A stretch of DNA of 64,000 bases from a bacterium (GTDB taxonomy: Bacteria > Bacteroidota > Rhodothermia > Balneolales > M1805), in assembly GCA_006226965.1 (NCBI GenBank), contig SBGQ01000068.1, positions 4,445 through 68,444 of the forward strand. The letters run 5' to 3'. Numbering within the stretch: position 1 is the first letter of the stretch; every line of letters begins with the position of its first letter. Both the position numbers and the translations under genes were made by a program. This document shows positions 1-64,000 of this stretch, piece by piece. A model generated the notes under the pieces. That model had not been told where the DNA came from. It saw nothing but the letters and a program-made list of their open reading frames with translations, and searched no databases.

Positions 1-363
1 CTGGCTGAGTCTTATCAACAGAAAATAAGAATTCAGGTAATTGATAAAACCAAGGTGTACAATGAAGTAAGTGCAGAACCCGACGATGCTTTTCTGAAAG
101 TGTGGTTGCACCAGACTGAACATCGACTTAACAAAATTCCTTTATTTCACGTTGGCTTAAGTACAGAATTATATAACGATGAACACGGTGAAAACGAATG
201 TATCACCGATTATATAAGCAATTATAACTCCATCGATTCCGGTGTTTTGTTGGCACTACAACAATTAGGAAAGAAAACAGATTGGGAACTCATCGAACAT
301 TGGCGAGAATTGGCCGGGGCACTTTCTTTATTACCTGATTTTGGAAGCGGAGTCAGTTTATGA
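1..363 (+). CDS. 3' end of an ORF running off the left edge; probably RecC (exodeoxyribonuclease V gamma chain), assigned by position
   Basis: Frame 1 is open from base 1 (LAESYQQKIRIQ...) to TGA at 361-363. The stop overlaps the recB ATG (ATGA at 360-363). The assignment rests on the recC-recB-recD order, not on recognised motifs. Confidence 0.45.
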   Translation: MAESYQQKIRIQVIDKTKVYNEVSAEPDDAFLKVWLHQTEHRLNKIPLFHVGLSTELYNDEHGENECITDYISNYNSIDSGVLLALQQLGKKTDWELIEHWRELAGALSLLPDFGSGVSL

Positions 364-3300
364 GTATTAAAGCATTGAATTTGTTAACTCATAAACCCGG
401 TGGTATTCATACAATTGAAGCCAGTGCCGGAACAGGCAAAACATATACTATTAAAGTGTTGTTTTTAAAAGCGCTTATTGAATTGTGGAAGAAGCAATCT
501 GGTCTGGGAATCGGTAATATTTTAGTGGTAACATTTACAGAAGCTGCTACCAAAGAATTGCGTTTCAGAATTCGTGAGATTTTGACAGAGTATTACGAAT
601 GGCTTGAAACAGGAACTGTAATTCAACCGGAAAACCATGATTTAATCCCGTTTTTTGAAGAGATTGAGTTTCAAGAAATGGATAAAATTGCTTTTAAGTT
701 ATTTCTTAAAAACGAACTCAAAAATCCGGATGAAGCCTCGATTTACACCATTCACGGATTTTGCAGAACGGTGATGAGTGAATACCCGTTTGAATGCGGA
801 ATTACAGGAAACGTCGATATTTCCAACGATTTAGAAGAAACGTTTGAAGAGTTTGTAATAGAAGAATGGCGTACACTTATTCGCTCAACATCATTTGCAA
901 ACCATGCAATCGAAATAAGTTTAAACTCTCCGGATGATGTAATTCAAACTTATGGGCAGTATATCAAAAGTCAGGGTAAAATTGCGGCAGAGGCTTCAAT
1001 TAAAGATGATTTGAATCAGGCTCATGAACGTTTAAATGCTGCAAAATCAGCCATAATAAACCGGTTTAGTCCACAAGATTTGGAACGCTTGGTTTTGGTG
1101 ATTTTCTCGAATGAGAATCTACTAAAGAGTGTATATAAATTCGATTCTTGGATGAGTGTTGCAAACGGATTGATCAACACTGTTCATCAAGCACATTCAT
1201 TTTCTTTGTTTTCTAAAGCTGAAAACTTAACTCGAGATAAAATTGAAAGCAGTTTAAAAAAGAATACTTCTTTTACGAGTACAGCTGAATTAAATGAATT
1301 TTTCGATTTGTATGAGGAGTTGTACACACTGCTACGTTTTGTTCAAGAGCAAAATAAATCACTTATTGCTCATTTTTTGCACGAGCTTCAGGTAAAATGG
1401 CAGGGTTTAAAACAAGAAAAAGCCTTGTTTGGATTTGATGATCTACTTAAAACGGTAAATGAAGCCGTGAATTCGAATGCAGATTTAGTGAAGCAATTGC
1501 AAACGGATTATCCGTTTGCGTTTATTGATGAATTTCAGGATACCGATCCCATTCAGTTCAGTATTTTTGAGCAAGTTTACCTCAACGATTCTACTGCGGT
1601 TGATGGCTTGTACATGATCGGCGACCCCAAACAAAGTATTTACAGTTTTAGAAACGCTGATTTAAACACGTATTTATATGCCAAAAATAAAGCTCAGGAA
1701 ACGTTCGAGTTAACTACCAATTACCGCTCGGTTGAATCCGTTGTAGAGTCTGTAAATCAATTTTACGGACTTGCTGACAGACCATTCATTAATCAGGGAA
1801 TTGAGTTCCGACGTGTGAACAGCAAAAAAAGGGGGAGATTAATTGGTGATGAGTCATTCACGAAACCCATGCTCGCTGTTTTTCAATCTGATGAGTTCGG
1901 TGGTTCAAATAAGTCCATAGCAGAACGTACAGCAATCAGGAAGACAATTGAAATCGTACAATACTACTTGAATGGGGCACTTCAATTCGAAGATGCAGAC
2001 GGACTAATACATGACATCAAACCAAAAGATCTGGCGATTTTAGTTAAAACCAATACACATGCCGATAATGTTTATAAAAGTCTTAGAAAAGCTCAGATTC
2101 CGGCTGTAATTTATTCTAAGAAATCGGTGTTTAACAGTAATGAAGCTCATCTTTTCAGTATTCTTTTGCAGGCAATATTAAGCGCCAATCGTTTTGAATA
2201 CATCAAATCGTCTTTATTGACTTCGTTGTTTTCATTTACACTACGGGACTTAGATCTCATAGAAAATGACGAAGATGAATTATTGAGAATACAGTCTTAT
2301 TTCTTGGAAGCCAGAAGTTTATGGAACGGAAAAGGTGTTGCGGCTGCGATAAGTTTTATCGTAAATCAGTTTAATTGTCAGCGATATTTGTTAGAGTTGG
2401 GTGATGGAGAGCGAAGCATCGCAAACTGGATGCATATGTTAGATTTAGCCGGAAAGTTTGAACGAGAATCGCGTAGAAATCCACAAAAAACATGGCATTA
2501 TATCCAGCAGAAGATTGCAAAAGCTGCCGAAAATGATTCATCAGGTAATGAGGAAGAATTACTGCGTTTAGAAAGTGATGATGACAAAGTTAAGATTGTT
2601 ACCATTCACAGCTCCAAAGGTTTGGAATATCCAATCGTGATTCAGCCCTTTGCTTGGGGACGCAAAAATCTTCCTACTCATGCGCAAAATAAACAAGTGT
2701 TTACGTATTCCGGTTTAAATGAACAAGGAACACCGGAAATTCAACTAATTCTTAATGATAATCATCCCTTATTGAACGGCGTTTCAGTTAAAAATGCGAA
2801 TGCACATGCTAATGAAGAGGAAGAAGCCAGACAGTTTTATGTTGCATTAACTCGTGCAAAATGGCAGAATGTGCTGATTATACCGGAGAATAATTCGATT
2901 ATAAGCGATTCTTTACCGTTCTCTATGTTGGAAAAATGGGCGTTCTCCGTTTTGGAAACTCCGGTTTTAAAGATTGACGGAAAAAAATCTAAAACGGATG
3001 GATATGGAAGTATCAGAGCTTCGTTAAATCAATTAGAAATTTCTCAACCGAATGTATTTGCTTGTATTGATGCACTTCCACAGATTAATTTCTTGTCCGT
3101 TAAAAAAGAAACTCAGGCTATTAATGAACCCAAACAGGTCGTTTTTTCGAATCTTAAACCTGATTTCCAAACCACAAGTTATTCAGGAATGGTTCATGGA
3201 TTAAGTCACGGGTCAATAAATGAAGACGAGTTTCACGAAACGGCAGAAATCAAAAAGCCTAAGCAAGATATCGTTTCGAAACTAACAATTAAGGCCGGAG

Positions 3301-3983
3301 CTGAAATAGGAAATGTCATTCACAACACCTTGGAAAAGATTCAATCCGCTGATGAAACACATGTCAAACAATTAGTGATAAGTGAGATTAATCAACAGGG
3401 ATACAATGACTTATTTGATAATAGTATTGATTTGATATCTTCATGGATTCATGAAATTTACACAACAGAGTGTACCATTTTTGAGTCAGACACAATCAGT
3501 TTACAAACTATACCGGCTCATCATCAAAAGCGTGAAATGGAGTTTCATTTAAAGTCCGGTGAGTTTGATGTTCAAACAATAGTATCAACATTAAGAGGAG
3601 AGTCGGATTACTCCTTACTTATACAGGACGGGTTTATAAAAGGGTTTATGGACTTGGTTTTTGTGCACAAAGGCCAATTTTACCTGATGGATTATAAGTC
3701 GAATTATTTAGGTGATAATTTGAGGGATTATGCGCTCCAAAGCTTAGAAAGGGCAATGATAAACTCGAATTATGATGTCCAAATGGCGATTTACACCTTA
3801 GCACTACATCAATATTTAAAGAATACGATTCAAGATTATTCGTACGAAATTCATTTTGGGGGTATGTTGTATTGGTTTGTCCGCGGTATTGAAGCTCCAA
3901 ATAAAGGTTTGTATTTCCATAAACTGGATTATAAAGAAGTGGTACTGCTAGAGGAAAAGTTGCTAAACGGAGGGTTAAAATGA
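360..3983 (+). CDS. recB: RecB, exodeoxyribonuclease V beta chain (UvrD-type helicase plus C-terminal PD-(D/E)XK nuclease)
   Basis: 1207 aa. Walker A is EASAGTGKTYT. Other helicase motifs: DEFQDTDP, GDPKQSIYSFR, TNYRS, TIHSSKGLEY. The C-terminal nuclease motif is GFMDLVF...FYLMDYKSNYLG. ATGA overlaps occur at both ends. Confidence 0.9.
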   Translation: MSIKALNLLTHKPGGIHTIEASAGTGKTYTIKVLFLKALIELWKKQSGLGIGNILVVTFTEAATKELRFRIREILTEYYEWLETGTVIQPENHDLIPFFEEIEFQEMDKIAFKLFLKNELKNPDEASIYTIHGFCRTVMSEYPFECGITGNVDISNDLEETFEEFVIEEWRTLIRSTSFANHAIEISLNSPDDVIQTYGQYIKSQGKIAAEASIKDDLNQAHERLNAAKSAIINRFSPQDLERLVLVIFSNENLLKSVYKFDSWMSVANGLINTVHQAHSFSLFSKAENLTRDKIESSLKKNTSFTSTAELNEFFDLYEELYTLLRFVQEQNKSLIAHFLHELQVKWQGLKQEKALFGFDDLLKTVNEAVNSNADLVKQLQTDYPFAFIDEFQDTDPIQFSIFEQVYLNDSTAVDGLYMIGDPKQSIYSFRNADLNTYLYAKNKAQETFELTTNYRSVESVVESVNQFYGLADRPFINQGIEFRRVNSKKRGRLIGDESFTKPMLAVFQSDEFGGSNKSIAERTAIRKTIEIVQYYLNGALQFEDADGLIHDIKPKDLAILVKTNTHADNVYKSLRKAQIPAVIYSKKSVFNSNEAHLFSILLQAILSANRFEYIKSSLLTSLFSFTLRDLDLIENDEDELLRIQSYFLEARSLWNGKGVAAAISFIVNQFNCQRYLLELGDGERSIANWMHMLDLAGKFERESRRNPQKTWHYIQQKIAKAAENDSSGNEEELLRLESDDDKVKIVTIHSSKGLEYPIVIQPFAWGRKNLPTHAQNKQVFTYSGLNEQGTPEIQLILNDNHPLLNGVSVKNANAHANEEEEARQFYVALTRAKWQNVLIIPENNSIISDSLPFSMLEKWAFSVLETPVLKIDGKKSKTDGYGSIRASLNQLEISQPNVFACIDALPQINFLSVKKETQAINEPKQVVFSNLKPDFQTTSYSGMVHGLSHGSINEDEFHETAEIKKPKQDIVSKLTIKAGAEIGNVIHNTLEKIQSADETHVKQLVISEINQQGYNDLFDNSIDLISSWIHEIYTTECTIFESDTISLQTIPAHHQKREMEFHLKSGEFDVQTIVSTLRGESDYSLLIQDGFIKGFMDLVFVHKGQFYLMDYKSNYLGDNLRDYALQSLERAMINSNYDVQMAIYTLALHQYLKNTIQDYSYEIHFGGMLYWFVRGIEAPNKGLYFHKLDYKEVVLLEEKLLNGGLK

Positions 3984-5674
3984 TTGATTGGAATCAGTTA
4001 GCTGAGGAAGAAATTATAAGCCCGGTTTTAGTGCAAATGGCTCAAACTTCAAAAATTATAGAAGACCAAGTTGCCGTGTTTTTAGCTTTTAAGGCTTTAG
4101 AAAGTGGAAATACCGTTTTTTCTAAGAAAGATTATCCGCACTATTTACCGGCGGTTTCATGGGAGAAATCTTCATTAATTGGTTCGCCGACAGATGAAAA
4201 GCCAATTAAGAAATTAGATGAAACTCGATTTCAGATTCAGAGATTATGGGTACAAGAGCAAGGAATAAAGGCTTTTTTGAATCAAACATCGGATTTTATA
4301 TCTGGCATTGAGCCTGATGTACCTTTCATAAAACAGATTGTAGGTGAACATGATTCACTTTCTGTTCAGGCGAAAGCAATGCAGGCGATTTTGAATGAAC
4401 GAATCGTGATTTTAACAGGTGGTCCTGGAACAGGAAAAACATTTACTATTGTTCGATTGTTGGCATCGCTTATTCATCATTTCACATTAAATAAAAACTC
4501 GATTGCATTAACAGCGCCAACCGGAAAAGCCGCAGCTAGAATGTTGGAATCCATACATTCATCACTAGTAGATTTACCTGTTGATGAAGCCTTTAAAGCG
4601 CAATTTCCTAATGAGGCTTTTACTATCCATCGTTTACTAGGGATCACCAACAATGCACTTCAATCGACCTATAATAAAAAAAATCGGTTGCCATTTGATT
4701 GTGTGATTGTAGATGAAAGCTCCATGTTGGATGTGAACTTGTTTTATGCATTGACTCAAGCGCTAAAACCAAATACAAAACTCGTTTTGGTAGGAGATAG
4801 TGACCAATTGCCATCAGTTGAGGCCGGTTTTATATTAGCGGATTTATGTTCGTATGGTGATGATGTTCAGGTTGTATTATCTGATTCCAAAGGGCAAACA
4901 GATTTATTTACTTCGGAGAAACCGGATAATAAATGTGCAACGATAAAACGTATTCATTTATCGAAATCACACCGATTCAGTGAAAAAAGTTCTATTGGGA
5001 TACTTGCAAAAAAAGTAAATCAACAGGAAGCAGATACACTTTTAGAAACGTTTCAATTAGATGATTTAAACTGGATTTCGGTTAATAATATCGCTGAGAT
5101 GAATAAGGCTGTGAAACAATGGTATCAACAGCATCTGGAAAAATTACAATCCGCAAACTCTGAAAAAGAGTTGTTTTCTGTTTTAAGGGAGCAAATGATA
5201 ATTAGTGGTTTACGAGTTGGCTCTTGGGGAAGCGAAGGCATAAATCAATTGTTTTCGCGCGAATTTGAACGATTGGGCAAAGGCAGTAAACATGGTTTCC
5301 CGATAATAATTAACACAAACAGTTATTCTCATCAGTTGTTTAACTCAGATATCGGCGTTTATGTAGAAAAAGAATCCACGAATAAAATCGTATTTGAAGA
5401 ACGCTTAGGGGTTTATCGAAGATTTAATCCGGGAGTTATTCAAACTATTATAGATCCGGCATTTGCCATGACCGTGCATAAGTCTCAAGGTTCTGAGTAC
5501 GATCATATTATGCTCGTTTTGCCGGAAAAAGATGAAAACAGATTATTAAGTAAAGAGTTGATATATACAGCCATCACAAGAGCCAAAAAAACGTTCACAT
5601 TGGTTTCTAATAAAGATATTTTTGTAAAAGCTGTAAAGACGTTAAATAAAAGAGAAACAGGATTGAGAGCTTAA
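3980..5674 (+). CDS. recD: RecD, exodeoxyribonuclease V alpha chain (SF1 5'-3' helicase)
   Basis: 564 aa. Motifs: GGPGTGKTFT (Walker A), VIVDESSMLD, LVLVGDSDQLPSVEAG, AMTVHKSQGSEYD, YTAITRAKK. The start overlaps the recB stop (ATGA). Confidence 0.9.
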   Translation: MIDWNQLAEEEIISPVLVQMAQTSKIIEDQVAVFLAFKALESGNTVFSKKDYPHYLPAVSWEKSSLIGSPTDEKPIKKLDETRFQIQRLWVQEQGIKAFLNQTSDFISGIEPDVPFIKQIVGEHDSLSVQAKAMQAILNERIVILTGGPGTGKTFTIVRLLASLIHHFTLNKNSIALTAPTGKAAARMLESIHSSLVDLPVDEAFKAQFPNEAFTIHRLLGITNNALQSTYNKKNRLPFDCVIVDESSMLDVNLFYALTQALKPNTKLVLVGDSDQLPSVEAGFILADLCSYGDDVQVVLSDSKGQTDLFTSEKPDNKCATIKRIHLSKSHRFSEKSSIGILAKKVNQQEADTLLETFQLDDLNWISVNNIAEMNKAVKQWYQQHLEKLQSANSEKELFSVLREQMIISGLRVGSWGSEGINQLFSREFERLGKGSKHGFPIIINTNSYSHQLFNSDIGVYVEKESTNKIVFEERLGVYRRFNPGVIQTIIDPAFAMTVHKSQGSEYDHIMLVLPEKDENRLLSKELIYTAITRAKKTFTLVSNKDIFVKAVKTLNKRETGLRA

Positions 5675-5744
5675 ACCTAAGCTATTGCTTGTGTTTTGCA
5701 ACATATCTGTACCTTTACAACGAAAATCAAAATTTTGGAGGTTT

Positions 5745-6440
5745 ATGAAAAATGGATTGCTGATTTTAAGTATAGTGTTAATTTCACAACAAGCAATGTT
5801 AGCGCAAGAAAAACAAGATTCAACGAATTATTTACCCGGTGATAATGAACTTATAATTATGCCATCGGCAAGAGTAATGCCTAAAGGGAGTATGTACTTT
5901 TCCGCTTATCAGATTGTATTAATGAATTTTGGTTATTCAATTACAAATACAACACAAATTGGTGTACTATCAGTTTTCCCAATTAATGCTGATTTGATTT
6001 CCGATACATTTACTTTGGGTATAAAACAGCAAATATGGAAAAGAGATGAAAAGTATTTTATTTCAATTAGCAGTTTTATGAATCCTGGAACAGATTTAGC
6101 CGGCTTTTCAGTTCAAAGTTCGAATTTATTTCAAGATGCTAAAATGCAGGTTCACTTAAACGTGGGTTGGCTATTTGATTATACAAATACAAGTAATAAT
6201 GCCATGCTTAATGGTTTGGGTATTCAGTATAATTTTTCTAAAAAAACAGCATTCATCGGAGAAGTGTTATCTGCATCGAATAGTAGTCTAAATTTGAAAG
6301 AATCTATAGAATTTATGACTGTTGGCATACGATGGCGTTCCGATTATATCATGTTTGAAGTTGCTGGTTTTCGCCCACTCGAAGCTGGAACAGGTGATTT
6401 AATTTTATGGCCATTACTAAAAGGAATGGTATTATTTTAA
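5745..6440 (+). CDS. Hypothetical secreted or outer-membrane protein
   Basis: The internal ATG at 5745 gives a signal peptide, MKNGLLILSIVLISQQAMLAQE. The rest is rich in Tyr/Gly/Asn with alternating hydrophobic residues and ends in ...GMVLF (aromatic terminus typical of beta-barrel outer-membrane proteins). No family recognised. Confidence 0.5.
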   Translation: MKNGLLILSIVLISQQAMLAQEKQDSTNYLPGDNELIIMPSARVMPKGSMYFSAYQIVLMNFGYSITNTTQIGVLSVFPINADLISDTFTLGIKQQIWKRDEKYFISISSFMNPGTDLAGFSVQSSNLFQDAKMQVHLNVGWLFDYTNTSNNAMLNGLGIQYNFSKKTAFIGEVLSASNSSLNLKESIEFMTVGIRWRSDYIMFEVAGFRPLEAGTGDLILWPLLKGMVLF

Positions 6441-6463
6441 AAGAGTACATTACTGATTAAGTG

Positions 6464-6496
6464 AAAAGCCCTCCGGTAAAACTGGAGGGCTTTTTC
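6464..6496. terminator. Bidirectional Rho-independent terminator between convergent genes
   Basis: AAAAGCCCTCC-ggtaaaact-GGAGGGCTTTT, flanked by an A-run and a T-run. Confidence 0.65.
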
Positions 6497-6500
6497 GTTT

Positions 6501-7880
6501 TTATACTTTAACACTTGCCCATTTGCCTTTAGCAAAGAAATACCAAGCTAAGAGTGCAATCATCGTTTCAGCAAGTGGAATGGCTATAAAAACTCCCATT
6601 ACTTCTAAAGATGTGTGCATGGAAAGGGTGTAGGCTAAAGGAACTTGAAATAACCAGAAAGAAAACAAGTTTATCCAAGTCGGAGTTTTTGTATCACCTG
6701 CACCGTTTAATGCTTGAACCATCACCATTCCTACTCCATAAAAAATGTAACCGTAACCAAAAATTTGGAGTGCCTGAATACCAAACTGAATAACGATTTC
6801 ATCGTTTGTGAAAAAACGAATGATAGGTTCACTGAAAAACACAAACAGAAGCATTACGAAACACATAAATATTCCGCTGTATTTAGCTGTTAAGTACACA
6901 CTTTGTTTTGCACGTTCAATTTTATTTGCACCTAAGTTCTGCCCGACTAATGTTGCCGCTGCATTTGAAATTCCCCACGCAGGTAAAAGGAAGAACATAG
7001 CATTCCGAATGGCAATTTGATAGCCGGCAAGTGCTGAAGTTCCACCGGATTCAGCAACTAATCTCGCTAAAACAATCCAGCTACCGCTTGCTACTAAAAA
7101 TTGAAGCGTTGCTGGCCAGGAGATATTAAAGAGAGATTTTATTATGGTTTTATCAGGTATAAAATGGTGAAGAACGATTTTAAACGTATGTTTTCCATAA
7201 AAGAGATGATACGATTGGTACAGAACTCCGCTTGTTCTACCTATAACTGTTGCAATCGCAGCGCCTTTTAATCCCCAAAAATGGATTAAAATCGGATCTA
7301 ATATTATGTTGATAATACTGCCGATCCATAAACTGCGCATGGCAATTGCTGCATTTCCAATACCTCTGAAAATCCCGTTAATCAAGAAAATCAGAATTAC
7401 GGAAAAGCTCCCTGCGAACATTATTCGGGTAAATATGGCTCCATCTGCCACAACTTCAGCTGACGCACCCATTGCACTTAAAATCCATTCAGCATGATAT
7501 GCTCCAAAAATGCTGATGATTATTGTAATTGAAAGGGCAACAAGTAAAACCTGAGCACCCGTTTTAGCGGCTAAATCAGGATTTTTTTCACCAACACGTC
7601 TGGCTACCATTGCAGTTGCAGCGGTGCTTAAGCCAATTGCCAACGAGTACACAATGGTAATAACAGATTCGGTTAAACCAACTGTTGCTATTGCATTTTC
7701 ACCTAACTTGCTGACAAAAAAGATGTCAACAATAGCAAAAACACTTTCTAAGCTAAGCTCTAAAATCATTGGAATGGCTAAAAGAACTACTGCTTTTGGA
7801 ATAGAAACTTCTGTAAAATCGATGGATTCATCACCAACTACAGCTTGTTTAATAAGTTTGAATACTTTTTTAAAAGACAT
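6501..7880 (-). CDS. MATE family multidrug/sodium efflux transporter
   Basis: 459 aa with about 12 predicted TM helices. The N-terminus (PMILELSLESVFAIVDIFFVSKLG) and an internal duplication are typical of NorM/DinF-type MATE proteins. Confidence 0.85.
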   Translation of the reverse strand: MSFKKVFKLIKQAVVGDESIDFTEVSIPKAVVLLAIPMILELSLESVFAIVDIFFVSKLGENAIATVGLTESVITIVYSLAIGLSTAATAMVARRVGEKNPDLAAKTGAQVLLVALSITIIISIFGAYHAEWILSAMGASAEVVADGAIFTRIMFAGSFSVILIFLINGIFRGIGNAAIAMRSLWIGSIINIILDPILIHFWGLKGAAIATVIGRTSGVLYQSYHLFYGKHTFKIVLHHFIPDKTIIKSLFNISWPATLQFLVASGSWIVLARLVAESGGTSALAGYQIAIRNAMFFLLPAWGISNAAATLVGQNLGANKIERAKQSVYLTAKYSGIFMCFVMLLFVFFSEPIIRFFTNDEIVIQFGIQALQIFGYGYIFYGVGMVMVQALNGAGDTKTPTWINLFSFWLFQVPLAYTLSMHTSLEVMGVFIAIPLAETMIALLAWYFFAKGKWASVKV

Positions 7881-8509
7881 TGTTATTGAGATTGACGCTC
7901 ACTGTAAGCGTAAATTAAATAGTAAAAATATGTATAGAACCCAATATTGAGTTATAATATCATAGATAGTAGAGGATACTATCTAATCGCCCAACTTTAC
8001 CTAGCGATGATAAAATCAGTTCAAACGTAAATAAGATGTGCTCAGACTTAGCCGAGCTAAGCTACAATTTTCATATTCATATATTGATTGGCGCAAGGAT
8101 ACGACAAACTATTTATACAGCGCAACATAAAATTGATGAATTGTTTAAATGTTGACAATTCTGTGTATTCATACAGAATGATTAGTCCATGTAATTTTTG
8201 TTGTTTAATGAATCAGTTGGATTTGAATATCGCACATCATAGTAATTATAAGATTCATGATGTATTGATTACTTTTTCTAGTCACTATTGGCATATAATG
8301 GCGAATTTTTATTCAAGTATAATGTCTTATAATGATGTTATTTATCAAAATCTGGTAGAATTGTTAAAGGGGTGATGATGGTTGAGGTTCATAATAAGAC
8401 TCTTAAAATCAGGTTGGATGATTTAACGTATATGAGTTTTCGTTCTCTGAAATAAAAAAAAGCAACGTGAATTTCAGAAAACTGCAAGTGTTAATTATGC
8501 TAAAAAGAA

Positions 8510-8542
8510 AAGGCGAGTTGAAAACCAACTCGCCTTTTCTTT
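8510..8542 (-). terminator. Rho-independent terminator of the cytochrome b gene
   Basis: GGCGAGTTG-aaaac-CAACTCGCC, followed on the minus strand by TTTTCTTTTT, directly after the stop at 8543. Confidence 0.65.
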
Positions 8543-9286
8543 TTAATCATCATCGTCGTCGTCATCATCATCATCATCGTTTTTTTTGTTTGCCGACGAT
8601 TCAGATTTAGCCTTTTTTGTTTGTTCTATTTTGGGGCCTTCATGCTCATTTTCTTCTATTGGAGCAAAATTGAAGGCATACCAGAAAGCTGTTATCGGGA
8701 TGAGTAACCATAAAATGTTGAATACTTTGTGGAATCCGGTTTCGATAGTTGGTTCTGCACTCACATTCTTAGTTCCTGTAAACATAGAAGTAATGGTTCC
8801 ATCAGTTGGATGTACAAAACGATCAACAACCAGTCCAATTAAGTGGAATACAACGAGAAATAAAAATACGTGAGAGAAGATTTCATGAACTTCTTCCCAA
8901 AAATGTTCATCATACATTCCCGTTGCTTCAGATTGATATAAGAAATAACCGGATGTGCCGGTAATAACGGCAGATAACAAAATCCCAATCATGGCATAAG
9001 AAGCAAGAGGATTGTGTCCTACATATTCATTTTTACCATTCCACATGGTTTTTAAGTAGGAAATGGCTTTTACCGGCGACAAAGGGAAGTCTTTGAAATG
9101 AGCATATTTGCCTCCAATAAAACCGTAAATGAGTCTCATAAAAGCAATTGACGCAGCCATTGCTCCCATGCCGTAGTGCATATTTTCGTTCAAGTGATTT
9201 TCACCGGATATATAGGCCATTAAAAATCCTATTGCCAATAACCAGTGCGATATCCTAATGGTAAGATTCCAAACGTTAGTTTTCAT
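8543..9286 (-). CDS. Cytochrome b561 / Ni-Fe-hydrogenase b-type cytochrome family membrane protein with a C-terminal poly-Asp tail
   Basis: 247 aa. The N-terminus WNLTIRISHWLLAIGFLMAYISG and conserved His residues in TM helices (HW.., HNPLASY, HVFLFLVVFH) fit the PF01292-type fold. An extra C-terminal TM helix is followed by KKNDDDDDDDDDDD. Confidence 0.7.
   Translation of the reverse strand: MKTNVWNLTIRISHWLLAIGFLMAYISGENHLNENMHYGMGAMAASIAFMRLIYGFIGGKYAHFKDFPLSPVKAISYLKTMWNGKNEYVGHNPLASYAMIGILLSAVITGTSGYFLYQSEATGMYDEHFWEEVHEIFSHVFLFLVVFHLIGLVVDRFVHPTDGTITSMFTGTKNVSAEPTIETGFHKVFNILWLLIPITAFWYAFNFAPIEENEHEGPKIEQTKKAKSESSANKKNDDDDDDDDDDD
8546..8578 (-). repeat. (GAT/GAC)x11 trinucleotide tract encoding Asp11 at the C-terminus
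   Basis: The plus strand reads ATCATCATCGTCGTCGTCATCATCATCATCATC immediately before the stop codon. Confidence 0.9.
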
Positions 9287-9334
9287 AATATAATTTGATT
9301 GATTTGAATGTTAGATGTTAAACGTGATATCAAA

Positions 9335-9721
9335 TCAAACTTGTGGTGGATGCCAGATTGAGAAATGAAATATAAAATCGTATTCAGATACGGGTTGGAG
9401 CTCTAATTCTGTAAACGGAATAGGAGAATACATCTGGTTTGTACTATCAATATTGTGATGAATGGCAGTGAAAGATTGCCAGATTTTTAAAGTAGGAATA
9501 GATCTAAATGGTAGATTAGCATCAGTTTCACTGTCAGCGTCTTGTGTTAATTCATCTACATAATGCTGATAGGTAAATTCCCAAATGCTTAAATCGGGAT
9601 AGCTTGTTTGATGGGTTTCATAATGTGAAATAAAAACAGGAACTCTCAAAAATTGACGAACCTCAGTAAAGCTTATCAAAAAGCTAAAAAGAAGAATAAG
9701 ATGAATTGTTTTTTTGAACAT
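9335..9721 (-). CDS. Hypothetical secreted protein
   Basis: The ORF is open to 9769. The ATG at 9721 gives a signal-like N-terminus, MFKKTIHLILLFSFLISF. His-rich motifs (HYETHQ, HHNID, HFSIWHPP). It lies 48 bp upstream of the cytochrome b gene on the same strand. No family recognised. Confidence 0.45.
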   Translation of the reverse strand: MFKKTIHLILLFSFLISFTEVRQFLRVPVFISHYETHQTSYPDLSIWEFTYQHYVDELTQDADSETDANLPFRSIPTLKIWQSFTAIHHNIDSTNQMYSPIPFTELELQPVSEYDFIFHFSIWHPPQV

Positions 9722-9892
9722 GTGTTTCAGAGAATTATTTAAATGTACTTGATGCCGAAATAAATTCAACCATTCGCCAGAGAATAAAAATTTTCAAAGT
9801 GGAATTGTTTGTATGAACGAACAGGTCTATCTTATAAACGATAGGTACTTATGTGAATGTAGAGTCAATTTTAATTAATAAACCGAAGCATT

Positions 9893-11410
9893 TTGAAACA
9901 GTACCTAGTATCTCTTCTGATTTTGGCAACACTTTTAGGGTGTTCATCATCCATCCAAAAAAATACGCAAGACGATGGATTACCACGTGTAGAATCTGAG
10001 TTTCGTGCAGCTTGGGTGGCAACAGTTGCCAATATAAATTGGCCGTCGCGCCCCGGAATGCCGGTAGATTCACAACAATATGAGGCTAGAGTAATCTTAG
10101 ATTCGTTGAAATCGATGAGATTCAATGCTGTAATCTTTCAGGCTCGTCCACAGGCAGATGCGTTGTATAAAAGTGAATTAGAGCCTTGGAGTTATTATTT
10201 AACCGGTGAACAGGGTAAAGCTCCTGAACCATTTTACGATCCATTGGAGTTTTGGGTTGATGAAGCTCATAAACGCGGACTAGATTTACATGTTTGGGTG
10301 AATCCGTATCGTGTTCACCATCCTGACGGCGGACCTGTAACTGAAACATCAATTGCTTCAAAAATGGATTCCAATATTTGGAAACTTAGCAGTGGTTTTT
10401 ATTGGTTTGAGCCTACCAGCAAACAAACTCAAGACCATTCATATGCAGTAATTATGGATATCGTTAAGCGATACAATATCGACGGTTTGCATATGGACGA
10501 CTATTTTTATCCGTACCCAAGTTATCATAATGGTGGTTTTCCTGATTCAGTTGCATACAAGGCTTATCAAAATAACGGTGGAAAACTCTCCATTGGAGAT
10601 TGGAGAAGAGATGCCGTTAATACATTTGTACACAGATTGTACGTCGGCATCAAAAAAGAAAAACCCTGGGTTCAATTGGGAATTAGTCCGTTTGGAATAT
10701 GGCGTCCGGGTTATCCCGAATCAGTAAAAGGTTTTGACCAATACGAAAAACTCTACGCGGATGTAAAGCTTTGGGTTGAAGAAGGTTGGTTGGATTATGT
10801 AGCACCTCAATTGTATTGGTCTATCAATACTATTCCGCAAAGTTTTCCGGTTTTACTTGGCTGGTGGAACGAGATTAATATAAAGCATCGCCATGTTTGG
10901 CCGGGTGTTAGTGTAGCGCGTTTTACGGGTGAAAAACGTGTTGATGAAACAATCAATCAAATTATGATTACACGCGGAATGATGCCTGAAGCACCCGGCT
11001 TAATTCACTGGAGCATTGCGCCGCATATGAAAGATTCTGCCTTGGTTGAGGCTTTAAAAAAGGGTCCATATGCGAAAGAAGCAGTAATTCCTGCATCCGC
11101 TTGGTTGGATAAGAAAGCTCCGGTTGCCCCAGAAGTTGAACATGGAACAGAAATGGGGAATTGGATAACTAGCTGGAAACATCCAGAAAAGAATGAGTTA
11201 AGTAAAGTAATTGCATTTACCGAATATGGCGGAACTTGGTCGTTTACAATCTTACCTGTAACTAATGAACCGTTAACATTTCCATTAGAGAAAATAAAAG
11301 TTGTGCCGATAGTAGATTCATTAGAGCAAGCACCCATTTACGATATCTTAACAAACGTAAAGTTAAAAGTTATTGACAGAGCCGGGAATGTGAGTCCGGC
11401 ATCTAAGTAA
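9893..11410 (+). CDS. Glycoside-hydrolase-like family 10 (GHL10/UPF0748, YddW-type) lipoprotein
   Basis: 505 aa with a TTG start. Lipobox LLGC|SSS. The FRAAWVATVANINWPS block and the TIM-barrel-like pattern (HVWVNPYR, GLHMDDYFYP) are typical of PF02638. Confidence 0.75.
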   Translation: MKQYLVSLLILATLLGCSSSIQKNTQDDGLPRVESEFRAAWVATVANINWPSRPGMPVDSQQYEARVILDSLKSMRFNAVIFQARPQADALYKSELEPWSYYLTGEQGKAPEPFYDPLEFWVDEAHKRGLDLHVWVNPYRVHHPDGGPVTETSIASKMDSNIWKLSSGFYWFEPTSKQTQDHSYAVIMDIVKRYNIDGLHMDDYFYPYPSYHNGGFPDSVAYKAYQNNGGKLSIGDWRRDAVNTFVHRLYVGIKKEKPWVQLGISPFGIWRPGYPESVKGFDQYEKLYADVKLWVEEGWLDYVAPQLYWSINTIPQSFPVLLGWWNEINIKHRHVWPGVSVARFTGEKRVDETINQIMITRGMMPEAPGLIHWSIAPHMKDSALVEALKKGPYAKEAVIPASAWLDKKAPVAPEVEHGTEMGNWITSWKHPEKNELSKVIAFTEYGGTWSFTILPVTNEPLTFPLEKIKVVPIVDSLEQAPIYDILTNVKLKVIDRAGNVSPASK

Positions 11411-13333
11411 TTAGCCGGTAATTAAGGTATTTAATTGTGCAACGTGTTCAATTAACAAATCAACTTCTGTAACAATTTCAAAAGATGTAGCCGATAATTC
11501 TTCAGCAGAAGCAGCATTTGATTGAATAGTTTGTTCGTTTTCTTGAACACCTCTTGAAATAGAATCAGTGGTTTGCATCTGCTCATTAGTGATATCTTTT
11601 AATTCGTTAATAAGCAGATTTAGTTTGTCAGTTTCTAGATTTATTTGCTTAAAACGAACTTCATAGTCGGCTAGTTTTATTTCACCTTCTTTAGCAATAG
11701 CCATTGAATTAGAAATGATTGTTTCGGTTTGTTTCGCCGCTTGAGTTGCGCGTAATGCTAAACTTCTAACTTCATCTGCAACCACAGCGAAACCTGCGCC
11801 AGCTTCACCGGCACGAGCTGCTTCAACAGCTGCATTTAATGCTAATAAATTAGTTTGAAAGGCAATTTCATCTATACTTTTTAGAATGGATTGCGATTCT
11901 TGAGCACCATTTTGCATTAAATTAAACGTTTGTTTTAATTCGCTTAATTTTTGAAAACCTGCCATAGCTGCGTCATGTAGATTATTCGAAATGGAATGAG
12001 CAGTAATTACAGATGCTGCATTTCTTTTAGAACCACTCGCAATTTCCTGTATTCGTAAAGAAATGGTATCTGCGGAAGAGGCCTGCTGAGCTGAGCTTGA
12101 AGCTAATTCTTCAGAGTTTTGTGATAATTGATAGGCAATAGTAGAGAATTGACTTATTGATGTATCAAATGATGTAACAGTGTCTCGTATTGGTGTTTCT
12201 ATAGATTGTACAACCCAATATGCTAATATTGGAATAATGATAATTATAATTCCACCGATAAGGAAAAAAAAGGAAATCATGGAATTTAGATTTGCCATCA
12301 TTTCGTCATAAGTGATTGTTGTAAGAATAATCCAGTTTATTCCTGGTAATGAAATAGAATCGAATGCAGATAAATATCTTTGGTTGTCGTTATCTGAATA
12401 AACTAATTCGCCGGTTTGTTGTGTTTGTGCAGTTTTAAAAATAATAGAGTTGGCAATATTCGATTTTAGTCTGTTTTTGAAGCTGTTTTCAACAGTTAGG
12501 TTTTTATCTAAAAAGCTATTTGAACGCAAAAAAGCATCGTTTCCTATGAGTATAGATTCCTCTGTAACACCTTGACCCGCGCGATTGTTCATGACAGTGT
12601 TGATTTTATTTAGAGGCATTTGATAAGCTAAAACGCCAATGCGTTTATTGTTATAAAAAACAGGAGAGGCGATAAAGGAAGCCGGTTGTCCGTTCGAAGG
12701 TTCATACGGCTTATAGTCAACCATTACCGATTCACCTTGTAAAGCCGAATTTGCTTTTTGGAATGCCGTAGCCAACCCAGAATTAGAGAATTGACCATCT
12801 AAAAAATTTGTTGCATAATCTGTTTCTTTAAAAACAGAGTACACTAGATTTCCATCTATATCAAATAGAAAGATATCGTAATACTCAAATAACTGTTGTC
12901 TGGCTAAGAAAAAGGGGTGGTATTTAGCATGATTGGTATTATATAAACTGTTGTCATTCGATGAAATAAGAAGTTGTTTTTCACCAATTGGATAGGGGTT
13001 ATTTTTTATATAGGTTGTCTGTAAATAGTGAGATACATTTTCTTTTTTATCTATAAAATCCCAAGCAGATTTAAAGTCTAATATGGCATTAATTGTCGTT
13101 TTATTGCTTGCAAGTGTTATTATATGTTTATCTATGGTATTGAAATAAGTAATTATCTGGTCTTTTTTTATTTGATTGAACGCTTGAAGTGTATTATAGG
13201 CTGAAGATATGATTTCAGTTTTTAGTTTTACAAAAATAATACTTAGAACGATTACCATTGGTATTAAGACAATGGAACTCGCAAAAGTAAATAATCTTGC
13301 TTTTAGGCTTAATGATTTCGTAGTTAAATTCAT
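11411..13333 (-). CDS. Methyl-accepting chemotaxis protein with a periplasmic Cache-like sensor
   Basis: 640 aa with two TM segments flanking a sensor of about 300 aa. The conserved signalling hairpin is [38 protein letters not shown]. Confidence 0.85.
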
Positions 13334-13377
13334 GATTTGATGATTCGGCTAAAGACAAAAAAAAGTTTATAAAAAAG

Positions 13378-13409
13378 AAACCCGGATTCTTTCACAAACC
13401 CGGGTTTTT
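13378..13409 (-). terminator. Rho-independent terminator after the second chemoreceptor gene
   Basis: AAACCCGG-14 nt-CCGGGTTT, with T-runs on both strands. Confidence 0.55.
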
Positions 13410-13435
13410 ATTTTGTATGATTTGGTAAACTGGTT

Positions 13436-14815
13436 CTAGTTCATAGAAACTATTGTGTTTAAAACACTTAAAGTTTCTTTTAAATGTTTAACTTGGCTTC
13501 TTAAATCCAATGAAACAGTATTAGTTTGTTCTGCTAATGCCGAGTTTTTCAGGGTTGTGTTTTCAATGTCCTGAATAGCATTTTTGAGTTCAAAAGCATT
13601 GGTACTTATAAAACTGAGTTCACTTTTGGTTTGAATAATACTTTTAGTTGCATCCTCAGAATCTGCGGCAACTTCGCTTAACTCGTTAAAGAAACTTTCA
13701 CTTTCATCTAAAATTTGTTTTGTACGTTTTGTTGTAAGTTCAAGTGAATCATTTGAGTTTTTTGCAGCAACTGATGTTTGAGTTGCTAATCTTCGAACTT
13801 CGTCAGCAACAACAGAGAAACCGGAACCTGCTGTTCCTGCTCTTGCGGCTTCAACTGAAGCATTGATAGATAAAATGTTCGTTTGAAAGGAGATAGCATC
13901 AATTTGTTTGGTTACATCTAAACTTTTATGAACAAAATGAGATATTTCTTGGAGTGATCTTCTCAGCATATCAACATTATCTGCTAATACCAATAAGGTG
14001 TCTTTGGTTTGAATCGTTTTATCATTTGATTCCTGAATTTCTTGAAAAGTTTTATCCAAAGTATTCGATAGTTCTATTAAAGATGCACTCATTTGTTGGA
14101 TATTTGCAGCCTGTCTTTGTGTTGATTCAGTTAAATCAAAACTACCTTTAGAAAGTTCACGACTATTTTTGTCTAACTCAAAAGAAATATCATTTATTTG
14201 AGAAATCATATGTTTAAAAAACACTTTAAACGGTCTGTAAAAGCTCGCATAGGTAATCGCAATTATGATGAGTACAAATACTGGAATCATATATTTGGCA
14301 AGTCCAAATAACATTAAAATTGCTCCCGACTTAACAGATAAAGCGTGGTTAAGAGCATAATTAGTGTCATAAAGCGCTGTTTTTGAAATCTTTAAAGCAG
14401 AATTATGAACATTCGATTCCTCATTTCGTAATTGTACTTTCAATTTATGTAGCTCATTTATTGAAGTTGAAACTTCTGCATTGATTTTCTGGGACTTTAA
14501 TTCATCGTTTTCGGTAATGAATTCATGTATATGTTTAAAATCTGAGATTAAACTGTCTAATAATTCTTGTTGAATTCGAATAAGATTTTGATTTTGTTGA
14601 TCTTGAATTAAAGAGTATTCGAATTGGTGAAAGCGTATTGTAGCATTATTTAGGACTGTATAATGAGAGTCTTGGTTCTTAATTACCGAACTCCCATAAA
14701 TGATGATAAGAAGAGTTGTAAAAGCAGCTATGCTAACAGCAGAAATAATTAATTTATAGGATAGACCTACATTGATTTTATTAGTTAAACGGGGTTGATT
14801 TTCCATAAAAGACAC
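13436..14815 (-). CDS. Methyl-accepting chemotaxis protein
   Basis: 459 aa with two TM segments. Signalling domain: [37 protein letters not shown]. Confidence 0.8.
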
Positions 14816-14970
14816 ACGAAAAAAAAATGTTACAATAATCGAAGTTCAAGTGTTGAGCGCTATTATTGTTAATCAAAAATATTAGTATAACTAATTGCCT
14901 ACAAGGTGTTTACGCAAATGTAACTGCATTCAATACTAACGATTTTATAGACTAGGTAAATTAAAATCGT

Positions 14971-17940
14971 TTAATAATCTTTGGGCAGGTAAACATCAAA
15001 AGTAGTTCCTTTGTCAACAACACTTTTAACTTCAATTTTTCCCCCCATTGTTTCTATTTGATTCTTAACCATAAAAAGCCCTAAACCTCGAGCATCTTCA
15101 TTTTCGTGAAACGTTTTTAATAGGCCAAATAATTTTAATCCGTACTTTTCTAAATCAATGCCTAATCCGTTATCCTGAAAACTGATTTTAACAAACTCTT
15201 TTTCAGTTTGAGCTTTTATTAAAATTTTAGCCTTTCTTTTCGGACTTCTATACTTAATAGCATTAGTTAGCAAATTTAGAAAGATACTTTCGGCAAAATC
15301 CTGATGTACATATATATTCGTTTGTTTAGGAATTTGAAGTTCAATATCAACGTTTGCTTGCTCTTTCAAGAAATAAATACTGTTAATAACCTTTTCGGTT
15401 AAAGCCTGCACATTTATTGATTCATAACTAAGATCAGCATCTGAAAAAACGGAACTTGTTTCTGAAATATGTTTTACAAGACTCATCAAATTATCAGCCG
15501 CTTTTCTCAAATAGTTAAACATTTCATTGGTATGTAGATGTTTAAATTCTTCCATCAATAAGTATATAATACCAGTGATATTAGAACTGTGAGAGCGAAG
15601 ATTATGCGAAATAATGTGTGCGTAATTCTGAAGTATATTATTCTGATTTTGAATTCGATGTATTAATTTTTGTTTTTCAACTTCAGCATTATGCAGTAAA
15701 GTAATGTCGCGACTTAAAACAATAATCTGATTATCGTTTAATTTCGTAAAGCGAGCCTCAAAATATGCTTCTGTCACACCAATAGGTAAGGAGTATTCAA
15801 ATAATATAGGCTTCCCGGTTTTTATAACCTTTTTAATGTTATCCAAAATCTGCTTACTGAACTGTGCCGGAAAAATATCATTGACACTTTTATTGATAAA
15901 GAGTTCCGGCGGCATAAGAAGTTTAGATTCATTACCGGCAACCCAATCCACTAAGATGCCATCATTACTCATAATAAATACTAAATCAGGAATAGTACTT
16001 AGAATTGACTCAGTATATTTCTTTGAATCTATCAAGAGTTGTTCATTAGCTTTTCTTTGGCTGATATCCTGAAGGGTTCCAAATAGCCTTACACACTTTC
16101 CATTTTCAAAAACAGGTTCTCCAATTGATCTCACCCATTTCATTGGTCGGCTTGGAGTTTCTAATAAACGTAGCTCAATATCGTATTTTGCACCTGTACT
16201 AATACTGTTGTTAATACTTTGTTTTAGTAATTCTAAGTCTTCGCTACGGTATAACTCATCAATTTTACCAATCTCAATTTCAAGGTCTTGAGGTACTTCG
16301 AAAATTTCATATAACATTGAACTCCAAATGATTTTCCCTGTGTCAATATGGTATTCCCAATTTCCAAGTTTAGCTTGTATGGAAGCTCGCTCATAAGCAT
16401 TTTTAACCTTTAGTAATTCAATCTCATTATTTTTTTGCTGATTAATATCTACTGAAATACCCAAGAGGTGTGAAACGCTGCCATCTTGATTTAGCAGAGG
16501 TTTTACATTTGCTTTATGCCAATGGAATTTTTCGTCGTTATACAACAATCTATATTCAACATCTTCAACCACTTCGTTATTCTTAAAGACATGGTTAATT
16601 GCTGAAAAACAAATTTCTAAATCGTCAGGGTGTACAAATTTATGAAAGGACCTTCCGAGCATTAATTTCTTGGTATTTTCATCATATCTGTTAACAGAAC
16701 TTGAAATAAAGGTGAACTTTCCTTCATTATTCAAGTGAAAAATGATATCGTGTGTATTATGTACGATACTTTTTAATTTCTGCTCGTTTTCTTTGAGTAA
16801 AAGTTCTTTTGATTTTAATTCTGTTATATCAACAGTTACACCGGTTATGCCAATAACCTCATTTTTGTCATTTATTATGCCAGTCAAATTATTACGAAAC
16901 CATTTTTCAGAACCTTCTTTGGTAATAAATTTTGTTTCAGTGATTTGACTACTTCCCGGTTGCTCTAAAACCTTGAAAAATTGTTTTTTTATTAATTCCT
17001 GATAATCGGGGTGTATAAATCGATATAAATCAGACTCAATAATTTCATTAGCAGTATAACCCGTAATGTATTCGACGGAAGGCGAGAGGTATATAAAATT
17101 AAAGTCAGTATTCATCATGTAAATGATGTCTGAACTATTCTCAAATAAAATTCTTAATTCTTGTTCACGTCGTTTTAATATGGACTCGTTTAATTTTAAG
17201 AGTGAGATGTCGTAGCCAATGCAAAGTGTTTGTAAATAATCGCCCTTGTTATCTGTAATTCCAAGAAACTCCCATAAAATTGAATAGTGTTTATTGTGGA
17301 TGAATTTAGTGAGTTCAACTTGAATCTTCTTATTGGGAAATTGCTGACATTCTAATCCTGCTTGAATACATTTCTCAATATCCGATTCAACTATCCAGGT
17401 TAACGAAGATTTACCAATAATTTCTTCGAGTTTTAAATCGAAGTAAGACAAGTAATACTCATTTACATAGGTATAATTAGCTTGATTATCGATTGCAATC
17501 AAAAAAAAGGTCTGATTCTCTAATATTTTACTGGCAAAATTCAAATTGGCAGATGATGTTTTTTGAGACATTGTTTCAAGTTTGCCAATGAAATACAATG
17601 GTTTAGATTGATTAGAAATGATATTGCCATTACAGATGTAATCTACCGTTTCTCCTGTTTTCGTAAGTAAACCAAACTGCGTACTAATTTCATTTGATGA
17701 GTTTTTCAAAAGAGTTATAAGCTGCTGAAATTCATCTTTTTTAAATAGACTTTGATAGTTATTGTTTATTTCTAAGGATGAATTGTATCCCAAGTCATTC
17801 AAAATAGGAGGGTTAAATAAGCAGGTTTCTTCTCTATAGTTATAAATAAACAAACCTATTTTTGATTGTTCAATCAAATTATCAAGCACTAAACTATTTC
17901 CTAGAAACCCTTCAAACTCTTCGGTATCTAAAGTTTTCAT
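14971..17940 (-). CDS. Multi-PAS/PAC sensor histidine kinase (cytoplasmic)
   Basis: 989 aa with several PAS-like repeats (e.g. WFRNNLTGIINDKNEVIGITGVTVDITELK, KWVRSIGEPVFENGKCVRLFGTLQDISQRK). H-box: HIISHNLRSH. ATPase motifs: N-box NLLTNAIKY and G-boxes DNGLGID / GLGLFMV. Confidence 0.85.
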   Translation of the reverse strand: MKTLDTEEFEGFLGNSLVLDNLIEQSKIGLFIYNYREETCLFNPPILNDLGYNSSLEINNNYQSLFKKDEFQQLITLLKNSSNEISTQFGLLTKTGETVDYICNGNIISNQSKPLYFIGKLETMSQKTSSANLNFASKILENQTFFLIAIDNQANYTYVNEYYLSYFDLKLEEIIGKSSLTWIVESDIEKCIQAGLECQQFPNKKIQVELTKFIHNKHYSILWEFLGITDNKGDYLQTLCIGYDISLLKLNESILKRREQELRILFENSSDIIYMMNTDFNFIYLSPSVEYITGYTANEIIESDLYRFIHPDYQELIKKQFFKVLEQPGSSQITETKFITKEGSEKWFRNNLTGIINDKNEVIGITGVTVDITELKSKELLLKENEQKLKSIVHNTHDIIFHLNNEGKFTFISSSVNRYDENTKKLMLGRSFHKFVHPDDLEICFSAINHVFKNNEVVEDVEYRLLYNDEKFHWHKANVKPLLNQDGSVSHLLGISVDINQQKNNEIELLKVKNAYERASIQAKLGNWEYHIDTGKIIWSSMLYEIFEVPQDLEIEIGKIDELYRSEDLELLKQSINNSISTGAKYDIELRLLETPSRPMKWVRSIGEPVFENGKCVRLFGTLQDISQRKANEQLLIDSKKYTESILSTIPDLVFIMSNDGILVDWVAGNESKLLMPPELFINKSVNDIFPAQFSKQILDNIKKVIKTGKPILFEYSLPIGVTEAYFEARFTKLNDNQIIVLSRDITLLHNAEVEKQKLIHRIQNQNNILQNYAHIISHNLRSHSSNITGIIYLLMEEFKHLHTNEMFNYLRKAADNLMSLVKHISETSSVFSDADLSYESINVQALTEKVINSIYFLKEQANVDIELQIPKQTNIYVHQDFAESIFLNLLTNAIKYRSPKRKAKILIKAQTEKEFVKISFQDNGLGIDLEKYGLKLFGLLKTFHENEDARGLGLFMVKNQIETMGGKIEVKSVVDKGTTFDVYLPKDY

Positions 17941-18203
17941 CTTAAGTAATCAAATAAGCTAAATAGACACTAACATGTTTATAATAAACATATTAAGAAG
18001 TTAAATAAAGAGATGGGACGCAAAGGTTAATAAACTGTGCAAAAAAATTGCACAAAATGCAGCGGATATAAGTCTAAGTAAAATAAAAAGCTATCTCATA
18101 AATGATAGTTCATGTAGTACAACAACTTCTGTCGATTGGGTAAATCTATAATTATTGTTATAAAATTTTAATCTCAATAAAAACTAACGATTATAATATA
18201 GTG

Positions 18204-18902
18204 CTAATCTTTTCTTAACTGCAGATACTGCGGCCTGAATCGAATCTCAGAAATAACATTACCGGGTTCTGATTGTATTACCTGAATGGCAATGGATGCA
18301 ATAACTTCTGGATTAAGAGCAGCATACGGATTATCACTTGGTTTAAAACTAAGAGTGTCATAAAAGTGGGTTGCTGTGATATCGGGAATAAGCGTACACA
18401 CTTTTAGATCTTGTTTGCGGTAGTCTTCAAATAATCCGTTCATAAAATGGTATAAACCTGCTTTTGCCGCAGCATATGGACCACCCCAGCGACTTGTTGT
18501 TGTTCCGGCGTGTGAACCTAAAGCAATAATATTCCCTTTACTTGCAATCAAATCATGAATAAAATGTCTGGTTAACATCATCGGAATAGTGAGATGTATT
18601 TTTGTCAAGCGTTCAATATCCTCAATGCTGATATGTTCGATAGCTTTAAACAATCCAAAACCAGCACTGTGAATTAAAACATCAAGATGCTTACCCGTAT
18701 CTCGGCGAACCTGTGTAACCCATTGATTCATAAATCCCTTATCCAACAAATCACCTTCTTCAAAGTGTAGATTCGTATGCGAGAATTCACAGTTTTCAGG
18801 ATGTCTGCTAACCGAAAAAACCTTGAAATCCAGTTCTAATAACTTTTTTGTAATAGCTAATCCGATGCCGGAAGAAGCACCAGTAATAACGGCTGTTTTC
18901 AT
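18204..18902 (-). CDS. Short-chain dehydrogenase/reductase (SDR) family oxidoreductase
   Basis: The start at the ATG at 18902 gives MKTAVITGASSGIGLA (TGxxxGxG Rossmann motif). NSAG-like HSAG and the catalytic YAAAK are present. Confidence 0.85.
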   Translation of the reverse strand: MKTAVITGASSGIGLAITKKLLELDFKVFSVSRHPENCEFSHTNLHFEEGDLLDKGFMNQWVTQVRRDTGKHLDVLIHSAGFGLFKAIEHISIEDIERLTKIHLTIPMMLTRHFIHDLIASKGNIIALGSHAGTTTSRWGGPYAAAKAGLYHFMNGLFEDYRKQDLKVCTLIPDITATHFYDTLSFKPSDNPYAALNPEVIASIAIQVIQSEPGNVISEIRFRPQYLQLRKD

Positions 18903-19012
18903 GCTTGGGAATATAGAAAAAAGAGTATTTTTGTTGACCATTTCAAAAGGTTTTTTCTAAGCAAATCTAAGCTTTGAATCATCTGCATAATCTTTAGTTT
19001 TATTTCTTTTAT

Positions 19013-19927
19013 ATGAAAAAGTGGCTATTCCTTTTCACTTGTTTAATCATTCATCAGACAAGTTATTCACAGAATTTTCAAACTCAATTTGAACGTGCAT
19101 TTAATGCAAAAGACATTGAAAAAGCTGAACAGATTTTAATGGAGTGGGAAACTAATAATCCAAAAAATCCAGAGCTTTATACCTCTTATTTCAACTTTTA
19201 TGCCTTGAAAGCCAGAGAGGAAACTTATTCAATAAATACATCTAGTCCCAATAAAGACGCGCTTTCATTATCTGATAGCTCCGGAAAAAATGTAGGCCAT
19301 TTAACGAGTGAAATAAACTTCGATAGTGTGATTATGCAAAATGGAATTGAAAAGATTTCAAAAGGTATTGAATTGTTTCCCAATAGATTAGATATGAGAT
19401 TTGGTAAAATTTATATGTATGGCGAGATGGGGAAATGGGACTTGTTTACTCAAGATATAATCCAAGTGTTAGACAAGAATCAGGAATTGAAAGGGAAATG
19501 GCTATGGAGTAATAATGCTCCATTTATGGCTAGTGAAGAAGAATTTTTGTCCTCAATTCAGGATTATCAAAACAAAATATATAACACCGAGAAAGATCAG
19601 CTTCTGCCTTATATGAGAACGATCGCATTAAAAGTTATCGAGTATCATCCCAAACACACTCCAAGTTACAGCAATGTTGGTCTAACGTATTATCTTGAAG
19701 GAAATCTAAAAGAGGCATTGGTTTACTTTCTAAATGCTGAAATGATTTCTCCGGATGATACTATTGTATTAATAAATATTGCTCAAACGTATATTCACGA
19801 TAATAAATTAGAAAAAGCAAAATCCTATTTTGAAAAGGCGGCGAACGTAGGTGATGAGCAAATAAAAAAGTATGCCAATCAAATGATTCAGGTTATACAA
19901 ACTCAAATAAATGCTAAAAAAGAATAG
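19013..19927 (+). CDS. Secreted TPR-repeat protein
   Basis: 304 aa. Signal peptide MKKWLFLFTCLIIHQTSYSQ. C-terminal TPR-like repeats (GNLKEALVYFLNAEMISPDD..., NKLEKAKSYFEKAANVG). Confidence 0.55.
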   Translation: MKKWLFLFTCLIIHQTSYSQNFQTQFERAFNAKDIEKAEQILMEWETNNPKNPELYTSYFNFYALKAREETYSINTSSPNKDALSLSDSSGKNVGHLTSEINFDSVIMQNGIEKISKGIELFPNRLDMRFGKIYMYGEMGKWDLFTQDIIQVLDKNQELKGKWLWSNNAPFMASEEEFLSSIQDYQNKIYNTEKDQLLPYMRTIALKVIEYHPKHTPSYSNVGLTYYLEGNLKEALVYFLNAEMISPDDTIVLINIAQTYIHDNKLEKAKSYFEKAANVGDEQIKKYANQMIQVIQTQINAKKE

Positions 19928-19936
19928 CTTACAATC

Positions 19937-20683
19937 TTATTCTTTAACAATTGATTGGTTTAATTTTTTTGAAACTAGTTCTAAATCGGCTGTTAAAACC
20001 GGAAATGTTACGTCTTTTGTAACTGTATTTTTTCCGGCACTTTTCGAATAACTTAATTTTTGATAGTAAAGTTTTACGCATGAGACAGAGTCGTTTAATT
20101 CTATCATTTCAAATGAGGTTATTCTGCCTTTGCTTTTTCTCCAGTTAATATGATGTGGCCCGAATAAAACTCCACTATCTTGAACAAAAACATATCTTTG
20201 CGCTTCTGTGGAAGCTTTTTTTAGCAAATTGATGTGAAGATATTTAACTAAAACCCCAACTATTCCAAGAACCAAACCTATTGTAGCTCCATCTGATAGA
20301 GAAACAGGAATGAAGTTTAACCATGAACTTAGCATACCCGCCAAAACAAACAGAATGATTAAACTCCAGTAATTCGCTTTATTCTCTTGAAGTAAATACC
20401 TCGTAAACGTATTCCAATCAGCCTGAGAAAACGTTTGTTTATATAGGTGATCCCCGTTCAATAAGGCTTTTCGTTCATTTGATTGCGTTACATACATCAA
20501 CAATAAAATAAATCCCATTATTCCGGGTAAAAAGACTGCCAGCCATAGTATCCCAAAAGAAAAGTCAGACCATTTGGTATCTGATTCACTTAGTACAAAC
20601 ATACTTAAGCCAAGTAATGTTGTAACAAGGTTTAATTGGAAATAAAGGACGATATATGTTTTAAAAAAACTCCAATGACTCAT
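19937..20683 (-). CDS. Hypothetical integral membrane protein
   Basis: 248 aa with four predicted TM helices and a soluble tail of about 90 aa. No family recognised. Confidence 0.45.
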   Translation of the reverse strand: MSHWSFFKTYIVLYFQLNLVTTLLGLSMFVLSESDTKWSDFSFGILWLAVFLPGIMGFILLLMYVTQSNERKALLNGDHLYKQTFSQADWNTFTRYLLQENKANYWSLIILFVLAGMLSSWLNFIPVSLSDGATIGLVLGIVGVLVKYLHINLLKKASTEAQRYVFVQDSGVLFGPHHINWRKSKGRITSFEMIELNDSVSCVKLYYQKLSYSKSAGKNTVTKDVTFPVLTADLELVSKKLNQSIVKE

Positions 20684-20869
20684 GTTTTAATAAAAGGATT
20701 TTTGAGATTCAATGAAACAGGATGTTTTATACTATCTGTTTATTTCAAAACACAAATTTTCATACAAATTGAATCATTACTTCTCAACATATGCAAAGTT
20801 GAAGGGTGATACATTTTTGCTTGATTTTTGCATTACCTCTGTTAACTTAATGCAGTATATGGAGGTTCT

Positions 20870-21448
20870 ATGCATCAACTCTTATTACAAACTTTGCAAA
20901 CTATTGCACCTCTTCAAGAATCTGAAATAGATCAGATTAAAGCTTCATTTCACGTGTTGAAGCTCAAAAAAGGTGATTTATTTCTTAAGTCCGGCGAGGT
21001 GAGCCAGTGGGTTGGTTTTATTAATTCCGGTTTGGTGCGTTATTTTGTGATGAAAAACGGCGATGAATCTACCTTTGAGTTTACCAAAGAAGGTGAGTTT
21101 GTTTCAGATTATCAGAGTTTTTTACACCAAAAACCGAGTTTGCAGCACATTCAGGCCATAGAAGACACCGAATTGTTGGTGATAAACAGGGAAGATGTGT
21201 TGGCTGTTTTTACCCGTACACTTCATGGAAATCTATTGGGACGTGTAATTGTGGAACATCGTTTTGGAATAATGGTCGACCAATTGCTTGCTGTTTATAT
21301 GCAAAATGAGGAAGAGCGTTATATGTCGTTCATTTCCAATTATTCGGATTTAGTTCAGCGAATTCCACAGTACATGATTGCATCTTATGTCGGTGTGAAA
21401 CCTCAATCTTTAAGTCGTATTCGCCGACGTTTTGCCGGAAGAAGTTAA
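20870..21448 (+). CDS. Crp/Fnr family transcriptional regulator (cNMP-binding domain plus C-terminal HTH)
   Basis: 192 aa. It shows a cNMP-binding beta-roll pattern (KGDLFLKSGEVSQWVGFINSGLVRYF) and a C-terminal HTH (IASYVGVKPQSLSRIRRR). Confidence 0.8.
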   Translation: MHQLLLQTLQTIAPLQESEIDQIKASFHVLKLKKGDLFLKSGEVSQWVGFINSGLVRYFVMKNGDESTFEFTKEGEFVSDYQSFLHQKPSLQHIQAIEDTELLVINREDVLAVFTRTLHGNLLGRVIVEHRFGIMVDQLLAVYMQNEEERYMSFISNYSDLVQRIPQYMIASYVGVKPQSLSRIRRRFAGRS

Positions 21449-21520
21449 CCTGGGTTCATCGACAAAAAGAAAATGGACTCGTAGATTGGTGATGAAATCA
21501 TCATAAACCATAGAAATACT

Positions 21521-22009
21521 ATGTTACACTTCTTTTCTACTTCAATTTTTGTTTTTGCATTGAGTTTGATTCCAATTGCCAAACAACAAGACTCTAATCA
21601 AACAAAAAACATTGAACAAGTATATATCGGAACTTGGGAAAGTAATTTGACTCAAGTTAAAGTCCGTTCAAAAACGGGTTGGTTTTCTTATGAGTTTACC
21701 AAAGACTCCATCTCCTTAGAACTGACTATTGAAGAACCAATGTTGGCAAAAGGAAAACTGGGTTTAGGAAGTTTTATGCAAGCTAACATCAAGAAAAACA
21801 AAGGAAATGATTCTGTAACAGGAATTCGATACATCTTTGAATGCGGGAATCCCGGAAAACTGTTCGATGCGGATTCTGAAACCGATAAAAAACTGGAATT
21901 GTGGATTAAACCCTTGGTGAAACAAGATACACTTGAAGCTGAATTACGTCTTGCAAGCAGTATGGATAAATTTCCGATGGCTCATTTTATTTTGGTGAAA
22001 AAAAACTAA
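21521..22009 (+). CDS. Hypothetical secreted protein
   Basis: 162 aa with an N-terminal hydrophobic signal (LHFFSTSIFVFALSLIPIA). No recognised domain. Confidence 0.45.
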   Translation: MLHFFSTSIFVFALSLIPIAKQQDSNQTKNIEQVYIGTWESNLTQVKVRSKTGWFSYEFTKDSISLELTIEEPMLAKGKLGLGSFMQANIKKNKGNDSVTGIRYIFECGNPGKLFDADSETDKKLELWIKPLVKQDTLEAELRLASSMDKFPMAHFILVKKN

Positions 22010-22017
22010 GTTCACAC

Positions 22018-22512
22018 ATGCTCATACGTTTTGCTCACCAGTCAGACTTACATCAAATAGACGCCATTTACAATCAGGCAATTCTTGCCGGTGAGCTAAC
22101 CGCTGATTTAAAACCTTGGTCACCGGAAAAACGCTTGCTCTGGTTTGGGGAACATCCTTCCGAAACACATCCGATTTTCGTTGCTTTGGAGGATGATTCC
22201 ATTGCCGGATTTTTATCCGTAAGTCCATATCGAAAAGGACGTGAAGCTCTCAGCAAAACAGTTGAAATCAGTTATTATGTGGATTCAACCCATCGTAGTA
22301 AAGGTATCGCATCGAAACTCTTAGAAGAAGCCGAAACTTTCTGTAAGGCAAAGGCTTACAAAAATATCTTTGCCATTATACTTGAGAGCAATTCGCCCAG
22401 TATTCAACTTTTAAAAAAGTTTGGTTATCAGCAATGGGGGCATTTACCCAATGTGGCTGAATTCAAGGGAAAAGAAGTCGGTCAAGTCTATTTTGGGAAA
22501 CGAATCCTTTAA
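22018..22512 (+). CDS. GNAT family N-acetyltransferase (phosphinothricin-acetyltransferase-like)
   Basis: 164 aa. N-terminal block IYNQAILAGELTADLKPWS...W. Acetyl-CoA motif HRSKGIASKLLEEAE. Confidence 0.8.
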   Translation: MLIRFAHQSDLHQIDAIYNQAILAGELTADLKPWSPEKRLLWFGEHPSETHPIFVALEDDSIAGFLSVSPYRKGREALSKTVEISYYVDSTHRSKGIASKLLEEAETFCKAKAYKNIFAIILESNSPSIQLLKKFGYQQWGHLPNVAEFKGKEVGQVYFGKRIL

Positions 22513-22565
22513 CAATTCAAGCTTAAAATCACTATTATCTATCGGACAATAACATAGGTGTTCGT

Positions 22566-24509
22566 ATGAAATATGGTTTATCTCTTTTTATCAGTTTGAT
22601 TCTCGTTTCTCCGGCTTTTTCGCAATTAATCGTTCCTAAAATATTCGGGAATCATATGGTTTTACAACGTGATGCTCAGGTTGAGGTCTGGGGGAAAGCA
22701 TCTCCAAAAGAAAAAATAACCGTTCAGATTCATAAACAAAAAATTAGCACAAAAGCTGATAAAAACGGGAATTGGACTGTTTCTTTGAAACCTGAATTGC
22801 AAGGCGGACCGTTTACATTAGACATCAAAGGAAAAAAAGAATCGTTGCATTTTGAGGATGTGTATTTCGGTGATGTTTGGCTGGCAAGTGGTCAATCGAA
22901 TATGGAGTGGTCGGTTAATTTGTCGATGAACGCTAAAGAAGAAATCAAAAACGCAGACTTTCCGCTGATTCGTCATATTAAAGTAGAACATGTTATTTCT
23001 TCCATCCCTTTAGATGATATTCAGACAAATGGCTGGAATACAGCGGATTCCGGCTCTGTGGGACAGTTTTCTGCGGTTGCTTACTTTTTTGCGCGAGAAA
23101 TTCATCAAAAAACAGGAGTGCCGATTGGAATTATTAACTCCAACTGGGGCGGAACCAATATCGAAACTTGGATTAGCAGAGAGGGTTTTGAGTCAACCGA
23201 TACATTCAAAGAAATGATTAAGTCCATGCCTAAGGTTGATTTGGATTCCTTGGGCAAAATTAGAGTTTCCAAAACAGCAAAGCGTATAGAAGCCTTGCAG
23301 GGAAGTCCCTTAGCTCCGTTAAACGGTTTTGAGATTTCGAAATCCAACCAACAGGATTGGCCGGAAGTATTTATGCCGCAATTGTGGGAAGAACAATCTA
23401 TCGGAGATTTAGACGGGATTGTTTGGTTACAAACACAATTTGAGCTCAATCAAATACCGAGCGATTCAGTAATCTTGCATTTAGGTATGATTGATGATGA
23501 CGACAGCACCTTTGTAAACGGACATTTTGTAGGCGCTACCATTGGCTGGAATAAAACACGAACCTATGCAATTCCCGATTCCATCTTGAAAACGGGAATG
23601 AATCAACTCACGATAAAAGTGGCAGATTCTCAAGGCGGAGGAGGTTTGTACAGCCCTAAAGAAGAAGTAGGAATAGAGATTGGAAACCAATGGTTGAGTC
23701 TGGCAGGAAACTGGAAATTTCATGTGAGTGATGTCATTTTAAGAAACAGCGTAAATGCTTTTCCGTCATTGGCTTACAATGGAATGATTGCACCGATTAT
23801 ACCTTTCCAGACAACCGGAATAATATGGTATCAGGGAGAATCCAATGCATCACGAGCGTATGAATATCGTGAATCGTTTCCTTTGTTGATTTCTGATTGG
23901 AGAACTCGCTGGAATAAACCGGAATGGCCGTTTTATTTTGTACAGTTGGCTACATTCGAAACGGTAGGCAATAGTACTTCGGGTAGTGCTTGGGCGGAAT
24001 TACGTGAGGCTCAAACCATGACTTTATCAGTTCCGAACACAGGAATGGTGGTTACTACTGATGTCGGAAATCCGAAAGATATTCACCCTACAAATAAACA
24101 AACCGTTGGGAAACGATTAGCTGCACAAGCTTTACATGATGTATATCAGCAAAAACAAGTGCATACAGGACCAATGTATTCAGGCATGGAAATTCAGGGA
24201 AATACGATTGTAGTATCTTTTAATGATGTCGGTTCAGGATTAATGACGCCCAATAAATACGGTTATGTAATGGGTTTCGAAATTGCCGGAGAAGACGGAG
24301 TGTTCAAATTCGCTAAAGCCTATATTAAAGGCGATAAAGTGATAGTGTATCATCCGGAAATAGAACATCCAAAGGTTGTTCATTTTGGCTGGTCAGGTAA
24401 TGCAGAGGATTGCAATTTGTATAATATGGAAGGATTTCCCGCCGTTCCGTTCCGAACAAATGAAGTAAAAACGGTTACAAAAGATGCTAAGTATCAGATG
24501 GGTTGGTAA
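22566..24509 (+). CDS. Sialate O-acetylesterase family (SASA/DUF303) secreted esterase
   Basis: 647 aa with a signal peptide. Nucleophile block GDVWLASGQSNMEW. Other blocks: NSNWGGTNIETW and GIIWYQGESN. A central galactose-binding-like insert is present. Confidence 0.8.
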   Translation: MKYGLSLFISLILVSPAFSQLIVPKIFGNHMVLQRDAQVEVWGKASPKEKITVQIHKQKISTKADKNGNWTVSLKPELQGGPFTLDIKGKKESLHFEDVYFGDVWLASGQSNMEWSVNLSMNAKEEIKNADFPLIRHIKVEHVISSIPLDDIQTNGWNTADSGSVGQFSAVAYFFAREIHQKTGVPIGIINSNWGGTNIETWISREGFESTDTFKEMIKSMPKVDLDSLGKIRVSKTAKRIEALQGSPLAPLNGFEISKSNQQDWPEVFMPQLWEEQSIGDLDGIVWLQTQFELNQIPSDSVILHLGMIDDDDSTFVNGHFVGATIGWNKTRTYAIPDSILKTGMNQLTIKVADSQGGGGLYSPKEEVGIEIGNQWLSLAGNWKFHVSDVILRNSVNAFPSLAYNGMIAPIIPFQTTGIIWYQGESNASRAYEYRESFPLLISDWRTRWNKPEWPFYFVQLATFETVGNSTSGSAWAELREAQTMTLSVPNTGMVVTTDVGNPKDIHPTNKQTVGKRLAAQALHDVYQQKQVHTGPMYSGMEIQGNTIVVSFNDVGSGLMTPNKYGYVMGFEIAGEDGVFKFAKAYIKGDKVIVYHPEIEHPKVVHFGWSGNAEDCNLYNMEGFPAVPFRTNEVKTVTKDAKYQMGW

Positions 24510-24550
24510 TTTTTGTCTTACCCTTGCAATTCTGCGCGTGGGAAGCACAG

Positions 24551-24622
24551 ACCAAGTATAGATTTGCTTCAATACACATGTATTCAAGTGATACTCAGAT
24601 TGTGTTTTGCGCTACAAGTATG
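24551..24622 (-). repeat. Degenerate single copy of the dispersed hairpin element (locus D)
   Basis: ACCAAGTA...GCTTCAATACACATGTATTCAAGTGATACTCAGATTGTGTTTTGCGCTACAAG aligns by eye at about 65-70% to the 39311 and 28141 copies. Shared parts are the ACCAAGT start, the CAGATT box and a weakened hairpin. Confidence 0.4.
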
Positions 24623-24630
24623 TAGTTGAA

Positions 24631-25620
24631 TCAAAAAATGAAATCCAGTTTCTTTGCCATCACTTCATCTGAAAAATAACTCTTCACCAAATCGTACATC
24701 GCAGAAACTGTTTCATCATGATAAGACAAAGCACCGTCTTTAATCACGTAGGAATCAAAAAGGAGAGATGTATCTTTTCGTTGCTGTTTCATTCGTTTTA
24801 AGAAAGCGTGATTCATGCGAAACGTACCGACTGAAATATCTTTTACTTTCTGTAAATCAATGGAATGAGAAAGATGTAGTAAAAATTCCTGATATACGGA
24901 TTCCCAGTTTGGAACGCGCAACATCGGATCAATACACAATCGAATCGGCCAACCGGCGTCCATTGCTGTTTGAATGGCCTTAAGCCTTGCTTGCAAGGAG
25001 GCGGTTTTCTTTTCGTGTAAATCGATAACAGATTGTGGCGAAAGTGACCATGCTAAAACGGTTCGTGAATTGGGTTTTAAACCTTTTATAGCAGATATAT
25101 TCGCCGATTTTGTACGCAACTCGATACTTAAACGAGGTTCTTGTTCTGTAAATTCAATCCACGGGCGCGCAAAGCCGAATAAGCCTTCAAAGGCCAATAA
25201 ATCGGTATCGTAAGAGAGGGCCAGATACATGTTTTCCTGAGTTTTATCCAACTCCTCAACTAAAGCCTTTCTAAAATCGTCCTGATTCACAAAAACAACG
25301 ACATGCGCAGAGGGAAATAAACCTTGCAGATAACAATAATCGCAGTCGTAAATGCAGTTGAGCATCACCGCATTATAATAAAAAGCTCCGCTTCCAAAAC
25401 TAGGTGTATAACCGCTCCCGGCGTACAGAAATGTATCTTTTCGTTCTGCTAAAATGAGCGCTTGATGTTCTTTTTGAAACCGCCAATCTTGTCCTGAACG
25501 GTTAAATACATCTTTGTAATGCTCTATGATGATACGCTCAGAATTCGGAAAGCGATCCAAAATCTGTTTGGTTTGATGGTGTTCTAAAACGGATTCTTCT
25601 ATGTAGATTCGAGAAAACAT
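24631..25620 (-). CDS. Spore-photoproduct-lyase-family radical SAM protein (SplB-like)
   Basis: 329 aa. The radical SAM cluster motif is C-IYD-C-DY-C-YLQG (compare CMGHCHYCYLQ of Bacillus SPL). The N-terminus IYIEESVLEHHQTKQILDRF parallels the SPL N-terminus. The gap to the upstream gene is 3 bp. Confidence 0.8.
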   Translation of the reverse strand: MFSRIYIEESVLEHHQTKQILDRFPNSERIIIEHYKDVFNRSGQDWRFQKEHQALILAERKDTFLYAGSGYTPSFGSGAFYYNAVMLNCIYDCDYCYLQGLFPSAHVVVFVNQDDFRKALVEELDKTQENMYLALSYDTDLLAFEGLFGFARPWIEFTEQEPRLSIELRTKSANISAIKGLKPNSRTVLAWSLSPQSVIDLHEKKTASLQARLKAIQTAMDAGWPIRLCIDPMLRVPNWESVYQEFLLHLSHSIDLQKVKDISVGTFRMNHAFLKRMKQQRKDTSLLFDSYVIKDGALSYHDETVSAMYDLVKSYFSDEVMAKKLDFIF

Positions 25621-25623
25621 GGC

Positions 25624-26436
25624 CTAGTTTATTAAGCGTTTAGAAAGGTTTTCAATAATTACATCCCGTTCAGATGGTTTACCGGAATACGTTGAAAAAT
25701 CGGGTTCTGGTAAACCTGACGTAGTTTTTCTGAGTAAATAAAACCGTGCAAAATTGTGAAGAGAACGTCGTTGAGTTAATGTGATGGGTATGTTTTGCTC
25801 TAATAAAACAAGCCAGTTTTCAATTTCTGTATCATGAGGATTACAAGTATTCCCCCAATTTTTTTGATTCAAAAAAGCATCAATTTCATTCAATTGAGAA
25901 GAAATTAACTCACTAATAAACTCTTTACCCAACCAAATTCCTTCCAGTTTATCAGAAACAATCTTTAAACACTCGATTTGATTTACGTCTAAAAACAAAC
26001 TCGCCGCTGTAAATAAACCGGCAGATTCCATATCAACAAGAGAAAATCGTTCGGACAATTGTTGGGCATCTGTGAGCGGTTCATCAACACATAAAATCCC
26101 CGTTTGTTGAAATCCTTTAATGGGTTCAGCTTCCGGGTAAAAACAGGCTTTATTTGATGCTTGTTTGATTTGATTGATGCGAAACAGGGAACCGTTTTTG
26201 TGAATGGCACTCCCGGCAATTCCGATATTTAACACGCCCTTTATATCAAAATCTGGCTGACTCAAAACAGCCGAAGTAACTGCACTCGCTTTGGTTACAC
26301 AGACTCCCGTTACAGCTAACAACAGCTCATTATTTCTATACAGCTGAATCCGTTTGAATCGTGCATCATGTTTCAATTTGAAATGGGTGAGAAGCGGTTG
26401 TGCTTCAGCTTGTAAGGCCGTAGTGATTAAAATCAT
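25624..26436 (-). CDS. Phosphorylase-superfamily (PNP/UDP, MTA/SAH-nucleosidase-like) protein with an extra C-terminal domain
   Basis: 270 aa. The N-terminus MILITTALQAEAQPL, GIAGS and the VDMESAG block are characteristic of nucleosidase/phosphorylase family 1. About 80 extra C-terminal residues have no recognised similarity. Confidence 0.6.
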   Translation of the reverse strand: MILITTALQAEAQPLLTHFKLKHDARFKRIQLYRNNELLLAVTGVCVTKASAVTSAVLSQPDFDIKGVLNIGIAGSAIHKNGSLFRINQIKQASNKACFYPEAEPIKGFQQTGILCVDEPLTDAQQLSERFSLVDMESAGLFTAASLFLDVNQIECLKIVSDKLEGIWLGKEFISELISSQLNEIDAFLNQKNWGNTCNPHDTEIENWLVLLEQNIPITLTQRRSLHNFARFYLLRKTTSGLPEPDFSTYSGKPSERDVIIENLSKRLIN

Positions 26437-26553
26437 GCCTCAAAAATAGAAATAAACTCTAATCGGTTCTGGGGAAATCGAAAAACCTCAACAGATGCAA
26501 GAAAAATAATCTACATACTAAAACAGTTTCTGATGGCTAAGCAAGGAAACGCA

Positions 26554-28020
26554 CTACATAATAGTCTTTAAAACATCTTTGTAATCTAAATCCGGATGGC
26601 TAAAGTTAACATCGGAGATTTGTTTGAACTCGGTATCAACATACGATTTCAGTTTTGGGGGCAAGACTAAGTCGCTATTTCTTAGATGCAAGGCTCTTAA
26701 TACCATAACCTTAAAAACTCTAATTACCCAATCAAAACGTTCGCCAAGTTCACGAGCATTATGTGCGGCATTAGCGCTCATACTTACAATATCTTGATTA
26801 TCTGCATTCGTAGGTATGCTACTTAAACTGTGATTTACAGCTCGCGTACGCATATCAGCCGTTAATGATGTTAATAACAATTGTAATCCTTGCAGACCAC
26901 TATTTAGCCCAACAGGAGCATCAGCAAGAAATGCAGGGAGTCCATTATTTAATTTGGCGTGTGTGATTCGGTTTACAATCCGTTCTAATAAAATGGAAAT
27001 ATGAGTTAATGCCTGTGCTAGTTGGTCGGCGGCTAAAGCTATATAGGTTCCCTGAAAGTTGGCTGCGTGTAAAATCAATTCCTCATCATGAAAAAATAAA
27101 GGGTTATCATCTACCGCATTCAATTCTGTGTTAAGTAATTGTTCTGCCTGAGATAATCGCTCAATAGCTGTTCCCATCCATAAAACAACGGAACGCGATG
27201 AATAGGGCGGTTGAGGTGTACCGTGTGATTCCTCCGGTTTTAACGGACTTAACCAATCACGCAGTTTTGCAGCAGTTGTGAGCGCTGACTCATGTGCTTT
27301 TACGGAATACACTAACTCTGATAGATGTTGGATGGAGTCGTTAAAAATAAAGTACTGCAATGCAATTAAAGGGAACACCTCGTCGTGCAAAATAGAAACG
27401 GTTTTCAAATAGGTTTCGACTGTTATTCCCAATGAATAACTCGTACCGTTTACAAGAGCCAAGCCTTCTTTTTCTTTAAGTTGATATACGGGCAAATCGC
27501 TGTAACTATTTAATTGCGAAGCTTTTGCAAGTTCATGTTCATTAATCCAAAAATCATCTTTGCCGACTAACATACGAGCCAATGAGGCTAACGGTACTAA
27601 GTCACCCGATGCACCCACAGAGCCAAATTGATAAAAAACCGGAGCGAAGCCAAGATTATATAATGAAATCATGTAGTTGATGAGTTCAAGACTTACGCCT
27701 GAACGGGCCTGACTCAAGGCATGAATTCGAATTAAGAAAATGAGTCTGGAAACAGAATAGGAAAGTTTGGGGCCTGTAGCGCCGCTTAATTGTTGGAGTA
27801 GATTTGTTTGATGCTGAAGGAGTTCTTCTTTTGGTATTGATTCGGATACAAGCGGGCCAAATCCTGTGTTAATGCCATAAATTGAGGCCTTATCTGTAAG
27901 TGATTTCTCAATAAATAACCTGTTTTGAATAATCTCATTCTTTTTCTTCGATGATAGTTTGATGGCAGGAATAGCATTAGAAAGTGAATGTAAGGATAGG
28001 CTATTGTCTAGTGAATACAT
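26554..28020 (-). CDS. MIO-dependent aromatic amino-acid/histidine ammonia-lyase family enzyme
   Basis: 488 aa. MIO-forming triad in GSVGASGDLVPLA. Also the YGINTGFG block and NGTS, QDIVSMS motifs of the HAL/PAL/TAL fold. Confidence 0.85.
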   Translation of the reverse strand: MYSLDNSLSLHSLSNAIPAIKLSSKKKNEIIQNRLFIEKSLTDKASIYGINTGFGPLVSESIPKEELLQHQTNLLQQLSGATGPKLSYSVSRLIFLIRIHALSQARSGVSLELINYMISLYNLGFAPVFYQFGSVGASGDLVPLASLARMLVGKDDFWINEHELAKASQLNSYSDLPVYQLKEKEGLALVNGTSYSLGITVETYLKTVSILHDEVFPLIALQYFIFNDSIQHLSELVYSVKAHESALTTAAKLRDWLSPLKPEESHGTPQPPYSSRSVVLWMGTAIERLSQAEQLLNTELNAVDDNPLFFHDEELILHAANFQGTYIALAADQLAQALTHISILLERIVNRITHAKLNNGLPAFLADAPVGLNSGLQGLQLLLTSLTADMRTRAVNHSLSSIPTNADNQDIVSMSANAAHNARELGERFDWVIRVFKVMVLRALHLRNSDLVLPPKLKSYVDTEFKQISDVNFSHPDLDYKDVLKTIM

Positions 28021-28140
28021 GATATTTGGCGTGTAATTTTACGGTTCAAGACAATAAACAGGAGTAAATCGTTCCTTAAAACGAATTTGTTTTATTGTGA
28101 TGCCATTGAAAAATTGAATGTAGGAAGTAGATACAAATCA

Positions 28141-28325
28141 TAAATACGCCTAGCTAAACACATACTCATGAGATTCCCAGATTGCGGTTTTCACCGCAAT
28201 GACTTGAAAAGTAGGTCTTGCCGTTGAAAAACAGTATCTAAGAAACAACAACCAAGTTTTTAATGGATACGTTTCATTTATATGTACTCAGGCTTGCACC
28301 GCATCAACGGAGAAATTGCATCAAA
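28141..28325 (-). repeat. Dispersed hairpin element, one good and one degenerate tandem copy (locus A)
   Basis: Copy 1 (28141-28203) reads AAATACGCCTAGCTAAACACATACTCATGAGATTCCCAGATTGCGGTTTTCACCGCAATGAC. Copy 2 (28251-28325) starts ACCAAGTTTTTAATGGATACGTTTCATTTATATGTACTCAGG. The spacing is about 123 bp. Confidence 0.7.
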
Positions 28326-28335
28326 CGCTGATAAA

Positions 28336-30027
28336 TTACTGATTACGTTTCGAAATAATCTGTTGCAATAAAGCCGTATTTATAGTCACATCAGCTTTTT
28401 TATACTGTTCAGGTAAACAATACTTATGAGTTAGTGCGGATAAACTTGAGTTGGTGTCATTTATAAGTCGATCACCAAGAGCTTCTTCTTTAATAGGAAT
28501 AATCTTTCTGGAAACAGGAGCTATCAACATATACAGGGAACCTTCTTTATAAGGGCCGGCAAAAACCTGATTTTTCTGAGGTTCATCCATTGGCAGGTAA
28601 TGCTCGGGTTTACCTTCAGTCTCTGAAACTTTGGACGTTGTGGTTCTGTTTTCAAGCGTATAATCATCTTTAAATAAAGGGATTATACTCGTGAAATAAC
28701 GTTCCTTTTGCCATAATTTAATTAGTTCAGCCACTTTCGATGAATCAGAAAACAAATAAGCATGGTACGTAGAAGAGACAGAATCAGGGTAACGCTGTTC
28801 TTTATAGGACTCATAAAAATCATGTGCGAGTTTTTGTTTATCTAATAACGGTGTCTGATATCGAAGATGAGCATAATACAGAGTTTCAAAACGTGCATCG
28901 TCTTGTTCTTTAACGACTTCCTGATTCTTCATATACCCATTTTTCTTGGCTAAATCTGTAATTAAGATGTTCTTCAACCAATAGGAAAGTGCCTGTTGAG
29001 GTTCATATTCAATCAACTCACTTGGAATGGTATGAACGGCTTGCAAAAATTGCTCAACCGGAAGCGACTTGCCGTTCAATACAGCTATTTCTGATGCAGC
29101 AGTATCTGTTTTTGCTATTCTGCCTGCTGCTTTTCGTAAAAGAACTTTATGAGCTTCAATCGGTTGTTTTTTTATCACTTGTTGAAAAGAAGTAATAACA
29201 GCTTGGAATAGGGCATCACGAATAACTACTTGTTGTTCGGCATATAACGAATCAATAAAGAACTGTGTCGATTCTTCCAACTTACGACGGAATACATCCA
29301 GTAATAGTTGTTCTCTGTTATTTTTATACTGCTCAACATGTACTCGTTCTGTTTCTAAAATGTCGGTTGCTTTGAATATATGCCAACCTTTTGTGGACTT
29401 TACAGGTTTAGAATAACTTCCTTTCTTCAGGTTAAACGCAGTGATTTCTGCACTTAAATCAATCATTCCGTATCGAACCCAACCTAATTTATAAGAGGTG
29501 TCAGAAGCGGCAGAACTGTACAGGCTCAGGGATTGTTTTGCCACTTTTTCAAAAGATGCGCCTTTTTGAAGCTCTTTATAATAAGCGTCAATCTGAGTTT
29601 GAGTAGGTGCAAAAATTTGTTCCAATCTCATTGCCGTGTATATGCGTTTAAATGCTTGTCTAATTTCATTTTCAACAGGTTGTTGAACTCTTTCATCCAT
29701 AAAATGACGCATATACACTTGTCTTAGGGTGTTTTCTGTTTTTTGGATGATATCAGATTGAACTTCGAATAAGGTATCTAATCCCAATTCTTGAGCTTTT
29801 TGTGCTATGATTTTACGCTCTAATTCGTATTCGGCGAACTTTGCTCTTAATTCAGGAGTATCTTTTCGGCGTTCTTTTAACACATAATTGATATAAGACT
29901 GAGTAAACTTATCGGCTGTAAGGGAATATCCATTCCACGAAGCCACCGCCTCATTGTTTTTTTTCTTTTCAGAGCAACTAAATAGTATGGGGATTAGAAC
30001 AAGAAGAAGTAATAAACGAAGTTTCAT
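28336..30027 (-). CDS. Peptidyl-prolyl cis-trans isomerase, parvulin/SurA-like lipoprotein
   Basis: 563 aa. Lipobox LFSC|SEKK. The PpiC-type rotamase core is around FEKVAKQSLS...GWVRYG...SKPVKSTKGWHIFKATD. Confidence 0.75.
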   Translation of the reverse strand: MKLRLLLLLVLIPILFSCSEKKKNNEAVASWNGYSLTADKFTQSYINYVLKERRKDTPELRAKFAEYELERKIIAQKAQELGLDTLFEVQSDIIQKTENTLRQVYMRHFMDERVQQPVENEIRQAFKRIYTAMRLEQIFAPTQTQIDAYYKELQKGASFEKVAKQSLSLYSSAASDTSYKLGWVRYGMIDLSAEITAFNLKKGSYSKPVKSTKGWHIFKATDILETERVHVEQYKNNREQLLLDVFRRKLEESTQFFIDSLYAEQQVVIRDALFQAVITSFQQVIKKQPIEAHKVLLRKAAGRIAKTDTAASEIAVLNGKSLPVEQFLQAVHTIPSELIEYEPQQALSYWLKNILITDLAKKNGYMKNQEVVKEQDDARFETLYYAHLRYQTPLLDKQKLAHDFYESYKEQRYPDSVSSTYHAYLFSDSSKVAELIKLWQKERYFTSIIPLFKDDYTLENRTTTSKVSETEGKPEHYLPMDEPQKNQVFAGPYKEGSLYMLIAPVSRKIIPIKEEALGDRLINDTNSSLSALTHKYCLPEQYKKADVTINTALLQQIISKRNQ

Positions 30028-30191
30028 TTCAGGTTTTTTAAGATTCAGCCAAAAATAGAGATTTTGTTAGATTGATAGTTCTGAATTATTACTAAAAATA
30101 ATTCGTGTACAATAACATGTATTTAAAAGTGAATTAAGCAGATACGATATCACAGATATTTGTAAAAGTGAAAATGCCACAAAATGTCATT

Positions 30192-30206
30192 TCCACAATC
30201 TGTGGA
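30192..30206. promoter_or_regulatory. Perfect palindrome TCCACA-atc-TGTGGA in the long nrdJ upstream region (candidate operator)
   Basis: The palindrome is seen directly. Related half-sites are GCCACA at 30176 and TGTGGA at 30406. No regulator is assigned. Confidence 0.25.
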
Positions 30207-30574
30207 TAACTCGTGATTTAGGTGTTTATTTGCATATATTAATTTTAGAACAAAGTCAATAACTATAAGTAGTGCAATAGTTTATATCCGTTTATAGCAT
30301 GATTTGATTCATAAGTAATAAGTGCTTGATAATTAAAAAACTCATACCCGAAATTCGCATCACATTGTCAAGTAAAAAGTGCAAATGTTGATAAGTTCAA
30401 CACTTTGTGGAAAACTTCTTTGAATTTAATTTGGAAGCTCATTTTTACCCTGCTAATTTATCATCCCGTTGGGCAGAGGATAGAAAGGATGTGTAACTAT
30501 CCCGACTCTTTGGGGGCTGGCAATGCCGGCTGTTGGATAAAAAATAGTCTAGAAAAGCTTAATAGTAGGAGCCA

Positions 30575-33500
30575 ATGAAATTTACAAGAAACTTTACCAA
30601 AGCAGAGTGGAAAACCCCGTACGATGGGCTCCGCTTCGAAACCCGTAAATCAGAAATCAAAAACCCTGACGGTTCTCGTGTATTCTTTTTAGATAACGTA
30701 ATTATCCCTGATTCTTGGTCACAAGTTGCTACTGATATTATTGCACAAAAGTATTTCAGAAAAGCAGGCGTTCCTGCTAAACTCAAATCTGTATCAGAAA
30801 AAGGTGTACCAAAATGGTTGCAGGCAAAAGAAGCTGATACCAAAGCATTAGGTGAATTACCGGAAAAAGAACGATTCTCAGGTGAACATGATTCCCGCCA
30901 GGTATTTAGCCGTTTAGCAGGCAACTGGACGTATTGGGGATGGAAATACGGTTATTTTGATACAGAAGACGATGCAAAAATCTTCTATGATGAAATGTGT
31001 TATATGCTCGCTACACAAATGGCAGCACCAAACTCTCCGCAATGGTTTAATACAGGATTAAACTGGGCTTACGGCATTAACGGCCCGGCTCAAGGTCACT
31101 ATTACGTTGACGGAAAAACAGGAGAGTTGAAGAAATCGGAGGATGCATACACACATCCTCAACCTCACGCTTGTTTTATTCAGGGTATTTCTGATGACCT
31201 CGTGAACGAAGGCGGTATCATGGATTTATGGGTTAGAGAAGCCCGCTTGTTCAAATATGGCTCCGGAACAGGTACAAACTTCTCCGACATTCGTGGTGCA
31301 GAAGAACCGTTAAGCGGCGGCGGACGTTCATCCGGTTTAATGAGTTTCTTAAAAATCGGTGATCGTGCAGCGGGTGCTATTAAATCCGGCGGTACAACTC
31401 GCCGCGCTGCTAAAATGGTTACCCTCGATTTAGACCACCCTGATATTGAAGAGTATATCAACTGGAAAGTTAAAGAAGAGCAAAAAGTTGCGGCTTTAGT
31501 GGCCGGCTCAAAAACCACTGAAAAACATCTCAAAAAAATCATTTCACTTTGCCACACTCCGGTAAACGTTGAAGGGCAGATGTTGAACGGTGCTGTATCT
31601 CGCGATCCGCTTAAAAACAAAGATTTAGCAAAAGCTATCCGCAAAGCTCGTGTTGAAAACGTTCCTGCTAACTACATTGAGCGTGTTATTCAATTGGCAT
31701 CACAAGGTGTTAAAGACATCGAATTCGAAATTTATGATACCGACTGGAATTCCGAAGCATATGCAACGGTTAGCGGTCAGAATTCGAACAACTCAGTTCG
31801 TGTGCCCAATGCGTTTATGCAAGCTGTTAAAGAAAACGGCGATTGGAATCTCTACTGGCGTATCGAAAAGAAAAAAGCTGAGTTAGAAGGTCGCGCACCA
31901 AAGGCATCAAAAACATTAAAAGCACAAGAATTGTGGGATCAGATTGCGTATGCAGCTTGGGCTTCTGCCGATCCGGGAACTCAATATCACGATACCATCA
32001 ACGAATGGCATACTTGTCCGGCTGACGGCCCGATTAAAGCTTCGAATCCGTGTTCTGAATACATGTTCTTAGACAACACCGCTTGTAACTTAGCTTCATT
32101 AAACCTTATTAAGTTTTATGATACCAAAGCGGCTCAGTTTAAAGTTGCTGATTACCAATATGCCACTCGTTTGTGGACAGTAGTACTCGAAATTTCTGTA
32201 TTGATGGCACAGTTCCCGTCAAAAGAAATCGCTGAGTTGTCTTACAAATTCCGCACTCTCGGCCTTGGTTTTGCAAACATCGGTACTTTATTGATGGTGC
32301 AGGGTATTGCTTACGACTCTCCTGAGGCTCGTGCGATTACAGGTGCACTTACTTCTATCATGCACATGACATCCTATGCAACAAGTGCTGAAATGGCAAA
32401 AGAATTAGGCACGTTCCCGGGATTTGAGAAAAACCGTGACCACATGTTACGTGTTATTCGCAACCACAGAAGAGCAGCCTACAACGTTCCTAACGATCAA
32501 TACGAAGGATTAACTGTAAAACCTGTTGGTATCGACCCAAATTACTGTCCAAGTTATCTCTTAGAAGCTGCACGCGCTGATTCTGACCGTGCTCTTGAAA
32601 TGGGTGAGCAATACGGATATCGTAACGCTCAGGTAACGGTTATTGCACCGACAGGAACTATCGGACTTGTAATGGATTGTGATACAACCGGTATCGAACC
32701 TGATTTTGCATTGGTGAAATTCAAAAAATTAGCAGGTGGCGGTTACTTCAAAATCATCAACCAAAGTGTTCCACACGCTTTAAAGAGATTAGGTTATTCT
32801 GATAAAGAAGCTGATGCGATTGTGAAATACGCAAAAGGTTACGGTTCTTTGATTGGTGCTCCGGCTGTAACTCACGAACAATTACGTGAAAAAGGATTCA
32901 CAAACAAAGAAATCGAAGCCTTAGAACAAGCCTTACCAACGGCATTTGATATCAAATTTGCGTTTAACCAATGGACATTAGGCGAAGATTTCTGCAAAAA
33001 TGTTCTTGGAATTAAAGACGAGCAATTAGCTGACTACACCTTCGATATGCTTTCTTTCTTAGGTTTCAGTAAAACTGATGTGGAAAAAGCGAACGATTAT
33101 GTTTGCGGAACCATGACGGTTGAAGGCGCTCCATACTTAAAAGAAGAGCATTTACCGGTATTTGATTGCGCGAATAAGTGCGGAAAAATCGGAACACGTT
33201 TTATCTCTCCTGAAGGTCATATTTTGATGATGGCAGCATCTCAGCCATTTATCTCAGGTGCGATTTCAAAAACGATTAACTTACCAAACGAAGCTACTAT
33301 CGAAGACATTAAACATGCGTATATGTTGTCTTGGGAAGTAGGTACAAAAGCAAACGCTTTATATCGCGACGGTTCTAAATTATCTCAGCCTTTAAACACG
33401 ATGGCTGATGTAATGGAAGAAATCATGCACGATGATGAAGAAGAACAAGTTCAGATTCAAAAAGCGCAAGACCATGTGGTTCAAACCGCTGAACGTATTA

Positions 33501-34192
33501 TTCACAAATATGTAGCTCATCGTAAACGCCTTCCGAACAGAAGAGGCGGTTATACTCAGAAATCAAAAATTGGCGGACAAAGTGTCTATCTGAGAACAGG
33601 TGAGTACGAAAACGGTCAGATTGGTGAAATCTTTATTGATATGCACCGTGAAGGCGCTGCGTTCAGAAGCTTGATGAACTGTTTTGCGATTGCCATTTCT
33701 TTAGGTTTACAGCATGGCGTACCTCTCGAAGAGTTTGTTGATGCGTTTGTATTTACAAAATTTGAGCCATCGGGACCTGTGTTTGGTAATCCGCACATCA
33801 AAATGAGTACATCAATTATTGATTATGTATTCCGTGAGTTAGCCGTTACCTATTTGGGTCGCCACGATTTAGCTCATGTTGATGCGGATATGATTGAAAC
33901 CAGAACCTTGCGTCCGGAGCCGGCTTGCGAAGTTGAAGGAGTTGAACATCAACACATGATTGAAAAAACTCATACTCCTGTTGCAACTGCTCCTGCTCCT
34001 GTAAAAGTAGCAGAAGAACACGTTCACGCAACAGCTACGGTAAGCGTCGGCAAAACTGAAACCGCTTATGAAAAAGCAAAACAACTCGGTTATACCGGCG
34101 ATGTGTGCAGCGATTGCGGTAGCATGACGATGGTTCGTAACGGTACTTGTTTAAAATGTATCACTTGCGGCAGCACTAGCGGCTGTTCGTAA
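30575..34192 (+). CDS. nrdJ: Class II adenosylcobalamin-dependent ribonucleotide reductase
   Basis: 1205 aa. Active-site block [22 protein letters not shown]. Other blocks: [10 protein letters not shown] and [25 protein letters not shown]-terminal Cys-rich tail: [27 protein letters not shown]. Confidence 0.92.
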
Positions 34193-34220
34193 GCAGATAA
34201 GGATTGAATCTCGTATAGGT

Positions 34221-34254
34221 AAGCCCGTTGGAGAAATCCGGCGGGCTTTTTTTG
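34221..34254 (+). terminator. Rho-independent terminator of nrdJ
   Basis: AAGCCCG-ttggagaaatccgg-CGGGCTT, followed by TTTTTTT. Confidence 0.7.
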
Positions 34255-34265
34255 ATCTTATGATA

Positions 34266-34620
34266 AAAAACACACGTCATATCACTTCGTAGTACTGCGT
34301 ATCACTTCGTAGCACCTGCGGTGTCTGCGAAAGCAGGTATCTGGGAATAGTTTATAAACGAATGCAGCAGAGCGTACTTTTTAATTAATCAAGAAACAAA
34401 AACACTCGTCATATCACTCCGTAGTACTACGTATCACTTCGTAGCACCTGCGGTGTCTGCGAAAGCAGGTATCTGGGAATAGTATACAAACGAATGCAGC
34501 AGAGCGTACTTTTTAATTAATCAAGAAACAAAAACACGTGTCATACCTGCGAAAGCAGGTATCTGGGAATGGTTTACAAACGAATACAGCAGAGCGTACT
34601 TTTAATCATTCAGGAAAAAA
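34266..34620 (+). repeat. Tandem array of 3 units of the dispersed hairpin element, 132-bp period (locus B)
   Basis: The marker GTCAT recurs at 34276, 34408 and 34540. Units 1 and 2 are near-identical. Unit 3 is about 40 bp shorter internally. The GAAA-loop hairpins are at 34325-34336, 34457-34468 and 34545-34560. Confidence 0.92.
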
Positions 34621-34640
34621 AATTATATTCATACAAAAAA

Positions 34641-34901
34641 ATGTCCTACATCGATTTAGCCCGACACATGCTTCGAGACAACAAGAACTTAAAGGACAAA
34701 GTTCGTTTCAGACATTATTCTAAGGACATCATTACAGACGATACCAAACTCAATCCCGATAAAGGGCTCAACCGAAGGGTTCCCAAAGAACACAAATTCA
34801 GTATTAGAGCCGTTCGGTATAATCTTCGATTGCTCATCATTATAACACTATTTCTGTTGATTACAGCGCTCATAGTCTGGGTTGTTAATGGAAAAGTGTA
34901 A
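34641..34901 (+). CDS. Small basic protein with a single C-terminal TM helix (hypothetical)
   Basis: The ATG at 34641 gives 86 aa, MSYIDLARHML...LRLLIIITLFLLITALIVWVV. The longer ORF-track start at 34569 would lie inside the repeat array and is unlikely. Confidence 0.4.
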   Translation: MSYIDLARHMLRDNKNLKDKVRFRHYSKDIITDDTKLNPDKGLNRRVPKEHKFSIRAVRYNLRLLIIITLFLLITALIVWVVNGKV

Positions 34902-35247
34902 ATCTAAAACATTGTGAATCAATTTAATCAAGTAGTTTCCTAAGAGTTTGAGTTTCCCGAATTTCGGATTATTGGTTGTAGCACAAAAATCAGATTCGTG
35001 ATTTTCATGGCAAACACTTTACATCACTACGTATTACCATGGGTAACATGGCAAACTATATTGTCACATAATGAAAGGGAAATCAAAACAACTGTAACTA
35101 TTCACTATCATGTAACCTCTTGCACACCTTATCGTTTAGCGCGATTCAAAAGAAATTCATAATCATTAAATGTTTACTTTACATAGGTTTTTAGGGTTAT
35201 AATCTTACTGAATTACCGATTTTAGGAGTAAATCAATTTGTTAATAC

Positions 35248-37041
35248 ATGCTCGTTTCTAATTTGAACACTACTGAAGCCGCATCCATTGCAGTTCTGCC
35301 TTTCGTAAATATGAGTCCGGACCCGGAGAATGAATATTTCTCTGATGGAATGACCGAAGAAATTATTAATGCACTCACCACTATAAACGGTTTAAAAGTA
35401 ATTGCCAGAACCTCAGCGTTTGCGTATAAAGGTCTGAATTATGATATCCGTAAGATTGGTTCAGATTTAGGAGTTCAGTCGGTTTTAGAAGGAAGTATCA
35501 GAAAATCGTCGAATCGGGTTCGAGTTACCGCACAGTTGATTAATGCAACGGACGGTACCCATTATTGGAGTCGTAATTTTGACAGAGAATTGATTGATAT
35601 TTTTGAACTTCAGGATGAAATAAGTGTCTTAATTGCTGATCAGATTCGCGAAAATTTCGGGCATATCGAGTATGAAAATCATCTGGTTAAACAATCAACT
35701 TCTGATATTTCAGCCTATGAGTTGTTTTTAAAAGGGCGTTATCATCAATTAAAATGGAATCCTGATTCTTTTCACGAAGCCATACGTTATTATACAAAAG
35801 CAACCGAAGCTGATCCCAAATTTGCCCGTGCCTATTACGGAAATATGCAATGTTACGGCTTGCTTGCCATGTGGGGTTATATTGACCAACAAACCGGCAT
35901 TGAACGATCAGTCGATAATTTCCGAATTGCGCAAGACTTAGATAAACAATTGCCGGAATATCACATGTCATTTGTAGGCCGTTATTTTTGGGGTGAATGG
36001 AATTACGAACTCGGTTATCAACATTTAAAATTAAACATCGAACAGTTTCCGAATTACACGGAAGCCTTACAAGCTTTAGCTGAATTGGCTCTGGCAAACG
36101 AAGCGTTTGAATTAGCAGAAGAATACATTACCAAAGCCTTACATATCGATCCCTTATCAGCGAATGATTGGTACACTTTAGCCCTTATAATGTATCACAA
36201 AGAAGATTACGTAAAATCACTGGAATGCAATCGAAAAGCCTTAGATATTAATCGGGAATTACTATTGGGAATTCATCTTAATGCATTGTGCTATTTGCAG
36301 TTACACGATGAGATTAAGTTTAAGGAATGTATTTCCGGTTTACCTGATGAAGAAAACATTCAACTACTGTATTCTGTATTTCATAAGGAAAAAGAAATTG
36401 AAACGGAAACGGTTAAAAACTGGACAGAAGCAGCCGAAGTCTATCAGCAATTAATTCCATATGAACTTTATATTTTGGCTAATTCTAAGCATGAAAACGA
36501 AGCCATTCAACTTTTAAACCACTACATAGCCCAACGTCGCGGACAATTGCTTTACTTTAAAACCGAACCGTTATTGAAACCGTTATGGAATCTGGTTTCG
36601 AAACATGATTTATATCCGTCTAATTGGACTCCTCCGGAAACCAGTGGTTTATTTTCGACTTCATCAAAAACCAAAGTATCAATCAGCGATGAAGAGTTGG
36701 AGCAAACATTTACACGTTTAGTAGCTTTCATGCAAGATAACTCACCTTATTTGGATGCTTCGTTGAGTTTAGTTTCATTAGCAAATCAGCTTGATATCCA
36801 TCCGAACCGACTTTCTTATATCATAAACGAACGTGCTGAGGCAAATTTTAACGAATTTGTGAATCGTTATCGTTTAGAAGTATTCAAAGAGAGAGCATTG
36901 CAGCCTGAGTTTGCCCATTTGTCAATTATGGGATTAGCGCTTGAAAGTGGTTTTAATTCGAAATCTTCTTTTAATGATTTCTTTCGCAAACAAACCGGAC
37001 TCACCCCAAGAGAGTGGATAAAAGCCGCAAAACAAAGATAA
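35248..37041 (+). CDS. AraC-family transcriptional regulator with an N-terminal TolB-N-like module and a central TPR region
   Basis: 597 aa. N-terminus: IAVLPFVNMSPDPENEYFSDGMTEEIINALTTINGLKVIARTS. TPR-like repeats fill the middle. C-terminal AraC HTH: LANQLDIHPNRLSYIINE...GFNSKSSFNDFFRKQTGLTPREW. Confidence 0.75.
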   Translation: MLVSNLNTTEAASIAVLPFVNMSPDPENEYFSDGMTEEIINALTTINGLKVIARTSAFAYKGLNYDIRKIGSDLGVQSVLEGSIRKSSNRVRVTAQLINATDGTHYWSRNFDRELIDIFELQDEISVLIADQIRENFGHIEYENHLVKQSTSDISAYELFLKGRYHQLKWNPDSFHEAIRYYTKATEADPKFARAYYGNMQCYGLLAMWGYIDQQTGIERSVDNFRIAQDLDKQLPEYHMSFVGRYFWGEWNYELGYQHLKLNIEQFPNYTEALQALAELALANEAFELAEEYITKALHIDPLSANDWYTLALIMYHKEDYVKSLECNRKALDINRELLLGIHLNALCYLQLHDEIKFKECISGLPDEENIQLLYSVFHKEKEIETETVKNWTEAAEVYQQLIPYELYILANSKHENEAIQLLNHYIAQRRGQLLYFKTEPLLKPLWNLVSKHDLYPSNWTPPETSGLFSTSSKTKVSISDEELEQTFTRLVAFMQDNSPYLDASLSLVSLANQLDIHPNRLSYIINERAEANFNEFVNRYRLEVFKERALQPEFAHLSIMGLALESGFNSKSSFNDFFRKQTGLTPREWIKAAKQR

Positions 37042-37131
37042 GGTTCGAATTTTCATAAAGAAGTCCGGAATTCACTATTACGGACGTTCGTAAGAGGGCA
37101 GTTGCTGAACTTAGGTCCGAACGAATAATTC

Positions 37132-37200
37132 ATCCCAAACCTTGAGGGATTTGAAGTGAGAATTTGGGTTTCTATCCCAAACCTGGACATCGTTTTGGGG
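37132..37200 (+). promoter_or_regulatory. Four CCCAAA/TTTGGG segments able to form mutually exclusive hairpins in the leader of the 37291 operon
   Basis: ATCCCAAACC at 37132 and 37174; TTTGGG at 37163 and 37194. Pairings 1:2, 2:3 and 3:4 are all possible. Confidence 0.3.
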
Positions 37201-37290
37201 TCCAAGTCTTACTTTATTATCCTTGTTTTGTGTGTGAAATAGGAGTTCATCAAAATCAACCTAAAAAACACAATTTATAACACCTTTTTT

Positions 37291-37956
37291 ATGAAAACTT
37301 CTATTGCATTCATCGTTATCATGAGCCTGTTCAGCTTACAAGTAAATGCTCAAACATCTGAAATTGATTCATTAAAACAAGAGATTCAAACCTTAAAAAC
37401 ACAGTTAGCGCCCATTAACAGTTTATCAAATTCTGATTTAAGAGATTGGGGCAGAGGCTGGTACACATTAGGAACGAGTGGAGCTACTTATCAATTCGGT
37501 TTAGAATTGGGATATATGTGGAAAGCGTATGATGATAAAGACCAGCCTGAATCAGATAATATAATCGGTAAAAACAATGCCTATCGTTATGGTATTTCTT
37601 TTGGAGCTGATTATTTTCTGAATGAAAACGTCTGGAAAAACGGTTCTTTAATCGATTCAGACGGCTATATGTTCTATTCTAAATTGAATGCGGCTTCACC
37701 TTTGTACTTAAACATACTTTCCTTTGCCGGACATCTAAAGTTTGCTTATGCTAAAGCATTTACCAATAACAAACACGGATTCGACGATGCCCGTTTTGTA
37801 TTTGGTTACGGATTTGATGTAGAATTCCGTACATCACAAAAAGAACAAATTACCATAGGTTTCACAGATGCCAGCGACTCCTTTTTCAGCAACAGAAAAG
37901 ACACCATTTTCCCGCAAAAAGTTAGATTCGTATTTGGTTTCAAACGATTCTTTTAA
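37291..37956 (+). CDS. Hypothetical outer-membrane beta-barrel-like protein
   Basis: 221 aa. Signal peptide ...SLQVNAQ, a short coiled segment, then Gly/Tyr/Phe-rich alternating strands ending FGFKRFF. Confidence 0.5.
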   Translation: MKTSIAFIVIMSLFSLQVNAQTSEIDSLKQEIQTLKTQLAPINSLSNSDLRDWGRGWYTLGTSGATYQFGLELGYMWKAYDDKDQPESDNIIGKNNAYRYGISFGADYFLNENVWKNGSLIDSDGYMFYSKLNAASPLYLNILSFAGHLKFAYAKAFTNNKHGFDDARFVFGYGFDVEFRTSQKEQITIGFTDASDSFFSNRKDTIFPQKVRFVFGFKRFF

Positions 37957-37975
37957 ACATTAATCTGATGGATTC

Positions 37976-38836
37976 ATGAAAAAAGCATTTACACTATTTA
38001 TGTGTGCATTTAGTCTCACAAGTGTTTTAAAAGGCCAAACACAAAGTGTAAAAGTGGGTGATGAGCTTCGGCGATTCACCCTTTTTGCTCCTAAGTCTAT
38101 TTCAAAAGAAAAGCCTAGTTCATTAGTCATAAACTTTCATGGTACGGGCATGACCGCGTTAGAGCATATGTTTTATACTGAAATGAATAAAACGGCTTCC
38201 AAAAATTCGTTCATTATCGTTTATCCGCAGGGGAAAAATAATGATTGGAATGTCGGTCTTGGGCAAGAATATTACGAAGGAACGGATGTCGCATTCATAG
38301 ATTCGTTAGTAAAAAAGATCAAAAAAGAATACACAATTACACAAGTGTATGGTATTGGTTTTTCTAGAGGCGGTTTTTTTGTACAACGATTGGTTGCCGA
38401 ATTCCCTGATTTATTTACTGCAGTTGCTAGTATTTCTGCACCGATTACAAATAAAGCTGCACAGCAGATGCCTAAGACAGTGAACGTAGGCTTTATGTTG
38501 GTTCAAGGAGACCAAGATAAAGCTGTTCTGCATACCGGAATACAAGGAGCTTATTATTCTGATGAAGCATGTATTCAGTTTTGGCTGGATAGAAACAATC
38601 TCGGTATGAATTACAAAGAAACTGTGTACGATAAAAAATACGATGGCACTAAAATCATACGAAAGTCATATGTAGGCTCACCAAAAATCGAATGGCTTGC
38701 TATTGAGAACGGCGGACATACTTGGCCCGGTTCTGATGATTTTAATGTCGGATTTAACCTAGGAAAAACCACCCATCAATTAAATTTTAATCAAACGGTT
38801 TGGGATTTCTTTTCAAAGCAAAGGAGAACAAAATGA
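37976..38836 (+). CDS. PHB-depolymerase-family (LpqC-like) secreted esterase, alpha/beta hydrolase
   Basis: 286 aa with a signal peptide. Blocks: LVINFHGTG, nucleophile elbow GFSRGG, and GGHTWPG near the C-terminus. Confidence 0.7.
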   Translation: MKKAFTLFMCAFSLTSVLKGQTQSVKVGDELRRFTLFAPKSISKEKPSSLVINFHGTGMTALEHMFYTEMNKTASKNSFIIVYPQGKNNDWNVGLGQEYYEGTDVAFIDSLVKKIKKEYTITQVYGIGFSRGGFFVQRLVAEFPDLFTAVASISAPITNKAAQQMPKTVNVGFMLVQGDQDKAVLHTGIQGAYYSDEACIQFWLDRNNLGMNYKETVYDKKYDGTKIIRKSYVGSPKIEWLAIENGGHTWPGSDDFNVGFNLGKTTHQLNFNQTVWDFFSKQRRTK

Positions 38837-39234
38837 ATGTTAATATGGATAAAAAATCGAAATCGCGCGTAATTCAGTTGTTGATTGCCTTAATCCTCAT
38901 AATGGTTTTTCATGGGAGTATTTTATTTGGATTGATTCCTTTTGAATACACTTGGGGCGGACGACTAAAAAGTATCGAAGAAATGTACGTATTTGAGTCT
39001 GTCTCAATAGCTGTAAATCTCTATTTAGGTTTAATCTTATTGATTCGTGGAGCGTATGCAAAGCCAATTATTTCTTTGAAATTTGTTAAGGTGAGTCTTT
39101 GGATTTTTGCTGGTTTATTTTTGCTGAATACATTCGGCAATGTGTTGGCTGAAACCTGGCAAGAACAACTTTTTGCAGGCGTAACTTTGTGGATGTCGTT
39201 TTTAACGTGGAGATTGGCAGCTAAGCAAGACTGA
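38833..39234 (+). CDS. Small integral membrane protein (4 TM), hypothetical
   Basis: The ATG at 38833 is preceded by AAGGAG (38821-38826) and overlaps the esterase stop. Four hydrophobic helices are predicted. Confidence 0.5.
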   Translation: MNVNMDKKSKSRVIQLLIALILIMVFHGSILFGLIPFEYTWGGRLKSIEEMYVFESVSIAVNLYLGLILLIRGAYAKPIISLKFVKVSLWIFAGLFLLNTFGNVLAETWQEQLFAGVTLWMSFLTWRLAAKQD

Positions 39235-39310
39235 ATTAAAACTCTAAGAATAGGGGGTTAGTGTTATGTGTGATACTGTGCAAAACGGTATCTAGTAAGG
39301 TAATTTGGCT

Positions 39311-39493
39311 ACCAAGTTAAAAAATACGCTTAGCTAAATATGTGTTTTAAGAGCTGCCTAGATTACTGCTTTCGCAGTAATGAAAAAAAATCCCGAATTA
39401 AAACGGCATCTTATGATTAACAATCAAGTTAAAAAATACGCTTCGCTAAATATGTGTTTTGAGAGCTGCCTAGATTACTGCTTTCGCAGTAAT
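39311..39493 (-). repeat. Two tandem units of the dispersed hairpin element, 112-bp period (locus C)
   Basis: (AC)CAAGTTAAAAAATACGCTTAGCTAAATATGTGTTTTAAGAGCTGCCTAGATTACTGCTTTCGCAGTAATGA occurs twice with 2 substitutions. The hairpins TTACTGC-TTTC-GCAGTAA are at 39363-39380 and 39475-39492. Confidence 0.88.
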
Positions 39494-39526
39494 GAAAAAA
39501 AAATCCCGTTTTCCTACGGGATTTAA
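39494..39526 (-). terminator. Rho-independent terminator (minus strand), about 120 bp after the DUF5916-like gene
   Basis: AAATCCCG-ttttccta-CGGGATTT. On the minus strand it is followed by a run of 9-10 T. Confidence 0.65.
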
Positions 39527-39643
39527 GAACAAAAGACAACTTTGCTAGATAAATGTCCGGCTATGCCCATATAACAGTTTTCACTTAGTAGAAATTTGTA
39601 TTGCTACAAAGACCAGATATCAAAATGAAGGTTTTAAAAACTA

Positions 39644-42133
39644 TTAAGACTTAAATTGGTTTTTTAAGCTGTTGTAATCAAGAAAATAAATCATTCGAAC
39701 AGAAACCGTATTGTTTTGGTTTTCTCTGAATGTATCCTTCAAGTTTTGGAAATAATGTGCATTGTATGTTTGGTCAAATCTGTTAACGGCAAACTTCCAA
39801 ACCAAACTTAAAAAACTACCTTGAGCAAACTGCCAAGTGTACACCATATCCACATTAATGAAATTCACAGTTCTGTCATATTCCTCGGGATTTGTATTTG
39901 TTGACCGTAAACTGCCGTTTGTGTTTAATAAATACAATTGCGAGTTTGATAAACTACTTACATAGTGTCGGGCAACCATTGTTAACCCCATACGATTCGT
40001 GAAATTATATTTACCTCGTAAGCTAGTCACGAAAGTTTGAACATCACGTTTAGCAAAAACAGGGTCAATTTCAGTATCTAGATTGGTAGTAAATCCGATA
40101 CTGTTCCAACGTGGCAACCAAGAAAACCCTAAACTCATCGAAAGGCGTTCATTAGCTCTCCATGTTTGTGACATATCAAAATCTAAGGCAAAAGTATTGT
40201 AGAAGTCAGGGTAGTAGCGCATGTATAGTGAAGGAGAGTAGAACCAAGCCTTATTTGAATTACTTTCAAACCAAAACCCGATTAGACCACTATAACCTTT
40301 CTTGAAATAACGTCCTTCAACACGAGGCTCATAAAAATCATTAGAGACAAAATCGAAGTTTATATTTCCGCCGATATAATGCAGCTTCTTGTGTTGCGAA
40401 TTCCAGTTAAAATTAAATCGGGAAAACTGATACATCGGATTACCTTCACCGATTGGTTTTAATAATCGGCTGTAATTCACATTAAAATTCAGATTTAATC
40501 GATTGTACCAACCTTTTGGTTTCGTTTCCTGTATGCCAACCCATGCGCCTTGAGTGAGATAATTATTATTGGTGAAATAGCCTAAATCGTTGTTTGAATA
40601 TTTGGTATCTGCCAATTCCTGCCAGTAGTTAAATCGAACTCGTCCACCGGTTTTTCCTGCATAAAAAGAGTGATAATAACCTGTTTCATTTGAACTTGCC
40701 GGATCCCATTTTTGGCTTACAGAGGCTTGGCCGCCGCTTCCCCAAGTGTTTTTCTTGTTATTCACATCATAAATAAAAGCAGAAACATTTGAATCGTAGA
40801 AATCGCCGGTACGAGTTACATTTGTGTTTACAAAACTGATACTCGAATTGTTTTTAAGAGATTGATTCAATACAAAAACGTTATAGTTAATAAGGGGAGC
40901 TGTTTTGTAGTTACGTTTTTCTCCCGTTAAGGTGTCTTCTATAACAGCATAAGTTTCATCAGTGATGGCGTTCATCACACCGACACCCAAGCCCGAATGC
41001 GTTCTTCCGGAAATCTTAGATGCATTTAAAAGTTTGGTTTCCGAAGGATTAGAAACAACTTTTTCATTGGATTGAACATCATCCGAAGCTCCCCAATAAT
41101 TGATTGGTGTGCCTCCGACTCTACGTGAATAAAACAACCCGCCTTGATTGAATAATTCCATCCCTTCGGTAAAAAAATCACGGTTTTCATCGAATCGAAC
41201 TTCAAAAGGACTTAGGTTAAATACTTGAGGGTCACTTTGTACCTGACCAAAATCCGGGATTAGAGTAGCATCTAATGTAAATGCCTGATTAATTCCCCAT
41301 TTTAAATCCATACCGCCGTTTATTGCTGTGGTTAAATCAGGAGTGGGGCCGGCAATAGGATAGTGGTTGGCATAGTAAGATAAATAAGGTGATAACTGGA
41401 GACGAACAGGTGGTTTGATGTCCGTTAATCCGGTTAGATAACCTTCTTGATTCATAAACCCGTTCACGTTTGGGTCGATTGGATTCCAAAAATACTGTTC
41501 TTCAGTCTTACGTCGTCGGCGAGTTACGTTTAAGCCCCAATCCTGAATATCTCTTTCAGCAAAACGAATGGATGCAAAAGGAATAAAGATTTCAAAACTC
41601 CAGTACGTATCGTCGATGTGAGTGGCACTTTTCCAAACGGAATTCCATGAAAAATCTTCTGAGTCACCATTCGGGTTTGGAGCTTGTTTGGCATCCCATT
41701 GTTCATTTAATGGAGTTATGAAATACTCAAAACCGTTCAGATTGTCTTTGTAGGTATCTAAAATCAAGCCGACAAAATCATTATTTCCAAAACCATCACG
41801 TCCTGCTAATTCCGCAGATATACGATCTCTTGATGGTTCGTAACAAATACCTCCGAAGTAAATACCTTGATCATCGTAGGTGATATAGGCAATGGTTTTT
41901 GCGTTTTCAGGTTCTTTGTTTCCGGGCTTTGGGCGCAATTCAACAAAATCCTCTAATAATGTAGCCTGATTCCATTCATGAGTAGTTACAATTCCGTCGA
42001 TTGTAATCGGATGTACTCGTCTTTTAGACTGAACAGATTTAGTTTGCTTCGAATGGTCTGATTCTGGAATAGTTGAAGCAAAAATTTCAGAATTAAAGGT
42101 ACACAATAATAATAGCACAGATAGAAAACGCAT
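39644..42133 (-). CDS. DUF5916-type outer-membrane protein with an N-terminal CBM9/DOMON-like domain
   Basis: 829 aa with a signal peptide. The N-terminal block is HPITIDGIVTTHEWNQATLLEDFVELRPKPG...YDDQGIYFGG...DFVGLILDTYKD. A long Tyr/Asn/Phe-rich beta-barrel-like region follows. Confidence 0.6.
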   Translation of the reverse strand: MRFLSVLLLLCTFNSEIFASTIPESDHSKQTKSVQSKRRVHPITIDGIVTTHEWNQATLLEDFVELRPKPGNKEPENAKTIAYITYDDQGIYFGGICYEPSRDRISAELAGRDGFGNNDFVGLILDTYKDNLNGFEYFITPLNEQWDAKQAPNPNGDSEDFSWNSVWKSATHIDDTYWSFEIFIPFASIRFAERDIQDWGLNVTRRRRKTEEQYFWNPIDPNVNGFMNQEGYLTGLTDIKPPVRLQLSPYLSYYANHYPIAGPTPDLTTAINGGMDLKWGINQAFTLDATLIPDFGQVQSDPQVFNLSPFEVRFDENRDFFTEGMELFNQGGLFYSRRVGGTPINYWGASDDVQSNEKVVSNPSETKLLNASKISGRTHSGLGVGVMNAITDETYAVIEDTLTGEKRNYKTAPLINYNVFVLNQSLKNNSSISFVNTNVTRTGDFYDSNVSAFIYDVNNKKNTWGSGGQASVSQKWDPASSNETGYYHSFYAGKTGGRVRFNYWQELADTKYSNNDLGYFTNNNYLTQGAWVGIQETKPKGWYNRLNLNFNVNYSRLLKPIGEGNPMYQFSRFNFNWNSQHKKLHYIGGNINFDFVSNDFYEPRVEGRYFKKGYSGLIGFWFESNSNKAWFYSPSLYMRYYPDFYNTFALDFDMSQTWRANERLSMSLGFSWLPRWNSIGFTTNLDTEIDPVFAKRDVQTFVTSLRGKYNFTNRMGLTMVARHYVSSLSNSQLYLLNTNGSLRSTNTNPEEYDRTVNFINVDMVYTWQFAQGSFLSLVWKFAVNRFDQTYNAHYFQNLKDTFRENQNNTVSVRMIYFLDYNSLKNQFKS

Positions 42134-42296
42134 AAAAGAACCTCATTAAAACCGCTATTGCGCATCCGATTTCGTAAAAGATGAAAGAAAGTTGCGTAAC
42201 AAAATGTCACAATGTGTTTTTATGAGTTTGAATGTTAATATGAGTCTTTGTCTTTCTTGCGATAGTTATTCCGATAGGTAATTCAGAAATTCTGCA

Positions 42297-42869
42297 ATGG
42301 AAAACTTATTATCAGAAATACGAGCTTGCCGTACATGTGAAGCTCATCTTATACATGGTGTTAACCCGATACTTGCAGCTTCATCTGAAAGTAAGATTGC
42401 TGTAATTGGTCAAGCGCCCGGACGAATTGTTCATCAATCCGGTAAACCTTGGGATGATGCAAGTGGTAAACGATTACGCAATTGGTTAGGTGTCACAGAG
42501 CTTGAGTTTTATAATCCGGCTTTATTTGCTTTAATTCCTATGGGCTTTTGCTATCCGGGGGAAGGTAAATCAGGTGATTTGCCACCTAGAAAAGAATGTG
42601 CGCCGCAGTGGCATTCTGTGCTGTTTAAATCAATGCCCGCAATCAAAATGATACTGCTTATAGGGAATTATGCTCAGTCGTATTATCTCAATGAAGCGGG
42701 CAAAATGCCACTTACCGAAATTGTAAAATCATATACGTTGTTTGGTGATATGTACTTCCCATTACCGCATCCATCACCTAGAAATAACAGTTGGCTTAAA
42801 AAGAACGAGTGGTTTTCCTTGGAAGTCTTACCTGCATTAAAACTGTCCGTTAAAGAGTGTTTAAAGTAA
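42297..42869 (+). CDS. Uracil-DNA glycosylase superfamily protein
   Basis: 190 aa. Motif A-like GQAPG and motif B-like HPSPRN. N-terminal CRTCEAH. Confidence 0.75.
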   Translation: MENLLSEIRACRTCEAHLIHGVNPILAASSESKIAVIGQAPGRIVHQSGKPWDDASGKRLRNWLGVTELEFYNPALFALIPMGFCYPGEGKSGDLPPRKECAPQWHSVLFKSMPAIKMILLIGNYAQSYYLNEAGKMPLTEIVKSYTLFGDMYFPLPHPSPRNNSWLKKNEWFSLEVLPALKLSVKECLK

Positions 42870-43013
42870 CTTGCATTAAGTTAACTGTTAAGAAATACAC
42901 AAGATTATCAAAATATTATGTGTAAGTATTTATTTCCCTGAGTTCAGTATGCGAAATACATGTAGTACAATCGCTAATACTTTTATTAAGAGAACATTTC
43001 ATTTGGGTAGTAG

Positions 43014-43052
43014 AATAAAAAAAGGCGCTCTAGCTAACCACTAGAACGCCTT
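43014..43052 (-). terminator. Rho-independent terminator ending the minus-strand giant-protein operon
   Basis: GGCGCTCTAG-ctaacca-CTAGAACGCC (one mismatch). On the minus strand it is followed by TTTTTTT. Confidence 0.6.
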
Positions 43053-43093
43053 ACTCCCCTCGATGAACGAAGTAAACGAGACAGTACGATTGT

Positions 43094-43312
43094 TTACTTC
43101 TTTTTTCCCTTCAATTTTTTGTAGGCATAAGCGCCAGAAGCAGCTGCTAAAATTCCTAAGCCACCGTCAATCGGAGCTTGACTTGGTGCTTGTGGCATTC
43201 CCGGAGGTTGTGCCCAAACAATATCACCTGCTAAAATTACTACTAGTGCAATCACACAAAAGGTGATAGCAGATATCGTGTATGTTGAGAGTTTCGTTTT
43301 CATATCAGTCAT
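43094..43312 (-). CDS. Mini-protein consisting of a signal peptide, a Pro-rich linker and a P-I-D-G-G / hydrophobic / Lys-rich C-terminal sorting-signal-like tail
   Basis: The start at the ATG at 43312 (or 43303) gives MTDMKTKLSTYTISAITFCVIALVVILAGDIVWA|QPPGMPQAPSQAPIDGGLGILAAASGAYAYKKLKGKKK. It lies 75 bp downstream of the giant gene on the same strand and is followed by a terminator. Confidence 0.55.
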   Translation of the reverse strand: MTDMKTKLSTYTISAITFCVIALVVILAGDIVWAQPPGMPQAPSQAPIDGGLGILAAASGAYAYKKLKGKKK

Positions 43313-43387
43313 ATTTTGAAAGTATATCGTTGATTTTAAAACACCGGCCCGGCGCCGAAACACCGAGCCAATGTAACACGACATCTA

Positions 43388-46300
43388 TTATTTGATTAAT
43401 GTCATTTGTTTTGTTATCACCTTGCTACCAGCAGATAAGCGGTAGAAGTACACACCTGAAGCTAGATTTTGTGCATTAAAGGTAACATTGTATCTACCTG
43501 CTGATTTAGTTTCATTCATCAGTATGGAGATTCTACGTCCTAAGATATCGTACACTTCTAAGCGAACATGAGTTTGCTGTGGAACTCCGAAACGAATGGT
43601 TGTTGATGGGTTAAATGGGTTAGGGAAACTTTGATTTAACTCAACTTCGGTTGGGAGTTGTTCGCCTTTTTCAACTGATGTTGCAATTGGGTTTACTTTA
43701 AGCATTAATACAGGAGCATCTGTAGTTGATGCGATTGACAACCCGGCATTTGGACCTTTTTTACTAGATACAGATTGTTTAGCGACAACATTTGAACGGA
43801 ATGTAATCTGGTTGTTATCCTTTAGTGTGTACATATTACCTGTTTCTACTTCAACTAATGTTGCTTCGAAACCTTCAGGTAATAAAGTCGGATCCCAAGT
43901 TAAATTGAATTCACCGGTCACCGTAGCATCTAAATAAATAGGATAACTGAAAGACTCTTCGGTTAGCGCAGGTAAGTTGTTAATCTTTACAGCCTGGTCA
44001 CTTACTTTCATATACATATTTGCATAAGTGTTATTCAATGGCCATAAGTAATAAGCATCTTTTCCATCAATAGCATATTTACCGTTTTCAGAAAAGCTGA
44101 GTCCAAATTTAGAAGACAAACCAGATTCAACCTGATTTAAAGTAAACATGAATTTTGGAGTAGATTGCTTTTCATTCTGATTAGGACGTGCTTTCCATTC
44201 TTCTCCGCCGCCGCCGCCGCCGCTTCCGGCATCGATAATGGTTGTTCCATCGTAAGTATAATAATCACTAATAATGAAATCATCCTGGAAACCCGGTTCT
44301 AAAATTCTTAAGAACATGGATTGGTAAGGTGTTAACGTTCCCCAGTCTGACTCAACCCAAGCGTTAGTACTTGGATCCCAAACGTAAACGTATTCGTTAA
44401 CAACAGCTTGCCATTCATCAAATTCGTCATAATAACTCATTTGATCATCCATTTCATAAAGAATGTCTCCGGCATCTACACCAAAACCGAATGGATTACC
44501 AACAAGTACCCAGCCTTCATTCCCGTTTAAAGTGCCGCTTTCGTCAACATCAACGTTTTTTAAGGTAATGGTTGCTTCTGTACCGAAAGTTGTGCCGCTG
44601 TAGTTAAATGTTTTTGGCCAACCACCATCAACTGGAGCTTGTTCATCCGTTGGATTGTCATCGGCAAACATATAGGCTAAAAGACCTTTTCCAGCTGCTA
44701 ATGTTGTTGAATTCAAATCCGTTGTAATGGTTTCCCATTGAGCGGTTTCTTCATTAAACGTAAACAAATTGGCATCACCAGCAGGAGCGTCTGAATTTGC
44801 TGCTCCTTGAGTCCAAACTGAGTCTAAGAAAGTTCCCAATGGACTTTGAAATGGATTCGAAAGCATTTGCCATTCGTTCTCATCTGCCGTTCCTACGAAC
44901 TCAGGGTTCATATCTATAACAGCGAAGTTTACAGTAATACTTGCATTACCTTTTGAAGCTGCAAAGGTAATTGTAATTTGGTCAATTCCGGCTTCATATG
45001 GCCAGTATTCTAATACATTTGTTGATGGGTTAAACGTATAACCATAAACATCTTCACCTTCTTGGTTACTTCCGCCGCTATAAATCCGATCACCGCTATT
45101 ATCATAAGGTTCTAAGTATAACTCACCGGAAAAGTTATTATCGTTTACCGTTAATATTAAGGTTGAGTCTTCGTAACCTTCTGCAAAAGGGAAGATGGAG
45201 TTATCTAAAATTATTGGTTCACTCTCATTGGCATAATAGACATTAACATTTATGGTAGTGTCACTTACACCGCTCAATAGATAGAAAGGTTCTCCGCTTG
45301 TAACAACAAATTGGCTAAACGAAGTTATTCCGTTAAATACAACTTGACCCGATGTATTTTCTGCACTAATACCGGAAGCAGCTAAGGTCCAGCTACCTAC
45401 AGAAGTAGAGCTTCTTTTATATAACTTAAGCAAACTAGGATCGGCTAACTCCTCAGCTGAAAATGCATCGGCACCAAGAGTTAGAGTAAGGTTGGCGCTA
45501 AAAGTGCCCGGATCTCCAAAAATGTCGATAATAAAATAACGATCGGCAACGGAGAAAGAGTAACCTGCCGGCATATTTGTCGGAACAGTTGCTACTTCCA
45601 ATACTTGTACATCTACTGCACTGTCAAAGTCTTCTGCAAGTGTTAAGGTGACATTACCTAAGGCTGTCGAGCCTGTTGTTACTGCAGATGCTGAACTGAT
45701 AGTGCCATTTCCAAACGGTACATCTGATTCAACATACTCATAGCCATTGATGTTCATAAACAAACTATTGATTTTGTCATATCTATTGATACCAAAACCA
45801 GCGTCTTCTTCACCAGTAACTGGCTGTGCAAACTGCCAGTAATGTTCTAGATTTGCCGGAAAACCAGTTGGAGGGACATACATGGTAGCACGGATATCAG
45901 CTGCTGATCGAGCAACACTCCAATAGCGTATTTCATCGATAGCACCTGTATAGTATTTATCCTCGTTCCAGTTTACACCAATGTACCATGGTGTATTGGT
46001 AACAGTTGCCGTAGTTATAGCGTCAGAATCTTCTAATTCTCCATTTACATAGAGTTTTAAATTGTCACCTGATGTACCAGTTAAAGCAATGTGATACCAA
46101 GCGTTTAAAGCAGCTGTTGTAGTTCCTTGGAGTTCTACACGTGTGCCGCCGCCGTTTTCATGCCCCGCATAAAATTTATTATCAGCACCTAAGCCCAATA
46201 AAATAGCTTCTTCACCATAAATAAGAAAAACTTGGTCAGTATTAATTACTGAAGGTTTAACCCAAAGTTCAATTGTAAATGGAGAATTAACGGTTGTCAT

Positions 46301-48235
46301 ACTGAAAGAACCGTAAGTTGAACCGTCAAATGATAAGGCGCGACCACCGGAAGTTTTGAAATCGTAACCCTCTTGAGAACTAGTAGTTACATTAGTTGAT
46401 GCCGAAGCAGTAGATCTGTAATTAGTTGCTGAACCAACACCACTGTAATAGTACATGTCAAAATAATAAGTAGTACCAGTAGTTAATCCATCAACTGAAA
46501 AGTTTTTTATTGATGAATTTTGACCTAAGGCACCATTAAAAACAACATAACTTCCATCACTTAACGTTGCACCTGAACCATATGTTGAATTTCCTTCATA
46601 GAATGTACCATCAACAGGTGTTGCACTTATTGAGCTTCCTGCTTTTGCTACAATTAAAACATTGAAAGAAAAATTTGAGCCAACATTGAGTGACCCTTCA
46701 ATAGATGTACCCCAATTATTGGAAAATGAATTAAACGAAGAGCTAAATTGGGGTTCAGAAAAACTATTGCTATTATAATAAAGATTGATAGAATTACTTC
46801 CATTTCTAACAGCTGCAACATCTAAATCGCCGTCACGGTCAACATCAGCTATTACTAAATCGGTTATGGATTGTGTATAAAATGATGTTTCATATGTAAA
46901 TTCACCACTTCCATTATTAAACACCGTATAGAGGCGGCTTTGATTTGCATAAACCAAATCAATATCGCCATCACCATCCATATCTCCGGTTCTGAGTTTA
47001 GAACCGGGTGCACCAGCAAGTGGGTAACTTTCGCTAAGCGTAAAAGTCCCATCTTGGTCGTTTTCTAATACAGATACACTACCATCGGAGGAGTGACCCA
47101 ACACGATATCTAGATAACTATCACCGGTAACATCTGCTGGTTCAATTCTTCCAATATTTTCATTTGCCAAATAGGTATCGACTGAATGATATCCACTAAA
47201 ACCATTAGATAATAACACTAAAACTTCTTTAGAATAATTATAACCTGCATAATCTTGTACACCATCATTATTAAAGTCTCCAGTTATGATTTGTTGATCT
47301 GCATCTAGTAATATTGACCCGCTTGTCCCGCCAGTTGAGAATGTAGCACCCGGCCAGTCGTTAACTATATGGCCTACACCATCAATATCACTGTTTGATA
47401 CAAGGACGTGATAGTACCCATCACGATCTACATCTGTTGCTATTAATGAGGTATTTGAGTAAGTATTCCAATCGGTTACTGTAATATTTCCAGCAGTAGC
47501 GAATGCACCTAGCCCATAGTTTGTATCTACTTTTACACTAGGAACGCCTGAACCACCGGGTTTTGTCAAGAATGCTACATCTATTTTGTAGTTAAGGTCG
47601 AAATCGGCCATAATTAACTTTGACAAATTAAAACCTGAAAATTGACCATATGAGTTTACAGGATAGTTATTTACATACGTTTCTTCCAATGCATCATAAT
47701 AGGATAGATTTCTGTGAATCTCATAATAATCACCTGATCTGATAACTGCATAATCCAGTTTACCGTCGTTATTAACATCAGCGGCTTGTAATGCTACAGG
47801 GTAACTGCTACCGATAGTTGATACAGTTCCTGATGTAAAAGCCCCTACACCTGTTCCACTTGAAGCTACCGTAAATGATAACAATTGAGGGGAGGTGTAA
47901 ACAAATTCACCATTCTTTTGTTTTTGCAAAATAGTAACATCAATTTTTTCTCCAGCATAAAAATTAGAATCAGGATTTACAGTTAAAATCCTAGATCCAG
48001 CGTTATAGCTTATTGCAACTGCGTAACGGCCTCTGAATGAACCATGTACAATTACATCATTTGGTTGAATAACTTGTAAAGCATCCATGTCAGTACTGAA
48101 TGTAATATCAATATTTGCATTGGCTGCCACATTTACCGCATTTCGAGAAGGAGATAAACTCGTTATTGTCGGTTGCGCCCACCCGATTGAGGTAAGCCCA
48201 CACAAAAGAGTAACTAACAGTAGTAGTTTTTTCAT
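43388..48235 (-). CDS. Giant secreted FG-GAP/VCBS-repeat and LamG-domain protein with a T9SS C-terminal sorting domain
   Basis: 1615 aa. Signal peptide MKKLLLLVTLLCGLTSIGWAQP. N-terminal SbsA-Ig-like segment. FG-GAP repeats: DVNNDGKLDY, DFNNDGVQDY, GDMDGDGDIDLVY, ADVDRDGDLDVAAV. LamG jelly-roll: FTIELWVKP...WYHIALTG...LKLYVNGE...IDEIRYWS. T9SS C-terminal domain: FPNPFNPSTTIRF...LASGVYFYRL...KQMTLIK. Confidence 0.85.
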   Translation of the reverse strand: MKKLLLLVTLLCGLTSIGWAQPTITSLSPSRNAVNVAANANIDITFSTDMDALQVIQPNDVIVHGSFRGRYAVAISYNAGSRILTVNPDSNFYAGEKIDVTILQKQKNGEFVYTSPQLLSFTVASSGTGVGAFTSGTVSTIGSSYPVALQAADVNNDGKLDYAVIRSGDYYEIHRNLSYYDALEETYVNNYPVNSYGQFSGFNLSKLIMADFDLNYKIDVAFLTKPGGSGVPSVKVDTNYGLGAFATAGNITVTDWNTYSNTSLIATDVDRDGYYHVLVSNSDIDGVGHIVNDWPGATFSTGGTSGSILLDADQQIITGDFNNDGVQDYAGYNYSKEVLVLLSNGFSGYHSVDTYLANENIGRIEPADVTGDSYLDIVLGHSSDGSVSVLENDQDGTFTLSESYPLAGAPGSKLRTGDMDGDGDIDLVYANQSRLYTVFNNGSGEFTYETSFYTQSITDLVIADVDRDGDLDVAAVRNGSNSINLYYNSNSFSEPQFSSSFNSFSNNWGTSIEGSLNVGSNFSFNVLIVAKAGSSISATPVDGTFYEGNSTYGSGATLSDGSYVVFNGALGQNSSIKNFSVDGLTTGTTYYFDMYYYSGVGSATNYRSTASASTNVTTSSQEGYDFKTSGGRALSFDGSTYGSFSMTTVNSPFTIELWVKPSVINTDQVFLIYGEEAILLGLGADNKFYAGHENGGGTRVELQGTTTAALNAWYHIALTGTSGDNLKLYVNGELEDSDAITTATVTNTPWYIGVNWNEDKYYTGAIDEIRYWSVARSAADIRATMYVPPTGFPANLEHYWQFAQPVTGEEDAGFGINRYDKINSLFMNINGYEYVESDVPFGNGTISSASAVTTGSTALGNVTLTLAEDFDSAVDVQVLEVATVPTNMPAGYSFSVADRYFIIDIFGDPGTFSANLTLTLGADAFSAEELADPSLLKLYKRSSTSVGSWTLAASGISAENTSGQVVFNGITSFSQFVVTSGEPFYLLSGVSDTTINVNVYYANESEPIILDNSIFPFAEGYEDSTLILTVNDNNFSGELYLEPYDNSGDRIYSGGSNQEGEDVYGYTFNPSTNVLEYWPYEAGIDQITITFAASKGNASITVNFAVIDMNPEFVGTADENEWQMLSNPFQSPLGTFLDSVWTQGAANSDAPAGDANLFTFNEETAQWETITTDLNSTTLAAGKGLLAYMFADDNPTDEQAPVDGGWPKTFNYSGTTFGTEATITLKNVDVDESGTLNGNEGWVLVGNPFGFGVDAGDILYEMDDQMSYYDEFDEWQAVVNEYVYVWDPSTNAWVESDWGTLTPYQSMFLRILEPGFQDDFIISDYYTYDGTTIIDAGSGGGGGGEEWKARPNQNEKQSTPKFMFTLNQVESGLSSKFGLSFSENGKYAIDGKDAYYLWPLNNTYANMYMKVSDQAVKINNLPALTEESFSYPIYLDATVTGEFNLTWDPTLLPEGFEATLVEVETGNMYTLKDNNQITFRSNVVAKQSVSSKKGPNAGLSIASTTDAPVLMLKVNPIATSVEKGEQLPTEVELNQSFPNPFNPSTTIRFGVPQQTHVRLEVYDILGRRISILMNETKSAGRYNVTFNAQNLASGVYFYRLSAGSKVITKQMTLIK

Positions 48236-48243
48236 TGTCGTGT

Positions 48244-48609
48244 TTATTTGATTATGGTTTGTAAGTATGTATGTATGTCTGATAAACTGTCTTTTGATAT
48301 AAATCCCATGGCGTTTACTTCACGAGCTTTTTTTCTGAATGAAAGGGAATCATAGCTGGTAACGATTACTACCTTGGCTTCGCTGTCTGAATCACAAATA
48401 ATCTTTGTGGCTTCAAATCCATTCATTTTTGTTAATTCAATATCCATTAAAACAATACTTGGTTTGTGTACGGAGTATTGGTGAATAGCTTCTTCACCTG
48501 ACATACATTCAATAAAATCAACGTCGTTCTTAACGTTTTTAGAAACGATCTGTCTTAATACTCGTCGCATGTCTATATGATCATCAACAATCATAATTCT
48601 CATCAACAA
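48244..48609 (-). CDS. Stand-alone response-regulator receiver (CheY-like)
   Basis: 121 aa. Motifs: IVDDH, phospho-acceptor LMDIEL, VTSY and ISK. The gap to the giant gene is 8 bp. Confidence 0.8.
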   Translation of the reverse strand: MLMRIMIVDDHIDMRRVLRQIVSKNVKNDVDFIECMSGEEAIHQYSVHKPSIVLMDIELTKMNGFEATKIICDSDSEAKVVIVTSYDSLSFRKKAREVNAMGFISKDSLSDIHTYLQTIIK

Positions 48610-48720
48610 ACCAACAATTAAAAATTTCTATTTATCTGGTCGTAATTTCTAAGTAAGAAGTCCAGATTTCAATAGGAAGGAGTACTCATTTTTATAGGTA
48701 CTTGTACCCAGATCGGATAT

Positions 48721-49377
48721 TTACTGAATAAGTTCAGCGTGCTCAATGGCAAACTTAAGAAGGGCATGGGCGCCGGTTAAACCCAATTTTCCGCAGATAT
48801 TATTGCGGTGATTTTGTACCGTTTTTATACTAATGTTCAACTCATCAGCAATTTCCTGACTCGTTTTCATCATGGATAAAAGTTTGATTATGTTTTTTTC
48901 AGCTACAGTTAGGTTTTCAAGATTAATTGAAAGTTGCGAATCGTTCTGTGATTTTGAATTTCGTTTATTTAATAATTCTTCGATTGCCGGACTCACATAC
49001 TGATTGCCCTGTATAACCGCCTCAAGACAGTGCATGATTTCAGTGACTGTATTTTCTTTAAGAACATAACCCTTTACTCCAAGATCCATAGCTTTGTTGA
49101 ACATGGAATCATCTTTATACATAGTTAAGAAGATGATTTTTGTGTCGGTGTTTTTCTCTAGAGTTTTTAGAGCAACTTCATAACCGGTAATTACCGGCAT
49201 CTCAACATCAAGAATAGCTACATCTGGTTTATTAAATTGTATCAGTTTTAAAGCATCAGCGCCGTTATCTGCTTCGAAAACGTGTTTTGTAACCTGTGTT
49301 TCAAGAGATAAACGTAAGCCTTGTCTTATTAGTGAATGGTCGTCAGCAATAACAATTTTTAAAGTGGGGTATAACAT
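48721..49377 (-). CDS. NarL/LuxR-family response regulator
   Basis: 218 aa. The receiver has IADDH and ILDVEMP. The C-terminal LuxR HTH is LTVAEKNIIKLLSMMKTSQEIADELNISIKTVQNHRNNICGKLG. Confidence 0.9.
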   Translation of the reverse strand: MLYPTLKIVIADDHSLIRQGLRLSLETQVTKHVFEADNGADALKLIQFNKPDVAILDVEMPVITGYEVALKTLEKNTDTKIIFLTMYKDDSMFNKAMDLGVKGYVLKENTVTEIMHCLEAVIQGNQYVSPAIEELLNKRNSKSQNDSQLSINLENLTVAEKNIIKLLSMMKTSQEIADELNISIKTVQNHRNNICGKLGLTGAHALLKFAIEHAELIQ

Positions 49378-49379
49378 AC

Positions 49380-52358
49380 TTATATCGGAATAGTAATTTT
49401 TAAAACGGTTCCTTCATTCGGTTTTGATTCTATACTTAAAATACCGCCTAAAGCATCTAATCGTTCCTGCATTCCTAAGAAACCTAAGCCGTCAGTTTTA
49501 AAATTCATTTTGTTAAAGCCTTTGCCATCATCCCAAATGGTTGCTTTAATCTCATTTTCTGTTTTGGATATCATAACCGAGGCTTCTGTTGCATCAGAAT
49601 GTTTTTGAATATTTGTGGTTCCTTCTTGTATGACCCGATAGAAGTGGATTTCTTTATTTTTTGGGATTAGGTTATCAATATCCATTACGTGATAACTCCA
49701 TTCAATAGATGATGACTGTTGTAATTGATCACATAAATAATTGAGTGCTTCTGTTAATCCAAACTTTTCTAAATGTACAGGCCGTAAACCGTGCGAAATA
49801 TTCCGAACATCACTTATAGAACTTACAGCACTTTGAAGTATTTCATCTAGCTGCTTATTAATTTCATCTGAGTTGGATTCTTCCATTTGGGCAATTTCTG
49901 CACGATTTTTTATAATCATAATCTGCTGACCTAAGCCATCATGTAACTCAGCAGCTATTCGTCGGCGTTCTTGTTCTTGAGATTCAAACAAACGTTCGGT
50001 AAAGTTTCGCTGTAGTTCATTTTCGTGTACAAGTTTTGTTACTCTTCGGTAAAAGGTATAAGTCACTACGAAAATAAAGAGGGTTGATATGAGTGTGTAA
50101 AACCAAGTGGTATCCCAAAAAGGCGGAATCACAGAAAGATTAAATGAGGCATACTGTGTATTCCAAACACCGTCATTATTACTCGCTGTTACATTAAATA
50201 CATAATTTCCGGGAGGTATTTTTGTATACAGGGCAGACCTGCGAGTACCTACATCAAACCATTTATCACTTAGCCCTTTTAATTGATATCTGAACTGAAT
50301 TTTATTGGGTTCAGTGTAGTTTAAAGCCGTGTATTGGATTTCAATATAGGCATTATCATACGAAAGACTAATGGGTTTATTTAATGGTAAATCAGTTGTT
50401 CCCGATCTAAGCTTTTCTATGAACACTTTGGGAGGATTTTCACTAACGATTTTATTATTGGTATTTACCACCGCTACTCCGGCAATAGTCGGGAAGTAGA
50501 TTTTTCCGTTATTATCTTTTATGATATTAGGGGTGAAGCCACCATTCGTTTCTGCTGAAATCATTCCGTCAGGAATTCCATATGAATAGGAATTTATTTT
50601 ATCAATTTTGCCGTCACAAAAATAATGTAATTGAGTTTCGTTAACACGGAATATTCCTCTGTTTGTGCCCATCCAAAAGAAGCCAAAATCATCTTCTACA
50701 ATATGAGAAACAATGTTGTCAAATAAGCCGTCTTCAATGGTTACTTGTACATAGGTTCCGTCTTTATTGATTCGGAATATCCCGTCACCATAGGTTGTAA
50801 CCCAAATGTAGCCGTCATCTTCTAATATATCACGAACGTATGGCCGTGTCTTAGTCGTGTCTAATTTTGATTTTAATTCAATTTGAGTAATACTTTCACC
50901 ATCCATCACATTTAAACCGGAAGAAGTCCCAAGCCATATTCTTCCGTCGTTTGTTTGTTTAATAACACGGGTATCATGGTAACTCATACCTTGCTCGGTA
51001 GAATAATGCGTAAAAGTTTTTCCGTCATATTTATAAACACCATTGTAACATCCGATCCAAATATTGCCTTGTTTATCTTCGGAAATCGTATAAATATCTT
51101 GTCCTGTAAAATCACTACTGATATCAAATCTAACCCCAGGCTTGGTTAAATCTTTTGTCATATATAATAATCGTGAGCCTATCCAGATTCGGTCTTTAGA
51201 ATCTTGAAATACTGACCACACGCACAAATTGGGTAAGTAATCATTAATTGCTGAATGTACTGCTTGATGACCATCCCATTCATATAATCCACCACAATTT
51301 GTTGCAAACAAGAACCTGCCATCCTTTAATGTGGTTAAGGATAACATTTTATCGTTCCAAATACCTTTATTGGTACTTAATGTGGTTATGATGGATGGCC
51401 TTAAGCGATACAGCCCATTACTACTCGTTCCTATCCAATAATTGCCTTGACTGTCTTGCATCAAGTCTGTTATCTGTAAGTCTTTATTCGTAGATATTTC
51501 GGTGAATATGTTAAAAGAAGAGCCATTCCAACGACTAAGACCATTATAGCTAGCAACCCAGAGCTGATCTTGATTATCTGTATAAAATTCCCACGTATAA
51601 CGAGAAGGCAATCCATCTTTAGTGCCAAACTTGTCTATTTGGTTGTTTTGATATCTAATTACGCCATCACCTGAACTTGCAATAAAAAGTGTTCCGGAGC
51701 CCTTTGGATATTCTATGACATCATCCAAATAATCTGTCAGCATATAACTTAGGTTTAAAGTTAATGCTACAGAATCACCCCAAGTACGTAAAATTCTCAA
51801 ATCCTGATTAACCCAAAGTCCGTCTTTATTATTAATGGCTTTTTCTTTGGAAACACTATCCGTTAATACTTTAGCCGGATAAAATGTTGAGTCTTTATAA
51901 TAAAATGCCGTTCCATTTAAGGTAATCCAAAGTCTGTTTCGGGAATCCTCAGCAATAAATGAAGGGGAGTAACTAACTCCATTTATTTTAAAATCAAACT
52001 CTTTGCATTCTCCGTCTTTAAATCGTAAAAACCCATTTTCAGAGGATAACCATATGTATCCACTCTTATCCTCATACATATCATTTATCCTATCCGAACG
52101 CATGCCTTTTGTATTGGTTCGGTCAAATGTTGTGAAAGAAACGCCATCAAAACGAACTAAACCTCCAAATGTAGCTAACCAAATATAGCCGTCTTTGGTT
52201 TGGATAATGTCGTTAATAGAACTTTGAGGAAGTCCATTAGCCATGTTCCAGTTGGTAATAACAAAATGTTGATTATCAGGACTAGAGTCTTGGGGTATGA
52301 TTAAACTCGAATACCCAAATAAAATACCCAATGCAATAGCTAAGGCCATTAGAGACAA
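49380..52358 (-). CDS. Sensor histidine kinase with a periplasmic two-component-regulator beta-propeller/Y_Y_Y domain and a HisKA_3-type kinase core
   Basis: 992 aa. Repeated propeller motifs (DGYIWLATFGGLVRFDG, GNYWIGTSSNGLYRL, GNIWIGCYNGVYKYDG...). One TM helix follows the Y_Y_Y region. H-box: RRIAAELHDGLGQQ. ATPase G-box: GLGFLGMQER. The gap to the NarL regulator is 2 bp. Confidence 0.85.
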   Translation of the reverse strand: MSLMALAIALGILFGYSSLIIPQDSSPDNQHFVITNWNMANGLPQSSINDIIQTKDGYIWLATFGGLVRFDGVSFTTFDRTNTKGMRSDRINDMYEDKSGYIWLSSENGFLRFKDGECKEFDFKINGVSYSPSFIAEDSRNRLWITLNGTAFYYKDSTFYPAKVLTDSVSKEKAINNKDGLWVNQDLRILRTWGDSVALTLNLSYMLTDYLDDVIEYPKGSGTLFIASSGDGVIRYQNNQIDKFGTKDGLPSRYTWEFYTDNQDQLWVASYNGLSRWNGSSFNIFTEISTNKDLQITDLMQDSQGNYWIGTSSNGLYRLRPSIITTLSTNKGIWNDKMLSLTTLKDGRFLFATNCGGLYEWDGHQAVHSAINDYLPNLCVWSVFQDSKDRIWIGSRLLYMTKDLTKPGVRFDISSDFTGQDIYTISEDKQGNIWIGCYNGVYKYDGKTFTHYSTEQGMSYHDTRVIKQTNDGRIWLGTSSGLNVMDGESITQIELKSKLDTTKTRPYVRDILEDDGYIWVTTYGDGIFRINKDGTYVQVTIEDGLFDNIVSHIVEDDFGFFWMGTNRGIFRVNETQLHYFCDGKIDKINSYSYGIPDGMISAETNGGFTPNIIKDNNGKIYFPTIAGVAVVNTNNKIVSENPPKVFIEKLRSGTTDLPLNKPISLSYDNAYIEIQYTALNYTEPNKIQFRYQLKGLSDKWFDVGTRRSALYTKIPPGNYVFNVTASNNDGVWNTQYASFNLSVIPPFWDTTWFYTLISTLFIFVVTYTFYRRVTKLVHENELQRNFTERLFESQEQERRRIAAELHDGLGQQIMIIKNRAEIAQMEESNSDEINKQLDEILQSAVSSISDVRNISHGLRPVHLEKFGLTEALNYLCDQLQQSSSIEWSYHVMDIDNLIPKNKEIHFYRVIQEGTTNIQKHSDATEASVMISKTENEIKATIWDDGKGFNKMNFKTDGLGFLGMQERLDALGGILSIESKPNEGTVLKITIPI

Positions 52359-52452
52359 TTAGTTTGTTTTTGTGATAATACTTAATTGACCAGAAAGTTT
52401 AAATGGAAAAGACGTTTACAAACTAAAGTTCCCGCCGATTTTCGTTCTATCG

Positions 52453-52484
52453 CAAAAAAAAAGCCTTCAAAAATGAAGGCTTTT
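52453..52484 (-). terminator. Rho-independent terminator after tRNA-Leu
   Basis: GCCTTCA-aaaa-TGAAGGC. On the minus strand it is followed by a run of 9 T. Confidence 0.7.
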
Positions 52485-52494
52485 AACTTACCGG

Positions 52495-52576
52495 TACCGG
52501 TGATCGGACTCGAACCGATACATCTTGCGATACACGATTTTGAGTCGTGCGCGTCTACCAATTCCGCCACACCGGC
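52495..52576 (-). tRNA. tRNA-Leu (anticodon CAA), class II with a long variable arm
   Basis: The minus strand reads GCCGGTG-TG-GCGGAATTGGTAGACGCG-CACGA-CTCAAAA-TCGTG-TATCGCAAGATGTA-TCGGTTCGAGTCCGA-TCACCGGT-A. It has a 7-bp acceptor stem (G1:U72 wobble), the anticodon loop CU-CAA-AA and the T-loop TTCGAGT. CCA is not fully encoded. Confidence 0.9.
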
Positions 52577-52719
52577 AAGTGGGCAGCAAATATACACTAT
52601 TAAGGGAACCTATGTAAAGTGTTTTTTGTATAAAATCTCAATTAAAATTTTATAGTATAACTTGCAAAACGGCAAGTATTCGTTTAAAATCTGATTAACC
52701 CTAAATTAAAGGAAACAAT

Positions 52720-53244
52720 ATGAATCTATCTTATTTCAAGAAGCCTGTTTTAGCACTTGTAATCACATCTATGGGGCTCGTAGCTACAAATTGTTATGGA
52801 CCGTTTCGTTTAACTAAGAAATTATATGACTGGAATGGAACAGTCGGAGATAAATATATTAATGCTATTCTCTTCGTTGCTTTAAACATTGTACCCGTTT
52901 ACCAAATTGTTATTGCTGTAGATGCTATAGCTTTGAATTCGATTGAATTCTGGACAGGTTCCAACCCAATGGCTATGAAGGATGGCGAATCCGAATCAAA
53001 AATGCTAACTGAAAACGGTAAAACCTATCAGATTACTGCTAAGAAAAATACTTTTGAAATAGAAACTATTACAGGCGAAAACGCAGGCTCAAAAACTACA
53101 CTGAACTTCAATCCTGAAACAACAACTTGGTCAATGTCAAATGGATCAACTTCAATAGACCTTGCGCGTTTAGTTACTAATGGAGACCAAGTAATGGTTG
53201 AAAAATACTTACCGACAGGTACAGAATTAGAAGTATTAGACTAA
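52720..53244 (+). CDS. DUF3332-like small lipoprotein
   Basis: 174 aa. Lipobox-like VATNC|YG, then GPFRLTKKLYDWNGTV and a hydrophobic helix, as I recall for DUF3332. This family call is from memory only. Confidence 0.5.
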   Translation: MNLSYFKKPVLALVITSMGLVATNCYGPFRLTKKLYDWNGTVGDKYINAILFVALNIVPVYQIVIAVDAIALNSIEFWTGSNPMAMKDGESESKMLTENGKTYQITAKKNTFEIETITGENAGSKTTLNFNPETTTWSMSNGSTSIDLARLVTNGDQVMVEKYLPTGTELEVLD

Positions 53245-53271
53245 TTTATTTTCGACAACTTTTTTCAATTT

Positions 53272-53302
53272 AGGCTGATATGTGTTCATATCAGCCTTTT
53301 TT
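53272..53302. terminator. Bidirectional Rho-independent terminator between convergent genes
   Basis: AGGCTGATATG-tgtt-CATATCAGCCT followed by TTTTTT. It abuts the MFS stop codon. Confidence 0.7.
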
Positions 53303-54491
53303 ATGCTGAAACTTTGGGTTCCGGTAAAAATCTCCAAACCAAAAAAGCCATGATGAGTATGGTTGTCCCACCAATAATTGAGTTCATTGCAAAACCGCCG
53401 TGTAGATAAATCGGTCCGGCAATAGCACCGCCAAGTCCAAACCCAACCTGACCAATACCTATCATTAAACTCATTAATGCTCCGCGTTGTTTTGAGTCGA
53501 CTAATGCTGTTAATAATGCTTGAAACGGGCTTATTCTCATGGCAACCAAGACCATAATTAGAAAGAAAACCGGGTAGGCAATTGTGAATGTAGTAATTAA
53601 TAAGGTCGATGAATAAATAATCGCTGAAAAGCCTAGACAGGATGTAATAATCATTCGTTTTCTGCCAACAGTATCAGATAATCTGCCAACAACTGGCCCC
53701 GTAATAACATTTGCGATTCCACCTACCAAAAACAGACTTGCAATTTGATTACCGCTTACGGAAAATGTTTTTTCTAGCCATGTCGGAAGAAAAACAATAA
53801 AAACAGAAACACTCAAAAACATAGTTAAATAGGAGAGTGAAGCCGCTGCTACAATGGGCTGCTTTACCATCTGTATGTATTTCTTGATTGCCGTAATAAC
53901 AGTTAAATCATTTTTATCTAATTCAACATTTGGTTGAGGAACAAAACGTAAAATCAAGAAGAACGCTCCAATCATTCCGACAGAGAATATTAAAAACGGT
54001 GAGCGAAATCCGAACTCATTAGCAAGTACTGTTCCTAAGGGGATGCCGATAATTTGTCCCATGGCAATACCGCTCATAATCCACCCGTTTGCCCACCCTC
54101 TGCGTTCATAGGGAAAATAATCGCCAACATAGCTAACCGCAGCGCCACTTAGAATACCGCCGGCCATACCTGCTAATGAGCGAACTAATAAAAGAGACAA
54201 ATAGTTAACCGCCAACCCATGACATGCTAGAGCTACGGCCATTCCACCGGCTCCATACAGTAAAATTTTTCGTCTGCCGATTTTATCTGAAATTGGTCCT
54301 GTAACTAAGGCCATGATACCAACTAATACCGCATATGCCGTAACTAGTGTACCTTGTAATGTTTCATTTATTCCTAATTGTTCACCAATTCTTGGCAGGA
54401 TAGGAGAGATTATCATAATTTGGCTACTTGATGCAAATACCAAAAGCCAAAGAGCAAATAAGATGAAGCGGTCTTGTGTCGATTTTTCCAT
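53301..54491 (-). CDS. MFS transporter
   Basis: 396 aa with 12 TM helices. The MFS signature between TM2 and TM3 is GPISDKIGRRKIL, and it is duplicated in the second half as GRLSDTVGRKRM. Confidence 0.85.
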   Translation of the reverse strand: MEKSTQDRFILFALWLLVFASSSQIMIISPILPRIGEQLGINETLQGTLVTAYAVLVGIMALVTGPISDKIGRRKILLYGAGGMAVALACHGLAVNYLSLLLVRSLAGMAGGILSGAAVSYVGDYFPYERRGWANGWIMSGIAMGQIIGIPLGTVLANEFGFRSPFLIFSVGMIGAFFLILRFVPQPNVELDKNDLTVITAIKKYIQMVKQPIVAAASLSYLTMFLSVSVFIVFLPTWLEKTFSVSGNQIASLFLVGGIANVITGPVVGRLSDTVGRKRMIITSCLGFSAIIYSSTLLITTFTIAYPVFFLIMVLVAMRISPFQALLTALVDSKQRGALMSLMIGIGQVGFGLGGAIAGPIYLHGGFAMNSIIGGTTILIMAFLVWRFLPEPKVSA

Positions 54492-54496
54492 TAAAA

Positions 54497-56650
54497 TTAA
54501 TTAGTCACCTTTATGGCAATTAATGTGATATCGTCGTGCTGGTATTCAGTGCCTCGCCACTTTTCGGCTTCATTCAATAATAAATTGATGATTCCTTGCG
54601 GCGTAAGTTGTTTGTTTTTAGCAACTAGACTTTCAATTTTTTCCTGACCAAACATCTCGTGTCTTTCATTAAAAAGCTCAGTTAAGCCATCACTGACAAA
54701 TAAAATTACATCGTTTTTTTGTAGTGGATGTTTTAAAATCTGATAAGGAAATTTTCTTACTGCACCCAAAGGCATTCCTTTAATTGTCAAGCGTTGAACC
54801 TGTTCTGAACCAGCTTTGAACACCATAGCAGGAGGCATTCCGGCAGCAGATAACGACAACTCATGCTGTTTAATACGTGCAATAGTTAAAGACATAAATA
54901 TTTTTTTGAAGTTCATTTCTTTAATGACATTCGTCATTGAATGAAACAAGTCAACTATATCGTTATCTTTGTTGATAATAAAATTCCTGAATAATGCCTT
55001 TACTGTTGCAACCATTGTACCTGCACTTAAACCGTGTCCGGTTGCGTCTCCGATTGCAATAGAAATCGAGTCATTATCACAGGTAATAAAATCGTAAAAG
55101 TCGCCGCCAACCTCTGTAGCTGTACTCATATGAGCTGCAAATTCCAAATAGGGATGTTGAGGTAACTTCTTGGGTAACATCGATAACTGAAGATTACGAG
55201 CTTCCTCCAATTCTTGAGTTTTTCTGGCATTTTCGTCGGCAATGGCTTTAGATTGTAGCTCAGCTACCTTAGCTCGATATTCAGCTTCTTGAAAGAGTGA
55301 TTTTTGTTTTTCAGATTCGATTCTAAGTTCTAATTCACGCTTTGCCTGTTTCAGGTTTTGATCACTCAGCATATTTATTCTTGCTAACCGATACTCGAGA
55401 ATTTCATTGTTTTTGGCTAAGTCTCTGGCTTGAAATACAGACATACTCACCATTACCGGAATTACGGAAAAGTAGGAACTGAACGATAAGTTCAATTTCG
55501 ATTCAATTAAACCAAATTCAATTACGCTATTGTAGATTATCATTAAAAGCGTAACAGCTACACCAACCGAAATGATCCAAGTTGATGAAGAGTTTTTGGC
55601 TTTTGAATTGTTAAAGAACAGTACTCGTATAATTTCGATATAAACTAAATAGGTAAAAAATGTAAAGATGAGAGAATTAGTGACTTGTGCCACAAACATA
55701 TATGAAATATAAAGAAGTGCTAAGCCTAAAATAATCCAAAAAGGGTAACCGAGTTTTCTATTAAATAATGAATAACAGAGTTTTAAGAATAGGACATGAA
55801 ATAATACAATGAAAAAGACCTCTACCTGGCGATACAAAACCAAATTATCTGAATTTATTGTAAATAATCTGTTTGATGCGAAGAATATGCTCAAACTCAT
55901 TGCACCGACAGCCAAAGCATACCACAAATTCGTTCGTTCTTTGGGGTAAAATAGGAACATCAAAAAATGAAGAAGAAAAAAAGCGCCTGTAAATGTTATT
56001 AATATCGTTGAGTGTGTTCTTGTGCTTAATAAATTATTTCTGTCTTCGGCTAAAAGACGTTCAAATTCAGCAATAATTAAAGAAAAACCGCCGTAGTTAG
56101 AATTGTTGATATAGCTGTCAACTTTATGATTTGAAACTCTAATTGCAAGTTGATGAACTTTACCAATATGCAGAGGAGAGATGAAGAAATTTAGGTTTCT
56201 GATTAAACGCTCTTTTTCTTCAATCGAACTTACTTTCCCTAATTGTTTCCACAAACGCCCGTCAATATAAATTTCAGTTGCACCTCTTTGGTATAAGGTT
56301 AATGCAAGATTATAATCTGCTAAGGTTGAATCAATTAATATCTTTTTTCTGAACCAACCTATGCCTTGCCAACCCGCTTTCTTTATTGAATCTACATTCA
56401 TCTCGCTGATGACAGACGAATATTCATCCCAATGTGAGTCATCATAATCTACACTTGCCCATTTTAAGGAATCGCCGGGTTGAAACTTCCATCCGTAACT
56501 AATTTGGATAGGATTGGGCTGCGAACGAACTAAATCTGTTAAATCTACAACATCAACAGCATTATTTTGTGCTGTACTGGTTGATTTAAAGCCCAACATT
56601 AAGCTCCAAACCAGTAGGATAAGAAGATGTTTACCAAGATTAACTGACAT
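54497..56650 (-). CDS. 7TM-DISM receptor fused to a PP2C/SpoIIE-type serine phosphatase
   Basis: 717 aa. It has a signal peptide, an extracellular 7TMR-DISMED2-like domain, seven TM helices, a coiled-coil linker and a PP2C core (GGDFYDF, IAIGDATGHGLSAG, SDGLTE, QHDDITLIAIKV). Confidence 0.8.
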   Translation of the reverse strand: MSVNLGKHLLILLVWSLMLGFKSTSTAQNNAVDVVDLTDLVRSQPNPIQISYGWKFQPGDSLKWASVDYDDSHWDEYSSVISEMNVDSIKKAGWQGIGWFRKKILIDSTLADYNLALTLYQRGATEIYIDGRLWKQLGKVSSIEEKERLIRNLNFFISPLHIGKVHQLAIRVSNHKVDSYINNSNYGGFSLIIAEFERLLAEDRNNLLSTRTHSTILITFTGAFFLLHFLMFLFYPKERTNLWYALAVGAMSLSIFFASNRLFTINSDNLVLYRQVEVFFIVLFHVLFLKLCYSLFNRKLGYPFWIILGLALLYISYMFVAQVTNSLIFTFFTYLVYIEIIRVLFFNNSKAKNSSSTWIISVGVAVTLLMIIYNSVIEFGLIESKLNLSFSSYFSVIPVMVSMSVFQARDLAKNNEILEYRLARINMLSDQNLKQAKRELELRIESEKQKSLFQEAEYRAKVAELQSKAIADENARKTQELEEARNLQLSMLPKKLPQHPYLEFAAHMSTATEVGGDFYDFITCDNDSISIAIGDATGHGLSAGTMVATVKALFRNFIINKDNDIVDLFHSMTNVIKEMNFKKIFMSLTIARIKQHELSLSAAGMPPAMVFKAGSEQVQRLTIKGMPLGAVRKFPYQILKHPLQKNDVILFVSDGLTELFNERHEMFGQEKIESLVAKNKQLTPQGIINLLLNEAEKWRGTEYQHDDITLIAIKVTN

Positions 56651-56794
56651 GAGCCCTAGTAAGTTTATTATCTGATAAAGTTACAAATGTTCAGTATTAC
56701 AAACTTGGTTTAACATAATTTATCCATGGAACCTTTGTTATCATATAAACAGAGTGGTTAATTTATCTCTTTCACTGATTTTGTATTTTCTAGG

Positions 56795-57412
56795 ATGTTA
56801 AAAAAATATTTTATCACAGGTACAGATACGGGTGTCGGGAAAACCCATATTTCTGCAGTGCTTACTTTGGGTTTAGGGGCAACATATTGGAAACCCGTTC
56901 AAAGTGGAAGTTTAGACGAAACGGATACAAAACTGGTTCAAAAATTAACAGGTTTACCGGATTCAAAGTTTTTAAATGAACGGTACAAATTACGTGAACC
57001 ACGTTCTCCACATGAAGCCGCTGAAGCAGAAGGTATTCAAATTTCACAATCTGACTTCATCTTGCCTAAAATTGATGACCATTTAATTGTAGAGGGTGCA
57101 GGCGGAGTCTTTGTCCCTATTAATTGGCATTTTCAAATGATTGATTTAATGCAACTGTTTTCACTCCCGGTAATTATTGTAACTAAAACTCAGCTAGGGA
57201 CACTAAATCATACACAATTAACAGTAAAAGCACTTCAAGCCAGAAATATCCCGATAGCCGGATTTATTATGACTGGTGAATATGATCATGAAAATGAAAA
57301 ATCGCTAAATAAACTATTGGAGATTCCTTATATGGGATTTGTACCGTTTCGTGATAAATGGGATGAATCCTCTCTTAAAGAAGCATTTAATCAATTAAAA
57401 GGCATCGTTTAA
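56795..57412 (+). CDS. bioD: Dethiobiotin synthase
   Basis: 205 aa. P-loop: ITGTDTGVGKT. Also EGAGG. The stop abuts the bioA ATG. Confidence 0.9.
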   Translation: MLKKYFITGTDTGVGKTHISAVLTLGLGATYWKPVQSGSLDETDTKLVQKLTGLPDSKFLNERYKLREPRSPHEAAEAEGIQISQSDFILPKIDDHLIVEGAGGVFVPINWHFQMIDLMQLFSLPVIIVTKTQLGTLNHTQLTVKALQARNIPIAGFIMTGEYDHENEKSLNKLLEIPYMGFVPFRDKWDESSLKEAFNQLKGIV

Positions 57413-58696
57413 ATGAAAAATGATTTGCCAATTTGGTATCCTTTTACACCAATTAAACAGGCACCGTTACCTATAAAAATTGAAAAAGGTAAGGGAGCAT
57501 TTCTATATGATACGAATGGTAAAGCCTATTTAGATGCGATTTCATCTTGGTGGGTAAATACTTGGGGGCATACCAATCCGGAAATAACTAGGGCAATAAA
57601 AGACCAACTTGATAAACTAGAACATGTGATTTTTGCAGGTTTTACACATGAACCTGCAGAAGTGCTTGCAACATCTTTATTAGATATTTCTGAGCATAAA
57701 TTTTCAAAAGTTTTCTTTTCGGATAATGGTTCAACTGCTGTTGAAGTTGCGTTGAAAATGGCTGTTCAATGGCATTATAATCAAGGTAAGCCAAAGAATA
57801 AAATAATAGCATTTGAGGGCGCCTATCATGGTGATACATTTGGGGCAATGTCAGCAGGTGCAAGAGGCGGTTTTAATCAACCTTTTGAATCAATGTTTTT
57901 TGATGTTTTACCTATTCCTTATCCCGCCACTTGGGAAGATGATGATTCAAAATTGTTTAAAGAAAAATCATCTATAGATGCTTTAAAAAAGGTTATCGCT
58001 ACCCATAAAAATGAAATAGCCTGTTTAATTATTGAGCCGTTAATACAGGGCGCTGGCGGCATGAAAATGTGTAGAACAGAATTTCTAAAAGAACTCGAAG
58101 TTGTTTGTAAAGAAAATCAGATTCTGGTTATTTATGATGAAGTGATGACCGGCTTCGGTAGGACAGGAGAACGTTTCGCACACATTAAAGCTTCTACAAA
58201 TCCAGATTTTGTTTGTCTCTCGAAGGGTTTAACCGGTGGTTTTATGCCATTGTCAGTAACATTAACCACAGATAAAATATTCCAAGCCTATTATGATGAT
58301 GATAAAATGAAAACCTTATATCACGGGCATTCATACACAGCAAATCCATTAAGTTGTGCCGCTGCAATTGAGTCTATTAATCAATTACGAATTCATCATA
58401 AAGAATTAATACGAATTCAGGCACTATTTAGTAGTTATTTACCACTCTTAAAAACCGTAAAAAGAATTAAAAACATAAGACTTTGCGGAACAGTCTTAGC
58501 CTTTGATATTCAAACAAATAACAAAGATGGCTATTTTAATGATGCGGGGAAACGTCTAACAGAACATTTGTTAAATAGGGGATTTATCATTCGTCCACTC
58601 GGAAATACTGTTTATTTCATGCCTCCGTATGTTACTTTATCAATAAATCTTAACGAAATGATGGAAGAAGTTTTGATATTCTTGCATAAATCTTGA
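57413..58696 (+). CDS. bioA: Adenosylmethionine-8-amino-7-oxononanoate aminotransferase
   Basis: 427 aa. Class III aminotransferase blocks: SSWWVNTWGH, YHGDTFGAMS, DEVMTGFGRTG and the PLP-lysine context CLSKGLTGG. Confidence 0.9.
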   Translation: MKNDLPIWYPFTPIKQAPLPIKIEKGKGAFLYDTNGKAYLDAISSWWVNTWGHTNPEITRAIKDQLDKLEHVIFAGFTHEPAEVLATSLLDISEHKFSKVFFSDNGSTAVEVALKMAVQWHYNQGKPKNKIIAFEGAYHGDTFGAMSAGARGGFNQPFESMFFDVLPIPYPATWEDDDSKLFKEKSSIDALKKVIATHKNEIACLIIEPLIQGAGGMKMCRTEFLKELEVVCKENQILVIYDEVMTGFGRTGERFAHIKASTNPDFVCLSKGLTGGFMPLSVTLTTDKIFQAYYDDDKMKTLYHGHSYTANPLSCAAAIESINQLRIHHKELIRIQALFSSYLPLLKTVKRIKNIRLCGTVLAFDIQTNNKDGYFNDAGKRLTEHLLNRGFIIRPLGNTVYFMPPYVTLSINLNEMMEEVLIFLHKS

Positions 58697-58768
58697 TTTT
58701 TGATGGAACATTGACCGTGCTATTAGGGTTTCGATAATTAATAATGTTGTGATAAACAAAAGGTGTTT

Positions 58769-61700
58769 ATGCTTAAAAAAAGTTCACTAGCAACATCAGC
58801 TCTTGCTGTTTTGCTCATCGCTGGTTGTGAGACGCCCGGCAAACCTAATTTCGAAGTCGAACAAAGGTTCGAATTTCCATTGCTACAACCTAAACAATTT
58901 TATTTCTTAGGTGGTTCAGACGCTTTTATTGATACTACTGCAAATAAAACAGATACCTTGTTCGCTGTTGGTGATAACGACGTAGTATTCATTTCTTTTA
59001 CTGATTCTGTTGAACTTGGAAACTTGGATGACGCCATACCAAGTATTGATATTGACCCCTCAACAGTCGAATCAGAAGTAGGTAGAATTGAAGTTGATGA
59101 TTTTACGTCAACTTTCGGCTCAGCCATTGGTATTATTGAACAGTCAGCCGAGGGAATGGATCCAACATCCGCTGAAGTTGGAAACATAAAACCTGAATTT
59201 AGCGGAAATGGTAGTTCTTCATTTTTCGATATTACCGGTCAAAATGCTCCCAATGCTGCAGATCCTCTAGTTGGATCATCACAAACCATCACAATTGATT
59301 TATCTGCAGGCACATTTAATTCTGCAACTATAGTTTCCGGTGGTTTATTAATCGATTTCGCAAATAATTTAGGTTTTAACATAGCAAGCCTAACGGCACA
59401 GCTTGTAACCGATGCCGATGCAAATCCTGCTGATTTAGGTTCAGTTCTTCAGTTTACAAATATTTCCCACGGTACTGATGTTTCCGGTATTATTTCTTTT
59501 AATGAGGGTGATGTTCTTCAGACTGACTTACAAATCAGAATCGATTTAACATGGGATTTACAAAACTATCAAGTAAATGCTCTAAATAGTTTAGATGTTA
59601 CTGCATCCGAAGAAAATTTAGTTGTAAGTGAAGCAAACGCTGAGGTTCCGGCCCAAGCATTAACTCCAACAACACCGGATATAGTAATAAGTGACCCGGG
59701 GTTTATATCTGCAACATTAGGTTCAAACAATCAATCTGTAAATCAGTTAGTTATTACTGTACAAAACGGTACTCAATTACCGCTTACAAACGCTGCATTT
59801 GATAATTTTCCGACCTTAACTTTAAAAAACTCAAATGGTGATGTTCTGGATGTAGCAAAAGAAATTCGTCCGGCTAATCCAATCGGTAACGCTTTAAATG
59901 CCGGTGAAACTGCTGAAGTTACATTTGATCTGGCGAATGAAGTTTTAACGAAAAACTTATCATTTGAATTAGATATGGGAACACTTGGCTCATCCGGTGG
60001 AACCATTTCTGTTGCAAATACTGATGCGATAAGTATCACAGCTACAACATCTGCTCTAGAGGTTTCAATTGCAAATGCGATTATTGATCCACAAACAGGA
60101 ATTGAATTATCAGATGAATCTGCAATTGATGGTGATTTTGCTAGAGCCGAAGTTGCTGACGGAGCTTTAAACTTAATCTTTTCAAATACATTAAGTATTC
60201 CGATGACCATTGAGACCTTGGTTATTTCAAATAAAAATGCGTTTGTAACAAAAAACACAAGTAGATACATAGCCGCCGGAACTGAGATCGGAAGCTTGTC
60301 AAATATTGTAATCCCTTCAAATTCTACTAAAACGGAGAGTATCGATTTAGCAGGAGTTGCTATTGGAGATGAAATAGTATTTGTTGCAACGGCTAGTAGC
60401 GATGGAAGCAATGGTGTTACCACTTCTTTAGCAGAGTCAGATGAAATTACCATTGATGTTACCGGTAGTATGTCTGTGAATGAGGCAGAAGCAAAATTAA
60501 AACCTCAAGATTTTAGTTCAACTGATGTAATAACAATCGATAAAGAAAACTTTGAATTTGCAGATGCAAGTCACTATGTAAAACTCAAAAGTGGTGAATT
60601 AGTTATCGATAATTTGATAAATGGATTGGATGTTAATCTTGATACGTTAACTATTTCAGTTCCGGCTATAAAAGATTTAGACGGAAATCCTTTATTGATT
60701 GGTTTTTATGGTGAGACACAGCACGGAACGATTTATCCAAAAATTGCTCGTAAAGAAAATGGTACAAGAGCACCGGTTGTTGTTGATTTAACCGGCTACA
60801 CCTTAGTCGCACCAAACAATGAGGTTGCTTATGATGTTTATGGTAAAACAGAAGACACCAATAACTCAACTGAACCATTTCGAGTTATTAAGTCGACTGA
60901 TAAGGTTAGTGCTACGTTGAATATCAACAGTCTTGAAATTGAAGAAGCTTTCGGTAAAGTTGTTAAGAAAGAAATTCTTTTAGGTGATGATGATGCTTCA
61001 AACGGATTGGATATTTTAGACTTACGAAATGATAATGAAGCAGAAGTTATTGAAAATGATGGACTTGACGATATAAGTGAGAAGTTGGAAAATCTCCAAT
61101 TAACAGGTGCAAGTCTTTCCATTCAGTATACTACAAACATTGGTGCACGAGCACAAGTTGTAATGGCAATTGCGGGCGAAGACAAAGACGGAAATCTTGT
61201 TTATTTACAAGGTAAAAATGATTTTGCTGTTGTTGATTCCGATCGCTCAGACTTATTATATGACGGCGGTGTATATCTCCCAAATGAAAATTTGGTGAAA
61301 TTCTCATTTGGAACAAATGCAACTCAACCAGTAAACTCTTATGATGGTTCAATTACATTTAATTCAACTAACTCAAATGTTGATGAGTTCTTAAGCAAAT
61401 TACCGGGGAAAATCAGAACATTAGGTTTTGCTGTTGTTAATCCTGATGATGCACCGTCAACGTTCATCGCAAATCCGATTGAATTTAAAACAGAATTAAG
61501 TATTGATATACCACTTTCGATTACAACAAGTGGTGATGGAATATCTGTAACCGAAGATATAGGTGAAGTAGATATCTTCGGAAATGTGCCCAGTGAAGAC
61601 GATAAGCTAAATCTTACAGAGTTAAAAATGAAGTTCAATTATGACAATGGTTTACCACTTGGTATTAACCTTGCTTTCGAATTCTTTGATGAGAACTCTG

Positions 61701-61954
61701 ACACCCTACAAATTGATTATCAACCCATATTAATTGAAGCCGCACCTATTGATGCTAATGGTTTTACGACTGGTGGAAATGAAGGAAGTGCTGAATTAAT
61801 ATTTAATAATGCAACGCAATTAAATCAAATTAAATCCATGCATTTAAAACTTCAAGTAGAAACTTCTCAGCGAGAAAATGTTCGAATACGAACCACCGAC
61901 TATATATCTGTTGGAATCTCGGCATCATCCACAGGTAATTTTAAACAAAATTAG
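58769..61954 (+). CDS. Large surface lipoprotein, no recognised domain
   Basis: The ATG at 58769 gives MLKKSSLATSALAVLLIAGC|ETP (lipobox). About 1060 aa, rich in Asn/Thr/Ser/Asp, with recurring G.L.I.F.N.L-type beta-strand segments. Confidence 0.6.
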   Translation: MLKKSSLATSALAVLLIAGCETPGKPNFEVEQRFEFPLLQPKQFYFLGGSDAFIDTTANKTDTLFAVGDNDVVFISFTDSVELGNLDDAIPSIDIDPSTVESEVGRIEVDDFTSTFGSAIGIIEQSAEGMDPTSAEVGNIKPEFSGNGSSSFFDITGQNAPNAADPLVGSSQTITIDLSAGTFNSATIVSGGLLIDFANNLGFNIASLTAQLVTDADANPADLGSVLQFTNISHGTDVSGIISFNEGDVLQTDLQIRIDLTWDLQNYQVNALNSLDVTASEENLVVSEANAEVPAQALTPTTPDIVISDPGFISATLGSNNQSVNQLVITVQNGTQLPLTNAAFDNFPTLTLKNSNGDVLDVAKEIRPANPIGNALNAGETAEVTFDLANEVLTKNLSFELDMGTLGSSGGTISVANTDAISITATTSALEVSIANAIIDPQTGIELSDESAIDGDFARAEVADGALNLIFSNTLSIPMTIETLVISNKNAFVTKNTSRYIAAGTEIGSLSNIVIPSNSTKTESIDLAGVAIGDEIVFVATASSDGSNGVTTSLAESDEITIDVTGSMSVNEAEAKLKPQDFSSTDVITIDKENFEFADASHYVKLKSGELVIDNLINGLDVNLDTLTISVPAIKDLDGNPLLIGFYGETQHGTIYPKIARKENGTRAPVVVDLTGYTLVAPNNEVAYDVYGKTEDTNNSTEPFRVIKSTDKVSATLNINSLEIEEAFGKVVKKEILLGDDDASNGLDILDLRNDNEAEVIENDGLDDISEKLENLQLTGASLSIQYTTNIGARAQVVMAIAGEDKDGNLVYLQGKNDFAVVDSDRSDLLYDGGVYLPNENLVKFSFGTNATQPVNSYDGSITFNSTNSNVDEFLSKLPGKIRTLGFAVVNPDDAPSTFIANPIEFKTELSIDIPLSITTSGDGISVTEDIGEVDIFGNVPSEDDKLNLTELKMKFNYDNGLPLGINLAFEFFDENSDTLQIDYQPILIEAAPIDANGFTTGGNEGSAELIFNNATQLNQIKSMHLKLQVETSQRENVRIRTTDYISVGISASSTGNFKQN

Positions 61955-61972
61955 TCAAGAGAGGGAAGAAGG

Positions 61973-63481
61973 ATGAATTCATTGAAAAAAATAAGTTCAA
62001 TTGTTTCAATATTGATTTTAGGGTTAGTTTTTTATCAATCAACAGAAGCACAGACACGCTACCAATCTGCTAAAACGATGGCTTTTGGCGGAGGAGGAAT
62101 AGCTTATCTTGGAGATTACGAAGCATTATTTACTAACCCGGCCAATATTTTTCACAGAAGAAAAAATACGTTTATGACGATTGGCGGTTTGGTTAATCTT
62201 AACCTGCAAGCGGGTGGCCCATTAGTAAACATCAATGCTTACAACAACTATTTTACAACGGGTAACAGAATTACTTTAAATCAATTAGATGACGAAGTGA
62301 TTCCTACTTTTTTTGGTGATGATGATTATCGTTCTATTGGCGTAAATCTAGATGTTATTCCTTTAGGATTTAGTTATGGTAACGACTCATGGGCTATTGC
62401 AATGGCTACAAGAGCTCGTGTAATAACTGACTCTCAAGTAAATGGTGGGTTGATGGCATTAATGGGTGGTTTTAATGAACAATTGTTTGGAATGGGCAGA
62501 GATGTCAATTTCAGGCAAGATGCTGTAGGATTTGCGGAAGTGTCTGCAGGTTTTGCCATGCCGGTATTTAGTATGGAAATGGATAATGGATTACATCGAT
62601 TAACTGTGGGTGTCGCTCCTAAGATGTTACTTGGAATTCACTATTCATCTATTAAATTCAATTCTACATTAAAGGTTATTGATGGAGTAGAGATTCGCCA
62701 TAATATAGATTACAGTATTTCTACAGTTGGTGGTGCTGCTGAAGGAATCGAACGATTTATTAATGACAGAGCTGCCATTGATACCTTAAAATTTGTTGAT
62801 TTATTTGATGGTGATTATTTAGATAACGCCTCTGATAATATCGCAAGTCCAACAAATGGAACAGGTTTCGGATTAGACCTTGGACTTACCTATGAATGGT
62901 ATCCGTCATTTAATAAAGACATGAAATTAACAGGAGCATTTTCTATTACAGATATTGGTTCCATTGATTTTAAAACTAATGCCGGCACATATGCCGCTGC
63001 CGGAGAGTTTTTATACAGTGGTTTTAATTATAATTCCGATCGTATTAAAAATGAATTCAATAGGAAATTTGGCGATTATTTAGAATATGTAATTTCAGAT
63101 TCATTGGCAGAAAACAGCTACGGTAATATCCAAAAAACGGGTAGTGGGTTTTCTTACAACCTTCCAACAATGATGAACTTTGGATTTATGCTGAACTGGA
63201 AAAGCTTAACTGTGATGACTGATTTTGGTAAGAATTTTTACACAGGTGGTTTAAGCAGTTCAAGTTTATATATGAGTACAGGTTTAGAATACCGAGTGTT
63301 TTCATTCTGGCCAATACGCTTAGGTACTCGATTTGGAGGTGCCTCAAGTGCTGCCTATTCTTTTGGTACGGGATTGGAATTCAAAAATTATGAGTTCACA
63401 TTAGGCGCAATACTTACACCTAAAACCGAATCAGGATTAATGTTGGGCCTTGGCTTAAGTACATTCACTCTCAGATTCTAA
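61973..63481 (+). CDS. Outer-membrane beta-barrel protein (TraF_2/DUF5723-like)
   Basis: 502 aa with a signal peptide. N-terminal block SAKTMAFGGGGIAYLGDYEALFTNPANI. Alternating strands end in LSTFTLRF. It lies 18 bp after the lipoprotein gene. Confidence 0.6.
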   Translation: MNSLKKISSIVSILILGLVFYQSTEAQTRYQSAKTMAFGGGGIAYLGDYEALFTNPANIFHRRKNTFMTIGGLVNLNLQAGGPLVNINAYNNYFTTGNRITLNQLDDEVIPTFFGDDDYRSIGVNLDVIPLGFSYGNDSWAIAMATRARVITDSQVNGGLMALMGGFNEQLFGMGRDVNFRQDAVGFAEVSAGFAMPVFSMEMDNGLHRLTVGVAPKMLLGIHYSSIKFNSTLKVIDGVEIRHNIDYSISTVGGAAEGIERFINDRAAIDTLKFVDLFDGDYLDNASDNIASPTNGTGFGLDLGLTYEWYPSFNKDMKLTGAFSITDIGSIDFKTNAGTYAAAGEFLYSGFNYNSDRIKNEFNRKFGDYLEYVISDSLAENSYGNIQKTGSGFSYNLPTMMNFGFMLNWKSLTVMTDFGKNFYTGGLSSSSLYMSTGLEYRVFSFWPIRLGTRFGGASSAAYSFGTGLEFKNYEFTLGAILTPKTESGLMLGLGLSTFTLRF

Positions 63482-63502
63482 TACTTACTTGTTACGATTC
63501 AT

Positions 63503-63531
63503 AAAAAAAGCCGGTTAAGCCGGCTTTTTTT
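63503..63531. terminator. Bidirectional Rho-independent terminator
   Basis: AAAAAAA-GCCGG-ttaag-CCGGC-TTTTTTT. Confidence 0.7.
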
Positions 63532-63552
63532 ATTTTAACTATTTGCAATCGA

Positions 63553-64000
63553 TTAACAATGAATATGTTCTTCTTTGAACGCTTTCCTTGGTTGTAAACC
63601 TAACGTTTCAAAAAGCATTTTATCAGCATCGTATCCATTATTTGCAGTCGTTAGAAGTTTTTCACCGGCAAAAATTGAATTTGCGCCAGCCATGAAACAT
63701 AAAGCTTGTTCTTCAATTGACATATAAATTCTTCCAGCAGAAAGTCGTACCATAGCTTTTGGCATCAGAATGCGAGCTGTTGCAATCATTCTAATCATCT
63801 CCCAAACAGAAACTCTTTTTTGATTTTCTAAGGGCGTCCCTTTAACCGCTACTAAAGCATTTACAGGAACACTTTCAGGATGGACGGCGAGAGTCGAAAG
63901 GGTATGAAGCATATCAACTCGGTCAGAATCAGACTCGCCTAGTCCAATGATTCCTCCGGAGCATACAGAAATATTAGATTTTGTTACATTCTCTATAGTT
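63553..64000 (-). CDS. bioB: Biotin synthase, C-terminal part (the ORF runs off the right edge)
   Basis: The minus-strand frame is open to base 64000. It reads ...[29 protein letters not shown]...[13 protein letters not shown]...ATARILMP...RLSAGR...[13 protein letters not shown], which are classic BioB blocks. Confidence 0.9.

Follow-up and report, generated by a model that had tools for sequence, protein, structure and literature searches.

Two of the three adjacent minus-strand genes investigated here belong to a widespread, uncharacterised operon with the canonical order MTAN-like nucleosidase, SPL-fold radical SAM enzyme and SDR, which is conserved in over ten bacterial phyla. The third gene, encoding a MIO lyase, is a chance neighbour of this pair, and the region joins two unrelated synteny blocks. 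We are highly confident that the module consists of the nucleosidase-like, SPL-like and SDR genes, with the lyase outside it. By analogy with known systems, we infer, at a probability of roughly 0.4, that the module may encode a small-molecule pathway acting on a SAM-derived 5'-substituted adenosine. No publication describing a nucleosidase/SPL-like/SDR operon was found in the literature searched, which was incomplete and could miss one.

The window (the whole stretch of DNA analysed, 64 kb) encodes a MIO-dependent aromatic amino acid ammonia-lyase/aminomutase family protein (26554–28020, 488 aa; PF00221, ASG motif), an MTAN-fold nucleosidase-like protein (25624–26436, 270 aa; PF01048, Foldseek), whose gene opens the conserved module, and an SPL-fold radical SAM enzyme (24631–25620, 329 aa; PF20903), whose gene comes second. 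The original prediction had described three co-oriented minus-strand ORFs separated by gaps of 117 and 3 nt, and re-reading of the ORFs and gaps gave the same layout, with a minus-strand spacer at 26437–26553 between the lyase and nucleosidase-like genes and the three nucleotides between the nucleosidase-like stop and the SPL-like start read directly from the sequence as TAG-GCC-ATG. The family labels were upheld by Pfam for all three proteins and by AlphaFold and Foldseek for the nucleosidase-like and SPL-like proteins, while all three scored far under every NCBIfam equivalog cut-off. Of the 42 large ORFs in the window, all but four short ones of 102–121 aa were scanned with Pfam and NCBIfam, and none of these 38 proved to be a hut, polyketide, aryl-polyene, men or mqn gene, in agreement with the earlier statement that hutU, hutI, hutG, polyketide and aryl-polyene genes are not nearby, and no hpn genes were found near the trio. 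The same scans located a T9SS sorting domain at 43388–48235. PADLOC defence-system models gave zero matches for the four proteins tested (E ≤ 0.01).

In 78 of 81 genome loci, the SPL-like gene immediately follows a co-oriented nucleosidase-like gene. The loci come from 12 named taxonomic groups: Leptospira (including L. interrogans and L. borgpetersenii), Bacteroidota, Balneolales, Gemmatimonadota, Verrucomicrobiota, Lentisphaeria, Latescibacterota, Bdellovibrionota, Vulcanimicrobiota, Bacillota, one Burkholderiales and one Sulfurimonadaceae. The junction between the two genes was usually abutting or overlapping in these genome loci, and in 62 of the 78 the nucleosidase stop codon lay 1–7 nt ahead of the start of SPL homology. 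A reciprocal search from the nucleosidase side revealed an SPL-like gene directly downstream in 53 of 68 metagenome loci and within 4 kb in four more. These head-to-tail arrangements bear out the previously proposed coupling of a nucleosidase-like gene to a radical SAM gene. The metagenome search also turned up orphan nucleosidase-like genes that lack any SPL-like partner. The SPL-like family comprises at least 580 relatives in species-representative genomes. Besides the SDR, no other gene family recurred across groups beside the pair, and no DNA-repair genes were recurrent near the pair loci.

The gene-neighbourhood check did not bear out the trio as one unit, an outcome that the original prediction had itself named as refuting its idea. 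The ±8 kb around the SPL-like gene in 81 genome loci and the ±4 kb around the nucleosidase-like gene in 80 metagenome loci were all free of MIO lyase genes, and adjacency of lyase and pair was seen only on the window's own contig when compared against these 161 loci. The closest relative genome (GCA_964541325.1) carries all three genes, each on a contig of its own. The pair itself is split in the closest relatives, indicating that its physical coupling is not obligatory. Given that the trio is not a unit, the idea of a photoprotection/photorepair module, which rested on the trio as a cluster, falls with it.

The original prediction took the lyase as third partner and overlooked the usual third member, an SDR encoded directly after, and translationally coupled to, the SPL-like gene (−46 to +26 nt) in 45 of 81 loci from nine named groups and absent from the operon in ∼45% of loci. 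In the window, an SDR gene (18204–18941, minus strand, 245 aa) lies 5.7 kb downstream of the SPL-like gene. Compared with the 45 SDRs encoded directly after SPL-like genes, its product shows 36–40% identity, with E-values as low as 2e-59, while an unrelated SDR from those loci matched it with just E 7e-9. The product also shares 54% identity with an SDR encoded ∼600 bp from the SPL-like gene in a relative (L084). It is a homologue of the same subfamily, and probably a displaced orthologue, of the module SDR.

The lyase (PF00221, E 2.3e-107) carries the motif 'GSVGASGDL' with the MIO-forming Ala-Ser-Gly, and shares this ASG, the catalytic Tyr loop, an Asn and Tyr-x-x-Arg with RsTAL (2o6y), SgcC4 (2qve) and HutH. 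However, it scored under all equivalog cut-offs (305 bits vs. 539 for hutH and 274 vs. 700 for FlxA) and lacks a hut or flexirubin context; no hut genes were detected beside lyase homologues in the neighbourhoods examined. While the substrate-selectivity switch is His-Leu in TAL, Phe-Leu in PAL and Ser-His in HAL, it is Gln-Leu in this lyase and across most of its clade, which is small (∼34 clusters) and also differs from HAL, TAL, PAL and the aminomutases in clade-specific pocket changes. In the window, the lyase gene is preceded by a gene encoding a SurA/PrsA-like peptidyl-prolyl isomerase (PPIase) with rotamase domains (28336–30027, minus strand, 563 aa). This PPIase is 47% identical over 562 aa to the product of the gene directly upstream of the lyase homologue in L086; in the closest relative genome, the lyase is located behind the same upstream PPIase, on a contig apart from the pair. 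The PPIase and the unusual MIO lyase form a synteny block of their own, unconnected with the nucleosidase/SPL-like block, and the spacer at 26437–26553 is the junction of the two. In this spacer we found no Rfam match (E ≤ 5) and no terminator-like site, and its folding was no better than that of shuffled sequence (z −0.12). One weak promoter-like match (26585–26558) straddles the lyase stop codon.

The nucleosidase-like protein had a weak match to PF01048 (28 bits), but its AlphaFold model (pLDDT 89) matched MTAN/aminofutalosine nucleosidase structures (Foldseek E 8e-13 to 5cce), with H. pylori MTAN/aminofutalosine nucleosidase, CT263 and futalosine hydrolase as best matches. Its invariant residues E11, M136-E137 and S161-D162 align with MTAN Glu12, Met173-Glu174 and Ser196-Asp197, and MTAN-type Glu/Glu/Asp residues serve in hydrolysis of the N-ribosidic bond of 5'-substituted adenosines. 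While the fold and the catalytic Glu/Met-Glu/Ser-Asp are thus the same as in MTAN, aminofutalosine nucleosidase, futalosine hydrolase MqnB and Chlamydia CT263, identity to this group is 15–23%, and scores were 16–36 bits against cut-offs of 125–213 (35.8 vs. 124.7 for the futalosine hydrolase model fut_nucase; 16.1 vs. 169 for the MtnN model PRK05584). Among NCBIfam models, futalosine hydrolase came closest to each of the 47 members sampled from the family, which numbers 2172 clusters at E ≤ 1e-30, and all fell far under its cut-off. In further contrast to the MTAN/MqnB group, the protein has an additional helical C-terminal domain of ∼100 residues (approximately residues 170–270) with its own conserved motif, and its genomic partner is an SPL-fold enzyme instead of Mqn genes.

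The SPL-like protein matched PF20903 at 76 bits and carries the cluster motif CX3CX2C as 'CIYDCDYC' (C89/C93/C96). Its AlphaFold model (pLDDT 92) shares the whole-protein fold of G. thermodenitrificans SplB (4fhc; Foldseek TM 0.83, E 4.5e-21) at 19–20% identity. Common to both are CX3CX2C followed by Y-L-Q, a Tyr on either side of the third Cys (Y95 and Y97, conserved in the SPL-like family) and an 'R-T-K' strand. However, Y137, a Tyr invariant in 67 family members ('SYDTD'), aligns with SPL Cys140, the conserved H-atom donor in G. thermodenitrificans, equivalent to Cys141 in B. subtilis. The region of the basic/aromatic SPL β-hairpin, which inserts into DNA, has a 7-residue deletion; its putative counterpart here reads 'YVIKDGALSY' and lacks the Arg/Lys/Tyr-rich SPL sequence. 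The family is approximately neutral in charge, with a median pI of 7.1 vs. 8.9 for the aligned G. thermodenitrificans SPL fragment. Scores against TIGR04070, the SPL equivalog (93.8 bits vs. 400), and TIGR03886 (64 vs. 437.55) were far below the cut-offs. Also in contrast to SplB, the gene is paired with a nucleosidase-like gene, and most of its carriers are not spore formers. Canonical SPL was rejected as an identity for this protein on the equivalog score, the replacement of Cys140 by Tyr, the shortened hairpin and the pI. We agree with the original prediction in leaving the SPL substrate open, and we think it probable that it is a small molecule and not DNA.

If the module acts on a 5'-substituted adenosine, the radical SAM enzyme would cleave SAM and leave an adenosyl-containing product. 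Most economically, the 5'-deoxyadenosyl radical would add to an unsaturated carbon of some common metabolite, and Tyr137 would quench the radical formed on the substrate. The nucleosidase would then strip adenine from the adenosyl adduct, and reduction by the SDR could follow, at the ribosyl carbonyl thereby exposed or at a different keto group. This specific route of adenosylation, deadenylation and reduction is put forward tentatively. The same logic of adenosylation followed by adenine removal, with a radical SAM gene linked to a PNP/MTAN-superfamily nucleosidase gene, operates in the futalosine route to menaquinone, where MqnE pairs with MqnB or MTAN, and in hopanoid side chain synthesis by HpnH and HpnG. 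HpnH is a radical SAM adenosylating enzyme followed by the PNP-family nucleosidase HpnG, which together lead from adenosylhopane to ribosylhopane, with reduction to bacteriohopanetetrol downstream and MqnE documented as an adenosylating model (PMC13459092). A later reduction step, as in the hopanoid case, is plausible here too. However, the radical SAM enzyme of the module has the SPL fold and is non-homologous to MqnE and HpnH beyond the shared radical SAM core (Foldseek E ∼2e-3 and TM 0.36–0.39 to MqnE structures; no MqnE or HpnH model match in NCBIfam), no mqn or hpn genes are near the pair, and adenosylation is proposed here by analogy. To our knowledge, the sole characterised member of the SPL fold abstracts hydrogen and does not add to an olefin, which counts against adenosylation. 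Two cluster-adjacent tyrosines help regenerate SAM in SPL; if SAM were also regenerated here, where Y95 and Y97 are kept, the nucleosidase would be left without an adenosyl product. The lack of an SDR in many loci and the splitting of the pair in the closest relatives also count against the pathway.

Alternatively, the SPL-like enzyme could perform ordinary H-abstraction on some substrate, with the nucleosidase only removing inhibitory 5'-deoxyadenosine, as suggested earlier, and the SDR possibly disposing of 5-deoxyribose. The conserved MTAN-type catalytic residues and the tight coupling of the genes are consistent with such by-product clearance, and MTAN enzymes hydrolyse 5'-deoxyadenosine. 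However, dozens of radical SAM enzymes per bacterium share one housekeeping nucleosidase or phosphorylase, and a private nucleosidase with its own C-terminal domain, dedicated to a single family across 12 or more named groups, would be unusual. Two of the three operon genes would then handle waste alone, the strict one-to-one coupling and the SDR would be left unexplained, and the orphan nucleosidase-like genes do not fit; we consider this explanation rather unlikely. Genuine DNA repair, in which the enzyme would reverse spore photoproduct or a related dihydropyrimidine cross-link in non-sporulators, for example after desiccation or UV, is improbable. The full-length SPL fold, the radical SAM motif and both retained tyrosines would agree with it, and other SplB homologues in proteobacteria, of a subfamily different from the family studied here, are predicted SOS genes (PMC3323433). 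On the other hand, the low identity and equivalog score, the replaced H-donor Cys, the shorter, apparently non-basic counterpart of the DNA-probing hairpin and the near-neutral charge all argue against this function, as does the lack of recurrent DNA-repair genes in pair loci. Pairing with a nucleosidase and an SDR would not be expected for direct-reversal repair, and the SPL-like family is also present in Bacillota, which normally already carry canonical SplB.

We also considered a lineage-specific trio, in which the radical SAM enzyme would use an α,β-unsaturated acid made by the MIO lyase, either as olefin acceptor or as substrate. The genes share a strand across a 117-nt gap with no terminator detected, all three are present, although dispersed, in the closest relative genome, and an acrylate-type product would be chemically plausible as a radical acceptor. 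However, the adjacency is unique to the window contig, and the conserved partner of the lyase is the PPIase. Given that the lyase clade is tiny while the pair is found in at least 580 species genomes and the nucleosidase family exceeds 2000 clusters, the pair functions without the lyase, and this explanation is very improbable. Least likely of all is an analogue of queuosine salvage, with the nucleosidase freeing queuine from queuosine (the QueK role) and the radical SAM enzyme converting queuine to preQ1 (the QueL role). QueK and QueL constitute a known queuine salvage pathway with the same logic of nucleosidase and radical SAM 'lyase' (PMC11130926, PMC11477304). However, Rfam searches of the window and eight diverse loci detected no preQ1 riboswitch, and neither a Q transporter nor tgt/que genes were recurrent near the pair. 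QueK is a member of the unrelated IU-nucleoside-hydrolase family, C. difficile QueL (Q186P0) has its catalogue entry under IPR006638 and not the SPL family, and an MTAN-type Asp protonating purine N7 would be ill suited to a 7-deazapurine.

Under our preferred reading of a small-molecule pathway, it is possible, if doubtful, that the SPL fold was recruited as a third, independently evolved C-adenosylating radical SAM class, or as a lyase on an adenosine-derived adduct, which together with the MTAN-like nucleosidase and the SDR builds or dismantles a ribose-derived C5 unit on a common metabolite. If true, the module would represent a new pathway of wide distribution and the SPL family would gain a new type of reaction, with carriers of the module including many Bacteroidota, Gemmatimonadota, Verrucomicrobiota, some Bacillota and Leptospira, the last including pathogenic species among the operon carriers.

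The three co-oriented minus-strand genes lie where the original prediction placed them, with intergenic spacers verified by direct sequence reading as 117 and 3 nt, the shorter junction being TAG-GCC-ATG, and the family assignments of all three proteins were upheld by Pfam, motifs, and AlphaFold models. The MIO lyase (26554-28020, minus strand; 488 aa) matched PF00221 at E 2e-107 and carried the MIO-forming motif GSVGASGDL, the nucleosidase-like protein (25624-26436, minus strand; 270 aa) matched PF01048 weakly, and the radical SAM protein resembling spore photoproduct lyase (SPL-like; 24631-25620, minus strand; 329 aa) matched PF20903 and had CIYDCDYC as its CX3CX2C motif. None of the three reached an NCBIfam equivalog cut-off. 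The reported lack of hut, polyketide, and aryl-polyene genes nearby also holds, as 38 of the window's 42 large ORFs, all but four of 102-121 aa, were scanned against Pfam and NCBIfam without yielding any of these or a men or mqn gene.

The coupling of the nucleosidase-like and SPL-like genes is real, and broader than could be seen from the window. ORF clustering of 81 genome loci, comprising 80 from species-representative genomes obtained with the SPL-like profile and one from Leptospira, yielded only three families recurring across groups: the SPL-like reference gene (81/81), the nucleosidase-like gene (78/81), located on the same strand immediately upstream, and an SDR of ~235 aa (45/81, in 9 named groups), located immediately downstream and mostly overlapping the SPL-like stop codon by 4-10 nt. 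The nucleosidase stop codon was 1-7 nt ahead of the SPL homology start in 62 of the 78 loci. A reciprocal sample comprised 80 metagenome loci extending 4 kb to either side of a nucleosidase-like gene. In 68 of these the sequence reached far enough downstream; 53 had an SPL-like gene immediately downstream, and 4 further ones had it within 4 kb. A profile search retrieved at least 580 SPL-like relatives in species-representative genomes, and carriers of the module, i.e., the pair usually accompanied by the SDR, included saprophytic and pathogenic Leptospira, Bacteroidota, Balneolales, Gemmatimonadota, Verrucomicrobiota, Lentisphaeria, Latescibacterota, Bdellovibrionota, Vulcanimicrobiota, Bacillota, one member of the Burkholderiales, and one of the Sulfurimonadaceae.

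Other recurrent neighbors in the 81 loci were generic (ABC-F ATPases and response regulators), and where a pair was split, the genes found between or next to its members were unrelated (ABC-F, GGDEF, TauE-like, gpsA, and rsmI). A TauE/SafE-like membrane protein was encoded between the two genes in metagenome loci L143 (4439-5209) and L160 (4734-5546). Orphan nucleosidase-like genes in three loci (L100, L108, and L116; about 2994-4849) directly abutted an upstream gpsA, encoding glycerol-3-phosphate dehydrogenase, and lacked an SPL-like gene within 4 kb. The top 150 nucleosidase-family representatives contained no gene fusion, which would have proved coupling, and no preQ1 or other riboswitch was found upstream of the operon in the window or in 8 diverse loci. 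A defense system was rejected given that PADLOC returned no match.

In the window, an SDR of the same subfamily is encoded ~5.7 kb from the pair (18204-18941, minus strand), separated from it by unrelated genes for a TPR protein, a cNMP-binding protein, an acetyltransferase, and a SASA esterase. It was 36-40% identical to all 45 operon SDRs (E values down to 2e-59, whereas an unrelated SDR from those loci scored 7e-9) and 54% identical to the SDR beside the SPL-like gene in relative L084; judging by these similarities, it is the probable orthologue of the translationally coupled operon SDR. As to specific function, only generic SDR matches were obtained. In the closest relatives, a gene encoding a secreted DUF2914 protein (L004, 24-494; L085, 902-1306) or an OsmC-like gene (L084, 5015-5455) precedes the SPL-like gene in place of the nucleosidase-like gene, so that in this clade the operon is no longer intact. 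The nucleosidase-like gene of relative L089 has a SpoIIE, MFS, M16-peptidase, and FG-GAP T9SS-protein neighborhood, which resembles window positions 43388-56650 (FG-GAP T9SS protein, 43388-48235; MFS, 53301-54491; SpoIIE, 54497-56650) and suggests that a genome rearrangement moved the pair in either the window lineage or that of L089.

The lyase stands outside this module. The original prediction had offered, as a speculative idea, a photoprotection/photorepair module made up of the trio and called for a search for its co-occurrence in other genomes; no MIO lyase was encoded within 8 kb of the SPL-like gene in any of the 81 genome loci, or within 4 kb of the nucleosidase-like gene in any of the 80 metagenome loci. 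In the closest relative genome, Chitinophagales MAG GCA_964541325.1, the trio genes are spread over three contigs: the SPL-like gene (L004; product 74% identical to the window protein) is preceded by the DUF2914 gene, the nucleosidase-like gene (L089; 54%) by M16 peptidases, and the lyase gene (L086; 63%) has directly upstream a gene for a 563-aa PPIase, 47% identical to that encoded at window 28336-30027. The trio genes were likewise dispersed in metagenome SRR24079459, and scattered in the surroundings of four relatives of the lyase and three of the SPL-like or nucleosidase-like protein. We therefore reject the trio as a conserved unit, leaving the photoprotection reading unsupported. Given that no lyase occurs near the pair elsewhere and that the PPIase neighbor is kept in L086, the lyase is a member of a PPIase-lyase synteny block that abuts the pair by chance in the window genome. 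The window is an example of how little three co-oriented, closely spaced genes in a single genome say about common function.

Within the 117-nt spacer, neither an Rfam match nor a terminator-like site was detected, and folding was no better than that of shuffled sequence, so that a regulatory RNA or terminator was rejected; one weak promoter-like match near the spacer straddled the lyase stop codon. Read-through transcription from the lyase into the pair is possible, with no hint of shared function. The lyase clade is small and metagenome-only, with ~34 clusters at ≥43% identity followed by a sharp fall to 37%. Its motif NLLQQLS places Gln-Leu at the substrate-selectivity switch, in contrast to His-Leu in TAL, Phe-Leu in PAL, and Ser-His in HAL, and further conserved pocket changes were QPPYSSRS, HAANFQGTY, and NADNQD; the observation covers the window lyase and loci L086, L087, and L088. 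In L088, the lyase homologue (48%) lies between a Methyltransf_3 (catechol-type) O-methyltransferase and ApbE.

SPL (SplB) is regarded as a spore-specific DNA repair enzyme and is, to our knowledge, the sole characterized enzyme of its fold. The AlphaFold model of the SPL-like protein (pLDDT 92) superposed on SPL over its full length with a TM score of 0.83 at 19-20% identity, the next radical SAM structure being far behind (E 2e-5). The family retains the cysteines of the cluster motif, together with Y95 and Y97 on either side of the third of them (equivalent to SPL Y96 and Y98), but the H-atom donor Cys140 of SPL is replaced by an invariant Tyr137 (SYDTD), 7 residues are missing from the basic hairpin region, and the family is about neutral (median pI 7.1; window protein 6.1), whereas the aligned part of Geobacillus thermodenitrificans SPL has a pI of 8.9. 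In equivalog score and H-donor residue, the SPL-like enzyme departs from what defines SplB.

The nucleosidase-like protein was also modeled confidently (pLDDT 89), with an additional five-helix C-terminal domain, and its best structural matches were Helicobacter pylori MTAN/aminofutalosine nucleosidase, Chlamydia CT263, and futalosine hydrolase (E ~1e-12). The nearest NCBIfam model was futalosine hydrolase in 47/47 sampled members, far under its cut-off. The family comprises 2172 clusters (50% identity, E ≤ 1e-30), all of ~265-290 aa, with invariant E11, M136-E137, S161-D162, and a G72/G75 loop; in profile-to-PDB alignments, these residues align with the MTAN motifs vEMEaaA and RAvSDsa, which supply the water-activating Glu, the ribose-binding Glu, and the purine-N7-protonating Asp. 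Because the catalytic residues align with these motifs, we infer that the protein is an active hydrolase of 5'-substituted adenosine.

The fixed coupling of a radical SAM enzyme to an adenine-releasing hydrolase suggests that SAM is consumed and that an adenosyl product is passed to the hydrolase. MqnE, paired with MqnB or MTAN, is a radical SAM enzyme adding the 5'-deoxyadenosyl radical to an olefin alongside a PNP/MTAN-superfamily nucleosidase. Similarly, HpnH performs radical adenosylation of an olefin, with HpnG as the PNP/MTAN-superfamily nucleosidase, and the ribosyl product is then turned into a polyol (PMC13459092), pointing to a possible role for the SDR. Given these precedents, we favor, at a probability of roughly one in three, a route in which the radical SAM enzyme would adenosylate a common acceptor metabolite, the adduct radical being quenched by Tyr137 as H-donor, after which the nucleosidase would strip adenine from the adenosyl product and the SDR would reduce what results. 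The likeness is one of analogy, as the module is a member of neither system: its radical SAM enzyme has the SPL fold, and MqnE matched the SPL-like protein structurally only at TM 0.36-0.39. Mqn genes occur in Spirochaetes, some Bacteroidetes, Gemmatimonadetes, and some Firmicutes (PMC3914697), and the taxon overlap of the pair with the futalosine pathway in several shared phyla is suggestive; no mqn-like family recurred beside the pair across groups in the 81 loci.

Dedicated removal of 5'-deoxyadenosine by the nucleosidase, as originally predicted, is chemically sound and a possible account, though a tentative one, which leaves unexplained why a single enzyme family should have its own nucleosidase and why an SDR accompanies it. 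True repair of spore photoproduct or another DNA lesion is unlikely in view of the replacement of Cys by Tyr, the shorter hairpin, the near-neutral charge, and the partner genes, and a lineage-specific use of the lyase product is less likely still. An analogue of queuosine salvage, with the pair in QueK/QueL roles, seems the most improbable of these: QueL may be SPL-like, but InterPro lists it under another entry and family, and neither a preQ1 riboswitch nor Q genes were found, so that we set this option aside as unsupported, not disproved. The remaining probability falls to unanticipated chemistry, e.g., cleavage of an adenosine-derived adduct.

Elsewhere in the window, two methyl-accepting chemotaxis proteins alongside T9SS-sorted proteins (11411-14815 and 43388-48235, minus strand), the sorting domain bearing out the predicted T9SS trait, point to a motile FCB-group lineage (Balneolales-like) and not typical Bacteroidia. 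At 360-5674 (plus strand), two large helicase genes resemble an AddAB/RecBCD-type pair: the first encodes a UvrD-like protein (1207 aa) that includes a PD-(D/E)XK nuclease domain, and the second an AAA_19/AAA_30 helicase (564 aa). A class II (B12-dependent) ribonucleotide reductase with a TSCPD domain (1205 aa; 30575-34192, plus strand) is divergent from the PPIase-lyase block; no cobalamin riboswitch was detected. A UDG-superfamily glycosylase is encoded at 42297-42869 (plus strand), and tRNA-Leu(CAA) (52493-52576, minus strand) is the sole RNA gene of the window.

Databases label the SPL-like proteins 'DNA photolyase' or 'SPL family radical SAM protein' and their partners 'hypothetical protein/nucleoside phosphorylase', and no description of the operon was found in the literature searched. 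Among non-sporulating bacteria, pathogenic Leptospira included, thousands of proteins annotated as 'DNA photolyase' or 'SPL family' fall in the SPL-like family analyzed here, and these annotations are probably wrong. The module is a testable lead on this large, probably mis-annotated family, its chemistry being proposed by analogy: with an MTAN-like nucleosidase as fixed partner and, in most cases, an SDR, a vaguely annotated protein becomes part of a putative three-enzyme pathway that can be tested, and the module may supply a new case of radical adenosylation followed by adenine removal, the logic of menaquinone and hopanoid biosynthesis.

Follow-up and report, generated by a model that had tools for sequence, protein, structure and literature searches.

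REP-type repeats have been studied chiefly in Proteobacteria, and the REP/BIMEs of Escherichia coli and the REPINs of Pseudomonas are tagged by GTAG and mobilised by RAYT. For the CGTC class of REPs, we know of no mobilising enzyme. The text of Di Nocera, De Gregorio & Rocco (2013, PMC3733652) describes CGTC REPs as having an unpaired tag, CGTC or frequently TGTC or CCTC, a 3-nt unpaired tail that is mostly CCA, stems of 8-9 bp that are nearly always A-T complementary at the first and second positions, and loops of 4 nt in family 1 and of 5 nt otherwise. According to the same text, CGTC REPs mostly form tags-outside (head-head) dimers with conserved spacers of 20-100 bp, head-to-tail arrays being negligible; they lie mostly downstream of ORFs, in co-directional or convergent settings, and are described there as having no associated transposase (PMC3733652). 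The hosts given there are Proteobacteria, Chlorobi, Bacteroidetes (Gramella forsetii), Spirochaetes and Thermotogae, the members of family 1, a family reported from Gramella forsetii and Chlorobi, include Neisseria dRS3 and Rickettsia RPE-6, and the families comprise tens to thousands of units per genome (PMC3733652). NIMEs are arrays of 20-bp dRS3 palindromes (ATTCCC-N8-GGGAAT) parted by RS units of 50-150 bp, and as of 2007 they had not been seen outside Neisseria (PMC1797815).

We analysed a 64-kb stretch of host DNA (the window) with a G+C content of about 37%, in which nrdJ has its closest named relatives in Balneolales and a promoter -7 box of the Bacteroidota type, TAnnTTTG, is found directly 5' of tRNA-Leu and of several genes. 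The DNA belongs to the MAG of an uncultured bacterium, and its PPIase protein is identical to EP331_06175 of NCBI. The repeats found behind nrdJ and at other loci of the window (Table 1) probably represent lineage-specific REP-type palindromic intergenic repeats, arranged in small BIME/NIME-like clusters in gene 3' flanks and closest to CGTC family 1.

Table 1. Coordinates and characteristics of the repeat units, modules and neighbouring features in the window
Feature	Position	Strand	Characteristics
nrdJ	30575-34192		Pfam class II RNR
nrdJ intrinsic terminator	34221..34255	+	12-bp stem and T-run (hairpin 34221-34248); precedes array A, outside the repeat; terminator scan
Unit A1	34266..34397	+	132 nt; CGTC tag 34275-34278; tail present; 24.4 bits (module model)
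A1 33-nt insertion	34281-34313	+	TATCACTTCGTAG twice within; interrupts palindrome
A1 9-nt insertion	34321-34329	+	Interrupts palindrome
A1 remaining hairpin	34321-34340	+	Three G-T wobbles among the pairs
Unit A2	34398..34529	+	Insertions as in A1; 96% identity to A1; hairpin 34453-34472
Unit A3	34530..34622	+	Canonical short form (~90 nt); TGTC tag; 91.5 bits (unit model), 45 bits (module model)
A3 20-bp palindrome	34543-34562	+	ATACCTGC-GAAA-GCAGGTAT, then CTG
A3 tail		+	ATCTGGGAAT-N17-AGCAGAGCGTAC
Locus B	39303-39504	-	Two units
Unit B1	39415..39504	-	TTTC tag; palindrome ATTACTGC-GAAA-GCAGTAAT at 39474-39493; CTA; tail; 91.8 bits
Unit B2	39303..39392	-	97% identity to B1; palindrome 39362-39381; 93 bits (unit model)
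DUF5916-gene terminator	39501..39524	-	9-bp stem, T9; AT-N6-loop-N6-AT geometry; terminator scan
Candidate decayed unit B0	39520..39601	-	3' untranslated stretch of the DUF5916 gene; nhmmer E 0.006; covariance model 16.6 bits, E 0.36
Unit C2	28125..28212	-	AGTC tag; palindrome ATTGCGGT-GAAA-ACCGCAAT at 28181-28200; CTG; tail; 78.7 bits (unit model), 44.7 bits (module model)
Unit C1, decayed	28246..28310 (about)	-	5'-arm TGCGGTG and tail end AAACTTGG kept; recognised by alignment/eye alone
Candidate decayed unit D	24546..24622	-	Downstream of SPL-like gene; nhmmer E 0.017 (query C2), E 0.25 (family profile)
Inverted module, GGTC tag	28213..28245	+	Tag-to-tag with C2; 16.2 bits, E 0.06; best non-training match in the window
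Inverted decayed module	28095..28127	+	After C2 tail; with C2 a tags-outside dimer of ~111 bp; 13.7 bits, E 0.3
Inverted decayed module	39268..39299	+	After B2; TGTG-ATACTGT-GCAAA-ACGGTAT-CTA; with B2 a tags-outside dimer of ~119 bp; 11.6 bits, E 1.3
Possible inverted module, B1/B2 spacer	39391..39415	+	AT-CCCGAA-TTAA-AACGGC-AT-CTT; seen by eye, undetected by models

A sequence-only reading of this DNA had described three head-to-tail units behind the nrdJ terminator; these were borne out at 34266-34622, and all positions and motifs quoted in that reading were verified in the sequence. Specifically, the marker GTCAT starts at 34276, 34408 and 34540; the direct repeat said to occur twice per unit, TATCACTTCGTAG, is present four times across A1 and A2; and A3, described as shorter by about 40 bp, lacks 42 nt, consisting of the 33-nt block and the 9-nt GTGTCTGCG, a loss that leaves the clean hairpin that had been proposed. 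Tandem Repeats Finder reported a period of 132 with 2.1 copies and 95% matches over 34266-34545 and, in a second row, a period of 90 over 34457-34622 that corresponds to the shortened A3, and a second repeat search agreed. A1 and A2 are 95-96% identical to each other, and units within an array overall are 95-97% identical. Two of the earlier proposals on array A have to be revised. Because A1 and A2 are the derived form, in which insertions interrupt the palindrome module and part the tag from a stem that survives via three G-T pairs, the view of array A as the founder of the family is unsupported. In addition, the "second palindrome" of each unit varies inside array A itself (GTTTATAAAC, GTATACAAAC and GTTTACAAAC) and has no loop, so that no hairpin is formed; it was treated as chance.

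The relation between loci was tested with single-sequence nhmmer queries against the 64-kb window, a test that is not circular. Query B2 (39300-39412, minus strand) retrieved C2 at E 3.7e-4 and A3 at E 9e-4, query C2 retrieved locus B at E 3.6e-3, and all matches between loci were on the strand given in the sequence-only reading. A pattern derived from the copies had six matches in the window against none expected, this test being circular, and a unit covariance model trained on the six good copies scored these at 79-93 bits and the rest of the window at no more than 17 bits. Divergence between loci is large, with blastn matches of just 10-17 nt and nhmmer E-values of about 1e-3. The core had been said to recur at three more loci, which holds for 39311-39493 and for one unit (C2) of 28141-28325; the upstream half of the latter is visibly decayed, C1 having neither the 3' arm nor the ATCTGGG box and being matched by no model, and 24551-24622 (unit D) is marginal, since nhmmer found it at E 0.017 or 0.25 and the covariance model did not detect it in the window scan. 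All good copies lie behind a gene on its coding strand, as had been proposed; the flanking genes are co-directional at A and C and convergent at B and D, and no locus is in a divergent intergenic region. The family is "dispersed" in the sense of occupying three or four intergenic sites, all within 15 kb; six good copies at three loci were found in about 74 kb of the source genome read (the window plus L056). From its sequence, the DUF5916-gene terminator appears to be homologous to the B1/B2 spacer hairpin, and it may be a co-opted module.

The anatomy of the module was established from an alignment of seven sequences, namely the six good window copies (A1, A2, A3, B1, B2 and C2) and a copy from another species, L053. 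At the core is a conserved palindrome of 20 bp, AT-N6-(4-nt loop)-N6-AT, with an unpaired NGTC tag before it and CTR after it, followed by a tail of about 50 nt, ATCTRGG-N20-AGCnnnGCGTA, that has no structure; the consensus reads NGTC - AT N6 - 4-nt loop - N6 AT - CTR GG.A - ~20 nt - AG(C)nnnGCGTA. The stem sequence is different at each locus, and the earlier observation that it varies yet stays complementary was confirmed: all 8 bp are paired in each of the seven sequences (56/56 cells), and seven of the eight pairs have changed on both sides, a result reached by none of 500 shuffles and nowhere near approached by slid registers. RNAalifold, unaided, predicted the hairpin helix and no other. 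Six of the seven copies have identical flanks, TCAT and ATCT, whereas L053 has TCAC and GTCT. The tag is CGTC in A1, A2 and L053, TGTC in A3, AGTC in C2 and TTTC in B1 and B2, that is, exactly CGTC in three of the seven and CGTC or the accepted variant TGTC in four, "TC" being invariant among direct copies. The first two stem pairs are A-T and T-A in A3, B1, B2 and C2, G-T and T-A in A1 and A2, and A-T and C-G in L053. The loop has 4 nt throughout (GAAA in six, TAAG in L053), and the 3-nt stretch after the stem is CTG, CTA or CTC and never CCA. The T-run that had been listed as a feature of each unit is not conserved and is missing in L053.

Modules also appear to be present in the opposite orientation. 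A covariance model of the 33-nt module, built on direct copies only, was run on the whole window (128 kb searched), and inverted modules accounted for three of its four top sub-threshold matches; these are individually marginal (E 0.06 to 1.3), and all three adjoin direct copies, in two intergenic regions that together cover about 1% of the window. This clustering beside direct copies suggests that B and C would be arrays of alternately oriented palindromes, with a long conserved spacer where the tags are outside and a short variable one where they are inside, the inverted partners being marginal one by one. The B1/B2 spacer at 39391..39415 forms, on the minus strand, a weak hairpin followed by T8 and has AGATRCYGTTTT in common with other spacers; AACTTGR-N-AGATRCYGTTTT is shared by the spacers of B and C (three matches against none expected), and the spacer hairpins of B and C show the layout tag-AT-N6-loop-N6-AT-CTA on the opposite strand. 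Locus A consists of head-to-tail units without an inverted partner. When the dimers (111-131 nt) were folded as single strands, each palindrome formed a small hairpin of its own (z-scores -1.1 to -2.1), and the idea of one long REPIN hairpin per dimer was not supported. A MITE was rejected: the inverted modules of B and C could pass as terminal repeats, but the units are not flanked by direct repeats, and a second end is missing at locus A. Group IIC intron remnants, attC sites, IS200/IS605 ends, IS91 ends, Ter sites and iterons each fell short of a defining feature, such as a domain V-like bulged helix, long imperfect dyads, same-strand end hairpins or consistent orientation.

In L053 (Logan SRR20140227), in which nrdJ is 90% identical and the nrdJ-PPIase synteny is kept, an element lies 40 nt behind nrdJ on the nrdJ strand, with the sequence CGTC-ACCCTGAC-TAAG-GTCAGGGT-CTCGGAAC-N18-AGAGCAGCGTAG. 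CTC follows its stem and AGAGCAGCGTAG is at the right spacing; stem and loop differ, but the architecture is the same. A model built without L053 gave the element just 15 bits; its position, strand and every box agree. In contrast, only a terminator is present behind nrdJ in L035 (nrdJ 93% identical), and the element is also absent behind nrdJ in L036 and L038 (85-86%). The PPIase-hutH spacer of L054 is 65 bp long, compared with 315 bp in the window. Orthologous sites are filled or empty among relatives, and the number of units varies between arrays. Strict patterns found no copy in JGI metagenomes or in 185,579 species-representative genomes, a collection scanned without the source genome in it; the L053 variant lies outside the pattern. 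The pattern ATCTRGG-N19-22-AGCNRRGCGTAYTTWT had 33 singleton matches in unrelated taxa of the genome collection, and the two inspected were coding sequence; the metagenome scan yielded eight pattern matches, none confirmed by the covariance model; and two viral-collection scans and a plasmid blastn search gave nothing relevant.

A purely local duplication without mobility or function, in which one intergenic segment was copied within 15 kb by illegitimate recombination and is now decaying, would agree with the position of all copies at 24.5-39.6 kb, with the finding of none in the remaining ~49 kb of the window or in the 9.6 kb upstream of it, with the failure of the strict patterns in other genomes and with the decay of several copies. 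We nevertheless regard it as improbable. The loci have diverged strongly and yet retain all eight stem pairs via compensatory changes, so that selection or repeated templating is needed, and a homologous copy lies behind nrdJ in a different species. In addition, the L053 contig and the window's own Logan contig end exactly at element sites, as would be expected of multi-copy repeats, although this is only a hint.

The sequence-only reading had preferred a structured or small RNA. As small RNA genes or 3'UTR-derived sRNAs, the units would be transcribed with a GNRA-capped hairpin at the 5' end, a conserved single-stranded stretch (ATCUGGGAAU ... AGCnnnGCGUA) would base-pair with targets or be bound by a protein, and the tandem arrangement would provide several copies of an sRNA gene. 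In favour, the hairpin does covary, three independent loci have the loop GAAA, G-U pairs preserve the A1/A2 stem on the sense strand only, the good copies are all co-oriented with the upstream gene, the tail boxes are conserved without structure, as seeds would be, and L053 and locus C have no terminator between the upstream gene and the element. However, this hairpin is the sole conserved helix; no TAnnTTTG box was found 5' of any unit, no conserved terminator hairpin closes the units, L053 is without the T-run, and its TAAG loop is not GNRA. Arrays A and B start beyond strong intrinsic terminators, as located by a terminator scan, the modules on the opposite strand beside direct copies are not predicted by an sRNA gene, and the gene-proximal copies, C1 and B0, are decaying. 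The comparison with Rfam that the sequence-only reading had proposed matched no family to the element, tRNA-Leu being the sole gathering-level match in the window, and permissive scans of loci A, B and C gave at best 24 bits against thresholds of 40-90. Taken with the evidence on both sides, we consider sRNA genes quite unlikely. No small ORF across the arrays is conserved between loci. Box 2 (GCGTAYTTTTT) as a Bacteroidota -7 box, and boxes 1 and 2 together as an ECF or sigma-54 promoter, were rejected because spacing and key bases misfit and L053 has no T-run.

The units may, with a low likelihood, act in cis as RNA elements at the 3' end of the upstream mRNA, the hairpin being a barrier to 3'-to-5' exonucleases or a partial terminator; this would be compatible with REP-type repeats and would place the selected function at the RNA level. 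REP/BIMEs of E. coli have been shown to work as such 3'-end barriers and partial terminators. Each locus lies behind a gene and on its strand, the DUF5916 terminator is itself a module-shaped hairpin followed by T9, and the nrdJ terminator of L036 has the module geometry, GTC-AT-N6-GAAA-N6-AT-GAC (19 bits, E 0.015). Against this, most units of A and B are beyond an efficient-looking terminator, where little transcript is expected, an 8-bp hairpin without a T-run is a weak terminator, and a stabilising role leaves the conserved 50-nt tail unexplained. The hairpin as a terminator proper was rejected, as the T-run is absent after it.

The array behind nrdJ is most likely a fairly ordinary repeat cluster of the REP/BIME kind and not a new RNA class. 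The second reading that had been offered, a REP/BIME-like element, gained support from the inverted modules at two loci, the varying unit number and the empty orthologous sites. The functional module would be the 20-bp palindrome with its 8-bp stem and 4-nt loop, with NGTC on one side and CTR on the other, and the tail of about 50 nt would correspond to the spacer that is conserved in tags-outside (head-head) REP dimers; the inverted partner REP may still be recognisable at B and C, whereas head-to-tail amplification at locus A would have involved the REP and spacer alone. Compensatory changes have preserved the hairpin, modules apparently lie in both orientations, and the sites, all behind genes, are filled or empty among relatives; the transfer of copies to new intergenic sites would depend on a trans-acting enzyme able to recognise the palindrome, folded as a single strand, together with its tag. 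A RAYT-type Y1/HUH transposase or an IS110-type recombinase is a candidate for this enzyme, which would be encoded outside the window. Pfam searches of all window ORFs of at least 100 aa revealed no Y1_Tnp, IS110, RT or integrase domain, and the RAYT or Y1-transposase gene that the sequence-only reading had suggested looking for is not encoded in the window, nor is any other transposase; in this search, the ORF at 22018-22512 was annotated by precomputed domains alone. Tandem amplification was followed by decay, and arrays would grow and shrink via unequal recombination or replication slippage. Modules that are transcribed, such as those behind the PPIase and DUF5916 genes, could serve as a 3' stem-loop or terminator.

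Both between loci and between species, the spacer ATCTRGG-N20-AGCnnnGCGTA has been retained, alongside a hairpin conserved in structure only. It is conceivable, although doubtful, that the family is more than selfish DNA, the spacer being either recognised by a dedicated recombinase or functional as an RNA; the arrays would then be NIME-like arrays outside Neisseria that mark and promote the exchange of neighbouring gene blocks. Arrays A (plus strand) and B (minus strand) bracket a 4.6-kb block in inverted orientation, and the AraC/TPR regulator encoded there is most closely related to members of another class, Bacteroidia; both would be consistent with gene exchange mediated by the arrays. 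No close orthologue for synteny was found among homologues of the AraC/TPR gene, and the DUF5916 protein had no counterpart in L035 or L054. The conserved spacer, the compensatory stems and the filled and empty sites could be used to test whether arrays promote local gene exchange, and a CGTC-like family in a Balneolales-like lineage, if true, would be a second, distant system in which to seek the mobilising enzyme. For annotation, the array behind nrdJ would not count as a new RNA gene, and the element would account for short-read assembly breaks behind nrdJ, for which the contig ends are a hint.

Among known systems, BOX elements of Streptococcus pneumoniae (boxA-boxB(n)-boxC) resemble the window family in being modular, non-coding and intergenic, in having one module amplified in tandem in variable number and in that no mobilising enzyme is known; there is no correspondence of sequence or modules, and BOX elements fold over their full length into long RNA structures, the conserved fold here being a 20-nt hairpin only. 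With the E. coli REP/BIMEs and Pseudomonas REPINs, the family shares a palindrome with a conserved unpaired tetranucleotide, alternating orientation, location in 3' gene flanks, clusters amplified in tandem, vertical persistence, and presence/absence differences between relatives. However, its tag is not GTAG, and the GTAG in the A1/A2 insertion does not adjoin the conserved hairpin; the two REPs of its dimer fold apart rather than into one long joint hairpin as in REPINs; and neither a RAYT gene in the window nor an IHF or gyrase linker motif was recognised. NIMEs are similar in their intergenic alternation of 20-bp palindromes and 50-130-bp repeat units behind genes, in the variation of unit number per position between relatives, and in having palindromes richer in G+C and spacers rich in A+T. 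The window arrays are nevertheless tiny (two or three units, compared with up to dozens), have one spacer family rather than more than 100, belong to another host phylum, show no link to antigenic or allelic exchange, and are without a known phage recombinase of the kind that targets dRS3.

For the CGTC REPs, the comparison is with the published text (PMC3733652). Relative to family 1 as described there, the window family has CTR and not CCA after the stem, a tag that reads AGTC or TTTC, by degeneration, at two loci, a stem that differs per locus with no high-copy consensus visible among the six good copies in about 74 kb, a head-to-tail array at locus A, which is rare in that class, and an unusually information-rich spacer (ATCTRGG-N20-AGCnnnGCGTA). 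In classical REP families, by comparison, tens to thousands of copies are nearly identical. The likeness is partial for the unpaired tag, which is CGTC or TGTC in four of the seven copies, for the short unpaired 3-nt stretch after the stem, and for the tags-outside dimers, of 119 bp with B2 and 111 bp with C2, which have a homologous spacer and partners scoring just 11.6-16.2 bits. The two are alike, on the same text, in the 8-bp stem with A-T and T-A as first pairs, the 4-nt loop, and the co-directional or convergent sites near the 3' end of the upstream gene with no transposase nearby. The earlier statement that no named family matches can therefore be revised, since the module geometry fits that of the CGTC REPs, family 1, as described there (PMC3733652).

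The nrdJ terminator of relative L036, whose nrdJ is 86% identical to that of the window, reads AAAAAGTC-AT-TCTTGT-GAAA-ACGAGA-AT-GACTTTTT; it has the geometry of the palindrome module, lengthened into a bidirectional terminator (19 bits, E 0.015 with R3, the covariance model of the module), a possible sign that terminators and palindrome modules are connected. Behind the window's own nrdJ, a 33-nt insertion was found specifically in units A1 and A2 of array A. Inside it lies a 20-nt direct repeat (TATCACTTCGTAGYACYTGCG x2), and its A2 copy holds a perfect 12-bp palindrome, CGTAGTACTACG. A search of the whole window for a 13-mer of this insertion revealed no further exact copies and two matches with two mismatches (39579 and 61022), within chance expectation.

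Contigs of the short-read collection Logan end on the window at 34311, inside unit A1, and at about 18172, in an intergenic region (17941-18203). The contig of relative L053 has its two ends 136 nt past nrdJ and 9 nt past the PPIase gene, the two places that carry elements in the window. Such ends at element sites are consistent with multi-copy repeats, a fit rather than a proof.

Arrays A (+) and B (-), the two best arrays, flank in inverted orientation to each other a 4.6-kb block of five genes. The AraC/TPR regulator in this block shares at most 54% identity with any relative and has its top matches in Bacteroidia (Draconibacterium, Prolixibacteraceae); the relatives of nrdJ, by contrast, belong to Balneolales. 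Horizontal transfer may have brought in this block.

Other repeats were also observed. An (ATC)11 tract, which is slippage-prone, lies at the 3' end of a cytochrome b561-like ORF and would encode a poly-Asp C-terminus of its product. Two neighbouring chemoreceptor (MCP) paralogues have a 120-nt stretch in common (72% identity), and the window's own Logan contig, L056, has one end inside the first of them.

Coordinates of the features (window unless stated)
Feature	Position	Strand
33-nt insertion, A1	34281-34313	
33-nt insertion, A2	34413-34445	
nrdJ terminator	L036 13625-13665	+
Block between arrays	34642-39234	+ (genes)
AraC/TPR regulator	35248-37041	+
(ATC)11 tract	8546-8578	
Cytochrome b561-like ORF	8543-9286	-
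Stretch common to MCP paralogues	11756-11875, 13784-13903	
TAnnTTTG boxes	52587-52594, 30050-30057, 26441-26448, 18962-18969, 14915-14922, 14874-14881, 8022-8029	-

The box TAnnTTTG immediately precedes tRNA-Leu(CAA) as well as several genes on the minus strand, and the host therefore uses the -7 promoter of the Bacteroidota type.

What the first reader, a model, noticed from the sequence alone, without database searches (positions are those of the whole stretch)
39311..39493. Second array of the same element (2 units, 112-bp period), each unit preceded by a terminator-like hairpin
Two near-identical units (2 substitutions) lie in the convergent gap between the 38833 membrane-protein gene and the DUF5916-like gene.

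Read on the minus strand, each unit is CATTACTGC-GAAA-GCAGTAATCTAGGCAGCTC...TTTAGCTAAGCGTATTTTTTAACTTGG. Each is preceded by a GGGATTTTTTTT terminator-type segment, strong at 39501-39524 and weak at 39391-39406.

The conserved blocks shared with the nrdJ array are CTGCGAAAGCAG, ATCTRGG and GCGTA plus T-run. The inter-unit filler is unrelated (132-bp versus 112-bp periods). So it is the core that is being propagated, not the flanks.
Basis: seen in the sequence. Interest (0 to 1): 0.65.

Follow-up and report, generated by a model that had tools for sequence, protein, structure and literature searches.

The report
REPIN-like palindromic intergenic repeat family
The two near-identical units are real and belong to a small, lineage-restricted family of hairpin-bearing non-coding repeats that sit just after genes in a Saprospiraceae-like bacterium; this resembles the REP/REPIN and MITE repeats known from other bacteria, so it is a new family of a familiar kind.

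Summary
In detail: two 78-nt copies with 2 substitutions and a 112-nt period, on the minus strand.

The same ~74-nt core occurs three times after nrdJ. I also found a sixth copy at 28132-28205(-). The core is TCAT, an 8-bp stem capped by GAAA, ATCTRGG, 20-21 nt, then AGCNRRGCGTAY and a T-run.

The hairpin is strongly supported by covariation: 100% of cells paired and 7 of 8 pairs changed on both sides.

A relative with 90% identical NrdJ carries a full copy 37 nt after nrdJ, with an entirely different but complementary stem. A 93% relative has none.

The "terminator-like hairpins" before each unit are not unrelated filler. They are inverted, degenerate copies of the hairpin module (consensus AGAT.C.GTTTT.CAAC.G.AT.AC). 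These also follow B1, flank C1, and end the related ~100-nt units in a more distant relative.

The full element is therefore left hairpin, central box, inverted right hairpin and T-run, repeated in tandem. The first right hairpin serves as the DUF5916 gene's terminator.

Rfam, phage, plasmid, 185,579-genome and metagenome scans found no other members. No transposase lies in the window.

Best reading: a new REPIN/MITE-like extragenic repeat family. A family of small RNAs is not excluded.

The parts
39424..39498 (-). Unit B2 core: left hairpin module (ATTACTGC-GAAA-GCAGTAAT at 39474-39493), CTAGG box, central box AGCGAAGCGTAT, T-run
   Evidence: CM R1 84.9 bits, E=2.4e-21; repeat D1
39312..39386 (-). 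Unit B1 core, 2 substitutions from B2
   Evidence: CM R1 86.7 bits, E=7.4e-22; repeat D1
39493..39524 (-). T1: 9-bp hairpin AAATCCCGT/ACGGGATTT followed by T9. It is the intrinsic-terminator-like end of the DUF5916 gene and aligns with the series of right (inverted) modules
   Evidence: terminator scan; alignment of right modules
39391..39420 (-). T2: degenerate right module after B2 (AAGATGCCGTTTTAATTCGGGAT followed by T8).
   Evidence: 78% identical to T1 over 27 nt (D2, D13); shares AGATRCCGTTTT with B0 (D3); alignment
39268..39301 (+). B0: inverted hairpin module, tail-to-tail with B1 (GTGTGATACTGTGCAAAACGGTATCTAGTAAGGT)
   Evidence: Local alignment to the A3 module scores 28; none of 4000 random window segments reaches it, maximum 24. 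CM R3 14.0 bits, E=0.32. Alignment
39523..39593 (-). B3: possible decayed third core between the DUF5916 stop codon and T1 (weak evidence)
   Evidence: CM R1 13.9 bits, E=0.25; not recovered with R2
34316..34389 (+). Unit A1 core (nrdJ array); the 5' arm pairs through three G.U pairs
   Evidence: CM R1 84.5 bits; TRF period 132
34448..34521 (+). Unit A2 core
   Evidence: CM R1 83.8 bits
34538..34611 (+). Unit A3 core (canonical form: GTCAT-ACCTGC-GAAA-GCAGGT-ATCTGGG)
   Evidence: CM R1 88.1 bits
28132..28205 (-). Unit C1 core, a new sixth copy between the PPIase gene (28336-30027, -) and the histidine ammonia-lyase-type gene (26554-28020, -). Stem ATTGCGGT/ACCGCAAT
   Evidence: pattern search; CM R1 79.8 bits, E=6.7e-20
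28095..28129 (+). C0: inverted, degenerate hairpin module, tail-to-tail with C1
   Evidence: CM R3 14.0 bits, E=0.33, exactly abutting the C1 tail; alignment
28213..28247 (+). C2': inverted hairpin module just upstream of C1, separated from it by the T-rich linker CTACTTTTCAAG
   Evidence: CM R3 22.2 bits, E=0.0022; the model did not include this sequence. CM R1 E=0.2. Alignment
34221..34248 (+). nrdJ intrinsic terminator, ancestral (shared with relative L021); the A array starts about 20 nt after its T-run
   Evidence: terminator scan; comparison with L021

Best explanation
The two units are part of a tandem array of a ~110-nt non-coding palindromic repeat element.

Anatomy. Each full element has:
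- a left module: TCAT, an 8-bp stem with a GNRA (GAAA) loop, then ATCTRGG;
- a ~45-nt centre with the box AGCNRRGCGTAY and a T-run;
- an inverted, looser copy of the hairpin module at the right end, which is followed by a T-rich linker where the next left module follows.

What it resembles. This is the architecture of REP doublets (REPINs) and small MITEs.

How it behaves. The family is confined to one Saprospiraceae-like lineage. It sits in gaps after genes, always pointing the same way as the upstream gene. Arrays grow by local tandem duplication of whole units; this step is shown. How it reaches new loci is inferred: either mobilisation in trans by an enzyme encoded elsewhere, or old duplications. 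No such enzyme was seen.

Effect on the host. In the orientation found, the right hairpin plus T-run can stop transcription. The first one (39501-39524) is the only terminator of the DUF5916 gene. So the element has probably been co-opted as a 3'-end or terminator cassette (inferred).
For: - Six strong copies lie at three non-homologous intergenic loci and are the only repeat family in 64 kb.
- The hairpin is kept by compensatory change: 7 sequences, 100% of cells paired, 7 of 8 pairs with changes on both sides, 0 of 500 shuffles as good, and slid controls collapse. With 9 modules including those of L016 it is 93% paired.
- Inverted modules abut the cores: C2' E=0.0022, B0 and C0 E~0.3 at exactly the expected positions. 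B0 scores above 4000 random segments.
- Right ends align across B, C and the L016 units. The L016 units fold as long terminal-inverted-repeat hairpins.
- Presence/absence: the L016 gap of 1036 nt holds the units, while the same gap in sister contigs L017/L019 is 163 nt. A copy follows nrdJ in L024 (NrdJ 90%) but not in L021 (NrdJ 93%).
- Tandem arrays of doublets and flanking A/T runs attributed to co-option for transcription attenuation are described for REPINs (PMC3337134).
- T1 is the only terminator-like site after the DUF5916 gene.
- Orientation equals that of the upstream gene at all 5 loci: A, B, C, L024 and L016.
- No Rfam family matches.
Against: - Copies at different loci are only 54-66% identical, far less than active REPIN populations.
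- No target-site duplication was found.
- No transposase, RAYT, integrase or reverse transcriptase lies in the window, and the rest of the genome could not be read.
- Only 3 loci, all within 11 kb, and none in the other ~63 kb examined. A high genome-wide copy number is therefore not shown.
- The A units have no recognisable right module.
- Right modules B0 and C0 rest on weak scores plus position.
- Strict co-orientation with transcription, the invariant GNRA loop on the sense strand and G.U pairs in A1/A2 would equally fit an RNA-level function.
Confidence: 0.5

Rival explanations
1. A family of sibling small RNAs or 3'-flank RNA elements. Each unit would be transcribed in the sense direction, either read through from the upstream gene or from its own start near TCAT. 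It would have a protective 5' GNRA hairpin, conserved single-stranded boxes (UCURGG, AGCNRRGCGUA) that bind a target or a protein, and the right hairpin plus U-run as its terminator.
For: - Sense strand equals upstream-gene strand at 5 of 5 loci, although A is on + and B and C are on -. This argues against a replication-strand rule.
- The GAAA loop is kept in 6 of 7 cores, and three G.U pairs in A1/A2 would be A.C mismatches on the other strand.
- The element is kept after nrdJ in a second species, with a wholly re-paired stem and conserved boxes.
- In L024 no terminator separates nrdJ from it.
- Tandem sibling sRNAs are well known in other bacteria (my own knowledge).
Against: - In A and B the cores lie after strong intrinsic terminators.
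- No promoter motif is conserved upstream. The Bacteroidota -7 box TAnnTTTG is approximated only before C1 and B (by eye).
- No structure beyond the hairpin is conserved, and single-unit folds are mostly not better than shuffles.
- Only T1 is a good terminator.
- Inverted module copies and presence/absence between close relatives are more typical of repeat elements.
Confidence: 0.25
2. Nothing but a recent local segmental duplication of the DUF5916 3' flank, with no element family.
For: B1 and B2 are 97% identical and adjacent. The spacer looks like a junction between T1-like and B0-like sequence.
Against: The same core is found at two other loci in the window and in another species, with covarying stems.
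Confidence: 0.02
3. Double-stranded DNA operator: the 8-4-8 palindrome is the binding site of a dimeric regulator, and the other boxes are auxiliary sites.
For: Perfect palindromes and a fixed 20-21-nt spacing between the conserved boxes.
Against: - The arms differ completely between copies while staying complementary. A protein site would keep its sequence, not its pairing.
- Two loci lie in convergent gaps or after terminators, with nothing downstream to regulate.
Confidence: 0.03
4. Single-stranded-DNA hairpin signal: either ends derived from an IS200/IS605-type or RAYT-type element and acted on as ssDNA, or a priming signal. This reading uses the very stable GCGAAAGC and GCGAAGC mini-hairpins.
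For: - GCGAAAGC caps the A and B stems, and GCGAAGC is the B2 central box. Both are the classic stable DNA mini-hairpins found at phage ssDNA origins (PMC13037366).
- REPs are processed as ssDNA hairpins by HUH enzymes (PMC6006769 abstract).
Against: - C1 and L024E do not keep these motifs.
- Orientation follows transcription, not one replication strand.
- No HUH gene is in the window.
Confidence: 0.1
5. Tandem small-peptide genes on the opposite (+) strand: MCF(K/E)SCLDYCFRSNEKK...
For: Mini-ORFs of 26 and 24 codons start at the same position in both B units.
Against: The frame has no start codon and is interrupted in A (one search lists no such ORF). The conservation pattern is that of a stem (paired changes), not of codons.
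Confidence: 0.02

Closest known systems
REP sequences and REPINs (REP doublets) of Proteobacteria
   Same: - Extragenic location.
- Each module is an imperfect palindrome with conserved 5' and 3' flanks.
- Two modules lie in inverted orientation around a less conserved spacer of tens of nt.
- Tandemly repeated doublets occur.
- A/T runs next to the modules have been read as co-option for termination (PMC3337134; PMC3116915).
   Different: - The conserved 5' flank is TCAT, not GTAG.
- The spacer carries its own conserved box.
- The right module is much more degenerate than the left.
- Copies at different loci are only ~55-66% identical.
- There is a strict orientation with respect to the upstream gene.
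- No RAYT is known for this lineage, and copy number is unknown.
Small MITE-type intergenic repeats with hairpin-forming ends that are co-transcribed with neighbouring genes (Correia elements of Neisseria, ERIC/IRU of enterobacteria, RUP/BOX of pneumococci). These comparisons rest on my own knowledge.
   Same: - 100-150-nt non-coding elements with terminal inverted repeats.
- Found in transcribed intergenic space.
- They can supply terminators or processing sites.
- They show presence/absence between close relatives.
   Different: - No target-site duplication is seen.
- No parent IS is known.
- Each end is itself a GNRA-capped palindrome.
Tandem sibling sRNA genes (for example PrrF1/2, LhrC1-5, NsiR1 arrays). 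This comparison rests on my own knowledge.
   Same: - Tandem units of ~70-130 nt.
- Paralogues are 55-95% identical, with conserved single-stranded boxes and a conserved hairpin.
- Each unit ends near a hairpin plus T-run.
   Different: - No promoter is recognisable.
- Most unit-end hairpins are poor terminators.
- Inverted module copies are present.
Extraordinarily stable DNA mini-hairpins GCGAAAGC and GCGAAGC (PMC13037366)
   Same: These exact sequences sit at the top of the A and B stems and in the B2 central box.
   Different: They are not conserved in C1 or in the L024 copy, so they are not a defining feature.

Membership tests
REP/REPIN | Extragenic position | tested here: met
   All copies lie between ORFs.
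REP/REPIN | Module is an imperfect palindrome with conserved 5' and 3' flanking sequence | tested here: met
   TCAT, 8-bp stem, 4-nt loop, stem, (A)TCTRGG. Covariation.
REP/REPIN | [quoted passage not shown] | tested here: inconclusive
   Seen for B1/B0, C1/C0 and C2'/C1, and clearly in the L016 units. The right modules are degenerate (E~0.3 for B0 and C0), and the A units have none.
REP/REPIN | Associated RAYT (Y1/HUH) gene flanked by the repeats | not testable with these tools
   No such gene among the ~50 ORFs of the window. Only ~74 kb of the genome is available.
REP/REPIN | Tens to hundreds of highly similar copies per genome | not testable with these tools
   3 loci in ~74 kb, all within 11 kb. 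Inter-locus identity is 54-66%, which is lower than in described active REPIN populations.
MITE | Terminal inverted repeats | tested here: met
   Left end GTCAT...ATCT against right end AGAT...ATGAC/ATCAC. L016 units fold end-to-end.
MITE | Target-site duplication | tested here: not met
   No direct repeat flanks B1+B0, C1+C0 or the L016 units (sequences, read by eye).
MITE | Parent IS with the same ends | not testable with these tools
   None in the window or in the fetched loci.
Rfam RNA families | Match to a curated covariance model | tested here: not met
   Only a tRNA reaches gathering score in the window. Nothing relevant at E<=10 over 34000-39800 or L016 6300-7400.
Independent sRNA gene | Own promoter and intrinsic terminator | tested here: inconclusive
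   The sigma-70-type scan is not applicable to Bacteroidota. No -7 box is conserved, by eye. Only T1 passes the terminator scan.
Independent sRNA gene | Conservation of sequence and structure in other species | tested here: met
   L024:6004-6078, E=0.0098 with a model that did not contain it. The stem is fully re-paired.

The most novel reading that the evidence does not exclude
The elements are a previously undescribed class of Bacteroidota RNA. They would be transcribed with, or just after, the upstream gene. They would be kept by selection (the nrdJ copy is retained across species with a fully compensated stem) and amplified in tandem as sibling RNAs. The GNRA hairpin and the boxes UCURGG and AGCNRRGCGUA would be a protein- or target-binding platform. 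The inverted modules would be their terminators rather than transposon ends.
Probability: 0.2. Interest if true: 0.6.

Novelty: new member of a known kind. Interest (0 to 1): 0.35.

Why it matters
Small palindromic extragenic repeats are well studied in Proteobacteria but hardly described in Bacteroidota.

This family gives a clean, small case in which three things can be seen together:
- the module structure (hairpin, box, inverted hairpin);
- growth by tandem duplication;
- probable co-option of one module as a gene's terminator.

It also has a practical consequence. These repeats break short-read assemblies: the Logan contig stops inside the B2 hairpin. They can also be mistaken for terminators or sRNA genes in annotation.

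If the RNA reading were right, it would add a new structured RNA class for a phylum that lacks Hfq and ProQ-type paradigms.

Tried and rejected
- Rfam at gathering and at E<=10: nothing.
- Exact-pattern scans with GAAA-N6-ATCTRGG-N18-23-AGCNRRGCGTA found 5 genome-contig hits, 7 metagenome hits and 0 viral hits. All hits lack the hairpin, so they are chance matches.
- BLAST against plasmids and phages: no match.
- Orthologous-gap comparison for the B locus failed. The nearest DUF5916 homologues are only 61-68% identical, with different neighbours and 7-25-nt gaps.
- A second conserved helix downstream of the hairpin is not supported by RNAalifold. Individual folds are out of register between A, B and C.
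- Promoter readings, checked by eye, do not fit the spacing in all three types. I tried Bacteroidota -33/-7, ECF-type AAC...CGT and sigma-54.
- Antisense mini-ORFs are not conserved.
- The weak hit at 24550-24636(-) (E=0.36) and the decayed B3 are not recovered with model R2. They are kept only as possibilities.
- The L025 hit containing ATCTGGGAAT lies inside a coding gene and was discarded.
- The Logan contig break is explained by k=31 merging of the local copies, so it gives no information on copy number.

Full report
**1. The observation**

The region 39311-39493 contains two copies of a 78-nt sequence, at 39313-39390 and 39425-39502. They are 97% identical (two substitutions) and 112 nt apart.

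On the minus strand each copy reads T-run, CATTACTGC-GAAA-GCAGTAAT, CTAGGCAGCTC..., TTTAGC(T/G)AAGCGTATTTTTTAACTTG.

The flanking genes:
- The DUF5916 gene (39644-42133, minus; Pfam E=1e-190) ends upstream.
- A 144-codon ORF without a Pfam match (38800-39234, plus) converges from the other side.

A 9-bp hairpin followed by T9 at 39524-39501 is the only terminator-like site after the DUF5916 gene. The 'weak' one at 39391-39420 is a 78% copy of it (D2).

The 12-mer CTGCGAAAGCAG occurs 5 times in the window against 0.13 expected.

**2. The family inside the window**

A looser pattern found a sixth copy, C1, at 28132-28205 on the minus strand. It lies between a PPIase gene and an aromatic-amino-acid-lyase (histidine ammonia-lyase-type) gene.

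All six copies align over ~74 nt: TCAT, 8-bp stem, GAAA, stem, (A)TCTRGG, 20-21 nt, AGCNRRGCGTAY, then T-rich sequence.

Identities:
- 96-97% between A1/A2 and between B1/B2;
- 82% between A1-2 and A3;
- only 54-66% between loci.

A covariance model of the six copies (R1) finds them at E=1e-20 to 1e-22 and nothing else below E=0.2 in the window. It finds nothing in a further ~10 kb upstream reached through a Logan contig of the same organism.

These are also the only real repeats in the window. All three loci lie within 11 kb.

**3. The hairpin**

The stems differ between loci but stay complementary:
- A3: ATACCTGC/GCAGGTAT
- B: ATTACTGC/GCAGTAAT
- C1: ATTGCGGT/ACCGCAAT

RNAalifold predicts only this helix.

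With the copy from another species added (section 5), all 56 cells pair and 7 of 8 pairs show changes on both sides. No shuffle of 500 reaches this, and sliding the partner by 1-3 columns drops pairing to 21-41%.

A1 and A2 pair through three G.U pairs, which would be mismatches on the other strand. The loop is GAAA on the sense strand in six of seven cores.

Nothing else folds consistently. Single units are mostly no better than shuffles.

**4. What the 'terminator-like hairpins' are**

Three findings:
- The plus strand just beyond the tail of B1 (39268-39301) reads GTGTGATACTGTGCAAAACGGTATCTAGTAAGGT. This is an inverted copy of the hairpin module. Its local alignment to the A3 module scores 28, above all of 4000 random window segments, whose maximum was 24.
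- A module-only model (R3) did not contain any of the following sequences. It finds an inverted module directly upstream of C1 (28213-28247, E=0.0022), one directly at the tail of C1 (28095-28129, E=0.33), and B0 (E=0.32).
- The two weak hits sit exactly where a right end is expected, which chance would hardly give.

Aligned on the sense strand, T1, T2, B0, C0 and C2' share the consensus YTAGATnCYGTTTTnCAACnGnATSAC.

So the B locus reads as follows:
- stop codon;
- possibly a decayed core B3 (39523-39593, weak: E=0.25 with R1, lost with R2);
- right module T1 with T9;
- B2 core;
- right module T2 with T8;
- B1 core;
- right module B0.

The 112-nt period is one whole element, and the array is a tandem amplification of it. 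The alternative is that T2 is a duplication junction between a T1-like and a B0-like half. That gives the same picture.

The A units have no recognisable right module. Instead, A1 and A2 carry a 21-nt sub-repeat inserted into the left end.

**5. Relatives**

The source is a Saprospiraceae-like member of the Bacteroidota. The best DUF5916 homologue is only 68% identical, and named hits are Saprospiraceae and Chitinophagaceae MAGs. The relatives examined:

| Locus | Relation to the window organism | What lies in the comparable gap |
|---|---|---|
| DUF5916 relatives (L015-L020) | best 68% identical | no shared synteny; gaps of 7-25 nt after the gene |
| L024 | NrdJ 90%; PPIase-nrdJ synteny kept | full-length copy 37 nt after the nrdJ stop, at L024:6004-6078 |
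| L021 | NrdJ 93% | the ancestral terminator, then a convergent PEP carboxylase gene after 82 nt; no copy |
| L016 | DUF5916 65% | two units in a 1036-nt gap |
| L017/L019 | sister contigs of L016 | the same gap is only 163 nt, with a plain terminator |

Details of the L024 copy:
- It scores E=0.0098 with R1, which did not contain it.
- Its stem is entirely different (ACCCTGAC/GTCAGGGT) and its loop is TAAG.
- It keeps the boxes GTCA, TCTCGGAA and TTTAG...AGCGTA.

Details of the L016 units:
- Each is a ~140-nt repeat whose core spans ~100 nt.
- The left end is GTCATT-stem-GAAA-stem-AATCT.
- The right end is the inverted module AGATTCTGTTTT(T/A)CAACA(A/G)G(T/A)TGAC.
- They fold end-to-end as terminal inverted repeats.

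The family is thus older than the species. It shows presence/absence between close relatives, and its ends are conserved more widely than its centre.

**6. Searches elsewhere**

- Rfam has no matching family.
- An exact pattern for the window-type core gave only chance hits in 185,579 species-representative genomes and in JGI metagenomes, and none in viral contigs. That pattern would not have found the L024 or L016 forms.
- Plasmid and phage collections have no match.
- None of the ~50 ORFs of the window is a transposase, integrase or reverse transcriptase.

**7. Interpretation**

The anatomy is two inverted palindromic modules with conserved flanks, a looser spacer, tandemly repeated doublets and T-runs at the junctions. 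REPINs are described in the same terms (PMC3337134). It also resembles small MITEs with hairpin ends.

I therefore read it as a new family of this known kind. What is shown and what is inferred:

| Step | Status |
|---|---|
| The family, its hairpin, the inverted modules, tandem growth, and presence/absence between relatives | shown |
| Transposition in trans; use of the right hairpin plus T-run as a terminator | inferred |

The terminator inference would explain why all five loci have the element pointing with the upstream gene.

Points against membership in REPINs proper:
- low inter-locus identity;
- no RAYT seen;
- unknown copy number;
- TCAT instead of GTAG;
- degenerate right modules.

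The main rival is an RNA-level function. It is favoured by the strand asymmetry, the co-orientation with transcription (A on plus, B and C on minus), and the retention after nrdJ with a fully compensated stem. It cannot be excluded without transcript data. However, selection for mobility would also keep a hairpin.

Rejected readings:
- Operator DNA: the arms change sequence.
- A mere local duplication: copies occur at other loci and in another species.
- Antisense mini-ORFs: not conserved.

**8. Verdict**

The reading of the inter-unit hairpins as unrelated filler or terminators is only partly right.

The thing is a new, narrowly distributed member of the palindromic extragenic repeat class, of moderate interest.

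Noticed in passing
window 34283-34325 (and the same part of unit A2, 34415-34457): Units A1 and A2 carry a 21-nt sub-repeat (TCACTTCGTAG-YAC-(C)TGCG-KT, twice) inserted between GTCATA and the hairpin. A3 lacks it. The rebuilt 5' arm pairs through three G.U pairs. The pieces ...GTATCAC... resemble the 3' end of the right module.
   Followed up: partly
window 30178-30210 and 30377-30440; L024 2137-2200: The region upstream of nrdJ is almost identical between the window and the 90% relative (AAATGTTGATAAGT..ACACTTTGTGGAAAACTTCTTTGAATTTAATTTG). It also contains CCACAA..TTGTGG-type palindromes. These are probably the nrdJ promoter with NrdR-type boxes.
   Followed up: no
L016 7246-7345 and 9489-9588: A different 100-nt repeat (81% identical) with TGAGT...ACTCA inverted ends lies on both sides of the AMP-binding gene. 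It looks like a second MITE-like family in that organism.
   Followed up: no
L022 13625-13665 (same in L023 7430-7470): The nrdJ terminator of an 86% relative is AAAAAGTCATTCTTGT-GAAA-ACGAGAATGACTTTTTTTTT. This looks like the left module with its stem extended through GTC/GAC and flanked by A and T runs. It hints that modules and terminators interconvert.
   Followed up: partly
window 39474-39493, 34321-34340 and the B2 central box (GCGAAGC on the minus strand, about 39442-39448): GCGAAAGC and GCGAAGC are the 'extraordinarily stable' DNA mini-hairpin sequences known from phage ssDNA origins (PMC13037366). They are not kept in C1 or in the L024 copy.
   Followed up: partly
L006 8641-8661 (same sequence as window 39493-39473): The short-read Logan contig of the same organism (SRR8389942) ends inside the B2 hairpin, about 30 nt after the T9/T8 difference. 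This is the expected k=31 graph merge of the two tandem copies, so these repeats fragment short-read assemblies.
   Followed up: yes
window 34641-34901 (+): The listed ORF 34569-34901 starts inside unit A3. The likely true start is the ATG at 34641 (86 codons), giving a small protein with a C-terminal hydrophobic stretch and no Pfam match.
   Followed up: no
window 39340-39420 and 39452-39526 (+): Mini-ORFs antisense to the B units encode Cys-rich peptides (MCF(K/E)SCLDYCFRSNEKK...). They are not conserved in the A units, so they are judged accidental.
   Followed up: yes
window 52495-52576 (-): An 82-nt tRNA with a long variable arm (Rfam 58 bits) is the only Rfam match in the window.
   Followed up: no
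window 24550-24636 (-): A weak full-length match to the core model (E=0.36) lies right after the stop codon of the SPL-like radical-SAM gene, again in the gene's orientation. It is not recovered with model R2 and may be a decayed copy or chance.
   Followed up: partly
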